Assembly (NCBI GenBank): GCA_965662895.1
Contig: CBFIJH010000006.1
Location: forward strand, 56,924 to 120,923
Length of the DNA stretch: 64,000 nt
Reading direction: 5' to 3'
From: Candidatus Poseidoniaceae archaeon
GTDB lineage: Archaea > Thermoplasmatota > Poseidoniia > Poseidoniales > Poseidoniaceae
Notes under the pieces: generated by a model
Database searches by the model: none
What the model was told of the DNA's origin: nothing
The model's input: the letters and a program-made list of their open reading frames with translations, nothing else
Made by a program: the position numbers and the translations under genes
Part shown: piece after piece, positions 1 to 64,000 of the stretch
Layout: each line of letters opens with the position of its first letter
Position numbering within the stretch: the first letter of the stretch is position 1

Positions 1-225
1 AACTTTATCGAACGCACGACATACACATATCGTCACAAAGGCCATCAGCGAGAAAAAGAAGTGTTTTGGTTTCTTGCATACACAGATTCGCTTGACGTTG
101 AACTGTCACATGAACATCGCGACTATCTCTGGCTGGATTGGGAACAAGCCCTCGCCCAATTAACCCATGATGAAACGCGGGAAGTTGTCCGAAAAGCATG
201 GAACATGGTGAAGTCTAACAACTAG
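1..225 (+). CDS. Nudix hydrolase, Ap4A hydrolase (NUDT2)-like, 3' part only (truncated by window edge)
   Basis: Not in the ORF track. Frame +1 is open from base 1 to TAG at 223-225 and reads ...KEVFWFLAYTDSLDVELSHEHRDYLWLDWEQALAQL..., matching the LSHEH-x-Y-x-W C-terminal signature of asymmetric Ap4A hydrolases. Confidence 0.75.
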   Translation, partial: NFIERTTYTYRHKGHQREKEVFWFLAYTDSLDVELSHEHRDYLWLDWEQALAQLTHDETREVVRKAWNMVKSNN

Positions 226-920
226 ATGTGTTCCAAATCAGAATCATGTTCTGCTTGACGAAGAATTGAGGATGCAATACCTGACTCGTTCCCTCGCTTA
301 CCGAGCGGTTGCCACAACTTTTCTTCTTCCCCAAGCACCGCTGTAATCCATCTGCTCATCACAAACAGCCAGTCCGAGAGTCGGTTGACGTAGGTCAAAA
401 CAAGGGGCCTGATCGATTGTTCTCCTTCGTGCTGACGTAAGCGGACAATACCCCGCTCAAGTCGGCGGGCAACGGTCCTAGCATGATGGAGCATTGCCTG
501 TGGAGCACCACCTGCTGGGAGAATAAATGATGTCAATGGCTCGGTTTGTGTCAACCATGCATCCATATCTGAAACCAACATGTCGGATTGATTTTCGTTG
601 ATGAGAACCATGTAATCTGGGATGTTTTCAGGCGGGCATGCAAGTTCAGCTCCAAGATCGAACAATTCGTGCTGGATTCGGGAGAGGGCCGTGTCACAGA
701 TGAATTGAACTCTACCTGCACCTTTCCGTTCACCTCCATCGCTGTGTTGCAACGGAATTCGTGAACTTTCCATCCGAACAAGGCCGATGATGGAATTCAA
801 TTCATCACAGTCACCGACGACTGAGAATCTCAAGTCTGATTTCAATCGTCGACTTCCGTCAACAAGCGAGGATTCTCCTTCGTCTCCGCCACCTGTGTGA
901 ACCCGGTCAATTCGTACCAT
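222..920 (-). CDS. pduO: ATP:cob(I)alamin adenosyltransferase, PduO type
   Basis: Motifs RVHTGGGDEGESSL, GDCDELNS, IQHELFDLGAEL, FILPAG, ARTVARRLER and YVNRLSDWLFV. Confidence 0.92.
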   Translation of the reverse strand: MVRIDRVHTGGGDEGESSLVDGSRRLKSDLRFSVVGDCDELNSIIGLVRMESSRIPLQHSDGGERKGAGRVQFICDTALSRIQHELFDLGAELACPPENIPDYMVLINENQSDMLVSDMDAWLTQTEPLTSFILPAGGAPQAMLHHARTVARRLERGIVRLRQHEGEQSIRPLVLTYVNRLSDWLFVMSRWITAVLGEEEKLWQPLGKRGNESGIASSILRQAEHDSDLEHI

Positions 921-944
921 GCCGTTCCCCTTGTTCGTGGGAAG

Positions 945-1427
945 TTATGCTTCTATGAGTGGTTTTCGGGATGAAAAGCCTTCATCAAGACCATAATACC
1001 ACTCAATATCTGCTTCTCCGGAAGTCCAAGAATAAAGCATGAGTTGGTTATCGACAACGCCATGCCACTCGATTCGCCCTGGGTCAAGACCTGCAACTCG
1101 GGCCCCTTTCTTCTCAATCTTGGCCACTGTTTGTTGCCAATGGGCAACGAGCCCACCGAGCAACTCAGACATCTCGACAACGTGGGGATGTTCAGGAGGG
1201 AGGGATTCAAGTAGAATCTCAATCTCTTCGGTCATATCATGTGCCTCGTCAACAATCGCTTGCAAGGCGGCCAACTGGCGTTCCACGAATGGGAGTGATT
1301 CTCGAACTTGTTCGATGCTTAGGATACTCAAATTTTCAAGGTCGAGACGATCAACTTCGTCCTGATGCAAATCCTCCAACATCATGGGTTGTCCAGAAAA
1401 CAATGGTTCTCTGTCGAGATTGAACAT
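945..1427 (-). CDS. DUF2203-family protein
   Basis: Helical N-terminal half, then GRIEW...LYSWTSGEADIEWYYGLDEGFSSRKPL, typical of the DUF2203 C-terminus. Confidence 0.7.
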   Translation of the reverse strand: MFNLDREPLFSGQPMMLEDLHQDEVDRLDLENLSILSIEQVRESLPFVERQLAALQAIVDEAHDMTEEIEILLESLPPEHPHVVEMSELLGGLVAHWQQTVAKIEKKGARVAGLDPGRIEWHGVVDNQLMLYSWTSGEADIEWYYGLDEGFSSRKPLIEA

Positions 1428-1490
1428 GAAGGCATGTTCTTCATGGCACCACTTAATCTCATCGGAGACATTTGATGCAACGGCTAGGTT

Positions 1491-1748
1491 TCAATGGTTA
1501 ACTTGAATTTGCGCAGGGGGATTCATTCTCGAAAGAAGACGTTTTCCGAAATACATAACCACATACGCCCATACCGCTATTTCGATAATCAGGAGCACAT
1601 AGTACCACTTTCCGAGGGATTCAACCATGGCAATGGGATCAAACGGAACGCCATTGAAACCCATGTATACAGCTTGTGCAAAGAGATTTGCAGCCGACCA
1701 AATCATCACCATAATGAGAAACAACCTGACGGATATGTGCTTGTTCAT
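1491..1748 (-). CDS. Small membrane protein (2 TM), hypothetical
   Basis: 85 aa with two hydrophobic segments. TTTAAA box at 1773-1778, about 27 nt upstream of the ATG. Confidence 0.65.
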   Translation of the reverse strand: MNKHISVRLFLIMVMIWSAANLFAQAVYMGFNGVPFDPIAMVESLGKWYYVLLIIEIAVWAYVVMYFGKRLLSRMNPPAQIQVNH

Positions 1749-1772
1749 ATTGATAAATCTACTTTTACGTTC

Positions 1773-1778
1773 TTTAAA
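1773..1778 (-). promoter_or_regulatory. Archaeal TATA box for the leaderless 85-aa membrane protein gene
   Basis: TTTAAA about 25-30 nt upstream of the ATG at 1748. Confidence 0.5.
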
Positions 1779-1833
1779 TTATCTCGTTTCTGTGTGGGCT
1801 CCCACGGGTTTCAAGGGAAACCTTCAGATTCGG

Positions 1834-2601
1834 CTACGCTTCTTGACGAATAGGTAAGCGCTCTGCAGCCTGAGAATCAAGTCTTGTGAGTTCATCATGA
1901 ATGGCTTGTATGTATTCTGGAGCCACAGCGGATTCACCACCTTCTCGTTCAAGATAATCTTGCCAAGTACTCGCCTCATCGTCGTTTCCAAGAAAAAGAT
2001 GAATCCTATGAAGCGCAACGTATGCCATTGGATTGAGGTGCTCTTCATCCGCATCCCATCCTTTTTCAAAGCACTCTATCGCTCCATTTCTGCCTGTTAG
2101 GCGACCTTGCATAAGCGCAACCATGCCGGCTTGGGACCAAGCGCGTGGAAGTTTTCCGATGAGTAAACCCCGGAAAACAAGCCAAGTTTCTCCCGCACCC
2201 AAAACAACGATGGTCAGAAAGCCAGCCCATTGCTCAACTTGTGAAAGATCGTCCCATGTCATGACCATGAGGCCGACTACTCCAACACAGAACATGATGC
2301 CGGAGTAAGGCGCAACCAACACATCGCGTTGTGTTTGTGCAAGTTGGTACACGCCCGCAACCAAGCCAAATCCACCGATACCTGATAACATGACAAAATG
2401 GGCAAAGACAGTCATTGGGTTCGGCGCTGCTTGTCCGATGAGCACCATGGATGTCAAGACAACAACAAGCCAACCAAAGCGATTGCTGGGTCGAGGAAAT
2501 GGTTGATTTTTGCTGTTGTAAATCAGAGAAATTCCGACCAACATCTCGAATGCGATGAGCGCCCATCGTAAACTTGAATCATCGGTAAATGGAAGTGCCA
2601 T
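1834..2601 (-). CDS. Hypothetical multi-pass membrane protein with C-terminal helical (TPR-like) domain
   Basis: About 5 hydrophobic segments followed by an AWSQAG...AIECFEKG...MAYVALHRIH helical pattern. Confidence 0.7.
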   Translation of the reverse strand: MALPFTDDSSLRWALIAFEMLVGISLIYNSKNQPFPRPSNRFGWLVVVLTSMVLIGQAAPNPMTVFAHFVMLSGIGGFGLVAGVYQLAQTQRDVLVAPYSGIMFCVGVVGLMVMTWDDLSQVEQWAGFLTIVVLGAGETWLVFRGLLIGKLPRAWSQAGMVALMQGRLTGRNGAIECFEKGWDADEEHLNPMAYVALHRIHLFLGNDDEASTWQDYLEREGGESAVAPEYIQAIHDELTRLDSQAAERLPIRQEA

Positions 2602-2637
2602 GAGATACGCTCCTTTGGAACATGCAGTGCCTGTCAG

Positions 2638-3060
2638 TCATTCCTTATGATAAGATGTTCCTTTGTTGATTTGAAAAGCGCGGTACAATTGTTCAAGAAA
2701 CAGAACTGCAGCAAATTCATGCGGAAATGTCATCTCTGAAAGTGATATTCGGGGTATGTGCTTGCCGAAATCTTGCCACCCTTCTGCAGGCCCGATTGCA
2801 AAATGTGAATCGGCGGAGAGAAGCGTTAGGGATTTTATTTTTCCAGCAAATTCCATTGAAGTAAACGTTGAGCCATGCTCATCAAGAAGGAACAACTTTC
2901 CGTTCATCGCTTCGAGTTTTGAAACGTACTTGCTCAATTCGTCGCTATGAATGTGTACTGTCAATCCTGTACCTTGCAACCGAGATTGGTAAGTTTCTGC
3001 CAATTCTTTCAACGCTGAGTCCTTTAGGCGGCCGTGAAGATGAAGGTGCATTCTCCCCAT
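2638..3060 (-). CDS. rlmH: 23S rRNA (pseudouridine1915-N3)-methyltransferase RlmH (SPOUT)
   Basis: Motifs LLDEHG, FAIGPAEGW and ISLSEMTFPHEFAAVLFLEQLYRA...YHK. Start moved to ATG 3060 (MGRMHL) to avoid overlap with the divergent gene. Confidence 0.88.
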   Translation of the reverse strand: MGRMHLHLHGRLKDSALKELAETYQSRLQGTGLTVHIHSDELSKYVSKLEAMNGKLFLLDEHGSTFTSMEFAGKIKSLTLLSADSHFAIGPAEGWQDFGKHIPRISLSEMTFPHEFAAVLFLEQLYRAFQINKGTSYHKE

Positions 3061-3131
3061 AACCTCGCTGAAACGTTCATCTTTTTCATCTTCATGCGAA
3101 AGATGAAAGGATAGGTCGGCGTAGTTCTTCC

Positions 3132-3467
3132 ATGGGTTGGTGGCCATTTGGCAAAAAAACATCGCCCAGAAAGCGCATTGATGATCCTTTGAGAAAAGAC
3201 ACGAGGCAGTGGTTATCTGAACTACGAGATGTATGCGAAATGAACTTCGACAACCCAGAAGGTGCGCGCAGAGAAATTCGTCAGATGCAGGTCAATTGGC
3301 ACCAGGCATTTGCTGAAGGCATACTTCCTGAATACAACCGAGAAGGACTTGAAAGCCGCGCATATCGCTTGTTGGCATGCTCCGATGATGAATGGATGAC
3401 ATGGCTTGATGATGAAGAATTTTGGAAACCCGGCTGGCGACCTGACCAAGACCTTAACGAGGATTGA
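3132..3467 (+). CDS. Hypothetical protein, Trp-rich/acidic
   Basis: 111-aa ORF that fills the gap between rlmH and the GST-like gene, with protein-like composition. Confidence 0.65.
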   Translation: MGWWPFGKKTSPRKRIDDPLRKDTRQWLSELRDVCEMNFDNPEGARREIRQMQVNWHQAFAEGILPEYNREGLESRAYRLLACSDDEWMTWLDDEEFWKPGWRPDQDLNED

Positions 3468-3492
3468 AGAAGGGTCTGCGTTTCCTAAGCAC

Positions 3493-4182
3493 ATGGGCCA
3501 AGCGACTCTGCACGTGCTCCAAACCTGTCCGTTTTCTTGGAAGGTTCGCGGTTTAATCGAACATCTTGGACTTGATGTTGATGAAGTACAGGTTAATGCA
3601 ATGCGCACCAAAAAGGAGCTTTCCTTCACGAACGGGTGGAACAAAGTTCCAGTCTTTACCGATAAGGACGGAGAAGTAGTTGTCGATTCAACGCCGATTA
3701 TGATGTACATTGATAACAAATACAACGACGGGGCTCTTGCGAAAAACGAAGATCAAGAACGATATGACACGATGTTTGCCCATGTTGATGAGGCGTGGAA
3801 ACGTGCAACAATTCCAATCCTTTACGGTTCACTCGGTGCGGCCCTGAGTACGACTCGACGTGTTTCAAAACTGGAAAAATTCGGATTCATCTCACGCCGC
3901 CTCTATGCGTGGGCAGGATTCCCAATCATGTGGGGAATTATTGCACGAAAACGGGTGAAAAAGGATGGGCGCTCACCAAAGAAACTTTGGCACGACCTAC
4001 TCACAGAGTACACATCTTCATTCAATGGCCATCAATTCTTTGGAGGAGAACATCCGAATCTGGTTGATTTTGCTGCTTTTGGATACATGCGATCGATTTC
4101 CCCTTTCAAACAATTCAAACTTCTTGAAGAACATGAATTGGGCATGAAGTGGTACAATTCCATGGAACAACAACTGAAGTGA
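3493..4182 (+). CDS. Glutaredoxin/GST-fold protein, prostaglandin E synthase 2 (mPGES-2)-like
   Basis: TCPFSWKVR, NKVPV...VDST and FFGGEHPNLVDFAAFG...WY align by eye with the mPGES-2 family. Start set at ATG 3493. Confidence 0.8.
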   Translation: MGQATLHVLQTCPFSWKVRGLIEHLGLDVDEVQVNAMRTKKELSFTNGWNKVPVFTDKDGEVVVDSTPIMMYIDNKYNDGALAKNEDQERYDTMFAHVDEAWKRATIPILYGSLGAALSTTRRVSKLEKFGFISRRLYAWAGFPIMWGIIARKRVKKDGRSPKKLWHDLLTEYTSSFNGHQFFGGEHPNLVDFAAFGYMRSISPFKQFKLLEEHELGMKWYNSMEQQLK

Positions 4183-4186
4183 TTCT

Positions 4187-5050
4187 GTGAAGACCATCAA
4201 CATCAAAGGCTTGGAATTCATTCCAATCGATACGGGTAGTTCTTGGCTTGGAAGCGACAAAGGTGGCTGGATTTACGCCAGTCAACGACCTAGATATGAG
4301 GTGCGATTGCCTGCATTTTACATTCTAAAACATCCGCTTAGTCGAAGACAGGTCGCCATGTTGCTTGATGAGGATCAAAACATCGATTATCCAAATACTC
4401 CCATGACAGGATTGACAATTCCTGAAATTGAATCACTCAAAGAGAAAATCGCGATTGGACTCAACGCTCTTGAGTTGGAAGATGCATATGATGTACGCCT
4501 TCCATCCTTCCCTGAATGGAATCATGCTTTCTCGAGCATCGATCTTCAACCAGGAATTGTGGAAATTCTCAGTGATGCAGCAGCGACCAGCCATCGCGGA
4601 GGCATGATGGACGGGCGTCCACGGCCGATTGAGACCAATGGCCCACTTCAATACCATCGACTCGCAGTCGAAATGCATCCAAGAAAGGTTGAGTCCTTTG
4701 CGACGTCCAACATTCCAGTTGACCGACCGCTACCGAACACAGTCGTTCGTTTCGTTCTTTCTCCACCACGAACCTCCCCCATTCGCCGGGTTCCTGAGAG
4801 AGCAGATCTCATTGGTAACTTGAAAACTGAGATATTTTGGACGACTGTTCTGGGAATCATCCCTTCGTTTTTGATACCAATTCTTCGAGGTTTTGAATCG
4901 TATGCACTCGATGGTTGGGTCAACCTCCTGTTTGGGGGACTTGTCGCAGGATTTGTTACAGGAGCGATTTGGCGTCCTCGTCGGCCATCAATAGCATACG
5001 AAGAGGGCGTTCAGGAGTCCGATGGGTTGCTCGCTAACGTTTCCCAATAA
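4187..5050 (+). CDS. FGE-sulfatase (SUMF1)-like N-terminal domain protein with two C-terminal TM helices
   Basis: Motifs FIPI..G...LGS, RPRYEVRLPAFYILKHPLS, PMTG and RLPSFPEW. No cysteines. Hydrophobic C-terminal hairpin. Confidence 0.65.
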   Translation: MKTINIKGLEFIPIDTGSSWLGSDKGGWIYASQRPRYEVRLPAFYILKHPLSRRQVAMLLDEDQNIDYPNTPMTGLTIPEIESLKEKIAIGLNALELEDAYDVRLPSFPEWNHAFSSIDLQPGIVEILSDAAATSHRGGMMDGRPRPIETNGPLQYHRLAVEMHPRKVESFATSNIPVDRPLPNTVVRFVLSPPRTSPIRRVPERADLIGNLKTEIFWTTVLGIIPSFLIPILRGFESYALDGWVNLLFGGLVAGFVTGAIWRPRRPSIAYEEGVQESDGLLANVSQ

Positions 5051-7329
5051 GAATCCTTACGAATTGCATCAGCGACACAAATCGATGCCATATTGACAAT
5101 ATGTCGAACACCATCTTGGCGTGCCACAAGTTGAACAGGGTGTTTCATACCCTCGAGAATCGGACCTGTCATCTCTGCATCTGCGAGTTGTTCCAACATC
5201 TTGTAAACGATGTTTGCAGATGCGAGGTTCGGCAAAACAAGAATGTTCGCAGCCCCAGTGAATTCCATGAATGGATATTCCTTTTGGACGTTCGAATCAA
5301 GAGCTGTATCAGCTTGCATTGGACCATCAATGACCAATGTTGGGTCAAGGATGCGTGCAATTTCAACCGCTTCTTCAATTCGATCGCTACGTTGTTCACG
5401 AGTACTTCCGAAATTCGAAAAGGAAAGCAATGCAACCTTCGGGTCAACACCAAACCTTCGTGCCACTTTTGCAGTCTGTACTGCGATTTCAGCCAACGTT
5501 CGGCTATCTGGATAAACGTTCACTGTCGCATCTGCCAAGAATAGAATCTTACCTTTGATGGTTACCATGTAGCAGCCGATTAGGCAATGCGCATCGTCAG
5601 CAGCGCCTATTGTTTCCAAAACTGGGCGAAGAACGTCGCTGTAATTCCTGCTCACGCCTCCCACAAAGCCGTCAGCATCCCCTGACTCAACCATTTGACT
5701 AGCGAAATATGGCCGGCTCTTGAGCAAACGCTGAGCATCCGCTTTCGTTACACCTTTTCGTTTTCTTCGTTTGAACAATGCATCTGCATAAACGCCTTTC
5801 CGACGATCATCGAAACGCGGATCGTAACATTCGTACTCGAAATGAAAATGCAATTCTTCCATCATACGAGCAATACGTTCCTCCGGACCCAGCAAGATTG
5901 GTTTGCAGATTTTCTGTTCAGCCAATTGAGCGGCAGCGCGAATCACTTTCTCATTGTCGCCTTCGGGGAATACGATGCGCTTGTTTCGTCGACGGACCTG
6001 GTTGATGATACTCCGCATAATCGAGTAGGTCATTCCTAGTCGGGCCTCCAAATCCTCACGGTAGGATTGCATGGAGAATTCCTCTGGTAAGATGGATGCA
6101 ACTCCCTCTTCGACTGCTGCTTGAGCGACTGCTGATGCTTCCCAAATCAGAACGCGACGGTCGAATGGTTTGGGAATGATGTATTCTGGCCCATATTCCA
6201 TCGTTGCACCATCGTACGCCTCTGAAATGTAATCAGGTACTGGTTGCTTTGCAAGTTCGGCAAGGGACCGTGTTGCAGCCATCTTCATGTTCGGTGTAAT
6301 GTCTCGAGCCCGCACATCAAGGGCGCCTCGGAAGATGTATGGGAAGCCGAGGACGTTGTTGACTTGATTGGGATAATCCGAGCGTCCAGTGGCGATAATC
6401 GCATCGTTGCGTACCTCAAGAATGTCCTCTGGCATAATTTCTGGTGTTGGGTTTGCAAGTGCGAAAACAATTGGCTTTTCTGCCATCGCTGAAACCATTT
6501 CTTGACTCACGAGTCCTCCTTTTGATAAACCAAGAAGCACATCTGCACCCTTCATGGCATCGAGAAGTTGGCCATCATCGCAGTCAGCTGCAAACTTTGC
6601 CTTGTATTGATTCAGTTCGCCTCGGTCAAGACGTCCTTTTGTGATGATGCCTTGGGAGTCGACCATCTTGATGTTCGATCGCTGAACACCAAGTGCAACG
6701 TAGTGTTCTGCACATGCAAACGCAGATGCACCTGCACCTACGACAACAACAGAGATGTCGTCCAGTTCCTTTTCTTGAAGTTCAACAGCATTCAACAATG
6801 CTGCACCGGAAATGATGGCAGTCCCATGCTGATCGTCATGCATGACAGGAATATCCGTTGCTTCTGCAATTCTACGCTCGATTTCAAAGCATTCTGGAGC
6901 TTTGATGTCTTCAAGGTTGATGCCTCCAAACGTCTTGGAAATGTTGACAACAGTCTGGATGAACTCCTCTGGGTCGGTCACATCGATTTCGATATCAAAG
7001 ACATCGATATCTGCAAACGTTTTGAGCAACAATCCCTTTCCTTCCATGACTGGTTTGCTCGCTAGTGCTCCGATGTTACCAAGGCCTAGAACGGCTGTAC
7101 CGTTGGAAATAACAGCGACCAGATTTCCTTTAGATGTGTATCGGTACGCATCTTCTGGACGCTCAGCGATTTCAAGACAAGGGTATGCAACTCCTGGCGA
7201 GTATGCGAGAGAAAGTTCGTGTGCTGTAGAATGTGGTTTTGTAGGTACAACCTTGATTTTTCCTTGAGGCGCTTCCTCATGGTAATCAAGGGCTTCTTTT
7301 CGAAGAAGTTGGTCTTTCTTGTCGTCCAT
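5011..7329 (-). CDS. maeB: NADP-dependent malic enzyme with phosphotransacetylase-like domain
   Basis: Motifs ALDYH, LSLAYSPGVA, GTAVLGLG, KPVMEGK, INLEDIKAPECF, HDDQHGT and QVNNVLGFP; PTA domain IVFPEG...DGPMQAD. Start at MDDKK (7329). Confidence 0.96.
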   Translation of the reverse strand: MDDKKDQLLRKEALDYHEEAPQGKIKVVPTKPHSTAHELSLAYSPGVAYPCLEIAERPEDAYRYTSKGNLVAVISNGTAVLGLGNIGALASKPVMEGKGLLLKTFADIDVFDIEIDVTDPEEFIQTVVNISKTFGGINLEDIKAPECFEIERRIAEATDIPVMHDDQHGTAIISGAALLNAVELQEKELDDISVVVVGAGASAFACAEHYVALGVQRSNIKMVDSQGIITKGRLDRGELNQYKAKFAADCDDGQLLDAMKGADVLLGLSKGGLVSQEMVSAMAEKPIVFALANPTPEIMPEDILEVRNDAIIATGRSDYPNQVNNVLGFPYIFRGALDVRARDITPNMKMAATRSLAELAKQPVPDYISEAYDGATMEYGPEYIIPKPFDRRVLIWEASAVAQAAVEEGVASILPEEFSMQSYREDLEARLGMTYSIMRSIINQVRRRNKRIVFPEGDNEKVIRAAAQLAEQKICKPILLGPEERIARMMEELHFHFEYECYDPRFDDRRKGVYADALFKRRKRKGVTKADAQRLLKSRPYFASQMVESGDADGFVGGVSRNYSDVLRPVLETIGAADDAHCLIGCYMVTIKGKILFLADATVNVYPDSRTLAEIAVQTAKVARRFGVDPKVALLSFSNFGSTREQRSDRIEEAVEIARILDPTLVIDGPMQADTALDSNVQKEYPFMEFTGAANILVLPNLASANIVYKMLEQLADAEMTGPILEGMKHPVQLVARQDGVRHIVNMASICVADAIRKDSYWETLASNPSDS

Positions 7330-7483
7330 TTCGTTCCCCTGAGTTCGCCTTGGACGCATCAATGGTTTGAGTCTTCGCTCTTTATTAGCGTCATTTGAGG
7401 GGTTCCTAATGTTGATTAAAGCCACCGTTGACAATAGAAGAACTATTGAAGGTGCCGAATAGTGTTTGTCTAGAGGAGAACAC

Positions 7484-8470
7484 ATGCGGTCTCGTATTCT
7501 TGCTGCGTTGTGCCCACTTTTGTTGCTGTTAACCTCAATGAGCGGTTGCCTTTCCGAATCGGTGGAAGTTGCACAGGAATCAGATGGTGAGGTGTTCGCC
7601 ACCGAACCCGTGGATGTGCGAGAGTGCTTCGAATATGATGACAAAGAACGATGCTGGTTCGTCCATGTTCCTGCAAACACCTCGCTTGAATTTTGTCAAG
7701 AACATTCTTGCCCCCTGCTCATCGATATCCACGGCCGGCACGTGACCGCCGAACTGCAGAACAATCTCTCCGATTTCGCCCGCGTCACCGATGAGGACCA
7801 CACGATTCTCTTGCACCCAGAGGGTATCGGCCTAGGATGGAATTTTGGCTGGTGCTGTGGTGAGGAAGACGACGTCGGCTTCCTGCTTGCGTTAATCGAT
7901 CACATGATCGAAAACAGATCAGCTGATGCGAGTCGCGTGTACTTGAGCGGATGGAGCAACGGCTGTTTTATGAGCCAAGAAATGGCAATGGTGGCCAGCC
8001 ACAAAATCACCGCTATCGCTTGCATGGCCGGATATACCGAAGAGCCGAAATCGGCCGATTACTCACCCATTCCCGTCATGGAATTCCACGGGTTTTTGGA
8101 TCCAGGCGTCCTCTACGGCCATTCTTCGACCGCGTCTTTTCAAGTCGCGGGCACACTGGAAGGGGACGAGGGCGCCATCCAGAACCTCTACTATTGGGCA
8201 GACGCTAACGGGTGCTCTGGGCTGGTACCCGACTTTGAGACGGTCGAATCAGACCACTCGATCAAGAAATTCACGGAGTGCGAAAACGGTTCACAAGCCG
8301 CGTTGTACACCTTGAATCTCGCTCAGCACAACCCTTACCTCAACGACTACGAAGGTGCCGACGGCCCCTTCAATGAGGCGACTTTGAAAGGCAACCCAAC
8401 GGGCTTGGACATCACGGCCATCGCGTGGGAGTTCCTGCGCGAGTTCGACAAAGATGAACCGATGGCTTGA
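7484..8470 (+). CDS. Secreted lipoprotein esterase, LpqC/PHB-depolymerase-like alpha/beta hydrolase
   Basis: Lipobox-like LLTSMSGC, PLLIDIHG, WNFGWCC..DDVGFL, DASRVYLSGWSNG (nucleophile elbow), PVMEFHG..D and WADANGC. GAGGAG SD before ATG 7484. Confidence 0.85.
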   Translation: MRSRILAALCPLLLLLTSMSGCLSESVEVAQESDGEVFATEPVDVRECFEYDDKERCWFVHVPANTSLEFCQEHSCPLLIDIHGRHVTAELQNNLSDFARVTDEDHTILLHPEGIGLGWNFGWCCGEEDDVGFLLALIDHMIENRSADASRVYLSGWSNGCFMSQEMAMVASHKITAIACMAGYTEEPKSADYSPIPVMEFHGFLDPGVLYGHSSTASFQVAGTLEGDEGAIQNLYYWADANGCSGLVPDFETVESDHSIKKFTECENGSQAALYTLNLAQHNPYLNDYEGADGPFNEATLKGNPTGLDITAIAWEFLREFDKDEPMA

Positions 8471-8656
8471 TGCTGTATCTACGCCGGCGTTTGTCACCAA
8501 AACACAGAATATTTCTTACGTCGTTCTACACCTAAAGAAACTCAAATTCGCTTGCGATTGGCTTCTTTTGAAAGGTTCTGAATGGTGGTCGATACAACCG
8601 TATTCTATGGAAGGACTATGGAGGATGTTGATATCTGAGCCATCAGGGGCAAATGT

Positions 8657-10126
8657 ATGCGTTCACGAATTATTGCAACCATCGGGCCAGCAAGCGACAA
8701 TGCAGAAACGCTTGCAGAAATGATTGAATCTGGCATGAATATCGCTCGACTCAACTATTCACACGGTGATTTCGATGGTAAAGAACAGACCATACAAAGC
8801 ATCAGAGAAGCGGAAAAAAAGACTGGAGTACACATTGGTTTGCTCGCTGATTTGCCTGGGCCGAAATTACGACTTGGGAGATTTGAAGGTGAAGTTGAGC
8901 TCTTGCGGGGTGAACTTGTCGATCTTCACTGCGGTTTCGGGGAAGGTCTGCCTCCTCAAAGTACGACCATTCTCGGCGAAATGGTCAAGGCATTACCGGT
9001 CGAATGGAGCGGTTTGTCCAAGGATTTGCAGAAAAGCGATCCTGTTCTCCTTTCTGACGGCTTGATTCGTCTTGAAGTCTTATCTGCACCCGATTTTGAC
9101 GGGGAAATCGTTCGATGCCGTGTTGAAGATGGAGGGATTTTGACCCAAAGAAAAGGAATCAATGTTCCAAGAACGTTGGTCAAACTTCCAGCTGTTGGCC
9201 CTCATGATTTGAACTGCCTTGACCACGCTCTTTCTCAAAATGTGGATTTTGTAGCGGTCTCATACGTTCGTAGTGCTGATGATTTGCAGCCTGCTAGGGA
9301 GCGTATTGAAGCCGCTGGTGTGCATACTTGGATCGTTGCAAAAATTGAACATCCTGCAGCTTTGGACGATCTGAATGCAATTGTCGAAACCGCAGATGTT
9401 GTCATGGTCGCACGTGGAGACTTGGGCGTTGAAATCCCTCTTGAGGAAGTGCCTGCTGCACAGGAACGCATTGTCTCCGCTTGCCTTGAACGTGGTACGC
9501 CGGTCGTGGTTGCAACGCAGATGTTGGAAAGCATGGTCAATCATGCACGACCAACGAGAGCCGAAGTCACTGATGTAGCAACTGCCATACGTCAACATGC
9601 GAGTGCTGTGATGTTGTCCGGAGAGACTGCAAACGGTCAACACCCAGTAAAAGCAGTTGAAACGATGGCACGAATTGCGGAAACGGTTGAACAATCGACT
9701 CAAGGACTGCCCGATCCACCTGCACTCGCCGCATATGTCTCAACGCGCGTCATTGCTGGTGCTGCAATCGATATTGCACGAGAAACCAATGCAAAGCATC
9801 TCATCGTTGGTACAGAACACGGAAATGCTGCGAGATTAATGGCTGCACACCGCCCAAGAATTCCAATATATGCTATGACAAATCGTATACGAGCGGCTCG
9901 AAGGACCACAATTTTGCCCGGTGTTGAAAGCCTCATTGTTGAAGAGAAATCGCGTGCACGTTCAACCGTTGCAGAAGCTGTCAAACAACTCTATGATAAA
10001 AAGAAAATTCGACCAAACGACACGATTGTTGCCATTTCAGGTTCGCCACTTGCGATTTCAGGAAGAACCTCAACAATTCGACTGTTGTTTGTTAACGAAA
10101 AAGGCGAATTGACAGACTTGGAATGA
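8657..10126 (+). CDS. pyk: Pyruvate kinase
   Basis: Motifs IIATIGPAS, ARLNYSHG, DLPGPKLR, AKIE, MVARGDLGVE, ATQMLESM, PTRAEVTDV and MLSGETA. Confidence 0.97.
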   Translation: MRSRIIATIGPASDNAETLAEMIESGMNIARLNYSHGDFDGKEQTIQSIREAEKKTGVHIGLLADLPGPKLRLGRFEGEVELLRGELVDLHCGFGEGLPPQSTTILGEMVKALPVEWSGLSKDLQKSDPVLLSDGLIRLEVLSAPDFDGEIVRCRVEDGGILTQRKGINVPRTLVKLPAVGPHDLNCLDHALSQNVDFVAVSYVRSADDLQPARERIEAAGVHTWIVAKIEHPAALDDLNAIVETADVVMVARGDLGVEIPLEEVPAAQERIVSACLERGTPVVVATQMLESMVNHARPTRAEVTDVATAIRQHASAVMLSGETANGQHPVKAVETMARIAETVEQSTQGLPDPPALAAYVSTRVIAGAAIDIARETNAKHLIVGTEHGNAARLMAAHRPRIPIYAMTNRIRAARRTTILPGVESLIVEEKSRARSTVAEAVKQLYDKKKIRPNDTIVAISGSPLAISGRTSTIRLLFVNEKGELTDLE

Positions 10127-10184
10127 AGTCTTGTTCTACCAACGACACAGGGCCTTTATGTAGTGAAGTGGTTGCATTGACTTC

Positions 10185-13100
10185 ATGAGCAAGTGGCGGG
10201 GGGACAACCAAAGGCCCCGAAAGGCCCTTTTCTTGACCGCACTTATGCTTCTAGCATCATGGTCTGTTGCTCTGGCCGGAGTCCCGCTAGCATCAGCACA
10301 CGAAGCAGAGGATGTCATTTCATGGCCCCTCTCGGGAAGCAACGATACAGGTTGGGTTCAACTTGATGCAGTCGTTGGCTCGGACCCTATTTTGTCCAGC
10401 CAAGCAACCGCTGATTGGATTCTCGAATTCGCGCCCGGTGCAGAAATTTCCAACGTTTCTCTTCAAATCCACGTAAACGGATCGGATGGCCTGATGATTG
10501 ATGAACCACTCATGGTTGCAAACGACATTGGGATCAATCTCTTCGACTGGAGTGGTCTCGGAACCTTAGGAGCGTCGGACTCTTTCGATGGTGCGAATCC
10601 ATACGCAGATCGGTTATCACCCAACAGCGCTTCGGGCGCGGGCTGGACCCTGCCTTCAAACGCCGTTATTACAGAACTTGCCTTTGAAGCACTTGCTCCG
10701 CTCGATCCAATCACTTCGTTTACACCCGTCACGATCCCGCTCTATGGTGCAGTACAACACCCTATGGATGGCCAACTCTATCTTCAAAGCAGCACATCAA
10801 TCCTTGTTCTTGATGCAAACAACGATCCGGCGTTCATCGACGCCTACGATTTTAATGACCTGAATTCCGAAATTGTTGGGATGGGCATCGGGCCCAACAA
10901 CAACCTCCACGTTGCATTTTCAAATGGGATGTTCAAACTGATTTCCTACGATGATGGCACCGTTAGTGACGGTCTGCCGGACGCTGGATTTGAAATCGCT
11001 CTCTTTGAGGTTCTATCGTCTGGCATCTACACGATGACAAGTGGCGGTACGCTTCTCAAACTCGATGCTTCCAACACATGGAGCCAGGTTGTATCTGCCT
11101 CATCGAACAATTGGCCTACATCCACTGAAGTCAATGACCTCCACGAGCAAAATGGGATACTCTATGCCGCTACAAACAGTGGAGTGGGGCGTTATGACTT
11201 GAATGCAAATCAACCACTTTCGGTCTGGGATTCTGCGAACGTTCTGCACAGCAACAACGTCACAATGATGGAGACTGCGGGCAACCAGGTGCTCTTTGCC
11301 TCTGGTGACAATGGACTTGCAAGGTACAATTGGAACTCAGGTTTTTGGCTCGCAACTTGGAACGATGCAAACTGGTTGCCTTCCAATGATGTCTCAGGAA
11401 TTAAAGCATTCCAAGATACGCTCCACATTATGACTGGTGAGCAACTCTTGAGGTACAATTTGACCACTGGAGTATTCGGATCCTCAATTCCTCTCAACGA
11501 CATTGCACTTGTTGAATCCGATGAAAACGCCTTATTCGCTTGGTCTCCAAACGGAGAACGTGCCCCCTCAACAATGATGCATGTCGCAACGGATGGAGGG
11601 CGAATTGTTCTCGTTGAAGCCTCCATGCAGAGTACTGTTGGGCGTGAAATTGTTCTTGCAAGCGGCCCATCGACTCCACAACTCTCCGATGCACTCGAAC
11701 ACAACGGAATCCTCTACGCCGCTGGTTATTCTTCTGAGACCATCGATCGGTTTGATGTTGCATCTTCAGTTTGGCTTACTCCAATCAACATCGGCAACCC
11801 TGTGACATCCCTTGCCGTGACAGGAGACACCATCATCGCTGGAACCCTTGAAGATGGATTGTTCCTTATCGAGAACGGTTCCATCCGAACCAATATCGCA
11901 GCTGGTTCGAACCCGGACGCCAACTCAGAATACATCACGGATATCGCAGCCGTTGGAGATTGTACATCGACCATAGGTTGCCAGATTCTCTTTGTTCAAG
12001 AATACGCTGCATTCCGAGCAGATGTTGATTCAACCGCAGTTGGTTCTGCTACACTCCTTACATCAGATTATTTCCTGACGGGACAAGTTGCAGCATATGC
12101 TGGCGTGGGTTATTGGGCTTCAGACGAAGGTTTACTTCGCTATGATATTGTGAACGAAACCTTCCTTGCAGCATGGGGTTCGACCGGAGTTAATCGAGTA
12201 GATAATGCCCCTGTAGCGGTTGTGGGAGATGTTCTCCACATGGGACTTGCGGGCTATGGTGTTGCCCGAAAGGACCTCAGCACCGGGGAAATTCTCCCGC
12301 CTTTGACCGCAAGCAACCGTGGTGGTCTACTTCCTTCCGACCAAATTTACGCCCTCGATACCGATGGGTCCAACCTCTACATTGGAACCCAACAAGGTGC
12401 TCGCAAATGGGACGGAAACCAAATGACAAGTTTCGGCCAAGGTTCATCCTGGCAAACACGCCCTTCGCAATTCTTCGACTTTGCAATCGAGTCCAGTAGT
12501 ACCGGAGGAAGTCTCTATGCTGGGACCAACATCGGAGTTTGCAAGTACAGCATCGCAACCATGAGCATCGACGATTGTCAGAACGTCTACGACGGTATGC
12601 CGAACTGGGCAACTTACGTTGTTGGCGTCAACAGTACGACGGTTTTCGGAGGAACGTTCAGCGGCGTAGGACTCATTGACAAGAGTAGTTTCTCCGTCGA
12701 TGACACATGGGAAGCAACTGCATCTACCTCGAATGCTCTTGTTGAAATCATCGATGATATTGCCTACATTGGGCTCACCGGCATCGGTGTTGCGCGATGG
12801 GACATCAACAACAACGAATGGCTCACAACGTGGACCGAAGACAACGCTCTTGACAACGGAAATGAAGAGGTGACAAGTCTTCTCGCAGACATCCAGCCAG
12901 GGTACATTTGGATTGGTGGACGTGATGGTTTCCAACTCCTGGGAACAGCCAACGGGACAGAATTCTATGACATTGAAAAATCAAACTCGCTCTACAGTGG
13001 CAATGGTAATCCGTTCGATTTGACGATGTATGGAAATACGATGTACTATCACCAAGGCACCTCAAGCGACAGCATCTACGGCATTGATATTGCAAATTTC

Positions 13101-16100
13101 ACCTCAATTACACCGCTCGATGCTGGTCAACGCATAGGAGAGAATGGAGGTGACATTTCTGGCCTCGAAATCGTTGGTGACACCTTACTTGCAAGTGTTG
13201 TTTCAGGTCAATGGTGGAATCAAGATGGAAGCGGCGGAATCGTACAATACGATCTATCATCCAACGCATGGAATGCATCCGTTTTACCTTCTGGACAGGT
13301 CAATCGAGTCACAGCGTTTGAATCATCAAGCGGGCATACATGGGTTTCTTGGGGCGACCTTGGTGTCGAAGTTTACAGTCCAACGGGGACCAAGCTTGGG
13401 TTTTGGGACAACCTTGAATTCCCAATTCGAGAAATCATTGAATACGATGGATTGATTCTTTTTGCCACAGAAGATGGTATTGAACGATTCAACGAAACCT
13501 CATTCGCATGGGAGTCGACATGGACGCCAGGAAATGGAATACCGAACAACATGGGCGATTGGATTGGCGAGTTGTGGACAGATGGAAGCCATCTTGTCGT
13601 TGGATCTGCAACCTTTGCAGGATGGGGCGGATTCCAGCGCGGAATTGTGGGCCACCTCGATGGAACAACAGGAACATGGTCAACGTTTAACACCGGACAG
13701 AATGGTATACCAAACGGATATCCATTGTCAATGAGCGAGTGCGGCTCTTATCTCTACATCGGTTTGTACAACAATAACGGGGGAGTGGCGTATATGGATT
13801 TGAACAGTTCCTCTGTCGTAGGGTCATTCACCACCTCGGTGCTTCAAGATGGTCGGGTCTCTGCCGTGTCGTGTGATACCTCGGACGTCTTGTATGTTGC
13901 ATACAACTTAGCAAATCAAGGTATTTCGAAATACGATACCTCTGCAAGCAGGTGGATTGCAAGAATTACGACAGGAACAAACAACCTACCCGGAGACCCA
14001 GTATGGTTCGATGCGATGGATTATTCCAACGGAAAGCTCATGATCGGCTATGATGATGCAGGAGGATTTGCAATTATCTCAACGCTAGGGGCAGTGTCAG
14101 GACAAGCAAGCCTCCAACGTGTTGGAACTCCCGTAACGTCGGTTAAACACACTGGAACAGAGTGGTTGATCGGTCAAGCTGGTGAAGCAAGCGGCTACTC
14201 ACGCGTTGAGAAATTGGGTGGTTCCGGCTTGTACACGGCATTTGAATTGCCTGCACTGGTCAGTGGAAGCATTCCCTCTATGGCGAGTAATGGGGACAAA
14301 ATTTGGATTGCAACCGAATCCTCAACTGGAGGAAACGGCGGTGGACCAGCGGCCGCAGGAATCCTGCAAGGCACCTTCAATTCAACCGGAGGTATCGAAT
14401 GGGAGGAAGGCTGGGCATTCCCGTTTTCTACCTCCATCAGCGACATGAGATTAGAAGGAACAACCTTGTACGTCTCAACCTCGGGAACAGGACTGTACAC
14501 ATTGGACACATTGACAGGCATCTTACAACGACAAACAGGATCGATTCACAACAATCTTGGTGGATTGGGTGTGCACACTACGAACGGTGTCTCGACCATG
14601 TACGTTGGTTTACTCGGTACATTCTCGACATCTGCTGGAGTCCAATCCTATGATTTGACGGCCCAGCAATTTGGAAACGGTCAACTCCTCTCCGGATTGC
14701 CGTCGGATAATATCCAAGGATTTGCATTTTCCGCAGATCACGTATACGTTGCAACTCAAAATGGAATTGGTCGATGGAATGTATCTGCTGACGATTGGGA
14801 CAATCCACTTACAACCGCAGACGGCTTGCCTTCTTCGAATATTGAAGATGTGAAATTCATCTCCAACTCACTGTACATTGCCTCAGCAAGTGGCCTATCT
14901 CAATACATCCCAACTACAGGTGCGATTAGTACCAACACAACCGCAGATGGTTTGCTTGGAAATTCTGTATGGTCGATTGAAACCTATTCTCCTCCTTCGA
15001 TAAATCAAGCCGTTCAACTTGTTCTCGGTCATGACGGAGTAGGTGCTGAACGGCCAGGGGTATCGATGGTCGATGCTTCCTCAAACGCTGTTGTTTCAAC
15101 CCATCGATTCGACCAACTTCCTTCAAACTACATCACTGCGATAGCATCCGATTATGCCGGCTTACACATTGCCACCGATGTTGGCCCTATGGTCCATTAT
15201 GATGGTTTAACGCAAGAATTTGAAGACGGATTGGCAAGTTTCCAACTTCCATCTTGGCCTGTCTTTCGAATGGACAGTGATGGAACACATCTCATGCTCA
15301 TGGGGCTCAATGCCCTTGCAATTGTCGAAGCACACACAACATCGCATGCAATTGTCAAGTCAACAGCCGTTCAGAGCCCAACAAACGTCGCTGTCGGCAC
15401 CAGCGGGTTTTGGTTAACGACAAGTGACGCTGGACTTCGAGGGTGGACACCTGCTACTGCCTTTGATGAAATGGAAAGCCAAACTTCTCGATCGGCTAAT
15501 CCACTAAACATCGGCTTCAACTCTGAATTCATGGAAATCTCCAACATGACGCACTCTGGCTACCAAATTGATCTCGTTACGCCAGACAATCCAGTTGAAC
15601 TTAACGCATCCATTGGACAGGCTGGTGTTCATGGCTTGCTGTTCCAGACTGTTCCACTCATTATGACTTCACCAGTTTCAAATGCTGCAGTATGGGCAAA
15701 GTCTTCCAAACTGAGATACGATGCAATCCTCGAATTGGACAACTCAACAGGCGTAGAGGATGGTCTACAGTTGGCGATCAACAACGGACAATTGATCAAC
15801 GGAACGAGGTTTGTTCCCATCAAACTCATCTCACCTTCAAACGGTTCAATTGAAGTGCGATTAACATACGACTGGGTTCGATTGGATACGCCCGTTGAAA
15901 TTTCAGATATGTACGACCGCCCTGATGATGGAGGCGGTGCACTTACGGTTGAGTGGACCTTAGTTCATGACCCTGATTTCAGCCGATATCTCGTCTATGT
16001 AAGCGATGAACCGTGGACTGCACTCCCAACTGATATTGATCTTGTAAGTCGAATCATCGATAAATCTGAATCCATACACAGTCGTCTGAAAGCAGATGTC

Positions 16101-18473
16101 ACGACAGCAAATGGCGTACCACTTTCAGATGGAGTGGAATACTATGCCCTTGTTGTCGTGGAATACAACAATGGGAGATACGGAATACCGAGTCAAGTCT
16201 TTGGCCCAGTGACAACCAGCAACGAAGTCCCTGCACCGCCTGAATGGGCAATTGCTCAACCCTTAGACGGTGGTGTCGCCGGTGATTTGGAAACAGAGTG
16301 GTCTAGATGCAACGCTCTTGACCTCCTTGAGACTCGAATTTATGCATCAACTCAATCAATGACCAACATCCTCGGTCTTTCCGTTGTATCCTCCGTCGTG
16401 CCCTCTGAGGGGAACACTACCATCCTTAGTTTGGAACCCGGCAAACCGTACTGGCTTGGGTTCACATGCGTTGATCAAACCGGACAAGAAGATGTCATGA
16501 ATGCAACAATCATTGGGCCCGTGGTTCCAACAGGAGGTGTTGATGACGGTATTGCACCAGCGAAATTGGAAAATGTTTGGGCCATTGATACCCCGGATGA
16601 TGAAGGGGGGCGAATTACGGTCGGCTGGGACAAAAGCCCTGCGGATGATTGTGCATATTATGTCGTTTACATGATTACAGGCGTCGTTTTCACCACATAC
16701 CCATCATCAGTCGCTGGATTTTCAGAGTCGAGCATCATCAACAACTGCGATGACAACTCGACAATCGTTTCCCAAATTGATGGCCTACCTTTGTCCGATA
16801 ATTTGGAGTATTACATCGGTGTTGTCGCCTTTGACAGTTGGCTCAATGGGAATATCAATGATGTTGAAATTGTAACCGCAACGCCACTTGACAATTCAAA
16901 CGGTGCAGCAATGCCGCCAACACGAATTGAAAACATACAGGCATACGATCATCCGGACGATGATGGAACGGCAATCGATGTGGTATGGACTGTCTCAGAT
17001 GCTGGAGATTTTAGTCACTACATTGTATGGGCCGCTGACAAGCCTGTTGATGATGTGGGGTATTTGTGGAATGCATATGGGGACGATCCAGCAAATTGTG
17101 GCTGCATCATGATTGACAAGCAGTGGATTGATGAAGATAAGAATCCAATCGAATTGACATTGAACACTGCCCTCTATGGGGCTGCAACACAACAGGATGA
17201 TCAATTCGGTCCATCCGACACACCAAAGTTGATTCAGCCTGGAACCGAACTGTTCGTGACCGTCACAGTTCACGACGTACAAGGCAATGTCTACACCGAT
17301 TCATTGCTCTCAGCGAGCGTCATTCCAGTGAACAACTTCGAAGATACAACTCCTCCTCCTAGATTGGACAACATTAGCCTCAGTGATCGACCAATGGATG
17401 ATGGTTCAGCGCTCCACCTTGAGTTTGAACTTTCTCCAGCAAGTGACGTCATTCAATACGACGTGTACGCTGCATCTTGGTCCTTTACAAGCGTTGGAGT
17501 AGGAGCGGATGGACCGAATGCTCCGTTGATGACACTCGACCGTAATCCTGACCTACCACTGACCATATCTGAATTGGCAGGAGATTTGCCAGTTCTACCC
17601 GGACAAGAAACGTGGGTCACGGTTGTTCCTGTTGATTCCTCAGCAAATTCGATTCGAACAAATTTGACCGTTGTTTCTGCACAGTCCATCGATGATGGTG
17701 TAACCGACCCAGGCAGTTACTTGCCGAGCATCGGTGGCATTACACTCAAGTGGGTTGAAGAAAGTGAAATTTTGGTGACATGGAACCATTCAACCAATCT
17801 CAACGTCAAAGGCTACCAAGTTCACATCAGTTCTGAAGACTTCATGGACATCACCGATGCGACATTCGTCGGCGAGACGCAAACAGCGAATTCGTATGTG
17901 ATAACAGAGGCTGTTTTCGACAGTCTTGTCAATTCGTCGAATTGGTTTATTTCAGTAACGCCCTTTGATGAAAATGAAGTCCGAAATACTGTGGATGCTA
18001 TGCGAATCAACGCAGTGAATGCTGAAGAACCTGGTGAGAGTGAAAGTTCCGAAAATGGGCTCGAATCGTTGCTAACGACACCAAACCTCGTTGCTACTGG
18101 ACTCGTCCTCATATCACTCTTGCTTCTCATCGCCATCTTCAGAGGAAGAGGAAAGAAGAGTCAGAGTGAGAAGGAGTGGGATATTCAAACAGCAACATGG
18201 GGTATCAGCGATGATGCTTGGAACACGCCAGCACAGTCGAACGTACCAGCTCCGCCACCGGCTGCACCGATTCAAACCGATACCCTCTTCCAAGCCGCCG
18301 ATCGAATCGAACGTCAGGAAAGTGGGCGTGAACAGTACGTTCCGCAAATGCCGGTGATGAACCCAGTCCGAACAAACATCGATGATGCTCTGTTAAACGA
18401 TCTTGATATCGGAAAGCCACAACAGAAATCAAGTTCGGCCATTGATACATCATTCCTCGATGACTTGTTGTAA
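10185..18473 (+). CDS. Giant (2762 aa) cell-surface protein: signal peptide, multiple beta-propellers (regulator-propeller-like LPSN-x-I/V repeats), FnIII-like stalk, C-terminal TM and cytoplasmic tail
   Basis: N-terminal hydrophobic signal; repeats LHSNNV/LPSNDV/LPSDQI/LPSDNI/LPSSNI/LPSNYI with LYxATxxG; FnIII-like units LTVEW/ITVGW/IDVVW...Y; TM LVATGLVLISLLLLIAIF followed by RGRGKK. Confidence 0.85.
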   Translation: MSKWRGDNQRPRKALFLTALMLLASWSVALAGVPLASAHEAEDVISWPLSGSNDTGWVQLDAVVGSDPILSSQATADWILEFAPGAEISNVSLQIHVNGSDGLMIDEPLMVANDIGINLFDWSGLGTLGASDSFDGANPYADRLSPNSASGAGWTLPSNAVITELAFEALAPLDPITSFTPVTIPLYGAVQHPMDGQLYLQSSTSILVLDANNDPAFIDAYDFNDLNSEIVGMGIGPNNNLHVAFSNGMFKLISYDDGTVSDGLPDAGFEIALFEVLSSGIYTMTSGGTLLKLDASNTWSQVVSASSNNWPTSTEVNDLHEQNGILYAATNSGVGRYDLNANQPLSVWDSANVLHSNNVTMMETAGNQVLFASGDNGLARYNWNSGFWLATWNDANWLPSNDVSGIKAFQDTLHIMTGEQLLRYNLTTGVFGSSIPLNDIALVESDENALFAWSPNGERAPSTMMHVATDGGRIVLVEASMQSTVGREIVLASGPSTPQLSDALEHNGILYAAGYSSETIDRFDVASSVWLTPINIGNPVTSLAVTGDTIIAGTLEDGLFLIENGSIRTNIAAGSNPDANSEYITDIAAVGDCTSTIGCQILFVQEYAAFRADVDSTAVGSATLLTSDYFLTGQVAAYAGVGYWASDEGLLRYDIVNETFLAAWGSTGVNRVDNAPVAVVGDVLHMGLAGYGVARKDLSTGEILPPLTASNRGGLLPSDQIYALDTDGSNLYIGTQQGARKWDGNQMTSFGQGSSWQTRPSQFFDFAIESSSTGGSLYAGTNIGVCKYSIATMSIDDCQNVYDGMPNWATYVVGVNSTTVFGGTFSGVGLIDKSSFSVDDTWEATASTSNALVEIIDDIAYIGLTGIGVARWDINNNEWLTTWTEDNALDNGNEEVTSLLADIQPGYIWIGGRDGFQLLGTANGTEFYDIEKSNSLYSGNGNPFDLTMYGNTMYYHQGTSSDSIYGIDIANFTSITPLDAGQRIGENGGDISGLEIVGDTLLASVVSGQWWNQDGSGGIVQYDLSSNAWNASVLPSGQVNRVTAFESSSGHTWVSWGDLGVEVYSPTGTKLGFWDNLEFPIREIIEYDGLILFATEDGIERFNETSFAWESTWTPGNGIPNNMGDWIGELWTDGSHLVVGSATFAGWGGFQRGIVGHLDGTTGTWSTFNTGQNGIPNGYPLSMSECGSYLYIGLYNNNGGVAYMDLNSSSVVGSFTTSVLQDGRVSAVSCDTSDVLYVAYNLANQGISKYDTSASRWIARITTGTNNLPGDPVWFDAMDYSNGKLMIGYDDAGGFAIISTLGAVSGQASLQRVGTPVTSVKHTGTEWLIGQAGEASGYSRVEKLGGSGLYTAFELPALVSGSIPSMASNGDKIWIATESSTGGNGGGPAAAGILQGTFNSTGGIEWEEGWAFPFSTSISDMRLEGTTLYVSTSGTGLYTLDTLTGILQRQTGSIHNNLGGLGVHTTNGVSTMYVGLLGTFSTSAGVQSYDLTAQQFGNGQLLSGLPSDNIQGFAFSADHVYVATQNGIGRWNVSADDWDNPLTTADGLPSSNIEDVKFISNSLYIASASGLSQYIPTTGAISTNTTADGLLGNSVWSIETYSPPSINQAVQLVLGHDGVGAERPGVSMVDASSNAVVSTHRFDQLPSNYITAIASDYAGLHIATDVGPMVHYDGLTQEFEDGLASFQLPSWPVFRMDSDGTHLMLMGLNALAIVEAHTTSHAIVKSTAVQSPTNVAVGTSGFWLTTSDAGLRGWTPATAFDEMESQTSRSANPLNIGFNSEFMEISNMTHSGYQIDLVTPDNPVELNASIGQAGVHGLLFQTVPLIMTSPVSNAAVWAKSSKLRYDAILELDNSTGVEDGLQLAINNGQLINGTRFVPIKLISPSNGSIEVRLTYDWVRLDTPVEISDMYDRPDDGGGALTVEWTLVHDPDFSRYLVYVSDEPWTALPTDIDLVSRIIDKSESIHSRLKADVTTANGVPLSDGVEYYALVVVEYNNGRYGIPSQVFGPVTTSNEVPAPPEWAIAQPLDGGVAGDLETEWSRCNALDLLETRIYASTQSMTNILGLSVVSSVVPSEGNTTILSLEPGKPYWLGFTCVDQTGQEDVMNATIIGPVVPTGGVDDGIAPAKLENVWAIDTPDDEGGRITVGWDKSPADDCAYYVVYMITGVVFTTYPSSVAGFSESSIINNCDDNSTIVSQIDGLPLSDNLEYYIGVVAFDSWLNGNINDVEIVTATPLDNSNGAAMPPTRIENIQAYDHPDDDGTAIDVVWTVSDAGDFSHYIVWAADKPVDDVGYLWNAYGDDPANCGCIMIDKQWIDEDKNPIELTLNTALYGAATQQDDQFGPSDTPKLIQPGTELFVTVTVHDVQGNVYTDSLLSASVIPVNNFEDTTPPPRLDNISLSDRPMDDGSALHLEFELSPASDVIQYDVYAASWSFTSVGVGADGPNAPLMTLDRNPDLPLTISELAGDLPVLPGQETWVTVVPVDSSANSIRTNLTVVSAQSIDDGVTDPGSYLPSIGGITLKWVEESEILVTWNHSTNLNVKGYQVHISSEDFMDITDATFVGETQTANSYVITEAVFDSLVNSSNWFISVTPFDENEVRNTVDAMRINAVNAEEPGESESSENGLESLLTTPNLVATGLVLISLLLLIAIFRGRGKKSQSEKEWDIQTATWGISDDAWNTPAQSNVPAPPPAAPIQTDTLFQAADRIERQESGREQYVPQMPVMNPVRTNIDDALLNDLDIGKPQQKSSSAIDTSFLDDLL

Positions 18474-18512
18474 CACCGAGATGCTCAAGGCATAGCGGGT
18501 TAAGGGGCAACC

Positions 18513-19271
18513 ATGAGCGGGGTTGTAGGTGGCCCTCGGTCATCGGTATTTTCAACAATGAGGTTCTCAAAGAGAAAAGGAATCTTCTTGTTTGAGAATC
18601 ATATCAAGCGTATGAAAATCCATTTAAATAAATTAAGGATTGAAGATTCATCAATTGAAATGGATTCAATACTCGATTTCCTATTGAAAAATCCTCCAAA
18701 GTTGGCAGAAGGGCTTCTTCGGCTTGAGTGCACCTCTTCCCACAAACTTCATGTTACATACCGTCCCTTTTCAATCCAAAATGAAGAAGTCGATGCTGTA
18801 ACAGTTCCAAGTCCTGTTTGGCCAAAACGTGTATCTGGAACAAAGCACGGGGCATGGGAATCTTACATCAAGGCTCGAGGATATGCAGAGGAGCATGGGG
18901 CTGACTTGGCGCTCCTTATTCACGATTTTTCGATTGTAGATTGCGATAGATGCGCGCCACTAATCGTGGATGAAGACGGTGTTCTTTGGGCAAGTAACTC
19001 CGATCTTTCCGTGCAGTCAATCACATTTGATTTGCTGAAGGATGCCTTACAAATGAAAGGTTATGCCATTCAACGTGGCCATCTCAATGAGCGCATTGTT
19101 GCTCGTTGTGCTGAAGCTGTTGCCGTGGGGAGTGGAGTTGGAGTACTCAAAATCGATTCGATTGATGGCGAACCAATCGGAAACGGAAATAAGCATCTTT
19201 TCGAATTGTGTAAAACCATCCTCGATGTACAGTATCAAAACGAAAATCAATGGACGGAGGTCTGGAAATGA
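18513..19271 (+). CDS. pabC: Aminotransferase class IV, probable 4-amino-4-deoxychorismate lyase
   Basis: VFSTMR...FENHIKRM, GTKH (PLP lysine) and GVLKIDSIDG; ATGA-coupled to the ADC synthase gene. Confidence 0.7.
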   Translation: MSGVVGGPRSSVFSTMRFSKRKGIFLFENHIKRMKIHLNKLRIEDSSIEMDSILDFLLKNPPKLAEGLLRLECTSSHKLHVTYRPFSIQNEEVDAVTVPSPVWPKRVSGTKHGAWESYIKARGYAEEHGADLALLIHDFSIVDCDRCAPLIVDEDGVLWASNSDLSVQSITFDLLKDALQMKGYAIQRGHLNERIVARCAEAVAVGSGVGVLKIDSIDGEPIGNGNKHLFELCKTILDVQYQNENQWTEVWK

Positions 19272-21478
19272 GATCGATGAATTCGATTCGTCAGCTACTC
19301 ATCGAGCGAGGACTGCTTGGTCAGAACGCTCAGAATTATGGGTCGGCAGATGAATTGATGCTCGTTTCAGCGGGACCTGAAAGTTATCTCTCTCGATTCT
19401 CTCTGTTGTGTGGTCCTTCGAAAAACCGGGTTCTTGTTCGACAACCATCACGTGAGATATTACCGCCTCAGCAAAACCATTCCCCACTTTCTGGTGAGAT
19501 TCGGCTCGAAGAAAGTACAGAATTTGTCTTTCAGCAAGAAACTTGGAACGGTCGATGTTGGATTCAATCACAGTCAAGTTCGCACTCATCACTCGCAACG
19601 GGTTTGAGGGAGGTTTGTCCACAAAGTGCCACTCCTTTTATCGGAAGTCCTCCCGAGGATTTACCCTTTCAAGGCCCGTTTTGGTCGGGAAGCCTTTCCT
19701 ACGATCTCTTGCAAATGACGCAACCGATACGTTTGCAATTCCCTCCAAAAGAAGGAACACTCTTGTGTGTTTTATGGCAAGTTGACCATTGCATTGTTTA
19801 TGATAAGCAACGCGATTCATTTTTTGTATTATCAACGGACATGGCATGGAAGAACAACGTGTTGGATTGTCTTGAAAAAATTGATGAAAAAGATGCAACG
19901 ATTGAAATCCCTCAATCGAACCCTCCAGTCTCAGATTGCAGCGATAAAGAACATGAAAATATCGTCACAGATGTCCAATCAGCCATTGTTGATGGTCAAT
20001 TGTATCAATTGAACTATGGCCGAACCTGGGAAGGTGAGATCCGAGCCGAACCATGGGATATTTTCCGTCATTCTGTCGCATCGAACCCAGCCCCATATTC
20101 TGGTTTTCTGCACATGAAAGATGAAGCGTTTGCACTGGTATCAGCTTCGCCTGAATCGCTTCTTCATACGGAAAATGGAATCGTTACAACGGCTCCCATC
20201 AAAGGTACTGCTCCTCGGGGTGCATCCGAAATCGAAGAATTGCTCCTTCGAGAAGATATGATTTCGGATCGTAAGGAGCGTGCAGAACACCGTATGTTGG
20301 TCGATCTCATGCGGAACGATGTTGGTCGAATTGCCCAACCGAACCAGGTGTGGGTCGACCGTTTTGATGTTGAAGCATATGCTGAAGTTCAGCATCTTGT
20401 TTCTCGCGTTAAAGGAAAGTTAAGAAAAAATGTTGACCTCTTTGATGCCATTGAAAACGTATTCCCAGGGGGGTCGATTACCGGGTGTCCAAGAACTGTT
20501 GTCTGTGCAGCAATCGATGAACTGGAGCGGAAATCACGATCTTTTTGGACCGGTTCTATGGGATGGTTTGATCCATCGACCGGACATTCTTCATGGAATA
20601 TCCTGATTCGCACTGCAGAACTTCACAAGAAGAATTCACTATGGCATGCTTCCGTAACCGCTGGTGGAGGGATTACCATTGAATCCAACCCAAAGTCGGA
20701 GGTTGCTGAAGCAAAATGGAAGGCGAACGCTCTTTTGCGTTCGTGTGGATGGATTGACGAACCTGTTACTTCAAATCCGGGAAAGACTCTGGGAATCCAT
20801 CCTCTGCCTCTTGAAACGAACCAAAGCAATCATTCAGTCTCATCCGCAATTTACACGAAACAATACAAGAAAAATGCAATTTTACTCATTGATAACTTGG
20901 ATTCATTTACGTACAACATTGCCCACGTTCTTTGTGGACTTGGACACGATGTGAACATTCTCTCAGGACGCAAGAAATTGCATGTCACGGCTCAACAATT
21001 GCTTGATGATTTGCAACCATCGCATATCATTCTCGGACCGGGTCCTGGCTGGCCAGAAGACAGTCCTTTGACCATGGAACTTGCAAAACTATCACTCAGT
21101 GGCGGCACACCGCCTCTTCTGGGAATTTGTCTCGGGCATCAGGCCATCGGAGTCGTGGCAGGACTAAACCTCGTTCCGAGTCCGATTGGCCCGGTTCATG
21201 GCATCCCGGTGAAATGCATGCATGAACATCAAGGCCTGTTTGAAGGATTGGGTGATGTTTTCATGACGCGTTACAACTCCTTGACGCATTTATCTGCAGA
21301 ACTTCTCGAAAACCCAAATCTGATCCTTGATGCAACTGACGATACCGGTTCCTTGGTTCTTGGATTCCACTCAGCAAACAGTTCAGTCTTTGGTGTTCAA
21401 TTTCATCCCGAATCGGTTGGGAGCCAATCTGGAGTTCATATCCTGTCAAAATTTCTAGAATATCGAGCGCATGGTTGA
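19268..21478 (+). CDS. pabB: Aminodeoxychorismate synthase, component I fused to C-terminal glutamine amidotransferase (PabB-PabA)
   Basis: Chorismate-binding motifs YQLN, NPAPY, SASPE, PIKGT, KERAEHRMLVDLMRND and FPGGSITGCP; GATase IDNLDSFTYN, GPGPG, GICLGHQ and QFHPES. Confidence 0.85.
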   Translation: MRSMNSIRQLLIERGLLGQNAQNYGSADELMLVSAGPESYLSRFSLLCGPSKNRVLVRQPSREILPPQQNHSPLSGEIRLEESTEFVFQQETWNGRCWIQSQSSSHSSLATGLREVCPQSATPFIGSPPEDLPFQGPFWSGSLSYDLLQMTQPIRLQFPPKEGTLLCVLWQVDHCIVYDKQRDSFFVLSTDMAWKNNVLDCLEKIDEKDATIEIPQSNPPVSDCSDKEHENIVTDVQSAIVDGQLYQLNYGRTWEGEIRAEPWDIFRHSVASNPAPYSGFLHMKDEAFALVSASPESLLHTENGIVTTAPIKGTAPRGASEIEELLLREDMISDRKERAEHRMLVDLMRNDVGRIAQPNQVWVDRFDVEAYAEVQHLVSRVKGKLRKNVDLFDAIENVFPGGSITGCPRTVVCAAIDELERKSRSFWTGSMGWFDPSTGHSSWNILIRTAELHKKNSLWHASVTAGGGITIESNPKSEVAEAKWKANALLRSCGWIDEPVTSNPGKTLGIHPLPLETNQSNHSVSSAIYTKQYKKNAILLIDNLDSFTYNIAHVLCGLGHDVNILSGRKKLHVTAQQLLDDLQPSHIILGPGPGWPEDSPLTMELAKLSLSGGTPPLLGICLGHQAIGVVAGLNLVPSPIGPVHGIPVKCMHEHQGLFEGLGDVFMTRYNSLTHLSAELLENPNLILDATDDTGSLVLGFHSANSSVFGVQFHPESVGSQSGVHILSKFLEYRAHG

Positions 21479-21515
21479 AATGACGGCAGTCTTTGGATTG
21501 CATTGAGGGAAGAAG

Positions 21516-21902
21516 ATGCCTATCTGTCGACTCTGCTCTGGAACCTATCCCCGTGAATTTTTCATTCATGGAAATGGACCAAACACACAAGTTTGTTCCC
21601 GTTGTGGAGTCGAGCATGGTTATGTTAGCAAAGATGAGGTTGCGAACCTCTACGATGATACTCTGAAGTCAGCCCGCCTGAGCACAGTCACACGTCGTTA
21701 TCGTCCATTCATCTATCTGACCGTTCTATGGGGAATTTACATTACCACAGTTCGCGGTATAAATCCATGGGGATGGTACATGCTCATCATGCTGACCTTG
21801 CTCACTCTAGCGTCGATTGTTGTCTTCATTACCAGCGGAGCAAGGTACTCTAGCAACCTAGCCCGATTGACTCCAGACTATGAACGCCCCAAAGGGCATT
21901 AG
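21516..21902 (+). CDS. Zinc-ribbon membrane protein, hypothetical
   Basis: CRLC...CSRC at the N-terminus and two C-terminal TM segments. Confidence 0.7.
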   Translation: MPICRLCSGTYPREFFIHGNGPNTQVCSRCGVEHGYVSKDEVANLYDDTLKSARLSTVTRRYRPFIYLTVLWGIYITTVRGINPWGWYMLIMLTLLTLASIVVFITSGARYSSNLARLTPDYERPKGH

Positions 21903-21906
21903 TTCA

Positions 21907-23202
21907 TCACTTTGAATGTATTCTCAAGACATCTCCATCGGAGAGTTGATGATCTGCACCAACAACTCGACGTGTTCGTCCATCCACACCCTTGATGAAA
22001 CCATCACCGAGATCGGAGTGGACCTTGTAAGCAACTTGTTTTGCTTGAATTCCTTCTGGTACAACGAGAGCATCAGGAAGAACATTGCCATCTCCATCCG
22101 TCCACTGAGTTTCATCTTGGACAGGATACACGACGATACGTTTGAGCTCTTCAAACAACACTTGGTCGAGTAGCGGAAGGATACCAGTGCCTTTCATGTT
22201 CTGTAGACGTTCTGCCAATACTGCAAGACCCTTCTGTTGTGCTTCACTCATCGATTTTTCTTGATTTAATTCGAACGAGGTGCTTCCGAGTGTGTAGGTA
22301 ATGAAGCCTGCTTTGCTTGCTTGGCGTAGTGCAAGTTCGGTTTCAGCAGAGCAAGGTGTAAATGAAGGAAGCACTGTTTGGAAGTGCTCGACTACACCTT
22401 CAGGTGCCAAATCCGCTTTGTTTCCTGCTACAAAGATTGGAAACAGGTGCTCGCGTAACGACGATGCAAGGAGCATCAGGACGTTGTCTGGCCAATCCCA
22501 TGGTGAGGTCATATCGGAGTGATTTTGAGAAAAGGCGTCAAAAGCGCGTTGGCATAACACTTCTGTTGCGCCTAAACCGGAGAGACGCTCCTGTAGGAAC
22601 TTTGTGAAACCTTTCACGCCTTCAGCTTGTATTCGCCGAGCTCCTCTGGACCATCCATCTTTGACCAACCCAAGAATCCATGCATCCAATTCATTGGTTA
22701 GAAAATCCACTTCAGCTTGTGCTTGCTCAATCGCTTCTTCCTTCGTGCTTTTCACACCTGTAGGATTGCCTTCGATGTCTGTTGTACCTGCAACATCAAT
22801 CACTTGGATTAATGCATCACAATCTGCTAAATCAGAAAGGAAGGCATTTCCACGTCCCCGACCTTCACTCGCTCCAGGAACCAATCCCGCAACATCGACA
22901 AGCATGCAGGGTACAAAGCGCTGATGTCCATCGCAAGATCCAGTCCTTGGCGTACAGATGCTCCCCCCTCGTTCTTGAGGAAACTGGGTACGCCCATCCT
23001 CCTCCAATCGTTTTCGCAAAACTCCACATGGACAAGGCTTGCGACTTGGAATGAAAGAAAATCCTACATTCGGTTCGATGGTACAGAACGGATAGTTTGC
23101 AATATCTACAGGGATGAGTGTTGACGCGGCAAAGAATGTCGATTTTCCGACATTTGGCTTTCCAACCAAACCAATACGCACGGATTGACCGCCTCGCTTC
23201 AC
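21907..23202 (-). CDS. ychF: Archaeal YchF/Obg-family translation-associated GTPase with TGS domain
   Basis: GKPNVGKST, ANYPFCTIEPN, Cys cluster, DVAGLVPGA, GNKAD and C-terminal TGS (AYKVHSDLGDGF). Confidence 0.9.
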   Translation of the reverse strand: MKRGGQSVRIGLVGKPNVGKSTFFAASTLIPVDIANYPFCTIEPNVGFSFIPSRKPCPCGVLRKRLEEDGRTQFPQERGGSICTPRTGSCDGHQRFVPCMLVDVAGLVPGASEGRGRGNAFLSDLADCDALIQVIDVAGTTDIEGNPTGVKSTKEEAIEQAQAEVDFLTNELDAWILGLVKDGWSRGARRIQAEGVKGFTKFLQERLSGLGATEVLCQRAFDAFSQNHSDMTSPWDWPDNVLMLLASSLREHLFPIFVAGNKADLAPEGVVEHFQTVLPSFTPCSAETELALRQASKAGFITYTLGSTSFELNQEKSMSEAQQKGLAVLAERLQNMKGTGILPLLDQVLFEELKRIVVYPVQDETQWTDGDGNVLPDALVVPEGIQAKQVAYKVHSDLGDGFIKGVDGRTRRVVGADHQLSDGDVLRIHSK

Positions 23203-25160
23203 TCTTCTTCAGATACGCCTGAACGAACACGTGCAATTGCAATATCAAGTTCAGGTAGGTTTACGCGACCATCACCATCAAGATCGACAAATTCCATCAG
23301 CTTGGCAATGTCCCAAGGAGGTAAGTCTGCAATTTCTGCATTTCGCAATGCTTGCTGGAGTTCATATCCGTCAATGAGTCCAGAGTCGTCCAAGTCAATT
23401 GAGCGGAAGAATTCGAAGATACTGATTTCCTTCTTTTCAAGATAGTCCGACAGCATTTCAAGTTCATTCTTCTCCACAGGGAATTCATCGATTTCATCAT
23501 CATGCAATGTTGAGGAGACTTCAATAATCGTCATACCGCCTTCGTCTTCAACATCCGACCCAATTACAAGAATTGTGTCGACGCCGACACCGCGCTGCAA
23601 GAGTTTACGAATCGAGGATTCACCAGGCTGCATTGAGTAACGAGAGATGTCCGAGGTCGTCGAGACCGATGTATCGACTTTCATACCACCAATCGAGGTG
23701 CGAATGAGATTGAGGAACAGCAGGATGACACCGATGGAACCAAAATAAAACAAAACAGCTGCAGTAAGGCTGAAGCCACCATCTGTCATAACGACATCTT
23801 CACTTCCGGAATCAAGAAGAGCTTTTTCTGTGAAGTCTCCCATGAGCTTCGCCACCGTTGATGTTACGCCACCGAAAGCAATCAACATCGTTGAGAGTGA
23901 GGCAGATGAAGGGGAAGCAAGTTGGCGATCTCCCGCAAGAGGATAGGATTCAGCAACGCAGGCAACGGCCATCAAGCCGCCAACGGTCCACATGAAGCCA
24001 ATGTCAACGGTTTGAGCCATGTCGTTCAAAGCTCCAAGGCCAATGAAAACATCAAGCGAGGTGAAATAACCGCCAAGAGCGTACAATGGGAAGAATACCA
24101 TGGCAAGAGTTGCGGCCAATGCACCAGGTCGTGAAACAACACCGGTTGCATTGCTGAGCGATGTCATGATGATGTTCACAGCACCTGCCAAAATTGGAAG
24201 CAATGCAAGCGTCATCAAGATTGCACCGATGTTCTCAAGCAACGTTCCAGCATCTGCTGAAGAGAGCATGAACGGTGGAAGCGTGAAAAAGAGAAGAAGA
24301 AGGCTTGCCTTTGTCATCGAATCGGACCAAATCGGTCGGCTCGCCGCTCGTGGAACAACGTGGTAAGCCACAGCGAAGATGAGAGCAAGAAGTGTCCACG
24401 ATTGAGACATACGTTCGCCTAGCCAAACGGTTTGAGTTGAATCGACAAGTTCGCCAAAGAAACGAAACTGTGAACCAAAGATAAACGATGCCAGGGCCAT
24501 AAACATGAACCAGTTGCTCGCTGAAACAACCTCACCTTTTCGTTGGCCAACAGTAATCAGAACATTGATCATGACTGCGATAATGATGAAGGATCGTAGA
24601 GCATGAAGGAATAAATTTTGAATAAACGCCTCATTTGTTGCGGATAAGTCAAAAATAAGTCCAAGGATGACCGGCAGGAGCATTGATGAAATTGTTAGAA
24701 CCGAAAAGAGGAGGCCAGTTAGGCTTGCATTCGCTTCGCTTGCAAGTCGACCCGCTCCTGCTCGCGCTGCAGCGACGAGCCCACCACCAATGAGAATAGA
24801 CATGAGACCTGTCATCAAGGTAACATCTACGAATGTGTTGAGTGCGCTTCCGTCATCGTACTCCCAACCTATGCTTGCAAGTGAGTCAAGTGCACTCGCA
24901 TCGTAATCATGCCAAAGAGCGAGGAATGTTCCAATAGCGGCAAATGTGAGCCATATCATTCCAAGATTCATCCATGTTTTGGATCCGTTTCCTCTCCCAT
25001 CGTTAAACAGGTCAACAATTCCTGCTGGTGCTTTGTTCAGAAGGAAGAGGCCAAATTGACGCATCGGTGCTGCCATGTTACCAATCCCACGCTGAACGTA
25101 GTACGTAGCAAAGCCAACAACGATGAAGAAGAAAATCAGAGCGGGGAATACTGCATCCAT
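23199..25160 (-). CDS. Polytopic membrane protein resembling cbb3-type oxidase subunit I (CcoN fold, His ligands absent) with two C-terminal EF-hands
   Basis: About 13 TM segments; CcoN-like segments QRKGEVVSASNWF, AYHVVPRAASRPIWS and YPLAGDRQLAS; EF-hand loops DLDDSGLIDGYE and DLDGDGRVNLPE; GAGGTGA SD. Confidence 0.75.
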   Translation of the reverse strand: MDAVFPALIFFFIVVGFATYYVQRGIGNMAAPMRQFGLFLLNKAPAGIVDLFNDGRGNGSKTWMNLGMIWLTFAAIGTFLALWHDYDASALDSLASIGWEYDDGSALNTFVDVTLMTGLMSILIGGGLVAAARAGAGRLASEANASLTGLLFSVLTISSMLLPVILGLIFDLSATNEAFIQNLFLHALRSFIIIAVMINVLITVGQRKGEVVSASNWFMFMALASFIFGSQFRFFGELVDSTQTVWLGERMSQSWTLLALIFAVAYHVVPRAASRPIWSDSMTKASLLLLFFTLPPFMLSSADAGTLLENIGAILMTLALLPILAGAVNIIMTSLSNATGVVSRPGALAATLAMVFFPLYALGGYFTSLDVFIGLGALNDMAQTVDIGFMWTVGGLMAVACVAESYPLAGDRQLASPSSASLSTMLIAFGGVTSTVAKLMGDFTEKALLDSGSEDVVMTDGGFSLTAAVLFYFGSIGVILLFLNLIRTSIGGMKVDTSVSTTSDISRYSMQPGESSIRKLLQRGVGVDTILVIGSDVEDEGGMTIIEVSSTLHDDEIDEFPVEKNELEMLSDYLEKKEISIFEFFRSIDLDDSGLIDGYELQQALRNAEIADLPPWDIAKLMEFVDLDGDGRVNLPELDIAIARVRSGVSEEE

Positions 25161-25170
25161 TCATTTCACC

Positions 25171-25443
25171 TCAATCTGCAAGAACCTCGCCTGCTAGTGT
25201 TGACACAATAGCGCCAAGTCCTATGATGAATCCGAGGAGGTAATACCAGATGCCAGAGCCGCCAAGGTTGGACATCAATGGAACGATATCTCCAGCAACA
25301 GGGATATTGTCCCAACCAAAGATTGTACTGAACAGTCCAAACATTCCAATTGTTACGACTGAGATTAAGACGAGAATGATACGGCTGGATGATGGTTCTG
25401 CAGTTCCGATGACTGCATCGGGGAGTTCTGTACTGTTCGACAT
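25171..25443 (-). CDS. Small 2-TM membrane protein, hypothetical
   Basis: 90 aa with two hydrophobic segments; stop codon overlaps the SD of the downstream CcoN-like gene. Confidence 0.7.
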   Translation of the reverse strand: MSNSTELPDAVIGTAEPSSSRIILVLISVVTIGMFGLFSTIFGWDNIPVAGDIVPLMSNLGGSGIWYYLLGFIIGLGAIVSTLAGEVLAD

Positions 25444-25544
25444 TATGGGCCCTCATGTGCCTAAGTTGGACATGCTTGCGACTCAAAGCGCGGTGATAAA
25501 CATTCACCAAGAGCGCCATTGAAGGATTGAATAAATCGTGTCCA

Positions 25545-26711
25545 TCAGGGAGAGCGAAGAATTTCAGTAAGTGAGCCACGTCGTGGCATTGAGGTTCCGA
25601 GTGGAACAGGGATTGAACGGTCGTTCAGAAGTTCCTGATTCCAGCGACCTTTGCACGTACAATCCAAGCCTTGGAACTCATCCAGAGAACCTGAAACCGC
25701 ATACCGCTCGATTGCAGCGACAACCTCTGAATCGCACTCACCACAATTGTGAGATCCTCGGATTTTACCTCCAGCTGTTGGGTGTATAATAAGACGTGAA
25801 ATTTGATCATCATCTCCGTTCTTACCACCATTTGGATGTACAATGTGATGGCTTTGCTGGATAAGCTCCACCAACGACCATAGCCACGGTGGCCGGTATT
25901 CCCGATGTCGGTGAAGCCGATCAATGATTGTTCCACGTTGAATATTCATTGGATTAATCGAGATTTCATCGCTCCGTTCGGCAACTGCAGCGATCCAATG
26001 AATGCAATGATCAAGCGCATCTGCTTCGCTCATAAATGGAGGTTTGAACATCAAATAGGTCTTGACTCGGAGTTTAAATTTCCTGAGTCGTTCAACTGCA
26101 CGATCCCACGAAGCAACCGAAAATCCCTTGTTCACGTGGAACCGAAGTACTTCATCATCATACGCTTCAAGTCCAATTGCAACGGTAAAATTTGGATTGA
26201 TTGATGTCGCCCATTCCAATTTCTCTTCTGTCAGTTGTTCAGTACGACTTTCCACGATAAGTTCTTTTCCGAGGTCAAAACAATCTCGGAGAACTGTTTC
26301 TTGAAAATCAACTGGAATTTCTCGGTCCTCAAGCAAAGACCCGGAAGTGTACACCTTCACCATCGCATGATTTTCGAAATTGTTGAACTTCTCCTTTGCA
26401 TGCTGCCACTGTGCGTGGAGATCCTCGCTGTTCACATCGTCTCGAGTATCATTGAAGTAGCCACAAAACGTGCAACCGGATGACCACCACCAGTGACATC
26501 CTTTCGTTCGAAGAATAACTGTTACAGCACTACATGGCTCACCATGGATTGTCATTTCGGGTGTTGAATAGACCGTCGCAGGGAAGGATGCATCCCAGGA
26601 CTGCTGGCGCTCCTTCGCCCATGGTGTATTTGCTGGTGCTTTCACAAGATCATGAATCTTGAGACTTTTTGAGTCTTCGCCGAGCATGGTAAGGCCTTTG
26701 CCCGATGACAT
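25545..26711 (-). CDS. raSEA: Radical SAM protein of archaeosine biosynthesis (RaSEA family)
   Basis: TVILRTKGC-x7-CTFCGY, KVYTSGS, VESR, AIGLE, INPMNIQRGT, YRPPWLWS and RGSHNCGEC...CTCK. Confidence 0.88.
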   Translation of the reverse strand: MSSGKGLTMLGEDSKSLKIHDLVKAPANTPWAKERQQSWDASFPATVYSTPEMTIHGEPCSAVTVILRTKGCHWWWSSGCTFCGYFNDTRDDVNSEDLHAQWQHAKEKFNNFENHAMVKVYTSGSLLEDREIPVDFQETVLRDCFDLGKELIVESRTEQLTEEKLEWATSINPNFTVAIGLEAYDDEVLRFHVNKGFSVASWDRAVERLRKFKLRVKTYLMFKPPFMSEADALDHCIHWIAAVAERSDEISINPMNIQRGTIIDRLHRHREYRPPWLWSLVELIQQSHHIVHPNGGKNGDDDQISRLIIHPTAGGKIRGSHNCGECDSEVVAAIERYAVSGSLDEFQGLDCTCKGRWNQELLNDRSIPVPLGTSMPRRGSLTEILRSP

Positions 26712-26725
26712 GGACAGCCCTCTTC

Positions 26726-27580
26726 CTATTCCTCTTCAAGGATTCGTTTGAAAATGACGTCCGAACCGGCCTTGATGAATTGACCCTTCGGATGGTCTGG
26801 ATGCTTCGCTTCAGCAGAGATGACCAATGGCTCATAAAGCGCTGCAGGAACGCGAACGTCAACTCGACTTCCAAGCCGGATCATTCCATATCGCTCGCCT
26901 CGGCGTAGTTCATCCCCAATCCCTCTCCATGGAACAATCGTTCGGGCGAGTGCTCCTGAAATCTGAATCACCTCAATTCGTTCATTATTCGAGGATTCAA
27001 GGACTGTTCGAACACGTTCATTGTACTCGCTTTCTTTTCGATACGCCGGAGCAAACGGCCCTCGAAGTTGCCCTTTTCCGGTTCGATGTTCCATTGCAAC
27101 AATCGACGAAGCGAAGGGAGCACGATTAACATGAACATCGAGCGGAGACATGAAAATAGCAACACGCCAAACATCTGTTTCTTGCCCCTCATCAACCACT
27201 GGGGCGAAACGTTGTTCGGTTTCAAACAAAAGTGGATTGTTGCATGGCTGTGGGTACCAATCTCCGGTCAACTCATCGGTTTCTATACCGCCTTGTTCAC
27301 GTTCAGATCGTGAAGGGCGACGCCCTGTGGAGCGCTCCCGACGTACAAACATCACATGGCCATCCGCAGGGGAAACCAATACCCCTGCATCTTGCGGAAT
27401 CGGCCGGTCAGGATCTCTCCAAAAATTTGCAAAGAACACTGCAATCATAAGACATAGAACACCAAGAAGGGGCATGAGCCCGTTAAGGGGATCAAGATAG
27501 ACTCCACCAACAAGAATCATGATGCCCGATATTGCGAAGGTCGCAACCGGCGCATGCCCCCCTTGGGCGAGACCTGCCAA
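26726..27580 (-). CDS. psd: Phosphatidylserine/archaetidylserine decarboxylase proenzyme
   Basis: FWRDPDR, SPADG, IFMSPLDVHVNRAP, NER, QISGALAR and GMIRLGSRVD (GS self-cleavage site); N-terminal TM. Confidence 0.9.
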   Translation of the reverse strand: MAGLAQGGHAPVATFAISGIMILVGGVYLDPLNGLMPLLGVLCLMIAVFFANFWRDPDRPIPQDAGVLVSPADGHVMFVRRERSTGRRPSRSEREQGGIETDELTGDWYPQPCNNPLLFETEQRFAPVVDEGQETDVWRVAIFMSPLDVHVNRAPFASSIVAMEHRTGKGQLRGPFAPAYRKESEYNERVRTVLESSNNERIEVIQISGALARTIVPWRGIGDELRRGERYGMIRLGSRVDVRVPAALYEPLVISAEAKHPDHPKGQFIKAGSDVIFKRILEEE

Positions 27581-27591
27581 GGCGTTTCACC

Positions 27592-28371
27592 TCAATTATC
27601 AGACCAAGGGTCGACGTCCGAATTCCAGGTTTCTTGTGATGAAGATTCGGAATCGTCTTCTTCGGGTTTGGTTTCTGCAGGTGGTTCCTCAGCAGCGGCT
27701 TCCGTTTCCACTCCTTCTTCGGTGCTTGCCTCTTCATCAGTTTCAGGATTTTCTGAAGTTTCTTCTTCGGTGATTGATTCTGCTTCTTCGACAGTCATCT
27801 CTGCTGCTCGGGCCTCAACCATCTCGTCCATTCGTTCTGTAAAAGCACGAGACATGTGTTGCGATTGTCGCTCTGCTTCGACTGCGCTCTCAATCATCTC
27901 ATATCGTTGCTTGATTGCTTTGTTCAAATCTTCAAACAGCGTCATGTGTGCAACATACCAATCATCCCGCGCTTTCATTTCTGATACGGCGAGTTTCAAG
28001 TCGTTGTCAAGTTCTTCTGCGATTCCGAAGACTTTGCCAAGACGATCTTTCTCACGTGAATACTTTTCCTCCATTGTTTGAAGGGCAGGCTCAAGATGTT
28101 CAACCCGCTTGTCAGCCTTCGTCGCTTTCATTTCGAGTTCGCGAATTCGGAAATCTTTCTCAGCGATGAGGGATTCTTGTGCTTCTCGCTCGATCTCTTT
28201 GTCAATGATTTCTTTTTCAAGAACTTCGATTTCAGCTCGAGCATCAACGAGTTCTTTTTCTTGAGTTTCATAGGCTGCGAAGAGTTTTTTCAACCGGTCC
28301 GTTTCAGTGGCGAGTGCCTCTTCAAGTTGGCTGATTTGAACTTCAGGGGTGAGGGTTCCTTCTTCACTCAT
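27592..28371 (-). CDS. Coiled-coil protein with acidic disordered tail, hypothetical
   Basis: Heptad-rich E/K/L/A sequence for about 190 aa, then a Glu/Ser/Thr-rich tail ending W..DPW. Confidence 0.75.
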   Translation of the reverse strand: MSEEGTLTPEVQISQLEEALATETDRLKKLFAAYETQEKELVDARAEIEVLEKEIIDKEIEREAQESLIAEKDFRIRELEMKATKADKRVEHLEPALQTMEEKYSREKDRLGKVFGIAEELDNDLKLAVSEMKARDDWYVAHMTLFEDLNKAIKQRYEMIESAVEAERQSQHMSRAFTERMDEMVEARAAEMTVEEAESITEEETSENPETDEEASTEEGVETEAAAEEPPAETKPEEDDSESSSQETWNSDVDPWSDN

Positions 28372-28458
28372 ATGTTCACCCGGAGGAATGCCTCCATTTC
28401 AACCCAGTCGCCTTTACCCTATGAAGACGACGCTTCGTTGAGAACGAGAATACACTTC

Positions 28459-29412
28459 TCATAGCGAATCCGTCGCTTCGACTAGTGCTCGTGCGATTGG
28501 TATCTCGCCCATCGAATGGCCTGCATCAGGAATCATGTGTAAGACCGAATTTGGGAGTTGCTTGTGAAGTTCCCAAGCGCTCTTTGGAGGGCAAACCATA
28601 TCATATCGGCCTTGAACAATTGTTGCTGGGATGTGGTCAATCGCTTGTGTATTCTTCAGGATGTATCCATCTTCAACGAAAATTCCGTTGATAAAGTAAT
28701 GGCATTCAATTCTTGCAAATGCTACTGCGAAGTCGAGATCTTCTGCCTTGTCAAGATATTCAGGGTCGGGAAACAGGCGACTTGTCGCCATTTCCCACCT
28801 CGTCCATTCTTTTGCTGCATTGCGTCGAACGTTGACATCTTCACTCGTCAATCGACTGTAATATGCAGGAATGAGGGTTGATTGCTCTTCTCTAGGAATG
28901 TGTTGTTGGTACGGTTCAAATGCATCTGGAAAGACATGACTTGCTCCATCTTGATAGAACCAATGCAGTTCTGATTTCCTACACATGAAAATGCCTCGAA
29001 GGATGAACGAACGGACGCGTTCTGGATGTGAAATCCCATAGATAAGCGATAATGTTGAACCCCAAGAACCCCCGAAAACATGCCACGTATCAATGTTGAA
29101 GTGGTTGCGAAGCGCCTCGATATCAGAGACAAGGTGCATGGTCGTGTTTTCTTCAAGATCAGCATAAGGTGTTGATTTTCCACAGCCTCGTTGGTCGAAC
29201 TGAATGATGTTCCATTTCTCTGGATCGAAATATTGCCGGTACGAGGGTTGGCTTCCTCCTCCAGGCCCTCCGTGAATCACGATGACAGGTATTCCATCAG
29301 GGTTGCCAGCACATTCCCATGCAATCGTGTGTCGGTCTGAAACCGACAGCATTCCAGTCGCATATGCTTCAATTTTTGGATACAAGACGTCATCGATGGA
29401 TTCTGAGCCCAT
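28459..29412 (-). CDS. pip: Prolyl (proline imino)aminopeptidase, peptidase S33
   Basis: HGGPGGG, FDQRGCGKS, VFGGSWGSTL, LRGIF, ARIECHYF, QGRYDMVCP and DAGHS. Start at MGSES (29412). Confidence 0.95.
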   Translation of the reverse strand: MGSESIDDVLYPKIEAYATGMLSVSDRHTIAWECAGNPDGIPVIVIHGGPGGGSQPSYRQYFDPEKWNIIQFDQRGCGKSTPYADLEENTTMHLVSDIEALRNHFNIDTWHVFGGSWGSTLSLIYGISHPERVRSFILRGIFMCRKSELHWFYQDGASHVFPDAFEPYQQHIPREEQSTLIPAYYSRLTSEDVNVRRNAAKEWTRWEMATSRLFPDPEYLDKAEDLDFAVAFARIECHYFINGIFVEDGYILKNTQAIDHIPATIVQGRYDMVCPPKSAWELHKQLPNSVLHMIPDAGHSMGEIPIARALVEATDSL

Positions 29413-29482
29413 ACTCCGACCGATGGGGATGAGGATGATGTTGCTTTCGATGCCTTTTTTGGACGTATTGACTCGCAGAAGC

Positions 29483-30109
29483 ATGAAGCAGGCAACGGAC
29501 ATATTCAACGACTGGGCACATCGAGGCAAAGATGAGGGTATGGAACGCGGGCATGGGCCTTCGGTCAGAGAAATGCTCGATGTTGCCATCGAACGTGTTC
29601 TTTCCAAGAACGAATCGTTTTCATTCGCTGATTTAGGATGCGGAAATGGTTGGGTTGTTCGATTGGCTGCTCAACATGAACAGTGTGTGAAAGCGGATGG
29701 ATTCGATGGTGCTGAGCACATGATCGAGAAGGCAAAAGCAGTTGATGGTAACAACGGATATCACCTTGCAATGTTTCCACAAACCAAACCTCCACAACAA
29801 TACAACCTCATTCATTCTATGGAATTCATCTACTATCTGCACGACCCGAAACAGATGTTGCAAACCATTCACGATGATTGGATGACTGAAGGAGGTTGGG
29901 CTGTCATCGGCATCGATCATTATCGCGAAAATGAGGAAAGTCTCGGTTGGCCACAAGCACTCGATGTGCACATGTCCACCTATTCCGAGAAGGAATGGAT
30001 TGCGATGTGGAACGACGTTGGCTTTACGAATATCCACGCTTGGCGAGCGAACAAGTCACCAGGCAAACCCGGAACGTTGGCCATCATTGGGATGAAAACT
30101 CAACATTGA
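29483..30109 (+). CDS. Class I SAM-dependent methyltransferase
   Basis: FADLGCGNGW motif I, GFDGAEHMI and SMEFIYY. Start at MKQAT (29483). Confidence 0.85.
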   Translation: MKQATDIFNDWAHRGKDEGMERGHGPSVREMLDVAIERVLSKNESFSFADLGCGNGWVVRLAAQHEQCVKADGFDGAEHMIEKAKAVDGNNGYHLAMFPQTKPPQQYNLIHSMEFIYYLHDPKQMLQTIHDDWMTEGGWAVIGIDHYRENEESLGWPQALDVHMSTYSEKEWIAMWNDVGFTNIHAWRANKSPGKPGTLAIIGMKTQH

Positions 30110-33100
30110 TCCCGAGTTCCATTCCTTGTGGGCCGCACATTCTCACATCGCCTTTGAAGAACGGACATTTCTTACAGGTATCGATAAATTCCATAGGGAG
30201 GCGTTTCGGTTCAACCGTACCGTTCGGATCAGCCGTTAACTTGGCCATCCAATCAAGGAGATTGAGCAGTTCCTTTTCAGCTTCTACGAACAGTTTCTCA
30301 GGCATTTCAACGAGCCTTCCTGTAGTTGCTATGAGTAAAGCAGGAGGGCGAATCTCTCGACGTTGATCGATTGGTTTTCTCTCCTCTTGACGGCGGTAGA
30401 CCAAAGAATAGAGGGTGAGTTGAAGCCTGTGATTTCGCAACATTTGATGTTCAGCATCGTTTAGTGGGGAAAACGAAAGTGGTTCTTTCAACGACTCGGC
30501 CAACGGGTGTGTTTCGAGTTGCGATTCGCGTGCACCAGAGGTTTTCAAGTCAACAACCTGCAACCATGATCGCCCTCCTTCAACACCTGCCAAGACAAGA
30601 TCTGCTTGTCCTTCAAACAGCAATTTTACGGAATTGATGAGAGTTAAATGCGACTGATTGAGTTGGGTGAGGGGCGTTCGTAGGAGACCTTCAAAGTTGA
30701 TATCATGATCATAAAAGAAAGAGGCTTCCGTACGCAATCCTTCGATTTGACGGCCATTCACTTCTTTGCCATCAACCATTCTTCCCAATGCTCCATTTGT
30801 GAGGCGTTGTGCAAGTTCAATGATTCTCTCACGGGTTTGTTTTTGTTCATCATAGGAGAGACGGTGCCACTCGGGTTGCGAGTGCAATGCGTCATCAATT
30901 TCCTCGGGTGAAAGAAGACGATTGTTTTGAGCGTTCAGCCATACTGGACCAAGATCAAACTTTTCCGAGATTATTGTTGCAGGGTTGGCCAATCCAATCT
31001 CGACAAGTCTGTGAAACATCGAACCAAATGATGTTGCAGTAGGCCAACCAATCGATGTTTGTTGCAAATCTTCTCCTCCTGAGCGGTCTTTGAACTCCTC
31101 TTCTGTATGGGTCGGACTTGAATATCCTGTGATCTGAAACGGTTCGCTTTGCCAGCCTCTCATATGCGATAACCAGTATCGACGGCGGCATGAGTTTGCA
31201 GTATCTAATCCGTGTGCAGTCATCCGGAGTAAAGGTGATTGGTGAACCAATTGTTGTTCGATTTCCGACTCCACGCTTGATTGTGCCAGTTGGTCTTCAA
31301 TCGCTAACCAATTCGATAAAACAGATGTTGATGTTTGGGTTGAAAAGCAATCGGGATGATGATACATCCGTAACTGTTGAAGCGAGCCTTCCATGAACCC
31401 GCTGGTTTGGAAAAGAGCAAAGGGGTTGAATTTGAGTTCTTGCTCGCCGTATTCCTCCAAGCGTTCACCAAGTACGTCGTTTTCAAGGCTCCAAACTTGT
31501 TCATTTCCAGAGCACAGCCCCATGTATCGGAAACCGTCAAGCATCAAATCACCCATGTTGTTGCCCTTTGACTTCACCTTCATCGTAACCATCGAATTTT
31601 CATCGATGGAGCAGGAAGCATTTGGAGAGCCAACGAAAATGAGGCGGTCTTTGACTCGCGTGAGTGCTACGTAGAATTGGCGTCGTAGTTCCGCTTGGTT
31701 CTGGGCCCGGTTCAATTGTTCTGCTAACATCCAAAGAGCATCTTCGGGTTTGTCCTTTGATTTCCATGGCTGAATCCTTCCAGCAATGACATCGGGCGTA
31801 ATGAGAACGTTGTTTTGTGCTTCAATGCTTGAACTACGGCGCCCTGCTTCAAACAGTCCAGTAACCACGACAACTGGCGCCTGCAGTCCTTTTGCACCAT
31901 GGATTGTCATGATTTGAATGGCTCCACTGGTTGGTGTTGAACTCGCTTGAGGCCCCTTATTTCCAAGTGTGGAATAGGCACGCATTTGTTCTCGAATTGC
32001 TCCTGGTTCATGGCCTGTATCCGAACCAATTTTTTGAACCAATGCACACCACATCTCGGCCACCTGCCTTTCGGACTCATCGGGGAATGCAATCAACAAA
32101 TCGCTGTAATCCAATACGGCGTCGAAAACCTCGTACATTGCTCCGTGTTGAACCAATTTGGAAAATGCAGTAAGAAGTGGTCCTTGTGGTTCTGAAGCGA
32201 AATATTCTGCAGAATGGAGGAAATAATTTTCCACATCGCTCGCCTCAAAAATTTCCTCAAGTTGAATGGAGGAGGCCCCGATGATTGGCGAGCGGAGAAG
32301 AGAATGCGCAGCATGTCTCGAATGAGGTTGGGCAAGGAGATCCAATACTGCCATCAATGGTTGAACCACTGGTTGTTTGAGCAACTCTCCTTGCTTATCC
32401 GCCATGACTGGTAAACCTCTCGACTGAAGACGCTCAACTAGATCAGGAATATGTTTGCGAGAATGAACCAGAATCATGATGTCGTCAGGAGATACGCAAT
32501 CTTCGGGTTCAACATCGACATATTCACCTTCTTCAGCGGACCATATACGGGTTGGTGAACCTCGAACCAAAGCATCGAGCCTTGATGCGATGAGTTCATG
32601 TTCCAAATGGCGAAGATTTGCATTTCTTGCATCATAGAGATTGTATCCTTCAAGCATATCCAAAGGCAATACCTCGGCATTTCCTTGTGTTGGAAGAAGC
32701 CATTCAATCGCTCCAACACGAGAGGTTTCACGACCTGCCTCAAGCGGTTGCGCCGTTGCATGAAAATCGCCCGGGAACTGGTGATGTCGAGCATCGAATG
32801 TATCATCAAACATGTTATTGAGCGTACGAAGCAATCCAGGGGCTGTTCGGAAATTTGTTCGCAATTGAATGTGCCCCTCTGCGCGCTCTTGGGCACGATC
32901 ATCATGCAATGCAAGCCCTGCATCATCAATGCCAAACGAAACAAAGTCCCAAGGAGCTGACTGCTCTTCTCGAGAATAGTCGGATGCCTGAATAAACGAG
33001 CCCGATTCACCCCCTGCACCAACTGGGCGAGGGTCACGACCAAATCCTTCTCGAGTAAACGATTCCAACCTTGATTCATTTTCTTCCATTGCATTCGCAA

Positions 33101-35057
33101 CACGAATGGATGCAACCATACGACGCATGACCGTTACTTCGGCTTGTCTGAATCGGTAAATGCTCTGCTTCATGTCGCCGACTATGCAGATGGTTGGATC
33201 CCATGGACCGGCCGGTGCAGGATGCTCCTCTGAAATCCCCTCTCGACGACCCCAGAGCCGGGAAAGAAGACGTGCATGCTCAGGGTTTGTATCCTGATAT
33301 TCATCAATAATGAATGCTCGATATCGGGCTCGGATTTTTTTCAAAAGGGCGAAGCGGCGTTGCAAATCCTGATGTTTTTGTTCATCTCCTTGCAGAAGAG
33401 TTAGCGCCCTTCGTATGTGTTCATCTGACCAAGACTCGGCCCCGAGATCATCCAATGCTTGAACAGCTTCCGGAGGATACCAATGCCGGACAATTGCGGG
33501 ACACCGAACAAGCAACAAATCCCCTACCATCACTTGAACATCATCAAAATCATGCGCTTCCTCCTGAGACTTTAGATGACGAAGCAGATCCTGACACCCA
33601 GAATGAACAGTGTACAAATCATTCAGTACGTCGACCTGAAGTTCTTTTGAAACACGCATCTTTGCTTGAGGGGGGTCTGTACCGAATTCAAGATTAAGGG
33701 GGCTTTGATCATAACGTTCATTGGCGTCTCTGTATAGGAAGGGTAGCGATGGATTTAGACTGTAAGCAACCTTGGAAAGCATGAAAACAAGTCGTCCGTC
33801 ATCTGGGTTGTGGATTCTGTCCTGCAATCGTTGTGCTGCATTCGATGCAAGTGTTGAAATTTGAGATTTCAGGGTTTTGTCGTTCTTTCCTTTGAGCACC
33901 GAGGACCAAGTCATCAACCCTGCAGGCCAACCTGCCAGCGAATTGCTACGTGGAAAGTTTCCACCTTTGAGAAGAATTGGCGTAACCTCGTTTAATTGGG
34001 AAAAGGAAGCGGCTGCGGATACAACTTGATACAGCCACTTGAGCCGTTCTATTGGGCCGTCTGGCAATGGCTCCCTTGCAAGATGGGCGAGTTGATTGAA
34101 TCGCGTGTTGGTTGTTTCCACTTGTGCTGGTGCGACAAAGATGGAATGATATTGCAGAAAAATATCCGCCCATTCATTGAGTATGGTTTGAACATCCTCA
34201 ACCACTGGATCGATTCGATCTTGGCATTCCTGTAAAATCATATCTTCAATCAATCGATAATCTGGAGGCGTTCCACCGTCCCATGGTACGTTCAGGCGAA
34301 TTGAACGTGATCGAAGACGACGCCTTGATTCCTCAACGAAAAGGGACGATTCAAGAAGGCCTTCCAACACGGTCTGAGCACTTTGTTGGCCACCGAGCCG
34401 GATGGCCAATCGGTTCCGGGCGGAGATGAAAGCATCAGCAGATTGAAGCATTCCAGCCTCAATTGCATCGCGTGCATTACGAATCCTCCACGCTGCATTT
34501 AATGCCTGACTTCGAAGAAGTGGAGCCTTTTCTTCAGGCAATTGATCTCTGCTCAAATGAATAGCGACTGAATCGATATGCGGTGCTAGAATCTCAGAGA
34601 GAAAAGCGTCGATTGTTGAAATTGGTGCGGTCTCAAGCAGCGACATAAGCATCGAAACATCGCCTTGATGGCGAAGGCGAGGGTCATGAATTCCCATCCT
34701 ATCATCTTCTTTGACCGGGTTTGCACGAAGTGACTGAATCCTTTGACGAATACGAGAACGTAACTCAGATGCAGCTTTACGAGTGAATGTAATTGCAACG
34801 ATTTCTTGCGGCAAAAGGCCTTTCCACTCGTTCAATGGTGTCCGTTCACGCTTCGCAGCCATGACTTTCCCAGAGCCAAATGGCTCTTGCCGAATTGGAG
34901 GAGGCAGAACATATGTTGCTCGTTGTTCGGCAGAGAGGAGGTGTTGTACGTAACGTTCTGCCATGACAGTCGTTTTTCCAGTTCCTGCTCCAGCGTCCAA
35001 GGCTATATGCTGGTCGAGATTTAGTCCAAGACGTTGACTTCGGTTGAATGACATCAT
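30084..35057 (-). CDS. addA: UvrD/AddA-like SF1A helicase-nuclease
   Basis: AGAGTGKT, AITFTRKAA, STIDAF, IIDEYQD, VGDMKQSIYRFR, TNFRT, MTIHGAKGL and FYVALTR; C-terminal RecB-type nuclease GQADL...VDLKT...QLTLY. Confidence 0.85.
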   Translation of the reverse strand: MMSFNRSQRLGLNLDQHIALDAGAGTGKTTVMAERYVQHLLSAEQRATYVLPPPIRQEPFGSGKVMAAKRERTPLNEWKGLLPQEIVAITFTRKAASELRSRIRQRIQSLRANPVKEDDRMGIHDPRLRHQGDVSMLMSLLETAPISTIDAFLSEILAPHIDSVAIHLSRDQLPEEKAPLLRSQALNAAWRIRNARDAIEAGMLQSADAFISARNRLAIRLGGQQSAQTVLEGLLESSLFVEESRRRLRSRSIRLNVPWDGGTPPDYRLIEDMILQECQDRIDPVVEDVQTILNEWADIFLQYHSIFVAPAQVETTNTRFNQLAHLAREPLPDGPIERLKWLYQVVSAAASFSQLNEVTPILLKGGNFPRSNSLAGWPAGLMTWSSVLKGKNDKTLKSQISTLASNAAQRLQDRIHNPDDGRLVFMLSKVAYSLNPSLPFLYRDANERYDQSPLNLEFGTDPPQAKMRVSKELQVDVLNDLYTVHSGCQDLLRHLKSQEEAHDFDDVQVMVGDLLLVRCPAIVRHWYPPEAVQALDDLGAESWSDEHIRRALTLLQGDEQKHQDLQRRFALLKKIRARYRAFIIDEYQDTNPEHARLLSRLWGRREGISEEHPAPAGPWDPTICIVGDMKQSIYRFRQAEVTVMRRMVASIRVANAMEENESRLESFTREGFGRDPRPVGAGGESGSFIQASDYSREEQSAPWDFVSFGIDDAGLALHDDRAQERAEGHIQLRTNFRTAPGLLRTLNNMFDDTFDARHHQFPGDFHATAQPLEAGRETSRVGAIEWLLPTQGNAEVLPLDMLEGYNLYDARNANLRHLEHELIASRLDALVRGSPTRIWSAEEGEYVDVEPEDCVSPDDIMILVHSRKHIPDLVERLQSRGLPVMADKQGELLKQPVVQPLMAVLDLLAQPHSRHAAHSLLRSPIIGASSIQLEEIFEASDVENYFLHSAEYFASEPQGPLLTAFSKLVQHGAMYEVFDAVLDYSDLLIAFPDESERQVAEMWCALVQKIGSDTGHEPGAIREQMRAYSTLGNKGPQASSTPTSGAIQIMTIHGAKGLQAPVVVVTGLFEAGRRSSSIEAQNNVLITPDVIAGRIQPWKSKDKPEDALWMLAEQLNRAQNQAELRRQFYVALTRVKDRLIFVGSPNASCSIDENSMVTMKVKSKGNNMGDLMLDGFRYMGLCSGNEQVWSLENDVLGERLEEYGEQELKFNPFALFQTSGFMEGSLQQLRMYHHPDCFSTQTSTSVLSNWLAIEDQLAQSSVESEIEQQLVHQSPLLRMTAHGLDTANSCRRRYWLSHMRGWQSEPFQITGYSSPTHTEEEFKDRSGGEDLQQTSIGWPTATSFGSMFHRLVEIGLANPATIISEKFDLGPVWLNAQNNRLLSPEEIDDALHSQPEWHRLSYDEQKQTRERIIELAQRLTNGALGRMVDGKEVNGRQIEGLRTEASFFYDHDINFEGLLRTPLTQLNQSHLTLINSVKLLFEGQADLVLAGVEGGRSWLQVVDLKTSGARESQLETHPLAESLKEPLSFSPLNDAEHQMLRNHRLQLTLYSLVYRRQEERKPIDQRREIRPPALLIATTGRLVEMPEKLFVEAEKELLNLLDWMAKLTADPNGTVEPKRLPMEFIDTCKKCPFFKGDVRMCGPQGMELGINVEFSSQ

Positions 35058-38000
35058 TTCAACTCACCTCCAATCGATGCTGATGGACATGCACTCTGAA
35101 GGGAACAGTAGGAGCAATGCGCCCCAGGTGTTGGATGGTTCCAGCCTAGTTCACTCGCTTTTTGCGCTCGAAGAGCAACTGTAATCCGTGAGTTCAACCA
35201 TGCTCGGAAACTGTTGCTTTCCGGACTTGCGTCTTCATTAGGAATGCGGAAATGGTTTGTCGAGTATGTGGTTGATCTCCCGATATTGAGGTGTGAGGTA
35301 AGGTGAAGGAAACTCGGATCGACCTCGACAAAGTGCACAGTATCATCCCCAACTTCTGAGATACCAACACCGATAACCCGATCGCCAGGGTGTGCTATCT
35401 CCCAAGCACGAGCATACAAAGCAAGTTGGATTTCCTTGAAGAGACCAGAGACATGACGTGCTCCTGCATGACCAGGTTTTGGCCCCTCTATGGTTTTGAT
35501 GTCTCGAATGATGATGAAGCGTTTTGCTGGGCCTTCTTTGCCGAAAAAAATCAACGGGATTGCCCCTGCATCTTCTGCAAACAGACCTTGTTGAGTCAGG
35601 TTTTCGATATCCTCTTCGGAAAAGACAAGGTGATCGACGCGATCGATACGGCCACGTACTCGTAACGTGGACAGTTCCATTGAGTCATTGAGTCCTTCAA
35701 GATCAACATGCAATTGACCTTCTCTCTGAAGAGCCCATTCACTAGCAATAGGAGCAGCCGATGTTAATTCAAGGTCGGCAAGAAGGAGGCGCCCTAACCG
35801 CCCACCAATCGGCAATTCCTGAGTACCCTCAATCCACGCATTCCACGCTTCTGGCGAGCATCCAATCAAATCGTTGCAGCGGTGAACAGAGACGGCATTG
35901 GTTCTTGCGAGCCACGGTGCAAGTTCTGACAACCGTTGCAAAACACTTCCCCATATCTCTTCAACAGAGCACTGTATGCCAAGGTGCATTGGTGAACCAA
36001 TCAAAAGCGGTTGGCCACCAACTTCGATTCCAAGCATCGTCAAAATGTGTTCTTCAATCGAGTGAACAAGCGTTCCTTTCGTTAATGGAGCGATGTCCTC
36101 AGAGGGCTCTGGCGACGATTCTGTAGCATGCAGCACTTGTTCTGTCCAAGCTTGACGAGGACAAATTAACCACGGATTCAATCGACTCGTAGACCAAGTC
36201 TTTGCTTCCGAATCCTTGTGTTTCGTTGTAAGGATTGCATCCAACGAATCTGAATTGTATTGTGGTGGAGGAAGTGGCCTTGGGTCAATGGAGGGGCCTC
36301 GCGAAATTCCATTCCTTTTGAATCCAAGATGGGGGTAATCAGCTGCAGTTCTACCCCCAGCGACCTTCGCTTGAGAAACCGTTGGTTGGACAATAACGCT
36401 CGTAGTCGTCAAGAGATTCTTTCTCAATGACCAATCCATTGTGCTCCCATTTTCCAGTGATTTGAACGTTGGCTGGCGTCGTAAACGATCGATGTGGATG
36501 TCCCGTTCGTATCGAGACGCGATTGCATTGGATGACTGAACAACCGCACTTGGTTGGCGGGTTGCTTTGAGTTCAAGCCCTGCTTGTTGCTGTTGGTCTC
36601 GTAGAGAATTCTCGGCTCGTTCAAGGGTCACCTCATGACCGTGAATAGCCAATGATGAGGTGCAATAGGTCACAACATTGCCATCCTCTCGAGATATCAT
36701 TGACCATCCAGCACCGTCCGAGAGGGAGGTTTCAATAAAGAATGGAGGACTCCTCAGTTGATTCAATTTACCATCCAGTTCCACAATCGAAAGATACTCT
36801 GCAAGCGGTGTTGAATTCCCCGTTGATTCATCGTATTCCGTTTCAAACAGGAGCGCTTGCGTGCTAGCATTGAGCAAGGATTTGAACAAATGGCGAGATC
36901 GTCGAATTGGGAGATCTCCGTCAGTCAAGCCAAGTTCAACTCGCACTGAATCGTCAACCCAAGGAATGCGATCTGGTTTCATCGACCAGGATTCTGAATC
37001 GAGACCAACAAACATTGTGATATCTGCTTTGGCTCCATAGGCCTCAAGAGGCGTGCAAACGAGGACATCGGAATGTTCAACCCGTGGCGTTGGTAACTTT
37101 GTTTCCTCAGCAGCGAGTCTGCACAAATCAGTGAAATTGACGCTCGAGTCATATTGAAGCAATGCATCGATTGTTTGGACCCAAGCTTGTATTGCTCCTA
37201 CTGAAGCGTCGTATCTTTGGGTTCGGCCGAATAAACTCTCCCAATCGCATGCGCTCAGCATCAACGAAAGGACGTCCCTCGGAGACAAGGTTGCTCTCGG
37301 TAAAGGAAGATTTACGCTTGATGATGTCCCAATGAATTCTTTTTCGAGGTATGTTCGTTCATCGTCATTCAACAGTGCTGACCAAGAGATTGCGAGGCAT
37401 TGGAACCACCATTGTGTTTCCTCCAGTTTTCTCATCTCTTCTTTTCGACGGTAGTCCTCCATCGAATATGGCTTTGCAGCAGACAATGAACCAAGCCATC
37501 GTTGCAGAGCACCTTTTCCACCGAGAACATGAAAACTCCGCCCGATGTTCTCAATCACATCCAAGTGAGGCCTGGGCCGCCAATCTTTATGGACGGGGTG
37601 TTCTAGTTCTGAAAACAGATTGTCCAAGATAGGGAATGCGCGTGATTGGACAATGTCAAACAACTTTGTAGCAGACCAAGCATCTTGGCCGTTGGAGATG
37701 GACAAGAAACGAAGAATCGCTTGAACGGCTGATGAACTGCCAACGACATCCACTTGGGTGTTGCATGTTATCCCAATTTGATGCAATCGGCGAACCCAAT
37801 CGGTATGTCTATGTTTATCTGCATCAACAAGTAAAACTGAGCCTGTTGAATGATTTTTGTACAGTTGTAAAGCCGAGATCGCTGCATCCATCACTTGATT
37901 CGCTTGGTTGAAACTCAAAATATGAACGCCCTCTGTTGTGTAATCATTCAATTTCGATTGCCGATCGAAAATCTGGTGTTGAGGGACCCAGGTTGGCAGT

Positions 38001-38746
38001 TTTTCCTCGACCTCAATCGCTTTGATTTCATCATCGATGTACGCCCCGTGGAATCCGAGGCGGAAAGACCCAGAAACGCATATGTGATGAAGCGGGCGGC
38101 GAGAAGACAGGGCTTTGAAAAACTGCTTTTCAAGTTCGGAAAAATCTGGTGGGTGATTGAGGAGAACGATTCCAGAAATTGTACCAATCGTATACGGAAC
38201 AGAGACTTCTGCATCCAACAGGTAGGAGGAAATCCGGGAGAGCACATGATGTTCATGAAGAAGACCTTCTTTTTGGAATGTCGAGAGAATTCGCTCTGCT
38301 TCATACGCGCCGGGATCTTCCCCCCATTTCGAAAGAATTTGTTGGTTGGTCGCATATGAATGGAGTTTGAGTAAGCGTTCCGATTTTGAGACTGTCCATG
38401 GTCGAGTCGGATCAGGATGAAGACGAGGGAAACGATGTTGCAGTGCATTTGTTGCAAATTTATCATGAGCTTGGATAAGACCAACCGATGATTTTGGAAC
38501 CACCACTGGAAATCGAAAATCAATGGCAAGGGATGTGACAAGACCTTGAAATGTTGTATGTCTGCTGGAATCTACTGTGCCAGTTTCTTGCAGAATGGAT
38601 TGAATCGAATTCGTGCGGGTTCTTTCGTTTGGATAGATTACAAGGAGGTCATCGCGCCCATTTGCTATATCTGCAAGTAGCCATGGAGGGACAATAGTCT
38701 CTGGAGGGCATGGTTCAACTGTGATGTTCAATCTTTGACCCCCCAC
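35054..38746 (-). CDS. addB: AddB-like protein: inactive helicase-like N-terminus plus PD-(D/E)XK nuclease with Fe-S cysteines
   Basis: WSTSRLNPWLICP, KGTLVH, RGRIDRVD, RDIKT, QLALYA and CSYC-x5-C; ATGA-coupled to addA. Confidence 0.78.
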   Translation of the reverse strand: MGGQRLNITVEPCPPETIVPPWLLADIANGRDDLLVIYPNERTRTNSIQSILQETGTVDSSRHTTFQGLVTSLAIDFRFPVVVPKSSVGLIQAHDKFATNALQHRFPRLHPDPTRPWTVSKSERLLKLHSYATNQQILSKWGEDPGAYEAERILSTFQKEGLLHEHHVLSRISSYLLDAEVSVPYTIGTISGIVLLNHPPDFSELEKQFFKALSSRRPLHHICVSGSFRLGFHGAYIDDEIKAIEVEEKLPTWVPQHQIFDRQSKLNDYTTEGVHILSFNQANQVMDAAISALQLYKNHSTGSVLLVDADKHRHTDWVRRLHQIGITCNTQVDVVGSSSAVQAILRFLSISNGQDAWSATKLFDIVQSRAFPILDNLFSELEHPVHKDWRPRPHLDVIENIGRSFHVLGGKGALQRWLGSLSAAKPYSMEDYRRKEEMRKLEETQWWFQCLAISWSALLNDDERTYLEKEFIGTSSSVNLPLPRATLSPRDVLSLMLSACDWESLFGRTQRYDASVGAIQAWVQTIDALLQYDSSVNFTDLCRLAAEETKLPTPRVEHSDVLVCTPLEAYGAKADITMFVGLDSESWSMKPDRIPWVDDSVRVELGLTDGDLPIRRSRHLFKSLLNASTQALLFETEYDESTGNSTPLAEYLSIVELDGKLNQLRSPPFFIETSLSDGAGWSMISREDGNVVTYCTSSLAIHGHEVTLERAENSLRDQQQQAGLELKATRQPSAVVQSSNAIASRYERDIHIDRLRRQPTFKSLENGSTMDWSLRKNLLTTTSVIVQPTVSQAKVAGGRTAADYPHLGFKRNGISRGPSIDPRPLPPPQYNSDSLDAILTTKHKDSEAKTWSTSRLNPWLICPRQAWTEQVLHATESSPEPSEDIAPLTKGTLVHSIEEHILTMLGIEVGGQPLLIGSPMHLGIQCSVEEIWGSVLQRLSELAPWLARTNAVSVHRCNDLIGCSPEAWNAWIEGTQELPIGGRLGRLLLADLELTSAAPIASEWALQREGQLHVDLEGLNDSMELSTLRVRGRIDRVDHLVFSEEDIENLTQQGLFAEDAGAIPLIFFGKEGPAKRFIIIRDIKTIEGPKPGHAGARHVSGLFKEIQLALYARAWEIAHPGDRVIGVGISEVGDDTVHFVEVDPSFLHLTSHLNIGRSTTYSTNHFRIPNEDASPESNSFRAWLNSRITVALRAQKASELGWNHPTPGAHCSYCSLQSACPSASIGGELK

Positions 38747-38767
38747 TCCTTAGCAAAGTAGACGACC

Positions 38768-38775
38768 GTATAAAA
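38768..38775 (-). promoter_or_regulatory. TATA box of the addB-addA operon
   Basis: The minus strand reads TTTTATA about 25 nt upstream of the GTG start at 38746 (leaderless geometry). Confidence 0.5.
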
Positions 38776-38860
38776 GCAAACGTGCGCGAGTTTTGTTATT
38801 TTTCTTGATCTCGTCATGAAGATAGATTGTTCTTGTCGGAATGCGGGGCAGAGCATTTCG

Positions 38861-38881
38861 AAACAAGAAACATTCTTGTTT
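38861..38881. promoter_or_regulatory. Palindromic operator-like site AAACAAGAA-N3-TTCTTGTTT
   Basis: Perfect 9-bp inverted repeat in the divergent addB/TFB-like intergenic region, flanked by GAGCA...TGCTC. Confidence 0.45.
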
Positions 38882-39009
38882 TGCTCATATTCAATCATGA
38901 ATGTCAAGATTTAAATAGTTTCCAAGGCATGTATATCCTCCGGCGTGTCTTTTTACCCCCTTAGGCTTCGAATAGTTTACGAGTGTAAATTGAATCATGT
39001 TGGATAAAA

Positions 39010-40104
39010 ATGGAACATGGAGGAAGAAAATTGACAGAAAAGTGTGATGAATGCGGAAGTTTTGACTTGAATACAGATACAGCGCGGGGCGAAGTTGTTT
39101 GCAATGATTGTGGCCTTGTCATCGCCGATCATGCGTCGGCAACAGAAAATGACAATGCTGGAACAATGTGGGGCGAACATAGTTTCAATACCCCGACGAA
39201 GGATGAATCAAAAATCAGAACAGGAACAAAAGGGAACGGTCTTGGCTCTTACATTGGTAAGCCAGGCGAAGCCAAAGGAAAGTGGAAAATCCTCAGCAAC
39301 CTGAACAATCAGGGTATCAAAGATATGCACCCAATGGCCCAAGCTACAATGAATGCTGCAAAGGATTTGGCGGGGAAGGACAACGCTATGAAAGCGAAGA
39401 AGGTGATTTCACTGGCCACTGTTCCGCTAAAGGGAGAGAAAGCCAAGGCTTTGAGTAAGATTGCAAAGGAAGAAGACATCGTCCTCCCGAAGAACTCAGT
39501 ATGTCGAAAGAAGACCCGAGGAGGAAGCACGAAAAACAATGAGCGTTTGCTCGCTCTTGCCTGTTTGCGGGCTCACCAAGAACGAACGGGAAAGGTCAAC
39601 ATCGATTGGCCGCAAATGGTTGAAGGTACTGGTTTAACATTGAAGCAAGTGGTTGACGCAGCGAAAGTGGTCATGAAATATCTCAACCTCTGTGAGAAGG
39701 CGAATCTCATCGAGAAGCGAGCCGACCGACGAACTGTCCACCTTCAATTGCGAATCACAGAGATTGAAAATACAACACTTCGCCTTAAGCAACTCCTCGA
39801 TGGTCTTAATGAATCCTTGACGCTTCAAATCATGGACAACTACAAGCAGAGGTTGTTTCGTCTCGGAGAACCAACACTTGGCGATTCCCCATTTTCTCAG
39901 GAGAACATCGAAGCAAGAGTTTTGTGCGCAATACTGTTCCAGAAATCTTGTGAAGCCTTCGGTGTTGAACAAGGTCGGCTCGAGAATATCGCTCTGGCGA
40001 TAGGTCGATGTCGCAACACCATCAAGAATCGACTCAAAGCGCTTTTGAGAAAGGTTGCTGCCGGCGAGATTGTGGACTATGGCGTACTGCAAACGGATTT
40101 CTGA
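39010..40104 (+). CDS. Divergent transcription initiation factor IIB (TFB) paralog
   Basis: Zn ribbon CDECG...RGEVVCNDCGLVI; two cyclin-like repeats (LLALACL, VLCAILF); C-terminal HTH IALAIGRCRNTIKNRLKAL resembling TFB VAxxxGVTEVTIRNRYKEL. Confidence 0.7.
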   Translation: MEHGGRKLTEKCDECGSFDLNTDTARGEVVCNDCGLVIADHASATENDNAGTMWGEHSFNTPTKDESKIRTGTKGNGLGSYIGKPGEAKGKWKILSNLNNQGIKDMHPMAQATMNAAKDLAGKDNAMKAKKVISLATVPLKGEKAKALSKIAKEEDIVLPKNSVCRKKTRGGSTKNNERLLALACLRAHQERTGKVNIDWPQMVEGTGLTLKQVVDAAKVVMKYLNLCEKANLIEKRADRRTVHLQLRITEIENTTLRLKQLLDGLNESLTLQIMDNYKQRLFRLGEPTLGDSPFSQENIEARVLCAILFQKSCEAFGVEQGRLENIALAIGRCRNTIKNRLKALLRKVAAGEIVDYGVLQTDF

Positions 40105-40151
40105 AACAACAAATGGATTATCTCATTAAGGAGAGCCACGCCCTTCGGGAT

Positions 40152-41051
40152 ATGACTAGATTTCTTGTCGTAGGACTTTTGACCATACTCATTGCATCAA
40201 CTGTACCTGTCGCCCATGCTGTGGAGATCAAGGAACTTGAATCTGGCGTCCTCTTCGGTGGACTTCATGGGATGGCGAACGAAACCATTGCAGCCAATAG
40301 TACACTCGATGACCTTCCTGCAATCGCAGAAGATTACACAGCAACATGGTGTGGCAATTGTGTCGAAGTCGGTAATGCTCTCGAAACCGTTGCAGAAAAC
40401 GTAAGCATGGAAATCTATGCTGTCCATCGGAACATCTACGAAACGCAGGATCCATTAGGCAACGAAAACGTTGACCAGCGATTCAGAGACAGATATGGGT
40501 TCTATGCACCTCAGTTCAAACCTCCAGTTGCTGGCATCAACGGGAAGTATGCACTGCAAGGAAGCAACCCCGTTGGCGACTCCTTAGAATCTGATTTTAC
40601 AGAGTTAGCGACACAACCTCGAAATCTTGGTGATGGTTTCGTCACAATGGCATGGACGCCAACTGGAGAGAATTCAGGCACAATTGCTTGGAGCATCGAC
40701 CAGTCTACTTCCGCAGAATACAACGTCAGCATTTGGATGGTCGAGAAGGTCGCCTACTTCCCGGACGGGACGAACAACCAGATGTACTACCACCACATTG
40801 TCCGTGAAATCATCGATGTTGGAACCGTCACTGACTCCGGACAAAGTACAGGAACTGCGCAAGTCAACTATGCTGATGCATATGATGATGATGACCTTGA
40901 GGTCCACCTCATGTTCCATGAGTACATCGAACAAGCGGTAGAGGAAACCGATTCACAGACGGAATCTGACTCGGAAAATACACCGTTCATTTCCATGCCA
41001 TTGACTGTTCTGGCGCTTCTCGTCGTTGCATTACGTCGGGATTCTCAATAG
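40152..41051 (+). CDS. Secreted thioredoxin-fold (Omp28-like) protein with C-terminal membrane anchor
   Basis: Signal peptide, EDYTATWCGNC, HHIVRE, acidic linker, then TPFISMPLTVLALLVVALRR. Start at MTRF (40152). Confidence 0.75.
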   Translation: MTRFLVVGLLTILIASTVPVAHAVEIKELESGVLFGGLHGMANETIAANSTLDDLPAIAEDYTATWCGNCVEVGNALETVAENVSMEIYAVHRNIYETQDPLGNENVDQRFRDRYGFYAPQFKPPVAGINGKYALQGSNPVGDSLESDFTELATQPRNLGDGFVTMAWTPTGENSGTIAWSIDQSTSAEYNVSIWMVEKVAYFPDGTNNQMYYHHIVREIIDVGTVTDSGQSTGTAQVNYADAYDDDDLEVHLMFHEYIEQAVEETDSQTESDSENTPFISMPLTVLALLVVALRRDSQ

Positions 41052-43312
41052 AAATCAACCATGTTTGCATGCAACCTTGCATCGACCTCAGGCATCCGAT
41101 CTGGTGGGCGTCCAACTTCGATGAAGCGAAGAACGTAATCATCGATGTTTGCGAACCCAAATTCTTCTGTTAATGGCTCCATCAGCTCTCGCAGTGCTTG
41201 TCTTGGGTCTGCAATAGGGAAATCTCTTCGAATGTAGACTTGATTCAATTGGCGATAACGAGCATGTCTGTATCCAAGAATTTCGAGAATACGGCGAAGG
41301 GCGTCTTCTTCCTGCGCAGAGCGAATGGTCATCCGCAAACGACATCCTTGCATCCGAAACAACCCGCGCACTCCACCTAATTCGACCTGATGTCCGATCG
41401 GTTGCAATGAAAGTGCTTCCCAAACAAGTGGCATCGTGCGATACCATCGGTGAAATTGATCATCGCCGCGATGAGGTCCTTCATCCTCCTCTTCAATTTG
41501 GAACAACGGGTTCTGGAAATCAACAATGTTTGCTTGAATGTTGCGAAAAATTGGTCTCTGTTGCCTGTTTTGGTGAAAGTCTCCTTCGAGAATCCGGTTC
41601 TCATCATCAAACTCGAATGCTGGATTGAGATGTCCTGGCTGATCGAACCGTGAGTCACGGAGAGGACGCATCTTCCAGTCTTCATAAATTTCTGAATCAC
41701 ACACCAATTCCAAAGAGGCGAGATCGACAATCTCCCTCTCCTCATTTTCTCGAAACAAAAAAGGATGGAGAGGAAAATGGTACTTATTGCCGTTTGATTG
41801 ATAGAAGGTTTGAGGATTTGCACCAGTCTCCTTCTGCGGCGAACCGATTGGGGGCTGTGTCAGCAGATGCATTTGTAGACTACTCACTTTTTCGGCAGTT
41901 GTAACATCGGAAAGAAGCGAAAGCACAACGATAGCGATGGTGTCCCCGATTGGGATATCGCGATGATACTTCCCTGTGTGGATACAAATCGAGTGGCGTT
42001 GAGTTGTTTTCTTTCCAACCCCATAGATTTTGAATGGAGCGTTGTGTGAACCACGACGGATTTGAATCTCATAAAAATGGCCAAGCATTCCTCGCACGAG
42101 CAGTCGATCCTGATGGACCCAAGTATCCTTCGGGAATTGTTGTAGAACGCCCCGCAGAAATTGCATTGAACGGCGAAACGGTTCGTCTGCAGTTTCTGCA
42201 TTCTTATATGGCGCAGTCCAATTCATTTGTGCAGCGACCAGCCATTCACCTTCTCGAGATGCATGTGGAGACGACCCCCATGAGATCAGACCTGCCAACA
42301 AACCAGGAAGAAACGGAACCGGCGTTCTTCGGACGCTTCCGTTTTTTGTCAAAGTTCGGAAACAAAGCACGCCTTTTGAATTCACCATGAATGGATACCG
42401 GACATTGGAAAATTCAACGTCCCCCATCAAATCTGCCCATCGGCGCACCCAAGGCCATTTTGAGAAAGGTAGATTTCTGTTTTCTTGAGTTCGAACAAAC
42501 CGGCGACCAAATTTCATCCGCTGCCGAGGACGTCTTCCTGATAGCCGATTCATGAGATCGTGAGACCAACTTCCATCACCAAAATTGTTCGATTTGTTTT
42601 TTCTTCGTTCGTTTTGATCAAGGAGAAATGAAGATTGAACAAATGCATCATAGGGCGAGAGTAATTCTCGCTGTGTTTGCCCAAGCATCCGTTGGAATCG
42701 ATGCATGTACCGCTCCGGCCGTCCATGCAAGTCGATGGTTTGATACAACCCGCTCACTGCAAGGAAGATTTTGACAAGGTCCCATCCCTTTCGCTCTTCG
42801 GGATTCGTGAGTAAAAGGAGGTACTGCTCCGTAGGAATCCTCGCCTCATGAGAACGGCCATCAATCCACATTCGGCCATCGATAAATGAAAGGTGGGTCC
42901 CATCCCACATCACATATCCTTCCTCCAACCGCTCTTTCTCATAACCCGAATAACCGCTCCGCTTCTCAAGTTTTTCGATGAAGATTCGCTCCTCTTCCTC
43001 AGGAAACGGAGAATATCGCACTGGGTCTTGCTCCAAATCATCAAGCCGAGCCCAATCGACATCGGGAGTATGATTCATGAAGCGTTGAAGGTTTTCCCAT
43101 CGTTTTCGTAGAGAACGAGCGGGCCCCCCCAAAACGTCCGCCATCCGTTCGTGTACCTCCAATGGTAGTGATGGGGCCCATTTACTCTCTTCAGTTAGTT
43201 CAACACAGCGGATACAAATTGAACAATTTGTTTCAGTCGTTTCATTTTGGCAGATGCCACAGGCTTCCCCAATCATGGAGATTTTGTCGGTCGAGGTGTT
43301 AAAAAGTTTCAA
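41045..43312 (-). CDS. Hypothetical protein, N-terminal Cys cluster and a domain shared with 62254-63144
   Basis: 755-aa ORF with CGIC...CSICIRC near the start; start may be the ATG at MIGEACGIC. Confidence 0.75.
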   Translation of the reverse strand: MKLFNTSTDKISMIGEACGICQNETTETNCSICIRCVELTEESKWAPSLPLEVHERMADVLGGPARSLRKRWENLQRFMNHTPDVDWARLDDLEQDPVRYSPFPEEEERIFIEKLEKRSGYSGYEKERLEEGYVMWDGTHLSFIDGRMWIDGRSHEARIPTEQYLLLLTNPEERKGWDLVKIFLAVSGLYQTIDLHGRPERYMHRFQRMLGQTQRELLSPYDAFVQSSFLLDQNERRKNKSNNFGDGSWSHDLMNRLSGRRPRQRMKFGRRFVRTQENRNLPFSKWPWVRRWADLMGDVEFSNVRYPFMVNSKGVLCFRTLTKNGSVRRTPVPFLPGLLAGLISWGSSPHASREGEWLVAAQMNWTAPYKNAETADEPFRRSMQFLRGVLQQFPKDTWVHQDRLLVRGMLGHFYEIQIRRGSHNAPFKIYGVGKKTTQRHSICIHTGKYHRDIPIGDTIAIVVLSLLSDVTTAEKVSSLQMHLLTQPPIGSPQKETGANPQTFYQSNGNKYHFPLHPFLFRENEEREIVDLASLELVCDSEIYEDWKMRPLRDSRFDQPGHLNPAFEFDDENRILEGDFHQNRQQRPIFRNIQANIVDFQNPLFQIEEEDEGPHRGDDQFHRWYRTMPLVWEALSLQPIGHQVELGGVRGLFRMQGCRLRMTIRSAQEEDALRRILEILGYRHARYRQLNQVYIRRDFPIADPRQALRELMEPLTEEFGFANIDDYVLRFIEVGRPPDRMPEVDARLHANMVDFY

Positions 43313-44355
43313 CCGAGAGAAGAAAGTACCTCAACAACGCGTTCGACGTCCTCATCGGTGATGTGAAGATGCGTTACAATTCGACAATGCGTAGGTGAAA
43401 TATCAAACATATCAATACCTGATTGTGCCATTTTCTGAGAAATTTCTGACGCCGATAAACCGTTTGCAGAGAAGTAGACCATGTTGGTCTCGACTGCGTT
43501 TAAATCGACGGACAAGTGATCCATTTCATCGATGGCCTTTGCAATCGTTCGTGCACGGCGATGATCGTCTTGCATCCGTTGGATGTTGTTTTCAATTGCA
43601 TAAATTCCAGCAGCAGCAAGAATACCAGACTGGCGCATACCACCACCAAACATCTTACGCCATCGATGCGCTTGCTCGATGAACTCCTCCGAGCCGACGA
43701 GAACTGAACCAACAGGAGCGCCCAAGCCCTTCGAAAGGCAGATCGACACCGAATCGTAATCTCGAGTCATTCTCTGAAGTGATGTGTCTGTTGCAACTCT
43801 GGCATTGAAAATTCTTGCTCCATCGATGTGCGTTGAACAGTTCTTTTCATTCGCCACCGCAGCAATTGCATCGAGTGTGTCTTGAGCATAACATGTACCT
43901 CCTCCTCGGTTGGCAGTATTCTCAACACATACAAGGCTACCATCAGGATAATGAGATTGGGAACCCCTTTGTTTACGGATTGCACCCTGAACCAACTCGG
44001 GCGTTAGTAACCCATTCGTTCCTTCTGGCAGAGCAATGCTGGAACCGCAAAGAGCTGCATACCCCCCACCCTCATAGAGGTAGATGTGGCTGTAGCGCTC
44101 TGTGATGATTTCATCCCCTGGCACAGTATGTGTCCTGAGTGCAACAGCATTCGACATCGTTCCAGACGGGACAAAGAGTCCTGCGTCTTTCCCGCACAGC
44201 GTCGCGACCATGGATTCCAATTCTTGCACTGTCGGATCATCACCAAGGACGTCATCACCCACCTCTGCTTCAGCCATGGCTTGTCTCATACCATTTGTCG
44301 GTTGAGTAACAGTGTCCGAACGCAAATCAATCCGGGCAGAGATGATGTCTCGCAT
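43309..44355 (-). CDS. ltaE: Low-specificity L-threonine aldolase
   Basis: IDLRSDTVT, VGDDVLGDDPT, FVPSGTMSN, ENTANRGGG, HIDGARIFNA, CLSKGLGAPVGS and GGGMRQSG. Confidence 0.95.
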   Translation of the reverse strand: MRDIISARIDLRSDTVTQPTNGMRQAMAEAEVGDDVLGDDPTVQELESMVATLCGKDAGLFVPSGTMSNAVALRTHTVPGDEIITERYSHIYLYEGGGYAALCGSSIALPEGTNGLLTPELVQGAIRKQRGSQSHYPDGSLVCVENTANRGGGTCYAQDTLDAIAAVANEKNCSTHIDGARIFNARVATDTSLQRMTRDYDSVSICLSKGLGAPVGSVLVGSEEFIEQAHRWRKMFGGGMRQSGILAAAGIYAIENNIQRMQDDHRRARTIAKAIDEMDHLSVDLNAVETNMVYFSANGLSASEISQKMAQSGIDMFDISPTHCRIVTHLHITDEDVERVVEVLSSLG

Positions 44356-44393
44356 GTCCGTGCCACAAAGTTTCCCATGTTCAAAGAATCGTC

Positions 44394-44813
44394 TCAAAGC
44401 AGTTTCAATTCTCCTGTCAACAAATCGAGTTTTTGTTCTTCATCGGGACCCAGAGCAAGTACAGTCAATGATCCCGTTGGGATTTGTGTATGTCCTGCAT
44501 CATGAATTTTTGATGCAAGAATTTGGTGTTCTTTTGCCTGTTTTTCGATGCTCTCGATATGCATCACATTCTCTCCTTTAACACAAATCTTCTTTTGACC
44601 CGTGGACAGCCATGCATCAAGAAGCTCTGGGCGAAGTTCTCCAGATTTTAGTGTCGCTTTCACCGCTGCATGGCCGACTTGTGCTGCAATCTTTCCTTTG
44701 CCCATTTTTAGTTCATGATTAACAACAAACACCATCTTTAAAGGCTCATTTGTTGATGTAGTTCGTTCAAATTTCGGAGCAGTAATCCTATGAAGAAAAC
44801 TCCGAAGACCCAT
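44394..44813 (-). CDS. pth2: Peptidyl-tRNA hydrolase Pth2 (copy 2)
   Basis: KMVFVVNHELKMGKGKIAAQVGHAA, QKKI and DAGHTQIPTGSLTVLALGP. Confidence 0.92.
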   Translation of the reverse strand: MGLRSFLHRITAPKFERTTSTNEPLKMVFVVNHELKMGKGKIAAQVGHAAVKATLKSGELRPELLDAWLSTGQKKICVKGENVMHIESIEKQAKEHQILASKIHDAGHTQIPTGSLTVLALGPDEEQKLDLLTGELKLL

Positions 44814-44822
44814 TTTATCCCC

Positions 44823-45200
44823 TCATTCGTATGTTTTCAGGCTTTGGAAGATTGCATCCATAGTCTGGCGCGGACCTGGCCCAACTCCAAGCACGGTTGT
44901 TGTTCCAGGAGCAACTTCAGTTAATCCAGCATCCTTGATGAGAGCGAATGGAAGAGATGCTTCTTGAACTTGTCCAAGATAATACTTCAATTCATCTTCA
45001 TCATCAACTGCGAGGCAGATTTTACGTGAAGCCGAGTCATTCCAACGTTGAACCATCCTTGAATGCGTTTTCTTGGCCTGTTGCAATGAACCTACTGCAG
45101 CGTGTGCGCATTGAACAGCAAGTTTGCCTGGTGAGAGTTGAAGATCAACCCGGCAAAGAAAGACCATTGTGGGCGGATTAGAAAGTGCTGACATGCTCAT
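44823..45200 (-). CDS. pth2: Peptidyl-tRNA hydrolase Pth2 (copy 1)
   Basis: RVDLQLSPGKLAVQCAHAA, RKI and DAGLTEVAPGTTTVLGVGP. Confidence 0.9.
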   Translation of the reverse strand: MSMSALSNPPTMVFLCRVDLQLSPGKLAVQCAHAAVGSLQQAKKTHSRMVQRWNDSASRKICLAVDDEDELKYYLGQVQEASLPFALIKDAGLTEVAPGTTTVLGVGPGPRQTMDAIFQSLKTYE

Positions 45201-45837
45201 TCTCCTGTTGGACGAGCCGGTTTTGTGGTTGATTCATCGAAAGCAAGCGTTCGAACCATTGCCCAAACCACATAGCAAAGAAAACATTACCAAGGAAATG
45301 CAGGACATCATAAAGCAGTCCGTTGACAACATACAAACTGAAATCGATCATTGACATGCTTGAGTCAACAATTGAAAGAGAGACGAATAAGCTGAAGACT
45401 GGAACACTCCAGAGAGAAGCGAACGCAAGTCGGTTCATCGAAAGTTTTCCTTCAAGAGTGTGGACGTTGAAAATCGACGCCATTGCTGCAACGGAGCCCC
45501 AACCAAGCACTTGGAAGAAACTCCACCATCCATGTCCAAGCACAGCATTGCTGGCGAGAGTAACAAGTATCGCAAAGGAAAAACCCCGTTGAGCACCGAA
45601 CTTTGAGCCGATCATGACCGCCATAATGGTAACAGGCATCACATTTGGAATGAAACTCATAGCAATACGAGAAATCGAAGCGATGCCGACGAACAAAAAC
45701 AAAGGCCAAAGCCATGCCTCAGATTTTTGTTGCGGCCTTATCAACAACCAAACAGCAACGAAGAAAAGAGTACCGTTGAGCAGTGTCATCGCAAGTGGCG
45801 AGACGGTTGGCCCATGCGTACCAATCACACTCAACAT
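45178..45837 (-). CDS. ECF transporter S component, CbrT (cobalamin)-like
   Basis: SRIAMSFIPNVMPVT...G..RG......LASNAVLGHGWWSFFQVLGWG and GLLYDVLHFLGNVFF resemble CbrT-family S components. Confidence 0.72.
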   Translation of the reverse strand: MLSVIGTHGPTVSPLAMTLLNGTLFFVAVWLLIRPQQKSEAWLWPLFLFVGIASISRIAMSFIPNVMPVTIMAVMIGSKFGAQRGFSFAILVTLASNAVLGHGWWSFFQVLGWGSVAAMASIFNVHTLEGKLSMNRLAFASLWSVPVFSLFVSLSIVDSSMSMIDFSLYVVNGLLYDVLHFLGNVFFAMWFGQWFERLLSMNQPQNRLVQQENEHVSTF

Positions 45838-45875
45838 GGTTTATCCACTTGGCGGCACGCCTTGAGTGTTACCGC

Positions 45876-47498
45876 TCAAGCAGGTCGCCATTCAACAATT
45901 GAATCGGCGTCGATGTTCGCATCGGCCATGCCAACGGGCACCCTGTTGCCATCGATAGTAAACTCCCAACCATCACCAACACTTCCATTGAATGAAACAA
46001 GATATGCGCCGAGATATTGTTGTTCGATTTCAGTCAAAATACCCAGCGAATCGCAGCCAAGTACGGTCAAACCGTATACCGTATCTTGTTGCTCCAAACC
46101 ACCAATCACGTGCTCTTCTCCGTCGATCTCAATCACGAGAACCTGAGTCCCTTTCCATTCATCTGGCCATGAATTGCCCCACTCCACATCGCGTTCAGAT
46201 TCAACCCGATTCGCCAACTCAGGCGAGAGTGTCGGTACAATTGCAAGAGCCACCACAAGAAGGAATGCCGATCCAACTTTTACGAAACGTTGCCAATCTT
46301 GCGAAGCAAAAAAGGCACAAGTGAGAAAGAAAAGGACGATAATCGTGGCATAATGGACAATATCAAGAGGATTGGAGACAACAGATGCTGGTGATGATTC
46401 AACCGTTTGTTTCTGAAGAACTGCCAAAATACCAGCATCATTGCCAAGTGCAACGGTTTCTTGGCCAAAACCCGGTGCAGCGGTCCCATAGGTGTCAAAC
46501 GCAGTCGTTTCAATCCGAACCAATGAGGTTTCGTTAAAGACGCCCCATCCTCCATTTGGAGTATTGGATGGAGCCCAGACTTCAATATCAAAATTGACCA
46601 CTCGCAAGGACAATTCGCCATTCGAGTGAAATGGTTCCATTGCATCAATCTCGCATCCCACGTTGTCGCATAAAATGGAAATCCATTCATTGCTAGTAGC
46701 AGCATAAATTCGATTGTTGTGAAGGATTGGGATGGCGGGAGACGGGCCGGCTGTTCCAATGACAGAACCGTTCAGATACATGATCGAGCCTTGATCGGTT
46801 TGCAGGTGGATGAACAGACCATGTCGTGTATCCAAAGGTGCATGACGAATTTTTCCTTCACCGACAGACGTTGTTGAAACTGTACCATTCCGGTTCACTG
46901 TATGGAGAGAACCAGTTTCATCGCCGTAAATGTATCCCTGCTCGGTGATTGTTACACCATTTCTCCATCCAATGTGTCCAGAGTCAATGTCCAAAAGTTC
47001 TGAACCATCTGCAAGACAGAAACTGGAGAGGCCTGTACGTGTTGGGACAATCACTCGATCGTCCTCAACAACCATCTTTCCAGTGATACCAATCAGTTCA
47101 ACCTCGGTTTGATTTTGCCAAATTATTGAGCCGTCTGTTGGCGATAATGCTATGATTTTTCCATCGGACCAACCGACCAAGAGTACGTCATTCCAAGACC
47201 CACAAGCACCACTTCCTTTCTCAACAAAAACAAGAGGGGACATGTCGTGTTGAAGCGATGTTTGCGAAGTATATCTCCACTTTTCAATTCCATTTTGTAA
47301 TTCAAACGCTGCGACAATCGGCCGGTCCTCACCCGTCCAGAATCCTGAGGTCCGCACGTAAACAGAATCATCAACAACAAGAGGCTGTGTTGAAATGTAA
47401 CCAGATTCAAACTGATGCGTCCATGAAGGTTCTGAAGCAGCCTGAACGAGCGGTAGAAAGAATACTGAAACGACAAGAATGAGTGCAATCCTCATCAT
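45876..47498 (-). CDS. PQQ-type beta-propeller - 2 TM - DUF4430 (transcobalamin-like) surface protein
   Basis: Signal peptide; PQQ-like repeats (AFELQNGIEKW, ALSPTDGSIIW); two TMs; C-terminal LGAYLVSFNG...WEFTIDG...VGMA...IVEW. Confidence 0.75.
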   Translation of the reverse strand: MMRIALILVVSVFFLPLVQAASEPSWTHQFESGYISTQPLVVDDSVYVRTSGFWTGEDRPIVAAFELQNGIEKWRYTSQTSLQHDMSPLVFVEKGSGACGSWNDVLLVGWSDGKIIALSPTDGSIIWQNQTEVELIGITGKMVVEDDRVIVPTRTGLSSFCLADGSELLDIDSGHIGWRNGVTITEQGYIYGDETGSLHTVNRNGTVSTTSVGEGKIRHAPLDTRHGLFIHLQTDQGSIMYLNGSVIGTAGPSPAIPILHNNRIYAATSNEWISILCDNVGCEIDAMEPFHSNGELSLRVVNFDIEVWAPSNTPNGGWGVFNETSLVRIETTAFDTYGTAAPGFGQETVALGNDAGILAVLQKQTVESSPASVVSNPLDIVHYATIIVLFFLTCAFFASQDWQRFVKVGSAFLLVVALAIVPTLSPELANRVESERDVEWGNSWPDEWKGTQVLVIEIDGEEHVIGGLEQQDTVYGLTVLGCDSLGILTEIEQQYLGAYLVSFNGSVGDGWEFTIDGNRVPVGMADANIDADSIVEWRPA

Positions 47499-49543
47499 GA
47501 ATGCCTCTGAATCATCGATCGAAGAACAGTGCTGACTTCCTTTCCATCAACTCCTGGACAGGCCCCCATCACAACGCCCATCAGTGGACCCATGGCTCCC
47601 ATCCCTCGTTCTTTGACAAAATCGAGACGTTCCAAAACGATTGATTCGACGATTGATTCAAGATCGCCCACATCTGCGGGAACGAGGTTGTTCTCGTCTG
47701 CAAATCTTTCAATTTCTTCAGCTGTAACATTTTGAACATGAGCGAAGTATTCGACGACTTGTTCAATTCCTTCACGGGTTATGCCTCCTTCTTCTCGGAC
47801 CGATAGGATTTGCGACAGTACTTCGGGTTGTACGGATTCATACTCAAGTAATAACGTGCCCCAGGCCTTGGTTTTCATATCATGATAATCAAAGAAGACA
47901 TCATCCAATTCTCGGGAGAGAATCTGCTTGCACTGATCTTGGGACAGTTCAGTTTCTACGAGCCGTTGCATTCGCTCATCTTGACGCATGGGAAGGTTTT
48001 CGGTGATGCGTTGCCAATGTTGAGATTCGATCAAGATTGTAGGAACATCTGTCTCGGGGTACATACGCGCACCACCGGGTAATGGGCGCATGGGTGTGGT
48101 CGTGCCATCATCGGGAGCCCCTTTCTTAACCACAACGTTTCGAACTTCTTGGGGTATTCGATGGAAGGCCAGTCGTGCCCGATTCCCAACAGATTCGAGT
48201 GCAAGACGTGCTTGCCACATTGGAGCAAGGCAGAGAACAAACGCATCGGTTGCTTCTAGATTTAATTCATTACGAATGCGTTCAACATGGTCGGATTCAA
48301 TTCCATATGCGGGGAGTTCGTCAGAATGAAACACTCCTCGTACACCTGCAAGTTTCGCAGCTCCTGCGAGCTCACGGCCAAGCCGAGGGAGTTGTGCTCC
48401 ATCAACATCAAGCATCTTCGAGCCAATTTTTCCATCAAATCCTTTCAGAGGTAGCGAAAGCATCGAGTCGTTTTTGGCAAGACCTTCCACAACCATTCGG
48501 CTCTCACAAGATGTGAATACTGAAGTCACATCCACGAATTCTAAAGGGATGTGGTTCGCTACAACCTCCGCTACTTCAGATTCAATTTGAGCATCATCAA
48601 GGTCGCGATTCGGCGGTAGATTTGGTAACCCAAGCGTTGTGCGCAATTCATTAGCCAAACGGTACATGTGGACTTGGCGAACCATCTCTAAACGAACAAT
48701 TCGGGGAATCCATCCGAGATCTTGGCAACCTTTGATTTCAACACGATCGCCACACCCTACGCTGACGTTCAAATCTTGTCGAATCGATCCAAGACCACGG
48801 CGGACTTGGCGCGTATCTCTTAGCGTTCTTCCAAGAGCCATCGCTGTTTCTTTCGCATGCTCAGGCGATTGTATATCAGGTGAGGTTGCAATCTCAATCA
48901 AAGGTACCCCCAATCGATCGAGATTGTATATGACTTGTTCACCGTGTTTTGTTGAAACGGTATCAAGTTTCCTCGCACTGTCCTCTTCAAGACAAAGAAC
49001 GTCAATCCCAACATCGCCTGTCTCGGTCTGAAGGGTACCGTCGGTTGAGATGAGCGAAGTGCGTTGAAAACCGCTTGTGTTCGATCCATCAACAACAGTT
49101 TTCCTCATCGTTTGGACTGCACCGACCGGTTTTGCATTGAGCATTGCTGAAACGGTTAACGCTACATCGAGGGCCTCTGAATCATGCGGAAGGGGCGGGC
49201 TTTCATCCAGTTCAATCAGACCGGAATTTGGTGATTGGATGTACACAAAGGAACGATTTCTTCGCTTTTCAAATCGAGCGGCAACATCGACTTTACCTCC
49301 CTCTCCACTTGCAAGGCGTAATTTGCGAGCGTACCGAGACCAATCATCGGGAACCGTATCAATTGTCACATCGTACAAGAGAGAAGGTTGACGCGAATGC
49401 AACTTTCCTGTAGCAAGTTGTTGATGAACTTCGATACCACACATGAAGCCCAATTGCTTGGTGTCGAAGGTGGATGCATCGGTCACATCTCCTTCCGGTT
49501 CTTGACGACCGACTTCTGCCATGGCTTTGCCAAACATTTCCAC
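47495..49543 (-). CDS. gatE: Glu-tRNA(Gln) amidotransferase subunit E
   Basis: CGIEVHQQL..GKL, MRKTVVDGSNTSGFQRT, LEEDSAR, LDRLGVPLIEIAT, RGLGSIRQD, FHSDELPAYGI and RPLPGGARMYPETD. Confidence 0.96.
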   Translation of the reverse strand: MEMFGKAMAEVGRQEPEGDVTDASTFDTKQLGFMCGIEVHQQLATGKLHSRQPSLLYDVTIDTVPDDWSRYARKLRLASGEGGKVDVAARFEKRRNRSFVYIQSPNSGLIELDESPPLPHDSEALDVALTVSAMLNAKPVGAVQTMRKTVVDGSNTSGFQRTSLISTDGTLQTETGDVGIDVLCLEEDSARKLDTVSTKHGEQVIYNLDRLGVPLIEIATSPDIQSPEHAKETAMALGRTLRDTRQVRRGLGSIRQDLNVSVGCGDRVEIKGCQDLGWIPRIVRLEMVRQVHMYRLANELRTTLGLPNLPPNRDLDDAQIESEVAEVVANHIPLEFVDVTSVFTSCESRMVVEGLAKNDSMLSLPLKGFDGKIGSKMLDVDGAQLPRLGRELAGAAKLAGVRGVFHSDELPAYGIESDHVERIRNELNLEATDAFVLCLAPMWQARLALESVGNRARLAFHRIPQEVRNVVVKKGAPDDGTTTPMRPLPGGARMYPETDVPTILIESQHWQRITENLPMRQDERMQRLVETELSQDQCKQILSRELDDVFFDYHDMKTKAWGTLLLEYESVQPEVLSQILSVREEGGITREGIEQVVEYFAHVQNVTAEEIERFADENNLVPADVGDLESIVESIVLERLDFVKERGMGAMGPLMGVVMGACPGVDGKEVSTVLRSMIQRHS

Positions 49544-49566
49544 TTCATGAGATGATTGCTTACCAA

Positions 49567-51681
49567 CTAAACAATTTGTAGAGTATCATAACCAGTTGGT
49601 CGCATCAGACGACCGTTTTGATTGAGTTTGTCAATAACTTCCTCTGCTTTCTCACGAGAAATATCAAGTCGTTCAGCCTCATTAAGAACGTCAACAAGTT
49701 GTGCAAATCCCTCTCCGTTGGAGGAAAGACGCTCCACAATATCGAGAATGCTGCGCTCAGCGTGTCGGGCTCTTCCCTTCTTATTCGATGCGATAGCTGT
49801 TTCATCAAAGTCCTCACCCATGAGGTCGTATCGCCACGTCTTGGTCAAACGGACGGCTCTCTCCGCATCTTCGATTGTTGCAGTTTCCGACAAACGGATT
49901 CGGGCGCTTGCTTCAGCAAGGCGGGCAAGTGCCTCAAGGGCACGGGCTGTAATGGCAACAGAATCTTGGAATTGACCGGACTGTTTTCTCGTTGTAACAT
50001 AATAATTGATGATGTGTTTCTTCGCTTCTTCATCCAGATTTGGATGGACTGTTCTCTTCGCATAAGCCACATATTTTCGAATGAATTCGCGATGAAGATG
50101 CCCATCGGTATGACTGGGTTTGGTCATGACTGAACTGAGTTTTCTAGGGTCTGGCCTCGAGCCTTCGTTCACCAAAAGTTCACTGGTTCCCGACAATCGG
50201 TTATCAACGATATGGCCGGCGATTTTTGCATCTTTCTCTTCGGAAGGCTGGTCCGTAAGCAACCAGATTACATCAAATCGTGAAACGAGTGGCGGAGCGA
50301 GATTTATTTGCCCTGTAAATGGGACCTCGGAAACGGGTTGGAATCGGCCTGCCTTCGGGTTGGCAGCAGCCAAAACGGCACAACGGGTACGAAGACTTGC
50401 ATTGATTCCCGCCTTTGAAATGGAGATGGTCTGCTGCTCCATGGCCTCGTGCATACTCGATCGATCGGCCTGGTTCATCTTGTCAAATTCATCAATCGCA
50501 GCAAGACCTTGATCGGCTAGAACAAGGGCTCCTGCTTCTAGCGTCCAGCGCCCATCAGCGCTTGCATCCTGCACCGCCGCTGCAGTCAAACCTGCAGCAG
50601 AAGCCGACATACCCGATGTAAATCGGCCACGTGGTGATATGTTCCCCATATAGGCAAGGAGTTGAGATTTAGCAACACCAGGATCACCCATGAGGAGAAT
50701 GTGAATATCGCCACGATTCCTTGTCCCATCCGGGTTGAGGCGGGCCACGCCCCCAAACAATTGCAACATCAACGTTTCCTTGATTTTCTCCATACCAAAG
50801 ATTGAGGGAGCGATGGATTCTGAAATCCGTTGATAAACGTCTTGATTTGCAGCAAACGCCCGAATCTCAGCTTCCTCTTCATCCGAAACAACAATTTCTT
50901 CGAGCGCTAAATTTTGGCGTTCCAAGGATTGAACACGCATGAAAATATCAAACACAGGCGTATCTTTCCCAAACTTACGCTGAGAACGGATGAACAAAAC
51001 ACCGTTCGCTTTGACACGGTCACCCGGATTGACTTTGCCCGTAAGGTCATGTTCTGCGATACAGGAAATTCGTTCCGGCTGGACACCCCCACGAACCTGC
51101 TCAGGCAACTCTTGCAACTCAATGAATTGGGAGTTGGTTAGTGTGGAACGCTCTTGCAGCAATTGGAATCGAGTTTGACGATTGGTAAGGCCACACCCTC
51201 CATCAATTTGCGAACACTCCATCGGATTGATCAATTCCTGCTCATTTGGTTGTTGGATGGTGATCAAATGTTCACACGCAATGCATTTGAATGTGGCAGA
51301 GTACATTCTTGGTCGAACACCTGAAATTTTCGTTACAACCGCATCAATGGAAATCATGAGCCCGATGTCATCCGAGCGTAATTGAGACACGGTTCGAACT
51401 TGATCGCTCGGCAAGTGAACGATTCTTACCCATGGGTTAATGCTTCCATATCCAACATCAGCAAGCAATTCACGAAGAGCCCGATTCGAGGCATCGTTGT
51501 GAAGTTCTGGTTGCTCGAGAATGCTTTGAGCAAAGGTTGGATCAAAACCTTCGATGGTACGATATGAAACTTCAAGGCTTTGAACATCGGGCCAGAGTTG
51601 AGCAATGTTATGAACATCCTCGGTAAAGTGTGCATGCAGGAGTGTTGACCATCGCGCTGTCAAATCAAAATCTTGTATCAT
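49567..51681 (-). CDS. mcm: Minichromosome maintenance replicative helicase
   Basis: Zn finger CIAC...C....GGC; GDPGVAKSQ, GLTAA, EAGALVLAD, IDEFDKM, HEAMEQQ, AAANP and SRFD; C-terminal wHTH; no intein. Confidence 0.97.
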   Translation of the reverse strand: MIQDFDLTARWSTLLHAHFTEDVHNIAQLWPDVQSLEVSYRTIEGFDPTFAQSILEQPELHNDASNRALRELLADVGYGSINPWVRIVHLPSDQVRTVSQLRSDDIGLMISIDAVVTKISGVRPRMYSATFKCIACEHLITIQQPNEQELINPMECSQIDGGCGLTNRQTRFQLLQERSTLTNSQFIELQELPEQVRGGVQPERISCIAEHDLTGKVNPGDRVKANGVLFIRSQRKFGKDTPVFDIFMRVQSLERQNLALEEIVVSDEEEAEIRAFAANQDVYQRISESIAPSIFGMEKIKETLMLQLFGGVARLNPDGTRNRGDIHILLMGDPGVAKSQLLAYMGNISPRGRFTSGMSASAAGLTAAAVQDASADGRWTLEAGALVLADQGLAAIDEFDKMNQADRSSMHEAMEQQTISISKAGINASLRTRCAVLAAANPKAGRFQPVSEVPFTGQINLAPPLVSRFDVIWLLTDQPSEEKDAKIAGHIVDNRLSGTSELLVNEGSRPDPRKLSSVMTKPSHTDGHLHREFIRKYVAYAKRTVHPNLDEEAKKHIINYYVTTRKQSGQFQDSVAITARALEALARLAEASARIRLSETATIEDAERAVRLTKTWRYDLMGEDFDETAIASNKKGRARHAERSILDIVERLSSNGEGFAQLVDVLNEAERLDISREKAEEVIDKLNQNGRLMRPTGYDTLQIV

Positions 51682-51750
51682 GTCAACTCAGCACCAAGGG
51701 ATTCTCCATGGAAGGCCACCGTTCTTAATGGTTCCATTCAAACTTCTCCA

Positions 51751-51770
51751 CCCCTCTATTTCCACTGGAG
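51751..51770 (-). promoter_or_regulatory. ORB-like element (Orc1/Cdc6 origin recognition box)
   Basis: The minus strand reads CTCCAGTGGAAATAGAGGGG, i.e. a TCCAGTGGAAA core plus G-string as in archaeal ORBs. Degenerate copies at 51781-51805 and 51813-51825. Confidence 0.65.
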
Positions 51771-51870
51771 AAAACGTACCACCCATGCTTCTCTTTCCAC
51801 TCGGATGTCAGCGTGAGTGGAAAAGCACCAGCCTCAATAACTTGATATTTAGTCACGAGAACGAGGAATC

Positions 51871-52383
51871 ATGATTATCTTCGCCCATGGAATGGAAGGG
51901 ACGCCAAATGGTGGTAAAATTCGATCACTGAAATCGGCCGGTTTTGAGGTCATAGCGCCTGATTTCCAAGGAATGGCACTTCAAGAGCGTGTCGAAGTAC
52001 TGCAAAACGTGTGCGAAGAGCACCGTAACAAAACACCTCTTCTCGCTGGGTCAAGTTATGGCGGGTTGGCTGCATCAATTGTCGCAATGCGAATGCCTGA
52101 CGCGTTTCGCGGGCTCCTTTTGTGCGCACCAGCGCTTCACCTCAATGAGCCTCCAATCGATGAGCACACCGTCCTCACCATACCTGAGGGATTGAATACT
52201 GCAATCATCCATGGCGTTGGTGATGACATTGTCCCAATTTCATGCAGCATTGAATACGCTGAACGTTCCGATAACGACGTTGTGGTATTTCACCAAGTTG
52301 AGGATGGCCACCGTCTTGCGAATTCACACGATGAAATTATTCACGCCGCACGATTGTTAATTGGCGAGACGATTGGTTCATGA
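51871..52383 (+). CDS. Small alpha/beta hydrolase (YqiA/YcfP-like esterase)
   Basis: FAHG, GSSYGG nucleophile, LLLCAPA, IIHG..DDIVP and DGHRL. Confidence 0.85.
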   Translation: MIIFAHGMEGTPNGGKIRSLKSAGFEVIAPDFQGMALQERVEVLQNVCEEHRNKTPLLAGSSYGGLAASIVAMRMPDAFRGLLLCAPALHLNEPPIDEHTVLTIPEGLNTAIIHGVGDDIVPISCSIEYAERSDNDVVVFHQVEDGHRLANSHDEIIHAARLLIGETIGS

Positions 52384-52405
52384 ATTGTCTCGATTTGCAA
52401 AATAC

Positions 52406-53503
52406 ATGAGCGACCCCATGGATTACGCATCGAGCGGTGTTGACATCGATTTAGAAGGAACTGCAGTCGCCTCGTTGATTGGTTCACTCAAGCGCTCAAC
52501 TCGGAAATCAGGTACGCCTGGGGCGCCAGTGGATTTGCCTGGAGGATTTGGTGGATTGATTGAATTCGGTGACCATCTCTTAGCAATGGCAACCGATGGT
52601 GTAGGAAGCAAGCTTCAGATTGCAACTGCTGTAAAAAATTGGGAAAGTGTTGGGATTGATTGTATGGCGATGAATGTAAACGATCTGCTGTGCGTTGGTG
52701 CAGAACCAATCGCATTTGTTGATTACATTGCTGTTCCGAAACCGGATCCTGAGGTTCACGCGGCAGTTGGTGCATCGCTCGCAAAAGCTTGCGAACTCGC
52801 CAATGTCACCCTAGCAGGAGGTGAAACAGCCTCGCTTCCTGGCATCGTAACTGAACTCGACCTTTCAGGTACTGCTCTAGGTTTTCTCGACAAAAACTCA
52901 GCAATAACTGGAGAACGACTGGAGGCAGGAGACGTATTGATTGGATTGCCTTCTTCTGGTATCCATTCAAATGGATTTTCACTCGTACGGAAGATCATCC
53001 ATCACACAGGTCTCGCTTACACTGATTTGTGTCCATTTGATGCATCATTTGAAGGTAGAACTCTGCCAGAAAAGACCGTTCTTGCTGATGTTTTGCTGAT
53101 TCCGACCAAGATTTACTGCAACTCCGTGGTTGGCTTGCTCGATCATCTGAAAGCGACTCAGGGCTCAGTACACGCTGTTCACGGTATTGCACACATCACA
53201 GGCGGAGGTTTGTCCAACTTGTTACGATTGCACGATACGCTCGGATGGCATATTGATTCACCAATGCCCATTCCTCCTGAATTCACTTGGTTGCAAAGCG
53301 AAGGAAACGTCACGGATTTGGAAATGCATCGAACTTTCAACATGGGATTAGGCATGGTTCTTGCTGTCGACAAAAATCATGTCGAATCAATCCTATCTTG
53401 TATCCAAGCATTCGAACCATCTGCTGCTGTAATTGGCCAGGTGAATGACAATGGACATCAAGTAACCCATGCAAACAAAGAGATTTTCTTCGACCACTAT
53501 TGA
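52406..53503 (+). CDS. purM: Phosphoribosylformylglycinamidine cyclo-ligase (AIR synthetase)
   Basis: YASSGVD, TDGVGSK, GIDCMAMNVND, GGETA, SSGIHSNGFSL, AHITGGG and EMHRTFNMG. Confidence 0.96.
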   Translation: MSDPMDYASSGVDIDLEGTAVASLIGSLKRSTRKSGTPGAPVDLPGGFGGLIEFGDHLLAMATDGVGSKLQIATAVKNWESVGIDCMAMNVNDLLCVGAEPIAFVDYIAVPKPDPEVHAAVGASLAKACELANVTLAGGETASLPGIVTELDLSGTALGFLDKNSAITGERLEAGDVLIGLPSSGIHSNGFSLVRKIIHHTGLAYTDLCPFDASFEGRTLPEKTVLADVLLIPTKIYCNSVVGLLDHLKATQGSVHAVHGIAHITGGGLSNLLRLHDTLGWHIDSPMPIPPEFTWLQSEGNVTDLEMHRTFNMGLGMVLAVDKNHVESILSCIQAFEPSAAVIGQVNDNGHQVTHANKEIFFDHY

Positions 53504-53541
53504 AGCGGTGTGGTCAAGAACTGGAATCATGTCGTCGAATC

Positions 53542-54891
53542 ATGGGCGAATCGATTCCAGGACAAGACCCGCCTGACTCTTGGCCTGGTCATCTTTGGTT
53601 GGAAGGACGCACCATTGTCCATCTCAAAAAAAATCAACAACGTCCCACACACATGCCACGTGGACCTGCAGCGAAATCTGGAACTGGATTCATCAATCCA
53701 GCAATGGCACCTGCGAGAACGCGTTCAATTTTGTTACTTCAAGATGCATTGGAGCATGGATGGCTCAATGGTGACAGGCCTATTCGAGCGCTGGATGCAT
53801 TGAGTGCAACAGGTATACGCGTACGACGATGGAGAAATGAGATTCGCTCCGACCTTCAATCTCGTCTTCATATCACTGCAAATGATCTTGATGCTGATGC
53901 ATTGACATGGGCGATTGAATCGATTCGTTCAGACGCACCTGTTGGGTCCTCGTTTGTGCCCGATGATGAGCAAGAAGGACCAATTTCTGTTGAGAAAAAT
54001 GGAATCCGATTTCAGCATTGTGATGCTCGCTTAGCAATGATTCAAGGCTCGTTTCAGTGGATTGATGTCGACCCATTTGGTTCACCGATTACCTTCATCG
54101 ATAGCGCTCTCCAATCCCTTGGCAGAGTAGGCGTCCTCGAGGTAACTGCAACCGATACTGCGGCACTAACTGGCTCATCAGCAACCTCCGGCCGACGTCG
54201 TTATGGACACAAGGGGATTGTTGACCTTTATGCGCACGATGATGCGGTACGGGTTCTGCTTGGAACCATCGCAACTCGGGCAGCGCAGCTTGACCGAGCA
54301 GTTGAACCGATTCTCGCATTGTTTGATGGACACCACGTTCGAGTGTCCGTCCTCGTCCGAAGGAGCAAGCAAGGTGCTGATAAAACCAGAAAAAACATTG
54401 GTTGGCGCGTCCGAACCGAAGGAATGCCATACAAGTTTGTGAATCATCCGGATTCAAACGAACTTGAGAAATCCAGTGGGCCAATGTGGATTGGTCCGAT
54501 TTGGAATGAGGAGATTTGCTTGCGAATGACAGAAGACAACGCCGTCAAGACTTGTCTTGCAACAACGAATGATATCGATCGAGCCACAAAACTTGGTTTG
54601 GAATGGAATGAGGCAGACCGGGTCTACGCTGAACGCGAAATACGCCGCTCTGTACGGTTTATTTCAGATGCTGCCCCCTTGATGTCAACGGAGCATTTAC
54701 TGCTCGCCTTTGACCAATTGCCTGGATTCGCTGAAGTGGGTTCGTTACCGACGATGGAGCGCCTCATTGAAACATTGAACGGGATTGGTTACAAAACTGC
54801 GAGAGTACCTGATTTACGACCTTTTATTGCAACACATGCGCCTTTTGAAGCTGTTCTTGATGCAATGAAATCCCTGCAATCAGCCGAATGA
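53542..54891 (+). CDS. trm1: tRNA (guanine-26-N2)-dimethyltransferase Trm1
   Basis: FINPAM...R, LDALSATGIR, ANDL, IDVDPFGSP, VTATDTA and GPMWIGPI. Confidence 0.88.
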   Translation: MGESIPGQDPPDSWPGHLWLEGRTIVHLKKNQQRPTHMPRGPAAKSGTGFINPAMAPARTRSILLLQDALEHGWLNGDRPIRALDALSATGIRVRRWRNEIRSDLQSRLHITANDLDADALTWAIESIRSDAPVGSSFVPDDEQEGPISVEKNGIRFQHCDARLAMIQGSFQWIDVDPFGSPITFIDSALQSLGRVGVLEVTATDTAALTGSSATSGRRRYGHKGIVDLYAHDDAVRVLLGTIATRAAQLDRAVEPILALFDGHHVRVSVLVRRSKQGADKTRKNIGWRVRTEGMPYKFVNHPDSNELEKSSGPMWIGPIWNEEICLRMTEDNAVKTCLATTNDIDRATKLGLEWNEADRVYAEREIRRSVRFISDAAPLMSTEHLLLAFDQLPGFAEVGSLPTMERLIETLNGIGYKTARVPDLRPFIATHAPFEAVLDAMKSLQSAE

Positions 54892-55635
54892 GGGGTCGTT
54901 GATGACATCATCACTCTCTGGAGAGGGCAGCAAAGGTGTTGAATTTTCAATGATTTCCTGAACCGACTGTTCGATGGTTCGAGCGTTCTCAAGCAACTTC
55001 GATAAGGGAATTTCTTTACCTGTCATTTCAGTGATGGCTTCGATTGCAACGGCTGCTGCTCGGACATCTGGATACATAGGGCTGGCCTCTGATAGCAAAG
55101 CAGTAATGTCGAGGTTGAGTCGATCTCCTTCGCTTAGCAGAAAGCCTGTAATTCCTGAAACGATGCCGCGTTGAATTGTTTGTAAATCCAAAGATTTCAG
55201 GCGAGCCCGTGCTGTATCATTCGCACCAACTGCAAACAAGCCTTCTCCCTGAAGTTGTTTCTCAGGCTTGAGAATTCCGTCAATAATAATCAACTGATCA
55301 AACCCTCCTGCATTAAACCATTCCAACACCGTTGATCCAAATGCGATATCTTGTTCTTTGTCAAATTGAATCTCAGCAGTAAAGACACCAATGCCGTCCC
55401 CCTGATAGACTCGGACCGGATGACGAGGAATTTCATTCTGAATCAAAGCGACTGCTGGGAATTTCTCGTCCATTACGGTTCCAAGTTGTGTAAGATTAAG
55501 CGATTCAATAATGTGCGATGTTGCGATTACACCAACCATTCCGGCCGTGGTAAATCCACAAATTGCGACACCACTCGTCGTCGGATCGACGCCTGAGCGA
55601 AGCACAAGGTCATAGGTGTCAAATTGTTGCTTCAT
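54880..55635 (-). CDS. PAC2-family proteasome assembly chaperone-like protein
   Basis: ICGF...GMVG.IA..HII, P.RVY, GIVSGITG.LL and PDVRAAA..IE. Confidence 0.85.
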   Translation of the reverse strand: MKQQFDTYDLVLRSGVDPTTSGVAICGFTTAGMVGVIATSHIIESLNLTQLGTVMDEKFPAVALIQNEIPRHPVRVYQGDGIGVFTAEIQFDKEQDIAFGSTVLEWFNAGGFDQLIIIDGILKPEKQLQGEGLFAVGANDTARARLKSLDLQTIQRGIVSGITGFLLSEGDRLNLDITALLSEASPMYPDVRAAAVAIEAITEMTGKEIPLSKLLENARTIEQSVQEIIENSTPLLPSPESDDVINDPSFG

Positions 55636-55686
55636 ACGTTCACCTTATCTTGCTGGTTGAATGGTGTTTGAAAAATATCTCGGCGC

Positions 55687-58600
55687 TCAATCATTGTATT
55701 CAGACCAGTCTTCTTCACCGGCTTCACGGAACCACCATGTCCCTACCTCATCTTCGTACCACTCCGTACCAAATTCATCGGTTGAAATTCCATCATCAAG
55801 TTCAGAATCAGAACTTGTATCCTCAATGAATTCTTCTTCGATGGCCTTGCCGTCCATGTTCTCAACTTCTGAAATCAATGCATCGCCCGGACGTTCAATC
55901 GTTTCTGGTTGATCCGAGATTGACACGTCATCAAACTCATCAAGCGGTTTTCCTGTTGGAATTTCAATGGATTCATCGTTTTCTTCAGGGAAAGTTTCAT
56001 TTTCTTCGTAATATGATTCGTCCTCGAAATCTGCAGAAGCCCGTCGGTAAAGAACAAATCCAACGGTCGCAAGAAGGAGAATTCCTGCTCCAATTCCTCC
56101 CCAAAGAACCGCATTGGAAGAACTCTGTTCATCGCCACCCGTCGTTGGTTCATCTGCAACAAAGAGATCCGCTGTCCACGTTACCGCACTGTTCTGAGAA
56201 GTTGACAAATCATAAATCAGGGACGTCGTGAGAATTTGAATCGAAAATTCTTTTTCGACATTCACGTCATTCTGTCGAGCCCACAATGGATCCTCGTATT
56301 TTGGAATGAAGGAGATTGAGATTGTTCCATTCGCTTCGATGGTAGCATCGTTTGGCGATTTGAACAACGGTGGCGATTCCGTTACGAAGACTTCGACATT
56401 AACAGAAAACGGATTTGGATTGTTCAAATTGCAAGCGATTGGGTCATCCGACGATTGTTGGTTTGTGTGCAACGTTGATGCCTCACATTCGATGATGACC
56501 GATTGTATGCTCGTTGGAATCCACTCTGTTTCATTTTGATTCGTTTCGTTGTTTTGAGTTGGGACAGAATACGCGTTAAGCGAAAGTACGATTTCAGTTG
56601 TTCCGAAGAGGGTGCGTTCTTGAGGGTCAACGGATAATTCGAGCCGAGTCATGTTTTCGAGTTTGGCCACAATTCGAACTTGTCCTGCTGAAATCACCTC
56701 AAAGCCTGAGATCAGCGGTTCTTGTGATGTGTTATCGTAGGCCTCCCAAACGATTTTTGTATCTTCAAGTGATGTTTGATGGGCGGGATTAACAGAATCG
56801 ATTGCATGGAGAGAGACGTTGATATCAATTTCTGCATTTGCATCCATATCAACCGGAGATTGCGGCCCCACAAGCTCAACCAACATTCCGGTTCCAATTG
56901 AATCTATACGATTTGCCGAGGTATACGGCTGAGTGTTCGGACGTTCGATTGGCTGCATGGAAGCATGGACGTTCACTGTACCAGTCGGGTTTGCTGAATA
57001 ATCCAGCAGGGTTTGTGGGATGCTCGAATCATACAAATTTTCAACATCGATGGCTGTCCAATATCCGGAGGAATTGCTTTGCCCATTCAGTACGATTTCT
57101 TCTTCACCGTAAGTGAGTTTGAGTTCAAGTTCGGCATTTTCGATTGGCGTCACTTGGCCAAAGTCGTCCAAATAGTGAGCTTGTAGGATGATTTTCATTG
57201 GGCTTGATGATTCGAGTATGTTCGATGGTGATTCGGGAGGGCCTGCCGTAATCGTTACTTCGAGTTGACTCGTAATGTATGTGTTATTGAACGCTGTCGT
57301 TGGTCCGGAAATTGGTAATGGGGCTGAAGCATTTCCATACTCGTCAACCGCAGCAACGGCGACCCAGTATTGGACTCCATCTTGAATTGCTTCTGGAGGC
57401 GATGTCGCTGTCCCGTTTGAAAAGGCACTTGTTTGATTGATTCCAAATTCCAAAACTGAAGCCGGAATGGTTCCAACTGGTTGGTAGTTTGTTTCTCCTA
57501 CGCTGTAGTTGTCTGTCGTAAGGTTGAATGGATCCGAACCAGATAAGGTTAAGTCCGATTTTGCCACATAGATTCTGTATTCCGAAACCAAATCCGAGTC
57601 AATGCTCTGATCCCAAGTAACCTTGAGAGGAGAAGATTGCGTGGAATTGTCAAGATCGATAAGTTGTACATTGGTTACGGATGCTGGTGGAGCAGGATAC
57701 GGAACATTAACCTCGAGTGGTGATGAGAAATTGCTCACCACTCCAAACAGATGAGTCGATCGAACAACGTAAACGTACGTTTTTCCGGGTGTTACGTATT
57801 CGTCAACAAACGAACTTGCATTATCAAACGTTTCATCAGGGGAGGAATAATCCAGTGCATCGATTGAGGACGCTTTGTACAACTCAAATTCGACAAAATT
57901 TGAACCAAACTCAGAGATGGCCTGCCATTCCAAAGTCACATTCTTCGCTGTTGCCGTACTTGTGAGTACCGGGTCAGGAGGCAGGGCGATGTTCGGAGCA
58001 CCTGGAATTGAAATTAAACGCAAACCAATGGCATCGAAGGAGCCCGGCAAACTGGTCTCTACTGGAAGCGTCAAGCTAAACGTGCCAGTACCTGCCTCCA
58101 TTTGTTGATTGAGTGCGTTGCTGAGAGTACCCAGGATGCCTTGGTTGGTCGATACAATAAACTCCACGTCATAGGCTAAGTTCAAATCTGAAACATTTGC
58201 AGTTCCATTTGAGTTCGTCGAAATTTCAAAAAAGCAACTCACCATTTCAATTCCATATCCATCACTCATACTTGGATAGGACATGAATGAAGGTTCAATT
58301 GCAGTTTTGATGGTGTTTGCAACATCGGAAATGGTCAAAACTCCCAAATTTGGAATAGTTGAACTCGAATATCCTTCACCCCACAAATCGATGATGCCGT
58401 CAAGATTCGCATCGAGTGTTATGTTATGCCAAGATCCGATAAATACCCCTTGTGAACCCTCTCCTGAAAGGACGAATTGGTCCATAAGGCCATCATTGTT
58501 AATATCGGAAAAAAGGATATCATACGGCTGAGAATATGGTCGAAGCATCGATGGATTTGCCATGCCTAAGCCCGTCGATGAAAGGGAAAGAAACTGGATT

Positions 58601-59973
58601 CCCCCTTCAATCGTTGCTGGATTTCCATCGCTCTCCATAGGGATCGGAGAGAAGAAGGAAACTTGTCCATCCTTGTCGTGGTCTGCAATTGTTGCATTCC
58701 AAGTGTCAACGAACTGATTGGAAGAAGATTGAACCCATCCGGTTCCGTTGTTCAACAACACGTAGGATCCTGCTTGGTGGGGGGTGATAAAGTCAACATC
58801 ACCATCGTTATCGATATCTCCTGCTACCGATTGCGATGTAATGTTCCGGTATTTTGTGTTGTTTTCCATGAGAACTTTTGTTGTTGTATCAAAATACACC
58901 AGCGTTACATCATTGTTGTCATCCGTAGCAAGGATAGTCGTTTGATTTGAAGCAAAGAAGTTTCCAACCCGCAGAGCCCGCATGGCCGCGCGTCCATCAT
59001 CAACATTCCATTTATCGATGGAGACATTGTGTGCAGGAACAAACAAATTTGGCGTTATCTGAAGCGATAGTGTCACGTTACCGTTACCATTTGGACCGTG
59101 GAGTGTGACAAAGTCAAGTTTTCCGTCTCTGTCAATGTCCGCAATTTGAACATCGATTGGCTGGCTAGGGAGATTGACAGTAGTGTAAGGATCGTAGGAA
59201 GAATTCGATGCATTGTAATGATGAATGCACATTTTATTGTCCATACTTTGGAAGGTGACGACATCATCGAAGGAGTCATTGTTCATGTCAGCAATGCGCA
59301 TAACATTTGACATGGGGCATGTCGAGGTCCAGTTCGAAAGTGCATAATTCTGGTTTGTGCTGTTGCTCATAACTACTGCAAAACTCGTGTTAAGCCCGGT
59401 GGTTGAGTTGTCGTTTGATAGAACAAACGCATCGGTCATTGTATCGTTGTTCGCGTAACCAAGCTCCATTTGAAGCACCGAGCCAACTGGGATGTATTGA
59501 CCATCGATTTGGGGAGTGTACGAAACATTGAGCGAACTACTTTGCAAAGAAGCATTCAAAGGCAACAGAACAGGAGTGGTTACGCTAGACCCGCTATTGA
59601 GAGGAACTCGGTCGTAGGTGCTGCCCATTTCAAACGAATTCTGAGCACCGAGATTCCCGTAGCCTGGAGAATCGAAAGCCCAAACTTCATTCCCAAAACT
59701 GTTGTTGACATAGACACTACCTGGGCTTTGTGCTGGATTTTCAAATTTAATCATAAACGAGGCATCTTGATATGTCACATTCCTTGTTAGTTCAAGTTGC
59801 AAATCATTGGATACATTTGATCCATCCGAAACGATGGTAAGCGTTTGAGCCCCACCCATGAACGTATTCACTTCAGTTGTATTATCCGCTATGGTTTGGG
59901 GAACAATGAACAGCGGTGCAATGAGTATCAATGAAATCAGAACTGCTTTTTTTGAAGATGTAACTGATGCCAT
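55687..59973 (-). CDS. Large (1428 aa) cell-surface protein: FG-GAP/VCBS propeller, FnIII, TM, acidic Trp-rich cytoplasmic tail
   Basis: Signal peptide; ADMNNDSFDD, ADIDRDGKLD, GDIDNDGDVD and SDINNDGLMD repeats; FnIII (VTLEW...YVYVVRS; LKVTW...YWVAVAAVD); TM LWGGIGAGILLLATVGFVLYRR. Confidence 0.85.
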   Translation of the reverse strand: MASVTSSKKAVLISLILIAPLFIVPQTIADNTTEVNTFMGGAQTLTIVSDGSNVSNDLQLELTRNVTYQDASFMIKFENPAQSPGSVYVNNSFGNEVWAFDSPGYGNLGAQNSFEMGSTYDRVPLNSGSSVTTPVLLPLNASLQSSSLNVSYTPQIDGQYIPVGSVLQMELGYANNDTMTDAFVLSNDNSTTGLNTSFAVVMSNSTNQNYALSNWTSTCPMSNVMRIADMNNDSFDDVVTFQSMDNKMCIHHYNASNSSYDPYTTVNLPSQPIDVQIADIDRDGKLDFVTLHGPNGNGNVTLSLQITPNLFVPAHNVSIDKWNVDDGRAAMRALRVGNFFASNQTTILATDDNNDVTLVYFDTTTKVLMENNTKYRNITSQSVAGDIDNDGDVDFITPHQAGSYVLLNNGTGWVQSSSNQFVDTWNATIADHDKDGQVSFFSPIPMESDGNPATIEGGIQFLSLSSTGLGMANPSMLRPYSQPYDILFSDINNDGLMDQFVLSGEGSQGVFIGSWHNITLDANLDGIIDLWGEGYSSSTIPNLGVLTISDVANTIKTAIEPSFMSYPSMSDGYGIEMVSCFFEISTNSNGTANVSDLNLAYDVEFIVSTNQGILGTLSNALNQQMEAGTGTFSLTLPVETSLPGSFDAIGLRLISIPGAPNIALPPDPVLTSTATAKNVTLEWQAISEFGSNFVEFELYKASSIDALDYSSPDETFDNASSFVDEYVTPGKTYVYVVRSTHLFGVVSNFSSPLEVNVPYPAPPASVTNVQLIDLDNSTQSSPLKVTWDQSIDSDLVSEYRIYVAKSDLTLSGSDPFNLTTDNYSVGETNYQPVGTIPASVLEFGINQTSAFSNGTATSPPEAIQDGVQYWVAVAAVDEYGNASAPLPISGPTTAFNNTYITSQLEVTITAGPPESPSNILESSSPMKIILQAHYLDDFGQVTPIENAELELKLTYGEEEIVLNGQSNSSGYWTAIDVENLYDSSIPQTLLDYSANPTGTVNVHASMQPIERPNTQPYTSANRIDSIGTGMLVELVGPQSPVDMDANAEIDINVSLHAIDSVNPAHQTSLEDTKIVWEAYDNTSQEPLISGFEVISAGQVRIVAKLENMTRLELSVDPQERTLFGTTEIVLSLNAYSVPTQNNETNQNETEWIPTSIQSVIIECEASTLHTNQQSSDDPIACNLNNPNPFSVNVEVFVTESPPLFKSPNDATIEANGTISISFIPKYEDPLWARQNDVNVEKEFSIQILTTSLIYDLSTSQNSAVTWTADLFVADEPTTGGDEQSSSNAVLWGGIGAGILLLATVGFVLYRRASADFEDESYYEENETFPEENDESIEIPTGKPLDEFDDVSISDQPETIERPGDALISEVENMDGKAIEEEFIEDTSSDSELDDGISTDEFGTEWYEDEVGTWWFREAGEEDWSEYND

Positions 59974-60112
59974 TCTGGAGCCCCTCTGGATTCCTCAAGG
60001 CAAACATATACTTGAAATCAATGACATCTATGTCGAGGAAAACCCTAGATGAAACGCGCTGGCCAACATACAAACATTATCAATGAAGGTAACTTAGCAT
60101 TCTACGTTTGCC

Positions 60113-60613
60113 ATGACCATTCAGTCAAGAATAGCCATCACCGCAGGTGACTTAGAAATTGACTTGGGTGGCGCAGCCGTTGAAATTGATGCTCGACTCA
60201 TTCAAATGCGTCGTGAAGACACGTGGTCCATTGTATTGCAAAGACTACGAGATGCTCGAAATGCTGCAATTGATGCCGCTATTGATGCTGCCCGAGACTA
60301 TGGTTTACCTGAACGTGGATCTGCATTTCGTGCACTTGTTGAAAACTGCTCGTTGACGAAGAAACCCGACCAAGTTTTAGCAGCCATTCATTATCTTCGA
60401 GATGTTGAGGGCATAACTGATAGCCCTCCAAGGGTTGTCAACCAATTGTTTTCTGATGCGGAAATCGAACCACCCGGTAATCTAAGTTTGTATCTTAACC
60501 GACTCAAAGAGCGTGGCTTACTCATCGTTCCAACTGAGTTTGGTGAAAAGAACAGATTCTCCATGCTTACCGAGTCAGGACGGGCACACCTCGATAAACA
60601 ATCAATATCCTGA
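60113..60613 (+). CDS. Hypothetical protein with C-terminal winged-helix domain
   Basis: NLSLYLNRLKERGLLIV...LTESG pattern. Confidence 0.7.
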   Translation: MTIQSRIAITAGDLEIDLGGAAVEIDARLIQMRREDTWSIVLQRLRDARNAAIDAAIDAARDYGLPERGSAFRALVENCSLTKKPDQVLAAIHYLRDVEGITDSPPRVVNQLFSDAEIEPPGNLSLYLNRLKERGLLIVPTEFGEKNRFSMLTESGRAHLDKQSIS

Positions 60614-60620
60614 GTGCCAT

Positions 60621-61079
60621 ATGGTAATGTCAGGCGGAGGGGCAGGTGACCCTCGGGATGACCCAGATTCGGAAAAGTCTGAGGTTCTTGATTGCTCATA
60701 TCAAAATCACAGCAAAGCAGTATTCAGAAAAGGCCGCCATCGAGGATCAACCTTCCGAAGAGCCATACTTGATGAAGCCGATTTAACCGAGGGTGATTTC
60801 TCTGAGTGCGATTTTCGTCGCGCATCGATGGTTGAGGCGGATTTGATGAAGTCCGCTTTTGATGGTGCTGATTTCAGGGGAGCAGATCTACGTAAAGCCC
60901 GTTGCAATCTATCGAATTTTCGAAACTGTAAGATGAAGGGTGCTGACTTGCGAGGCATTCGAGGCAAGTATGCCATTTGGCAAGGAAGCGATTGGTGGAA
61001 TGCTATATTGAATGAGGATTTAGAAAAAGCGCTGGAAAAGAAGTGGCCACGCCCGAGGAATCATTCAGACTCATCATGA
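60621..61079 (+). CDS. Pentapeptide repeat protein
   Basis: Tandem A(D/N)L/Fxx units: AVFRK, STFRR, AILDE, ADLTE, GDFSE, CDFRR, ADLMK, ADFRG, ADLRK and ADLRG. Confidence 0.88.
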   Translation: MVMSGGGAGDPRDDPDSEKSEVLDCSYQNHSKAVFRKGRHRGSTFRRAILDEADLTEGDFSECDFRRASMVEADLMKSAFDGADFRGADLRKARCNLSNFRNCKMKGADLRGIRGKYAIWQGSDWWNAILNEDLEKALEKKWPRPRNHSDSS

Positions 61080-61657
61080 ACAATTTCAAGAGTGTTTGCT
61101 TCATCAAACGCCAACCTTGCACGTGCGTTAATCAGAGGAAGAAGAGCGAGGGCTCCACACAAAAACGTGCAAACTCCGCACAAGTACCCTGTAATCTCAT
61201 ACGTTTGAATGAGCATCGACTGATTCAAATGGAGTTCTGCCGCATCATGAATGATAATGTTGCCAAAAATCCCGCCGAGAAACGTCATTCCAGCACCCAT
61301 CAAGGCCAATTTCCCACCAATCGGTTTCATCAAATAGAGAAGCACGCTGCCGACAACAATAAGCAGAGCACCGAAAGAAAGTGAAATCCCTCGAATAAGA
61401 TATCCGTTTTGCTCATTTATTTCCTTGTGGAATTCTTGAAATTGTTCAATTGTCAAGTTTTCTCCTTGTTCGTTTGGTACATTGATCAAGGTTTCAATTT
61501 GGTTATCAGAGAGCGTCTCTGATCGATGATTCGATAAATCAGCATAGCCAAGAACTGCAAAGAAAATACCTCCAAGGAGGAGAAGAATCGCTACGGTCTT
61601 TGGACCCTTGTGGTCTGGGCGCACGGCAAACATATCCTCAGCATCTTCACTCATCAT
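61061..61657 (-). CDS. Hypothetical 4-TM membrane protein
   Basis: Four hydrophobic segments; GGGGTGA SD overlapping the upstream stop codon. Confidence 0.72.
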   Translation of the reverse strand: MMSEDAEDMFAVRPDHKGPKTVAILLLLGGIFFAVLGYADLSNHRSETLSDNQIETLINVPNEQGENLTIEQFQEFHKEINEQNGYLIRGISLSFGALLIVVGSVLLYLMKPIGGKLALMGAGMTFLGGIFGNIIIHDAAELHLNQSMLIQTYEITGYLCGVCTFLCGALALLPLINARARLAFDEANTLEIVHDESE

Positions 61658-61662
61658 TTCAA

Positions 61663-62076
61663 TCACCCCTTTTTACACGATTGTAGTGCTTGTCGCAAGT
61701 CATCAGGAATCGCCCTACGTTTCATTGATTCCATGTCGACGCATACTGTGACCTGAGTGGAAGTCCAAAGCAAATCACCACGCTGATTATGGAATTCATA
61801 GCACCATGTACACGAGGATTCACCAATTGTTTCAATCCAAATTGTTGCAGTAATTTGATCACCATAACGTAACGGTGCGTGAAAGTCGGATTCGACATGA
61901 ACAACTGGAAAGCCTGTTTTTCTCTTCAAAATCAAATCGGCATAACGAATATCGCAGATTTCTTTCCAAGCGTCCTCAAAAAAACGATGAGCAAGATCAA
62001 AAATCCGCGGGTAATAGGCAATGTTTGCTAAATCAACCATCGGGAAATCAACACCCCGTTCAAGTCGAACTGCCAT
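61663..62076 (-). CDS. Acyl-CoA thioesterase (4-hydroxybenzoyl-CoA thioesterase / hotdog fold)
   Basis: VDLANIAYYPRIF, FPVVHVESDFHAPLRYGD, IGESS and VCVD...IPD. Confidence 0.88.
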   Translation of the reverse strand: MAVRLERGVDFPMVDLANIAYYPRIFDLAHRFFEDAWKEICDIRYADLILKRKTGFPVVHVESDFHAPLRYGDQITATIWIETIGESSCTWCYEFHNQRGDLLWTSTQVTVCVDMESMKRRAIPDDLRQALQSCKKG

Positions 62077-62141
62077 GACCAATCTACGCGAAGAAGCAGT
62101 ATGAACTCTTGTACGAGTCACCGCTTTCAATGCCGTTGTGC

Positions 62142-62147
62142 TTATAT
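62142..62147 (+). promoter_or_regulatory. TATA box of tRNA-Arg
   Basis: TTATAT about 28-33 nt upstream of the mature tRNA 5' end. Confidence 0.55.
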
Positions 62148-62174
62148 CAACTCGGCAGGTGGAGCAATTACCCC

Positions 62175-62251
62175 GGCCCCTTGGGGTAGTTTGGATATCC
62201 TTCGACCCTGCGGAGGTTGAGACCCGTGTTCGAATCGCGGAGGGGCCGCCA
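62175..62251 (+). tRNA. tRNA-Arg (anticodon GCG), intronless, CCA encoded
   Basis: Acceptor GGCCCCT/AGGGGCC; anticodon arm CGACC-CTGCGGA-GGTTG; T arm CCGTG-TTCGAAT-CGCGG; discriminator G plus CCA. Confidence 0.95.
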
Positions 62252-62253
62252 AA

Positions 62254-63144
62254 TCACAACGCTGCTTGCTTGGCACGGTCGTTTTCAAGCCTCTTTGCAA
62301 CAGGTGCGTGATGTTTCGCTACTTGCTGCATAAAATATTCATCCGATGCATATGGCTCATCATGGATGAGCACGCGAGGGGAATCCGACAACAGCTCGAG
62401 TATCGACATGACGTCATCGTAGTGGTAACAATACTCGAACAGGGATGAATCGTCAACGACTTTTGTCCATTTTCTCTGATTCTTTTTCTTGAACCAAATT
62501 GTATACCCGTCGACGAGTGGGTTGGCGTCGGAAACTCTCCACTTCCAACCACCTGTTCCTTTGATTTCCGCCGCAGACTCTTCCGGCTTCATTGTTGCAC
62601 CCGTTGACGATTCAATCCAAGTTTTCATCGCCGAGGAAGCCGGACTAATGCTAAGTCCATACAACTGGAGCATCGCTCTTCGCAAAGGACCATGGGCGGG
62701 TTGATGGATAAATTTGTCATCGTTAAGCAACATCAAAAAGTATGAATCCAAAACATCGCATCCAGGAAGATCGGTGACCTTCTTGTAATCCGGTTGGATG
62801 CAGACCGTCGCCTCTTTGCCTTTCAATTCACCTTTTCTCGTCGTCTTCGTAGCTTGAAGCCCACTTCCGCCAGCAAACGGGTTTTTCAGTTTAGAAAGTA
62901 CAGAATCAAGTGGAATTGTGTACGTAGCAAGATTGCCGAGGACTATGATGTTCTCAGCATTAAATACGATTCTTTCGGGGTTCCTTTCAATCGTTTTCAT
63001 CAAATACTCAAGAGACGTCTGCATCGAAGTGAAACCTGCATCGATTCGCCTCTGGAATTGTTCGAGTTTCTTTGTTTGATATTCAGCTGATGGAGAGGGC
63101 TCCTCAACTTCTTCTTCATCGGATAGGAGAAATTCATCGACCAT
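62254..63144 (-). CDS. Hypothetical protein sharing a domain with 41045-43312
   Basis: Acidic N-terminus, then IIVLGNLATYTI...VCIQP...LPGCD...MLLND. Start set at MVDEF (63144). Confidence 0.75.
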   Translation of the reverse strand: MVDEFLLSDEEEVEEPSPSAEYQTKKLEQFQRRIDAGFTSMQTSLEYLMKTIERNPERIVFNAENIIVLGNLATYTIPLDSVLSKLKNPFAGGSGLQATKTTRKGELKGKEATVCIQPDYKKVTDLPGCDVLDSYFLMLLNDDKFIHQPAHGPLRRAMLQLYGLSISPASSAMKTWIESSTGATMKPEESAAEIKGTGGWKWRVSDANPLVDGYTIWFKKKNQRKWTKVVDDSSLFEYCYHYDDVMSILELLSDSPRVLIHDEPYASDEYFMQQVAKHHAPVAKRLENDRAKQAAL

Positions 63145-63174
63145 GACTGTATTCAAATTCAAGAGTATTTGAAC

Positions 63175-63846
63175 TTAGGAAGGCCAGTGGACGATTTCCC
63201 AACCCTTCTCCTCCGCAAATTTCTGTAATGGTCCCTCAGGATTAACAGCAATAGCATGGCCACAGATTCGCATAAACCATGAATCTGCTAGTGTGTTCCC
63301 ATATCCGAAACACTTCGACAAATCATGGCCATTCTCCTCCGCGTCACGCTCCACTACAGGGACCTTGCCTTTTCGACGGGGAACAGACCAACCTCGTTCC
63401 GATCCCGATAGCCAACCGGACCGTTCTTCCGGTCCACATCCGTAGACTTCATCCATGTTGAGTACGCGTGCCATCGCCTCTGCCATCGGAGCCACGGTTG
63501 CAGTAACAAGTACCAATCGGTGTCCTTGTCGACGATGCCAGTCGAGCCGTTCCCACGCGCCTTGTGAAATCCTAGGTTTTAGGATTGAAGTGGCAATCTC
63601 TTCGGAGTATTTCTCAAGGAGACGCCATGATGCCAGAGATAAGTGACCTCGATTTCGGAGAGCATCATAGGGCGATTTCCCCCTCAAAAGACCAAAAGTA
63701 GTGCCAAGAGTCCATGCAACAGTTGCGTGCGGAATTCTCCACGGCCTTCGTTTGGCGAGAATTCCGGTTAAGGTCTTTTCACTCGAAGCATTCAGCAACG
63801 TTCCATCGAGATCGAAGTATGCCGCAATCTCCGATGACTCGTCCAT
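63175..63846 (-). CDS. HAD-superfamily subfamily IB hydrolase (phosphoserine-phosphatase-like)
   Basis: AYFDLDGTL, H...GH.LVLVTA, GK and YGNT..D...M...G.AIAVNP. Start at MDESS (63846). Confidence 0.88.
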   Translation of the reverse strand: MDESSEIAAYFDLDGTLLNASSEKTLTGILAKRRPWRIPHATVAWTLGTTFGLLRGKSPYDALRNRGHLSLASWRLLEKYSEEIATSILKPRISQGAWERLDWHRRQGHRLVLVTATVAPMAEAMARVLNMDEVYGCGPEERSGWLSGSERGWSVPRRKGKVPVVERDAEENGHDLSKCFGYGNTLADSWFMRICGHAIAVNPEGPLQKFAEEKGWEIVHWPS

Positions 63847-63930
63847 GCTTATGGGATAGGAAATCGATTCATGAGGTCGTCGGTTCAAAATCACCGAATG
63901 TTCAAAACGAGCGATGAGAAGGAATCTGCC

Positions 63931-64000
63931 ATGCAGCGCATGGCGACACTGATTTTTGTCGTTTTGCTTGCACTTCCTTTCTCGGGTTGTCTTGAAGAGA
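63931..64000 (+). CDS. 5' end of a probable lipoprotein (truncated by window edge)
   Basis: Reads MQRMATLIFVVLLALPFSGCLEE: hydrophobic core plus SGC lipobox. Confidence 0.6.
   Translation, partial: MQRMATLIFVVLLALPFSGCLEE

What the first reader, a model, noticed from the sequence alone, without database searches (positions are those of the whole stretch)
23199..25443. Heme-copper oxidase pseudo-enzyme (CcoN-like fold without His ligands) fused to EF-hands
Seen: the 653-aa protein follows cbb3 CcoN segment by segment (CcoN sequence recalled from memory): AAARAGAGRLASE ~ VVQRTCQARLFSD; ITVGQRKGEVVSASNWF ~ GTIMKRKTKHIYVGNWF; AYHVVPRAASRPIWSDSM ~ MYYFVPKQAERPVYSYRL; ESYPLAGDRQLAS ~ YHLVPKVFGREQMHS. 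None of the six heme/CuB histidines (RPLHTN, WWYGHN, GPHH, GHVH positions) is present; the protein has only four His, none at those positions. The soluble tail has two canonical 12-residue EF-hand loops (DLDDSGLIDGYE and DLDGDGRVNLPE). No ccoO/ccoP cytochromes are nearby. It is preceded by a 90-aa 2-TM gene and overlaps the start of ychF by 4 nt. Inference: a respiratory-enzyme scaffold repurposed as a Ca2+-regulated channel, transporter or sensor, possibly with the small protein as a subunit. Paired EF-hands are uncommon in archaea.
Basis: partly seen in the sequence, partly recalled or inferred. Interest (0 to 1): 0.82.

Follow-up and report, generated by a model that had tools for sequence, protein, structure and literature searches.

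The report
Heme-less oxidase scaffold with EF-hands
An abundant group of marine archaea keeps, as a universal single-copy gene, a relative of the catalytic subunit of a bacterial respiratory oxidase that has lost every metal-binding histidine, so a respiratory-enzyme frame seems to have been reused for a job that is not respiration.

Summary
ORF 23199..25160(-) encodes a 653-aa protein with four His and a Pfam-significant EF-hand pair. A profile of 26 homologues hits cbb3 oxidase subunit CcoN in the PDB at E 1e-16. A membrane-only profile finds only four chains among 177,635 PDB sequences at E<=10, and all four are CcoN. Reversed and shuffled controls score below 6 bits, against 56-62 bits for real CcoN.

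The six heme/CuB His positions and the cross-link Tyr are not conserved. No member keeps more than 2 of the 6 His.

The gene was found in 252 of 255 sampled Poseidoniales genomes. It had no real match in 45 sister-family genomes of the class or in 230 other Thermoplasmatota. It is under strong purifying selection, with dN/dS about 0.03. A 90-aa two-helix gene always precedes it, with a ribosome-binding site between them.

The EF-hands were seen in 7 of 7 Poseidoniaceae loci and 0 of 8 Thalassarchaeaceae loci, so Ca2+ control is an add-on and not the core function.

The function is unknown: it is a cofactor-less membrane scaffold, and whether it acts as a channel or an anchor is untested.

The parts
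25171..25443 (-). Gene for a 90-aa protein with two hydrophobic helices, the putative small partner. Conserved motif SGIW[FY][FY]; invariant G13, E16, P17, S20, P48, W66, G71, G75.
   Evidence: It lies directly upstream of the oxidase-like gene in 15 of 15 fetched loci plus one locus of a third family. No Pfam or NCBIfam hit.
25161..25170 (-). 10-nt spacer holding a Shine-Dalgarno-like GGTGA right after the small gene's stop codon.
   Evidence: The same arrangement (stop, GGAGGTG or GGTGA, then ATG 9-16 nt later) occurs in 13 of 15 related loci.
23199..25160 (-). Gene for the 653-aa cofactor-less CcoN-like protein.
24975..25160 (-). Residues 1-62: an extra N-terminal helix plus a conserved cytoplasmic loop (F39, K43, D50, G57). 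P. stutzeri CcoN has no counterpart.
   Evidence: topology count.
23673..24974 (-). Residues 63-496: the core homologous to CcoN helices 1-12. Residues at the former ligand sites are F110, R250, F291 (Tyr site), F297, M298, V385 and I387.
   Evidence: Family profile against PDB CcoN at E 1e-16. FixN at 56-62 bits. hhalign probability 96-97.5%. Ligand map.
23574..23624 (-). Residues 513-529: conserved cytoplasmic motif G..(T/S)IR.LL..G.G.DT after the last helix (G513, R518, G524, D528, T529).
   Evidence: Invariant or near-invariant in 26 homologues, including those with no EF-hand.
23247..23420 (-). Residues 581-638: EF-hand pair. Loops are at 23361..23396 (DLDDSGLIDGYE) and 23250..23285 (DLDGDGRVNLPE).
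   Evidence: Pfam PF13499 at 37.9 bits against a cut-off of 30; calmodulin-type hits in the PDB; loop conservation.
21907..23202 (-). Downstream YchF-related GTPase gene, a conserved neighbour.
   Evidence: Downstream in 14 of 15 loci, the 15th ending at a contig end, and in L052. The start codon is ambiguous.
25545..26711 (-). Upstream radical SAM gene RaSEA (archaeosine tRNA modification), a conserved neighbour.
   Evidence: TIGR01210 at 286.5 bits against a cut-off of 212. Upstream in 15 of 15 loci.

Best explanation
Shown by sequence analysis. The 653-aa protein descends from the catalytic subunit CcoN of cbb3-type (C-family) heme-copper oxidases. It has lost the two heme axial His pairs, the three CuB His and the cross-link Tyr, so it cannot reduce O2 or NO. 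It has about 13 helices: an extra N-terminal helix followed by CcoN helices 1-12. The predicted topology is N-terminus outside and C-terminus inside. It is a single-copy core gene of the order Poseidoniales under strong purifying selection. It is co-transcribed, and probably translationally coupled, with a 90-aa two-helix protein.

Inferred. It works as a cofactor-free membrane scaffold.
- The old metal cavities are filled by bulky side chains (F, M, V, I). In many members an R/K (helix 6) and D/E (helix 10) pair may sit where the binuclear centre was.
- The best-kept parts are the cytoplasmic loops shared with CcoN, an invariant Asn and a conserved Thr in helix 8, and a conserved motif after the last helix.
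- The working surface therefore most likely faces the cytoplasm.
- My single best guess, at about 0.3, is a gated proton- or cation-conducting module built with the small protein.
- Its cytoplasmic tail carries lineage-specific regulators: an EF-hand pair for Ca2+ in Poseidoniaceae, and a SAP domain in many members.
For: Homology.
- Profile A1 against the PDB hits 9g6b_A at 1e-16, 3mk7_A at 1.2e-16 and 6xkw_n at 1.5e-16.
- The membrane-only profile A2 gives 4 hits at E<=10 among 177,635 distinct PDB sequences, all CcoN.
- Family member P0152 passes the Pfam COX1 cut-off (42 bits against 34.8). P0151 hits TIGR00780 ccoN at 2e-9.
- S. meliloti FixN score 56-62 bits, NorB E 0.13, and the genome's own A-type COX1 gives no hit.
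- hhalign probability is 96-97.5%.
- Controls: reversed sequences score below 0 bits; 300 full shuffles reach at most 5.6 bits; 300 block shuffles reach at most 3.6 bits.

Ligand loss.
- His counts at the six sites are 0, 4, 0, 0, 0 and 4 of 26. Tyr is present in 1 of 26. No member has more than 2 of 6.

Topology.
- K+R count is 18 inside against 3 outside.

Core gene.
- Found in 252 of 255 Poseidoniales genomes, with no stop codons in any listed match. Not found in the other Thermoplasmatota sampled.

Selection.
- Median dN 0.063 and dN/dS about 0.03.

Partner gene.
- Adjacent in 16 of 16 loci. A Shine-Dalgarno-like element follows its stop codon in 13 of 15 loci and in the window.

Tail.
- Of 26 homologues, 18 have EF-hands and 13 have SAP.

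Possible charge pair.
- All 12 members with R/K at the helix-6 site have D/E at the helix-10 site.
Against: - No structure model could be made, so the 12-helix COX1 fold is inferred from sequence profiles and hydropathy only. Helix 11 falls below my hydropathy threshold.
- The window's own protein gets no Pfam COX1 or ccoN hit even at E<=10. The link needs the family profile.
- The helix-10 register differs by 10 residues between HMMER and hhalign. Neither register gives a conserved His.
- Four of 26 members keep a His at the helix-6 site and 4 of 26 at one helix-10 site.
- The membrane domain is Met-rich (25 of 540 residues), so non-His metal binding is not formally excluded.
- For the conduction guess, few polar residues are conserved inside the helices. 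The upper part of the CcoN proton path (my recalled Y317, E323, H243, T215) is not kept: 0, 0, 0 and 1 of 26.
- The R/K-D/E pairing rests on related sequences and may reflect only a few events.
- Binding of the small protein is not shown.
Confidence: 0.6

Rival explanations
1. One reading: the scaffold is in essence a Ca2+-regulated channel, transporter or sensor, and the EF-hands are the control element of the core function.
For: The EF-hand pair is canonical and conserved. It lies on the cytoplasmic tail of a polytopic membrane domain. From general knowledge, this layout is common in Ca2+-regulated channels and carriers.
Against: The EF-hand region is absent in 8 of 8 Thalassarchaeaceae loci and in 8 of 26 aligned homologues, while the membrane core and tail motif are kept. 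EF-hands are also attached to many unrelated proteins in this genome: GyrA, a zinc-ribbon protein and a lectin/PPC protein. No flux or binding data exist.
Confidence: 0.2
2. Membrane anchor or tether: the dead oxidase frame only holds cytoplasmic modules (conserved tail motif, EF-hands, coiled coil, DNA-binding SAP) at the membrane, for example to link nucleoid or partners to the envelope.
For: The tail is modular: 13 of 26 members carry a C-terminal SAP, some have long coiled coils (P0138, L052 at 857 aa), and 18 of 26 have EF-hands. The membrane domain evolves fast, at 24-30% identity between the two families, against 51-60% for the neighbouring genes. Conserved residues cluster on the cytoplasmic face.
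Against: Many Thalassarchaeaceae forms end about 17 residues after the tail motif and carry no module. Even so, the 13-helix core and the small partner are kept under strong selection. A 13-helix anchor is far more than anchoring needs.
Confidence: 0.2
3. Still a redox or metal protein that uses unconventional ligands (Met, Asp, Lys, Tyr) for heme or copper.
For: The membrane domain is Met-rich, with 16-42 Met per member. Y472 and N329 are invariant and D386 is frequent. Some characterised oxidase relatives use Lys or Met as a heme ligand (Murali 2024, PMC11214002, passages read).
Against: No Met, Cys, Lys or His column inside the helices is conserved at 90%. The ligand sites hold F, V, I, M and G. 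No electron-donor subunit was found: no FixO in the genome and no cytochrome gene in the conserved locus.
Confidence: 0.05
4. Chance or compositional similarity: the protein is an unrelated polytopic membrane protein, or a decaying pseudogene.
For: The window protein alone has no COX1 hit. HMMER reports a large bias term of 24-28 bits for the hits.
Against: Only CcoN chains are hit in the whole PDB sequence set. Shuffled, block-shuffled and reversed controls stay below 6 bits. Pfam COX1 passes its cut-off on one member. The frame is intact in every listed match, and dN/dS is about 0.03.
Confidence: 0.03

Closest known systems
CcoN / FixN, catalytic subunit I of cbb3-type (C-family) heme-copper oxidases (PDB 3mk7, 5djq, 9g6b, 6xkw; TIGR00780)
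   Same: Sequence-profile homology runs over helices 1-12. Shared motifs lie in the cytoplasmic loops 2-3, 4-5, 6-7 and 10-11 and in the helix-8 P...N...T pattern. The inferred topology is the same.
   Different: All six His ligands and the cross-link Tyr are lost. There is an extra N-terminal helix and a long cytoplasmic tail. No CcoO or CcoP partner was found. The host is archaeal. The score against TIGR00780 is far below its 583-bit cut-off.
gNOR, a proposed nitric oxide reductase family of the same superfamily (Murali et al. 2024, PMC11214002; passages read)
   Same: It is a superfamily member with a changed metal site.
   Different: gNOR replaces one active-site His with Asp. [quoted passage not shown] Here none of the six is conserved.
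Orphan CcoN subunits of Pseudomonas aeruginosa (bioRxiv 10.1101/171538; listing and abstract start only)
   Same: They are stand-alone ccoN-type genes outside a full cco operon.
   Different: From recall, these keep their ligands and enter working cbb3 complexes. This family cannot.
Halobacterial fam02696, a hypothetical family with distant similarity to oxidase subunit I (Meheust et al. 2022, PMC9258230; passages read)
   Same: It is an unannotated archaeal family recognised only by profile comparison as related to oxidase subunit I.
   Different: It belongs to a different lineage and is said to sit beside oxidase or NOR genes. The present family sits between tRNA-modification and GTPase genes. 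The paper's supplements could not be read, so whether it lists this Poseidoniales family is unknown.
CydA' of archaeal cytochrome bd (bioRxiv 10.1101/2021.01.16.426971; listing only; content recalled)
   Same: It works like a precedent: a paralogue of a respiratory oxidase subunit kept without its heme sites.
   Different: It belongs to another superfamily, and it still serves as a partner within an active oxidase.

Membership tests
Heme-copper oxidase superfamily, subunit I (Pfam COX1 PF00115) | Significant sequence-profile similarity to subunit I | tested here: met
   Family profile against PDB CcoN at E 1e-16. Member P0152 scores 42 bits against the 34.8 cut-off. hhalign probability is 96-97.5%. 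The window protein alone gets no hit.
Heme-copper oxidase superfamily, subunit I (Pfam COX1 PF00115) | 12-helix core fold | tested here: inconclusive
   Hydropathy gives 12 clear helices plus one inferred from the alignment. The alignment covers CcoN helices 1-12.
Heme-copper oxidase superfamily, subunit I (Pfam COX1 PF00115) | Six conserved His: two for the low-spin heme, one for the high-spin heme, three for CuB/FeB | tested here: not met
   His is present at the six aligned sites in 0, 4, 0, 0, 0 and 4 of 26 members, with at most 2 per member. The window protein has F110, R250, F297, M298, V385 and I387.
Oxygen-reducing heme-copper oxidases | Cross-linked active-site Tyr | tested here: not met
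   The aligned column is F in 18 of 26 and Y in 1 of 26. The window protein has F291.
cbb3 oxidase CcoN (NCBIfam TIGR00780 equivalog) | Score above the curated 583-bit cut-off | tested here: not met
   No hit for the window protein and none in the six-frame genome search at E<=10. The best family member reaches 36.9 bits.
cbb3 oxidase complex | CcoO (FixO) and CcoP cytochrome c partner subunits | tested here: not met
   PF02433 is not found in the 92%-complete genome at E<=1. The conserved locus holds RaSEA, the small protein and a GTPase. CcoP was not searched separately.
EF-hand pair (Pfam PF13499) | Two helix-loop-helix units with 12-residue loops: acidic or polar residues at positions 1, 3, 5, 9 and 12, and Gly at 6 | tested here: met
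   37.9 bits against a cut-off of 30. Both loops are canonical and the ligand positions are conserved in homologues. Ca2+ binding itself cannot be tested with these tools.
SAP domain (Pfam PF02037) | C-terminal SAP motif | tested here: not met
   Absent from the window protein. Present in 13 of 26 homologues.

The most novel reading that the evidence does not exclude
[quoted passage not shown] The frame is a cbb3 CcoN, probably taken from bacteria by the ancestor of Marine Group II archaea. A charge pair (R/K in helix 6, D/E in helix 10) replaced the binuclear centre. Together with a two-helix partner, it now serves as a gated ion-conducting or signalling device. Its cytoplasmic tail was later fitted with Ca2+ (EF-hand) and DNA (SAP) modules.
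Probability: 0.2. Interest if true: 0.9.

Novelty: new variant of a known kind. Interest (0 to 1): 0.78.

Why it matters
[quoted passage not shown] A 2024 survey calls the loss of one of them a first (PMC11214002).

Here a whole order of very abundant marine archaea keeps a CcoN-derived protein with none of them conserved. It is a universal, single-copy, strongly selected gene that every source names only 'hypothetical protein'.

If confirmed, three things follow.
- The oxidase frame can have a life without redox chemistry.
- It would give a clean natural apo-scaffold for asking what the protein part of an oxidase does by itself.
- It would add a lineage-defining membrane component to organisms that are still uncultured.

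C-family oxidases are described as sparse in Archaea, so the origin of this gene is itself a question about gene transfer.

Tried and rejected
- ESM Atlas did not hold the exact protein. Stored homologues P0040 and P0086 are held but have no model, and the feature search returned only the family's own clusters.
- The search for related loci with alignment A1 failed because no stretch was conserved enough. I used the genome search instead.

Searches that found nothing useful.
- The look-up of sequencing runs: no RNA holder was listed. There were twenty DNA holders from 8 marine-type studies, one of which may be the source. I did not lay reads, because contigs of DNA runs cannot show expression.
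- A search for a fused small-protein plus oxidase-like form among longer proteins found none, which is weak evidence.

Hits rejected.
- The single match in a sister family (G001, E 4e-4) is a 74-aa frame with five stop codons, so I rejected it.
- P0233, a 1088-aa hit to residues 361-445, gave a scatter of unrelated low-complexity Pfam matches, so I dropped it.

Readings rejected.
- Pseudogene: rejected.
- MFS or another fold: rejected.
- Retention of the whole CcoN proton path: not supported.

Recalled material.
- The list of CcoN proton-path residues (T215, Y223, S240, H243, N289, T293, Y317, E323, P. stutzeri numbering) is recalled.
- I only checked that those residue types stand at those positions in the 3mk7_A sequence printed.
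- Papers that would confirm the list were not held.

Literature.
- I used ten full-text searches.
- None returned a paper describing a His-less CcoN-like family or naming this Poseidoniales protein. One search was swamped by lysyl-oxidase papers.
- Supplements are closed, so the family tables of Meheust 2022 could not be checked.

Caveats on counts.
- dN/dS: my crude ORF filter kept 17 of the 30 loci L002-L031, one of which is the window itself. Twelve of the 17 comparisons gave a usable dS. dS is saturated (median 2.4), so the ratio is approximate.
- The ORF-picking regex caught only 6 of 16 loci. I therefore took the EF-hand presence by family from the alignment extents.

Full report
What is there.
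- The minus strand carries, in order:
  - a radical SAM gene at 25545..26711;
  - a 90-aa ORF at 25171..25443;
  - a 653-aa ORF at 23199..25160;
  - a GTPase gene at 21907..23202.
- NCBIfam names the first RaSEA (archaeosine tRNA modification, 286.5 bits against a cut-off of 212). It names the last a YchF-related GTPase (412 bits against 387).
- The 653-aa protein has His only at 84, 186, 267 and 553.
- It has a Pfam-significant EF-hand pair at residues 581-638 that resembles calmodulin-type domains in the PDB.
- Its first 500 residues give no Pfam or NCBIfam hit, even at E<=10.

Is the CcoN resemblance real?
- Homologues are plentiful: one search gave 301 hits. One search gave 438 representatives at E<=1e-3, of which 45 were at E<=1e-30. 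Source names point to Poseidoniales (Marine Group II archaea).
- A profile of 26 full-length, diverse homologues (A1) hits three solved cbb3 CcoN chains at about 1e-16, over profile positions 110-449 against chain positions 61-415.
- A profile without the soluble tails (A2) finds four chains at E<=10 in the whole PDB sequence set of 177,635 distinct sequences. All four are CcoN. No NorB, no A- or B-type subunit I and no other membrane protein appears.
- One family member passes Pfam's own COX1 cut-off: P0152, 42 bits against 34.8, residues 60-436 on profile positions 4-404 of 436. In all, 3 of 26 members hit COX1 at E<=10. Another member hits the ccoN model at 2e-9.
- Against three FixN proteins taken from S. 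meliloti pSymA, the profile scores 56-62 bits. NorB from the same plasmid gives E 0.13. The genome's own canonical COX1 gives no hit.
- hhalign gives 96-97.5% probability.
- Controls: reversed FixN scores below zero, 300 shuffles reach 5.6 bits at most, and 300 block shuffles that keep the hydrophobic pattern reach 3.6 bits at most.
- The homology is therefore sound, and it is specifically to the C-family.

Metal ligands.
- On the profile alignment, the His of helix 2 falls on F110, and 0 of 26 members have His there.
- The CuB His of helix 6 falls on R250. The column holds R 7, K 5, Q 4, H 4 and 6 other residues.
- The cross-link Tyr falls on F291. The column holds F 18 and Y 1.
- The two His of helix 7 fall on F297 and M298, with His in 0 and 0 of 26.
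- The two His of helix 10 fall on V385 and I387, with His in 0 and 4 of 26.
- No member keeps more than two of the six.
- hhalign prefers another register in helix 10. That register needs a 10-residue deletion and also gives no His.
- No column inside the helices holds a conserved His, Cys, Met or Lys.
- The replacements are mostly bulky and apolar. I read this as filling of the old heme pockets (inference).
- One lead concerns a possible charge pair. All 12 members with R/K at the helix-6 site have D or E at the site between the two helix-10 His positions. Members with small or apolar residues at the helix-6 site mostly do not. These sequences are related, so this is a lead and not a test.

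Architecture.
- Hydropathy shows 12 clear helices. A thirteenth, matching CcoN helix 11, is inferred from the alignment.
- The first helix and the following conserved loop (F39, K43, D50, G57) have no counterpart in the 474-residue P. stutzeri CcoN.
- With the CcoN topology, K+R counts are 18 inside and 3 outside. The tail is therefore cytoplasmic.
- The residues shared with CcoN lie mainly in the cytoplasmic loops 2-3, 4-5, 6-7 and 10-11 and in helix 8. In helix 8 the Asn is kept in 26 of 26 members and the Thr in 23 of 26.
- After the last helix comes a motif kept in all 26 members, including those that end soon after it: R518, G524, D528, T529.
- From recall, the helix-8 Asn and Thr and Y223 belong to the lower part of the single proton-input path of C-family oxidases. 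The recalled upper residues are not kept. I could not confirm the residue list from a held paper.

Distribution, selection and context.
- Six-frame profile searches found the gene in:
  - 138 of 140 genomes of the window's family;
  - 113 of 114 genomes of the second family;
  - 1 of 1 genome of a third family of the order.
- All listed matches have intact frames. The three genomes without a match are 80-90% complete.
- The sister families of the class gave 0 real matches in 45 genomes. The one hit is a frame with five stop codons.
- The rest of the phylum gave only that same spurious hit among 230 genomes.
- Against same-genus copies, median dN is 0.063 with saturated dS. The ratio is about 0.03 and stays low in the membrane part, the linker and the EF-hands alike.
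- In 15 of 15 diverse loci the order RaSEA, small protein, oxidase-like gene is kept. The GTPase follows in 14, and the fifteenth locus ends at a contig end. A locus of the third family shows the same order.
- The small protein is conserved at 31-66% identity, with a SGIW[FY][FY] motif.
- Its stop codon is followed by GGAGGTG or GGTGA, and then by the next ATG 9-16 nt later, in 13 of 15 loci and in the window.
- The membrane protein diverges faster (24-30% identity between the two families) than its neighbours (51-60%).

The tail is modular.
- Of 26 homologues, 18 have EF-hands and 13 have a C-terminal SAP domain. Some have long coiled coils.
- The EF-hand region aligned in 7 of 7 loci of the window's family and in 0 of 8 loci of the second family.
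- In the window's genome, EF-hands also occur on a zinc-ribbon protein, on the C-terminus of GyrA, on a lectin/PPC protein and on two proteins of unknown function.
- Ca2+ sensing is therefore a lineage-wide add-on and not the core function of this protein.

How it most likely works.
- Shown: it is a CcoN descendant without metal ligands. It is conserved, selected and paired with a small membrane protein, and its tail lies in the cytoplasm.
- Inferred: it is a redox-dead scaffold whose conserved surface faces the cytoplasm.
- Among the possible jobs I put a gated proton- or cation-conducting module first, at about 0.3. The reasons are that the lower part of the old proton entry is kept and that an autonomous two-gene unit fits transport.
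- A membrane anchor for cytoplasmic modules comes next, at about 0.2.
- Residual metal chemistry comes last, at about 0.05.
- None of these could be tested here.

Comparison with what is known.
- A 2022 study of archaeal hypothetical proteins notes Poseidoniales-specific families with calcium-binding domains. It also notes a halobacterial family distantly related to subunit I. In the text I could read it does not link a Poseidoniales family to oxidases (PMC9258230). Its supplements are closed.
- All public names seen for this family are 'hypothetical protein' or 'EF-hand domain-containing protein'.
- I file it as a homologue of CcoN that fails the functional membership tests of an oxidase: a new, cofactor-less variant of a known fold family.

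Limits.
- There is no structure model, no complex model, no expression data and no earlier-findings look-up.
- The fold claim rests on sequence profiles.

Noticed in passing
P0190, no window coordinates: A 783-aa V/A-type ATPase subunit I (Pfam V_ATPase_I, E 7.7e-30) carries an inserted EF-hand pair. That pair is 51% identical to this protein's tail (query residues 564-649, E 2.4e-20). The same Ca2+ module therefore seems to have been placed on another membrane bioenergetic protein.
   Followed up: partly
L058:59-2875 (G000 contig C11): The genome's DNA gyrase subunit A has a single EF-hand at its extreme C-terminus (residues 906-925, PF13202, E 3.1e-5).
   Followed up: partly
window 21516..21899 (+): A 128-aa ORF has an N-terminal CxxC...CxxC pattern and two hydrophobic helices and gives no family hit. 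It is conserved at 55-60% identity next to the GTPase gene in 5 loci of the window's family.
   Followed up: partly
window 27592..28371 (-): A 259-aa acidic, coiled-coil-like protein has only a weak SMC-like match (E 0.0034). It is conserved near this locus in both families of the order.
   Followed up: no
window 25171..25443 (-), residues 3-5: The small protein starts with an N-x-T/S sequon (NST, NTT, NAT, NNT) in 5 of 6 sequences of the window's family. This would fit an outside-facing, glycosylated N-terminus.
   Followed up: no
window 10185..18473 (+), 30084..38746 (-), 55687..59973 (-): There are very long ORFs of 2762, 1657+1230 and 1428 aa, typical of the giant surface proteins of these archaea. 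I did not examine them.
   Followed up: no
L001 (G000 contig C20, 569-1912, minus strand): The genome's only canonical COX1 match (481 bits) lies in an 800-aa open frame, longer than subunit I alone. This suggests a fusion with another oxidase subunit.
   Followed up: no

Follow-up and report, generated by a model that had tools for sequence, protein, structure and literature searches.

The window, that is, the whole 64-kb stretch of DNA analyzed here, is part of contig C6 of a 1.86 Mb assembly (G000; 92% complete) whose host is a Poseidoniales archaeon (Marine Group II); proteins in the 90% cluster of its Cdc6 carry the names Candidatus Poseidoniales/Poseidoniaceae. The 189-bp stretch at 51682-51870 is the gap between the mcm gene for the replicative helicase (49567..51681, minus strand; 704 aa with Pfam MCM, MCM_OB and MCM_lid matches) and a divergently oriented gene for an alpha/beta hydrolase (51871..52383, plus strand; Pfam Hydrolase_4), with purM beyond the latter. 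This mcm gene is the sole full-length MCM match in the assembly. A weak second match, to the N-terminal part of MCM (22% identity, E 2e-5), was seen at C8:67125-67796 and also in most relatives of the same genus; its product is possibly a stand-alone MCM-N/OB-like protein. The hydrolase gene has a predicted leaderless promoter of its own, with a TATA-like element at 51842-51848. It is no fixed neighbor of mcm: in several genera that keep the ORB described below it was undetected beside mcm, and the match there was purM. As had been stated in the initial annotation, the window contains no cdc6; the two orc1/cdc6 genes of this genome are located on contigs C3 and C11. A search against Rfam gave no match, and a scan for sigma-70 promoters and terminators, which is not applicable to archaea, returned nothing.

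The main feature of the gap is a full ORB on the minus strand (51750..51769). It is composed of the dyad core TCCAGTGGAAA (51769-51759), of the form TCCA-n-TGGA, followed at the fixed spacing by a G-string (51754-51751), and is almost the same as the consensus published for archaea and for Methanomassiliicoccales (PMC4153887, Table 2). Its G-string points towards mcm, and its start lies 88 bp before the ATG. All motifs quoted in the initial annotation were recovered where it had placed them, and its main box proved to be far above chance: a search for TCCASTGGAAA-N5-GGGG with at most one mismatch gave this box as the single match in the 64 kb and no match in 100 shuffles. When scored with a matrix trained solely on 24 ORBs of origin-type pairs, the mcm ORB ranked first in the whole assembly (33.0 bits) and outscored the ORBs of the origin pair itself. 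Four sites of the assembly reached at least 25 bits, the next one scoring 16.5 bits. G000 and its relatives G039 and G068 each contain only four strong ORBs, which are distributed over the same three loci.

The other copies described around this box fared unevenly. The supposed second copy in the same direction (51781..51805, minus strand) is species-specific and lies outside the conserved element: in 23 same-genus loci its mean identity was 0.42, none matched it exactly and none kept its GTGGAAA, and one within-species difference (51791) falls inside it. The inverted repeat in which it takes part, TTTCCACTC/GAGTGGAAA, does exist but, since this copy is not conserved, is particular to this species. 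The site at 51815..51823, described as an opposite-facing copy, is conserved (TTCCACT in 23 of 23 same-genus loci), but its direction cannot be called because the ORB core is nearly palindromic. It corresponds to an ORB half-site, a mini-ORB core without G-string, that precedes the main ORB by 52 bp, or about five helical turns; over the order as a whole, core scores are highest at -52/-51, and the half-site presumably has a function. The weak cores (51731-51743 and 51705-51712) show no conservation as ORBs. The first falls on the predicted BRE region and the second on the predicted -10 element of mcm, and both would be better read as promoter sequence. What had been taken for a multi-copy ORB cluster shrinks to one full ORB and one conserved half-site.

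In this genome, leaderless starts are preceded at about 29 bp by an archaeal TATA signal, and a G-rich signal is seen genome-wide at -11 to -8. Upstream of mcm, a predicted TATA box, ATTAAGA (51723..51729, minus strand), starts 40 bp after the ORB start and is exact in 17 of 23 same-genus loci. A genome-derived promoter matrix places the predicted BRE region next to it (51730..51738, minus strand). Transcription is predicted to start at about 51700-51703, which would give a short leader of 18-21 nt with a Shine-Dalgarno-like GGTG (51692..51695, minus strand). The G-string of the ORB ends about 12 bp before the predicted BRE, so that a bound protein would flank the core promoter and not cover it.

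The position of the ORB is fixed relative to this predicted promoter and not to the gene. Across loci its distance to the start codon varied from -69 to -106. In 18 lineage representatives, TATA scores anchored on the ORB gave a sharp peak at +40 (mean 2.4; next -0.6), and those anchored on the start codon were blurred (best mean -0.9); the matrix used is genome-derived and weak, and for the anchored analysis it was clipped and one of its columns adjusted by hand. In one genus with the ORB 105 bp from the start codon, a TATA-like element is still found 40 bp from the ORB. Exceptions, judged by eye, are two lineages shifted by +2 and two in which the spacing is about +31 to +34. In an unconstrained scan the +40 register was the mode, being best in 16 of 51 loci, with 11 more loci 3 bp off and 4 more 2 bp off. 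The mcm ORB is, then, a conserved site at a fixed position relative to the predicted core promoter, as in a promoter operator. A comparison of four contig runs taken from a single study, which may be the source data, showed six differences at 51791-51859 and none between the ORB and the start codon; this comparison is weak and not independent.

Among relatives, an ORB was found upstream of mcm in 51 of 51 Poseidoniales genomes, which are kin, so that this count does not represent independent events. In all of them it had the same orientation and was located 69-106 bp before the start codon, with scores of 16.2-34.2 bits. The 51 loci comprise the mcm 5' region of 40 of 41 genomes (our own included) and 11 more. 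Left out were L024, L027 and L028, which contain no mcm 5' end (G003 is therefore absent), and L209, which has no anchor and belongs to the 839-aa gene set described below; L037 was re-anchored by hand and has two mismatches. The set spans three families, with MCM identity down to about 42%, and the ORB stays with mcm where the upstream gene changes.

Outside the order the picture is patchier. Of 53 mcm upstream regions (400 bp each) from other Thermoplasmatota, 10 scored better than 100 shuffles (p<0.02): six had strong sense-oriented ORBs (four families), three had strong antisense ones facing away from mcm, and one was weak. In many of the negatives mcm is inside an operon, and its promoter therefore lies outside the 400 bp scanned. 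Two sets of 30 loci from other phyla, one from the phylum of a Methanoperedenaceae record and the other from that of a Nitrosopumilales record, showed no ORB within 1.2 kb of mcm, and neither did two single loci. A collection-wide scan for the ORB pattern returned 41 archaeal loci, in five of which (L265, L296, L334, L277, L323) one or two direct full ORBs lie directly upstream of a TBP-like gene; downstream of that gene, mcm was seen in the covered flank at three of the five loci, and TBP was confirmed for two. Three of these loci are labelled Woesearchaeota and two Methanosarcinales; the latter two records have TBP starts closely resembling the Woesearchaeota ones and may be mislabelled.

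A dyad followed by a G-string at origin spacing is the signature of an Orc1-1-type binder. The Orc1/Cdc6 protein encoded on C3 scores above the TIGR02928 cut-off, and its best PDB matches are 2QBY_A (E 3.6e-93) and 2V1U_A (E 4.6e-92); judged by its sequence, it is an Orc1-1 orthologue with conserved recognition helix and wing. A cognate Orc1-1 orthologue is thus encoded in the genome, and the C11 paralogue shares 26% identity with it. In characterized proteins of this family the AAA+ domain reads the G-string (PMC3936714; PMC9738581), and in Pyrococcus a single full ORB is bound by Cdc6 at high affinity (PMC1904270). As described in the same paper, Pyrococcus Cdc6 binds almost solely the origin region, hence promoter binding is not general. 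For Sulfolobus Orc1/Cdc6 proteins, non-origin ChIP sites and altered transcripts in mutants are mentioned, partly as unpublished (PMC3607249); there Samson et al. (2013) state, citing unpublished data, that these proteins have multiple non-origin sites and probably regulate transcription. The relevant passages of that paper and its supplement 1 do not name the non-origin targets, and supplement 1 contains no ChIP peak list. Orc1-2 is a proven transcription regulator (PMC9738581).

Two further strong ORBs form an outward-facing pair at C2:126337 and C2:126480 (region C2:126319-126498; L206:4320-4499), with the order ORB(-), AT-rich spacer, ORB(+). The spacer of 142 bp is 71% A+T, the genome median being 52% and the 99.9th percentile 68%. 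A beta-CASP nuclease gene and a ferredoxin gene flank the pair, and both cdc6 genes are far away. In 12 of 12 pair loci, picked because a pattern search had shown the pair in them, the spacers were 126-145 bp long and the same two genes flanked the pair; the A+T content was 69-83% in ten loci and 50% and 58% in the remaining two. The pair was also present in five of five further genomes and is conserved throughout the order. An ORB(-)/DUE/ORB(+) arrangement is described as the minimal archaeal origin layout (bioRxiv 10.64898/2026.08.15.744077; PMC6742236).

Strand biases in relatives point to the same place. In G039, a single contig of 1.6 Mb, the minimum of cumulative gene orientation is at 185,864 and the extreme of third-position GC skew at 186,202; when gene orientation is fitted with two switches, the best model has the origin at 186,000, the ORB pair being located at 186,237-186,372. 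A model with the origin forced to mcm fits worse (0.587 vs 0.612), and gene orientation shows no reversal at mcm (307 kb). For G068 the analysis covered the first 390 kb of a 2.06 Mb contig, where the GC-skew peak (203,822) and the gene-orientation minimum (203,799) both fall inside the ORB pair and there is no reversal at the mcm ORB (306 kb), on the two sides of which plus-strand coding is 0.77 and 0.65. The initial annotation had proposed cumulative skew as a check on an mcm-linked origin; in these two single-contig relatives the strand bias switches at the pair and not at mcm, skew being blind to a weak or dormant origin. It should be added that in G068:C1:1-390000 cumulative GC skew is maximal, not minimal, at the pair, so that the leading strand there is C-rich, the reverse of the usual bacterial pattern.

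Other strand statistics were less clear. Whole-sequence GC, AT and RY skews of G039 were noisy, with extremes (428, 716, 343 and 1175 kb) at neither site, and the same skews were noisy in our own contigs, a fragmented assembly being uninformative in this respect. After correction for gene orientation, the GC3 residual of G039 had extremes at 452 and 1311 kb; that of G068 (mean-centred slice) was highest at 198.6 kb and had a shallow dip at 303 kb, near mcm, whose sign is opposite to that of the origin. Around the C2 pair of our own genome the gene-orientation signal is weak and local (0.35 on the left vs 0.47 on the right over 60 kb), with local inversions there. Taken together, the C2 pair is likely the chromosomal origin. 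Synteny with G068 would join the end of C2 to the end of C6; mcm would then be some 98 kb away from the pair and transcribed in the direction of the fork. In G039, G037, G068 and G000, mcm was 98-121 kb from the pair and pointed away from it (measured or inferred; in G000 by synteny).

In comparison with this pair, the mcm site lacks the features of an oriC1-type origin: an inverted ORB pair, an AT-rich DUE, an adjacent orc1/cdc6 gene, which is common but not universal at such origins, and a strand-bias switch. It contains a single full ORB without an inverted full partner. The absence of an AT-rich unwinding element, noted initially, was borne out, the A+T content of the intergenic region (52%) being equal to the genome median of 52%; in none of 50 loci were the 135 bp upstream AT-rich (at least 68% A+T). 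The C2 pair does consist of inverted ORBs, and it too has no adjacent orc1/cdc6 gene. Nor does the motif recur next to cdc6, where the initial annotation had proposed to look for it: no full ORB lies beside either cdc6 gene of the assembly.

The fourth strong ORB (C3:7191-7210; L205:2192-2211) is situated 405 nt inside a conserved gene for an 839-aa protein, about 5 kb from cdc6. The protein matched no Pfam or NCBIfam family and, from a helix-turn-helix read at its N-terminus, is a putative DNA-binding protein. The codons of the ORB are invariant (TCC in 34/34, GGA in 34/34 and GGG in 33/33 sequences), and other conserved G/S/P/A/T/V columns of the gene have a single codon fixed in 31-57% (one in 86%), which indicates selection on the DNA. 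By eye, no TATA-like element was evident 40 bp after this internal ORB. The region C3:6607-6785 (L205:1608-1786) is an AT-rich divergent promoter common to a DUF3860 gene and the 839-aa gene; it contains an ORB core without a G-string and flanking GTAAC/GTTAC repeats in 34 of 34 loci. It could be a regulated promoter or a silent second origin; G039 shows no strand switch there. The conservation of the ORB at this locus means that non-origin ORBs are under selection at more than one place in these genomes.

Of the two readings that the initial annotation left side by side, a compact origin linked to mcm or initiator-mediated control of helicase expression, the conservation of the site and its fixed spacing to the predicted TATA box favor the second; the first is opposed by the lack of an inverted ORB and of an AT-rich spacer and by a better origin candidate elsewhere. 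We consider it likely that the mcm ORB is an operator through which Orc1/Cdc6 regulates transcription of mcm, probably as an activator. The Orc1-1-type protein from C3 would be the likely binder. When bound, it would place its winged helix over the dyad and the initiator-specific motif of its AAA+ part over the G-string, so that the protein would face the BRE and TATA box and leave both uncovered across a gap of about 12 bp; a second molecule may occupy the half-site five turns upstream. The initiator would thereby regulate transcription of the helicase that it loads, either through contact with TFB/TBP or by bending the DNA. Because the whole ORB precedes the core promoter, at a spacing that is fixed and roughly helical, activation is somewhat more likely than repression, by position alone. 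The TATA assignment, the binder, the transcriptional effect and its sign are all predictions.

A more specific version of the operator reading is possible but speculative. It supposes that Orc1-1 is a direct activator touching TFB/TBP from an ORB about four turns above the TATA box, that it controls a small Poseidoniales regulon (mcm and the DUF3860/839-aa pair near cdc6), and that this initiator-to-helicase feed-forward recurs in other Thermoplasmatota and in the tbp-mcm loci of Woesearchaeota. If true, this would be the archaeal counterpart of the DnaA regulon.

Other explanations make a place for the same ORB. The mcm site could be a secondary, dormant or one-directional loading site, at which Orc1 would load an MCM hexamer on the dyad side, towards the half-site. 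The full strength of the ORB agrees with this, as does its geometry, since at known origins the MCM-loading face of Orc1 is the one away from the G-string (PMC6742236), which here looks towards the half-site; dormant origins exist in Haloferax mediterranei (PMC4595724), and loci of the Woesearchaeota type have tandem ORBs in AT-rich DNA before tbp-mcm. Yet no second full ORB stands in inverted orientation, the ORB and the half-site are separated by about 40 bp of DNA that averages 0.56 A+T, the 135 bp upstream are AT-rich in none of the 50 loci, and a haloarchaeal origin is impaired by deletion of either ORB of its pair (PMC3936714). Neither G039 nor G068 shows a reversal of skew or gene orientation at mcm, and such a site leaves the fixed TATA spacing unexplained; we regard it as unlikely. 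That mcm carries the main, compact origin of the chromosome is very improbable. In its favor, no full ORB adjoins cdc6 in the assembly, and some origins are known to have no initiator gene next to them (Ori-Finder-Arch preprint, bioRxiv 10.64898/2026.08.15.744077); however, elsewhere there is a textbook ORB pair enclosing an AT-rich spacer, which is where the strand biases switch, and the G039 model forced to mcm is the poorer one.

The remaining alternatives concern the binder or the effect of binding. A promoter operator read by another protein, e.g., the second Cdc6 paralogue or the putative DNA-binding protein of 839 aa, seems improbable to us: the genome does have a second, divergent orc1/cdc6 gene, and the 839-aa gene contains a full ORB and is preceded by a promoter with an ORB core, but the mcm site keeps dyad and G-string at origin spacing and outscores the origin ORBs. 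It is quite improbable, too, that the site acts as a datA-like sink, titrating the initiator some 100 kb away from the origin and leaving mcm transcription unaffected. This would suit the mcm-to-pair distance of 98-121 kb in four genomes, and ORB-rich titration regions are described in Haloarcula hispanica (PMC3936714); that region, however, has 11 ORBs as against one and a half at mcm, and titration does not need a fixed TATA spacing. A chance or vestigial match without function describes the secondary copies of the initial annotation well; for the main ORB, kept in 51 of 51 loci while the flanking bases diverge, it is contradicted and hardly credible.

The proposed operator resembles several known systems in part. 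DnaA boxes occur in bacterial promoters, in dnaA autoregulation and in the DnaA regulon (PMC3936714; PMC1904270). Similarly, the origin site of the initiator would here be reused for replication genes, although another protein family and another transcription machinery are involved and the target of the proposed regulation is the replicative helicase. With Orc1-2 of Saccharolobus/Sulfolobus islandicus (PMC9738581) it would share an Orc1/Cdc6-family protein acting on promoters; Orc1-2, however, is a non-initiator paralogue that reads a 6-bp DDRE motif, whereas here a full ORB would be read by the initiator orthologue. ORBs of the oriC1 type (Sulfolobus oriC1, Pyrococcus oriC and predicted Methanomassiliicoccales origins; PMC4153887, Table 2) have the same dyad core, spacing and G-string, and an Orc1-1 orthologue is present here too. 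In contrast to those origins, the mcm ORB is single, has no inverted partner, DUE or adjacent cdc6, is locked to a TATA-like element, and is accompanied by a separate complete origin candidate in the same genome.

Conserved or bound ORBs outside the active origin have been described before: a cluster inside dp1 in Thermococcales (PMC1904270), oriC2D in Haloarcula hispanica (PMC3936714) and lone ORBs in Ca. Methanomassiliicoccus intestinalis (PMC4153887). In the parts of these papers cited here, they are clusters beside cdc6 or sites without an assigned role, and none is described at a fixed position in an mcm promoter. Our literature search, confined to papers readable without subscription, found none on an ORB in an mcm promoter or on a Poseidoniales origin. 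The conserved ORB of the mcm promoter represents a new use of a known motif and probably no origin. Much is still open about how archaea time their supply of replication proteins, and the mcm locus offers a precise, order-wide candidate target of Orc1/Cdc6. For annotation, an ORB next to mcm does not by itself mean an origin; conversely, rules that expect an origin next to cdc6 would overlook the likely one of Poseidoniales, which is not coupled to that gene.

Finally, an outward-facing ORB pair of another kind was observed in five loci of Thermoplasmata (L278, L281, L295, L303 and L304). There the two ORBs are about 250 bp apart, and the pair seems to overlap the 5' coding part of a gene that, from its translation, we take to be thiC-like.
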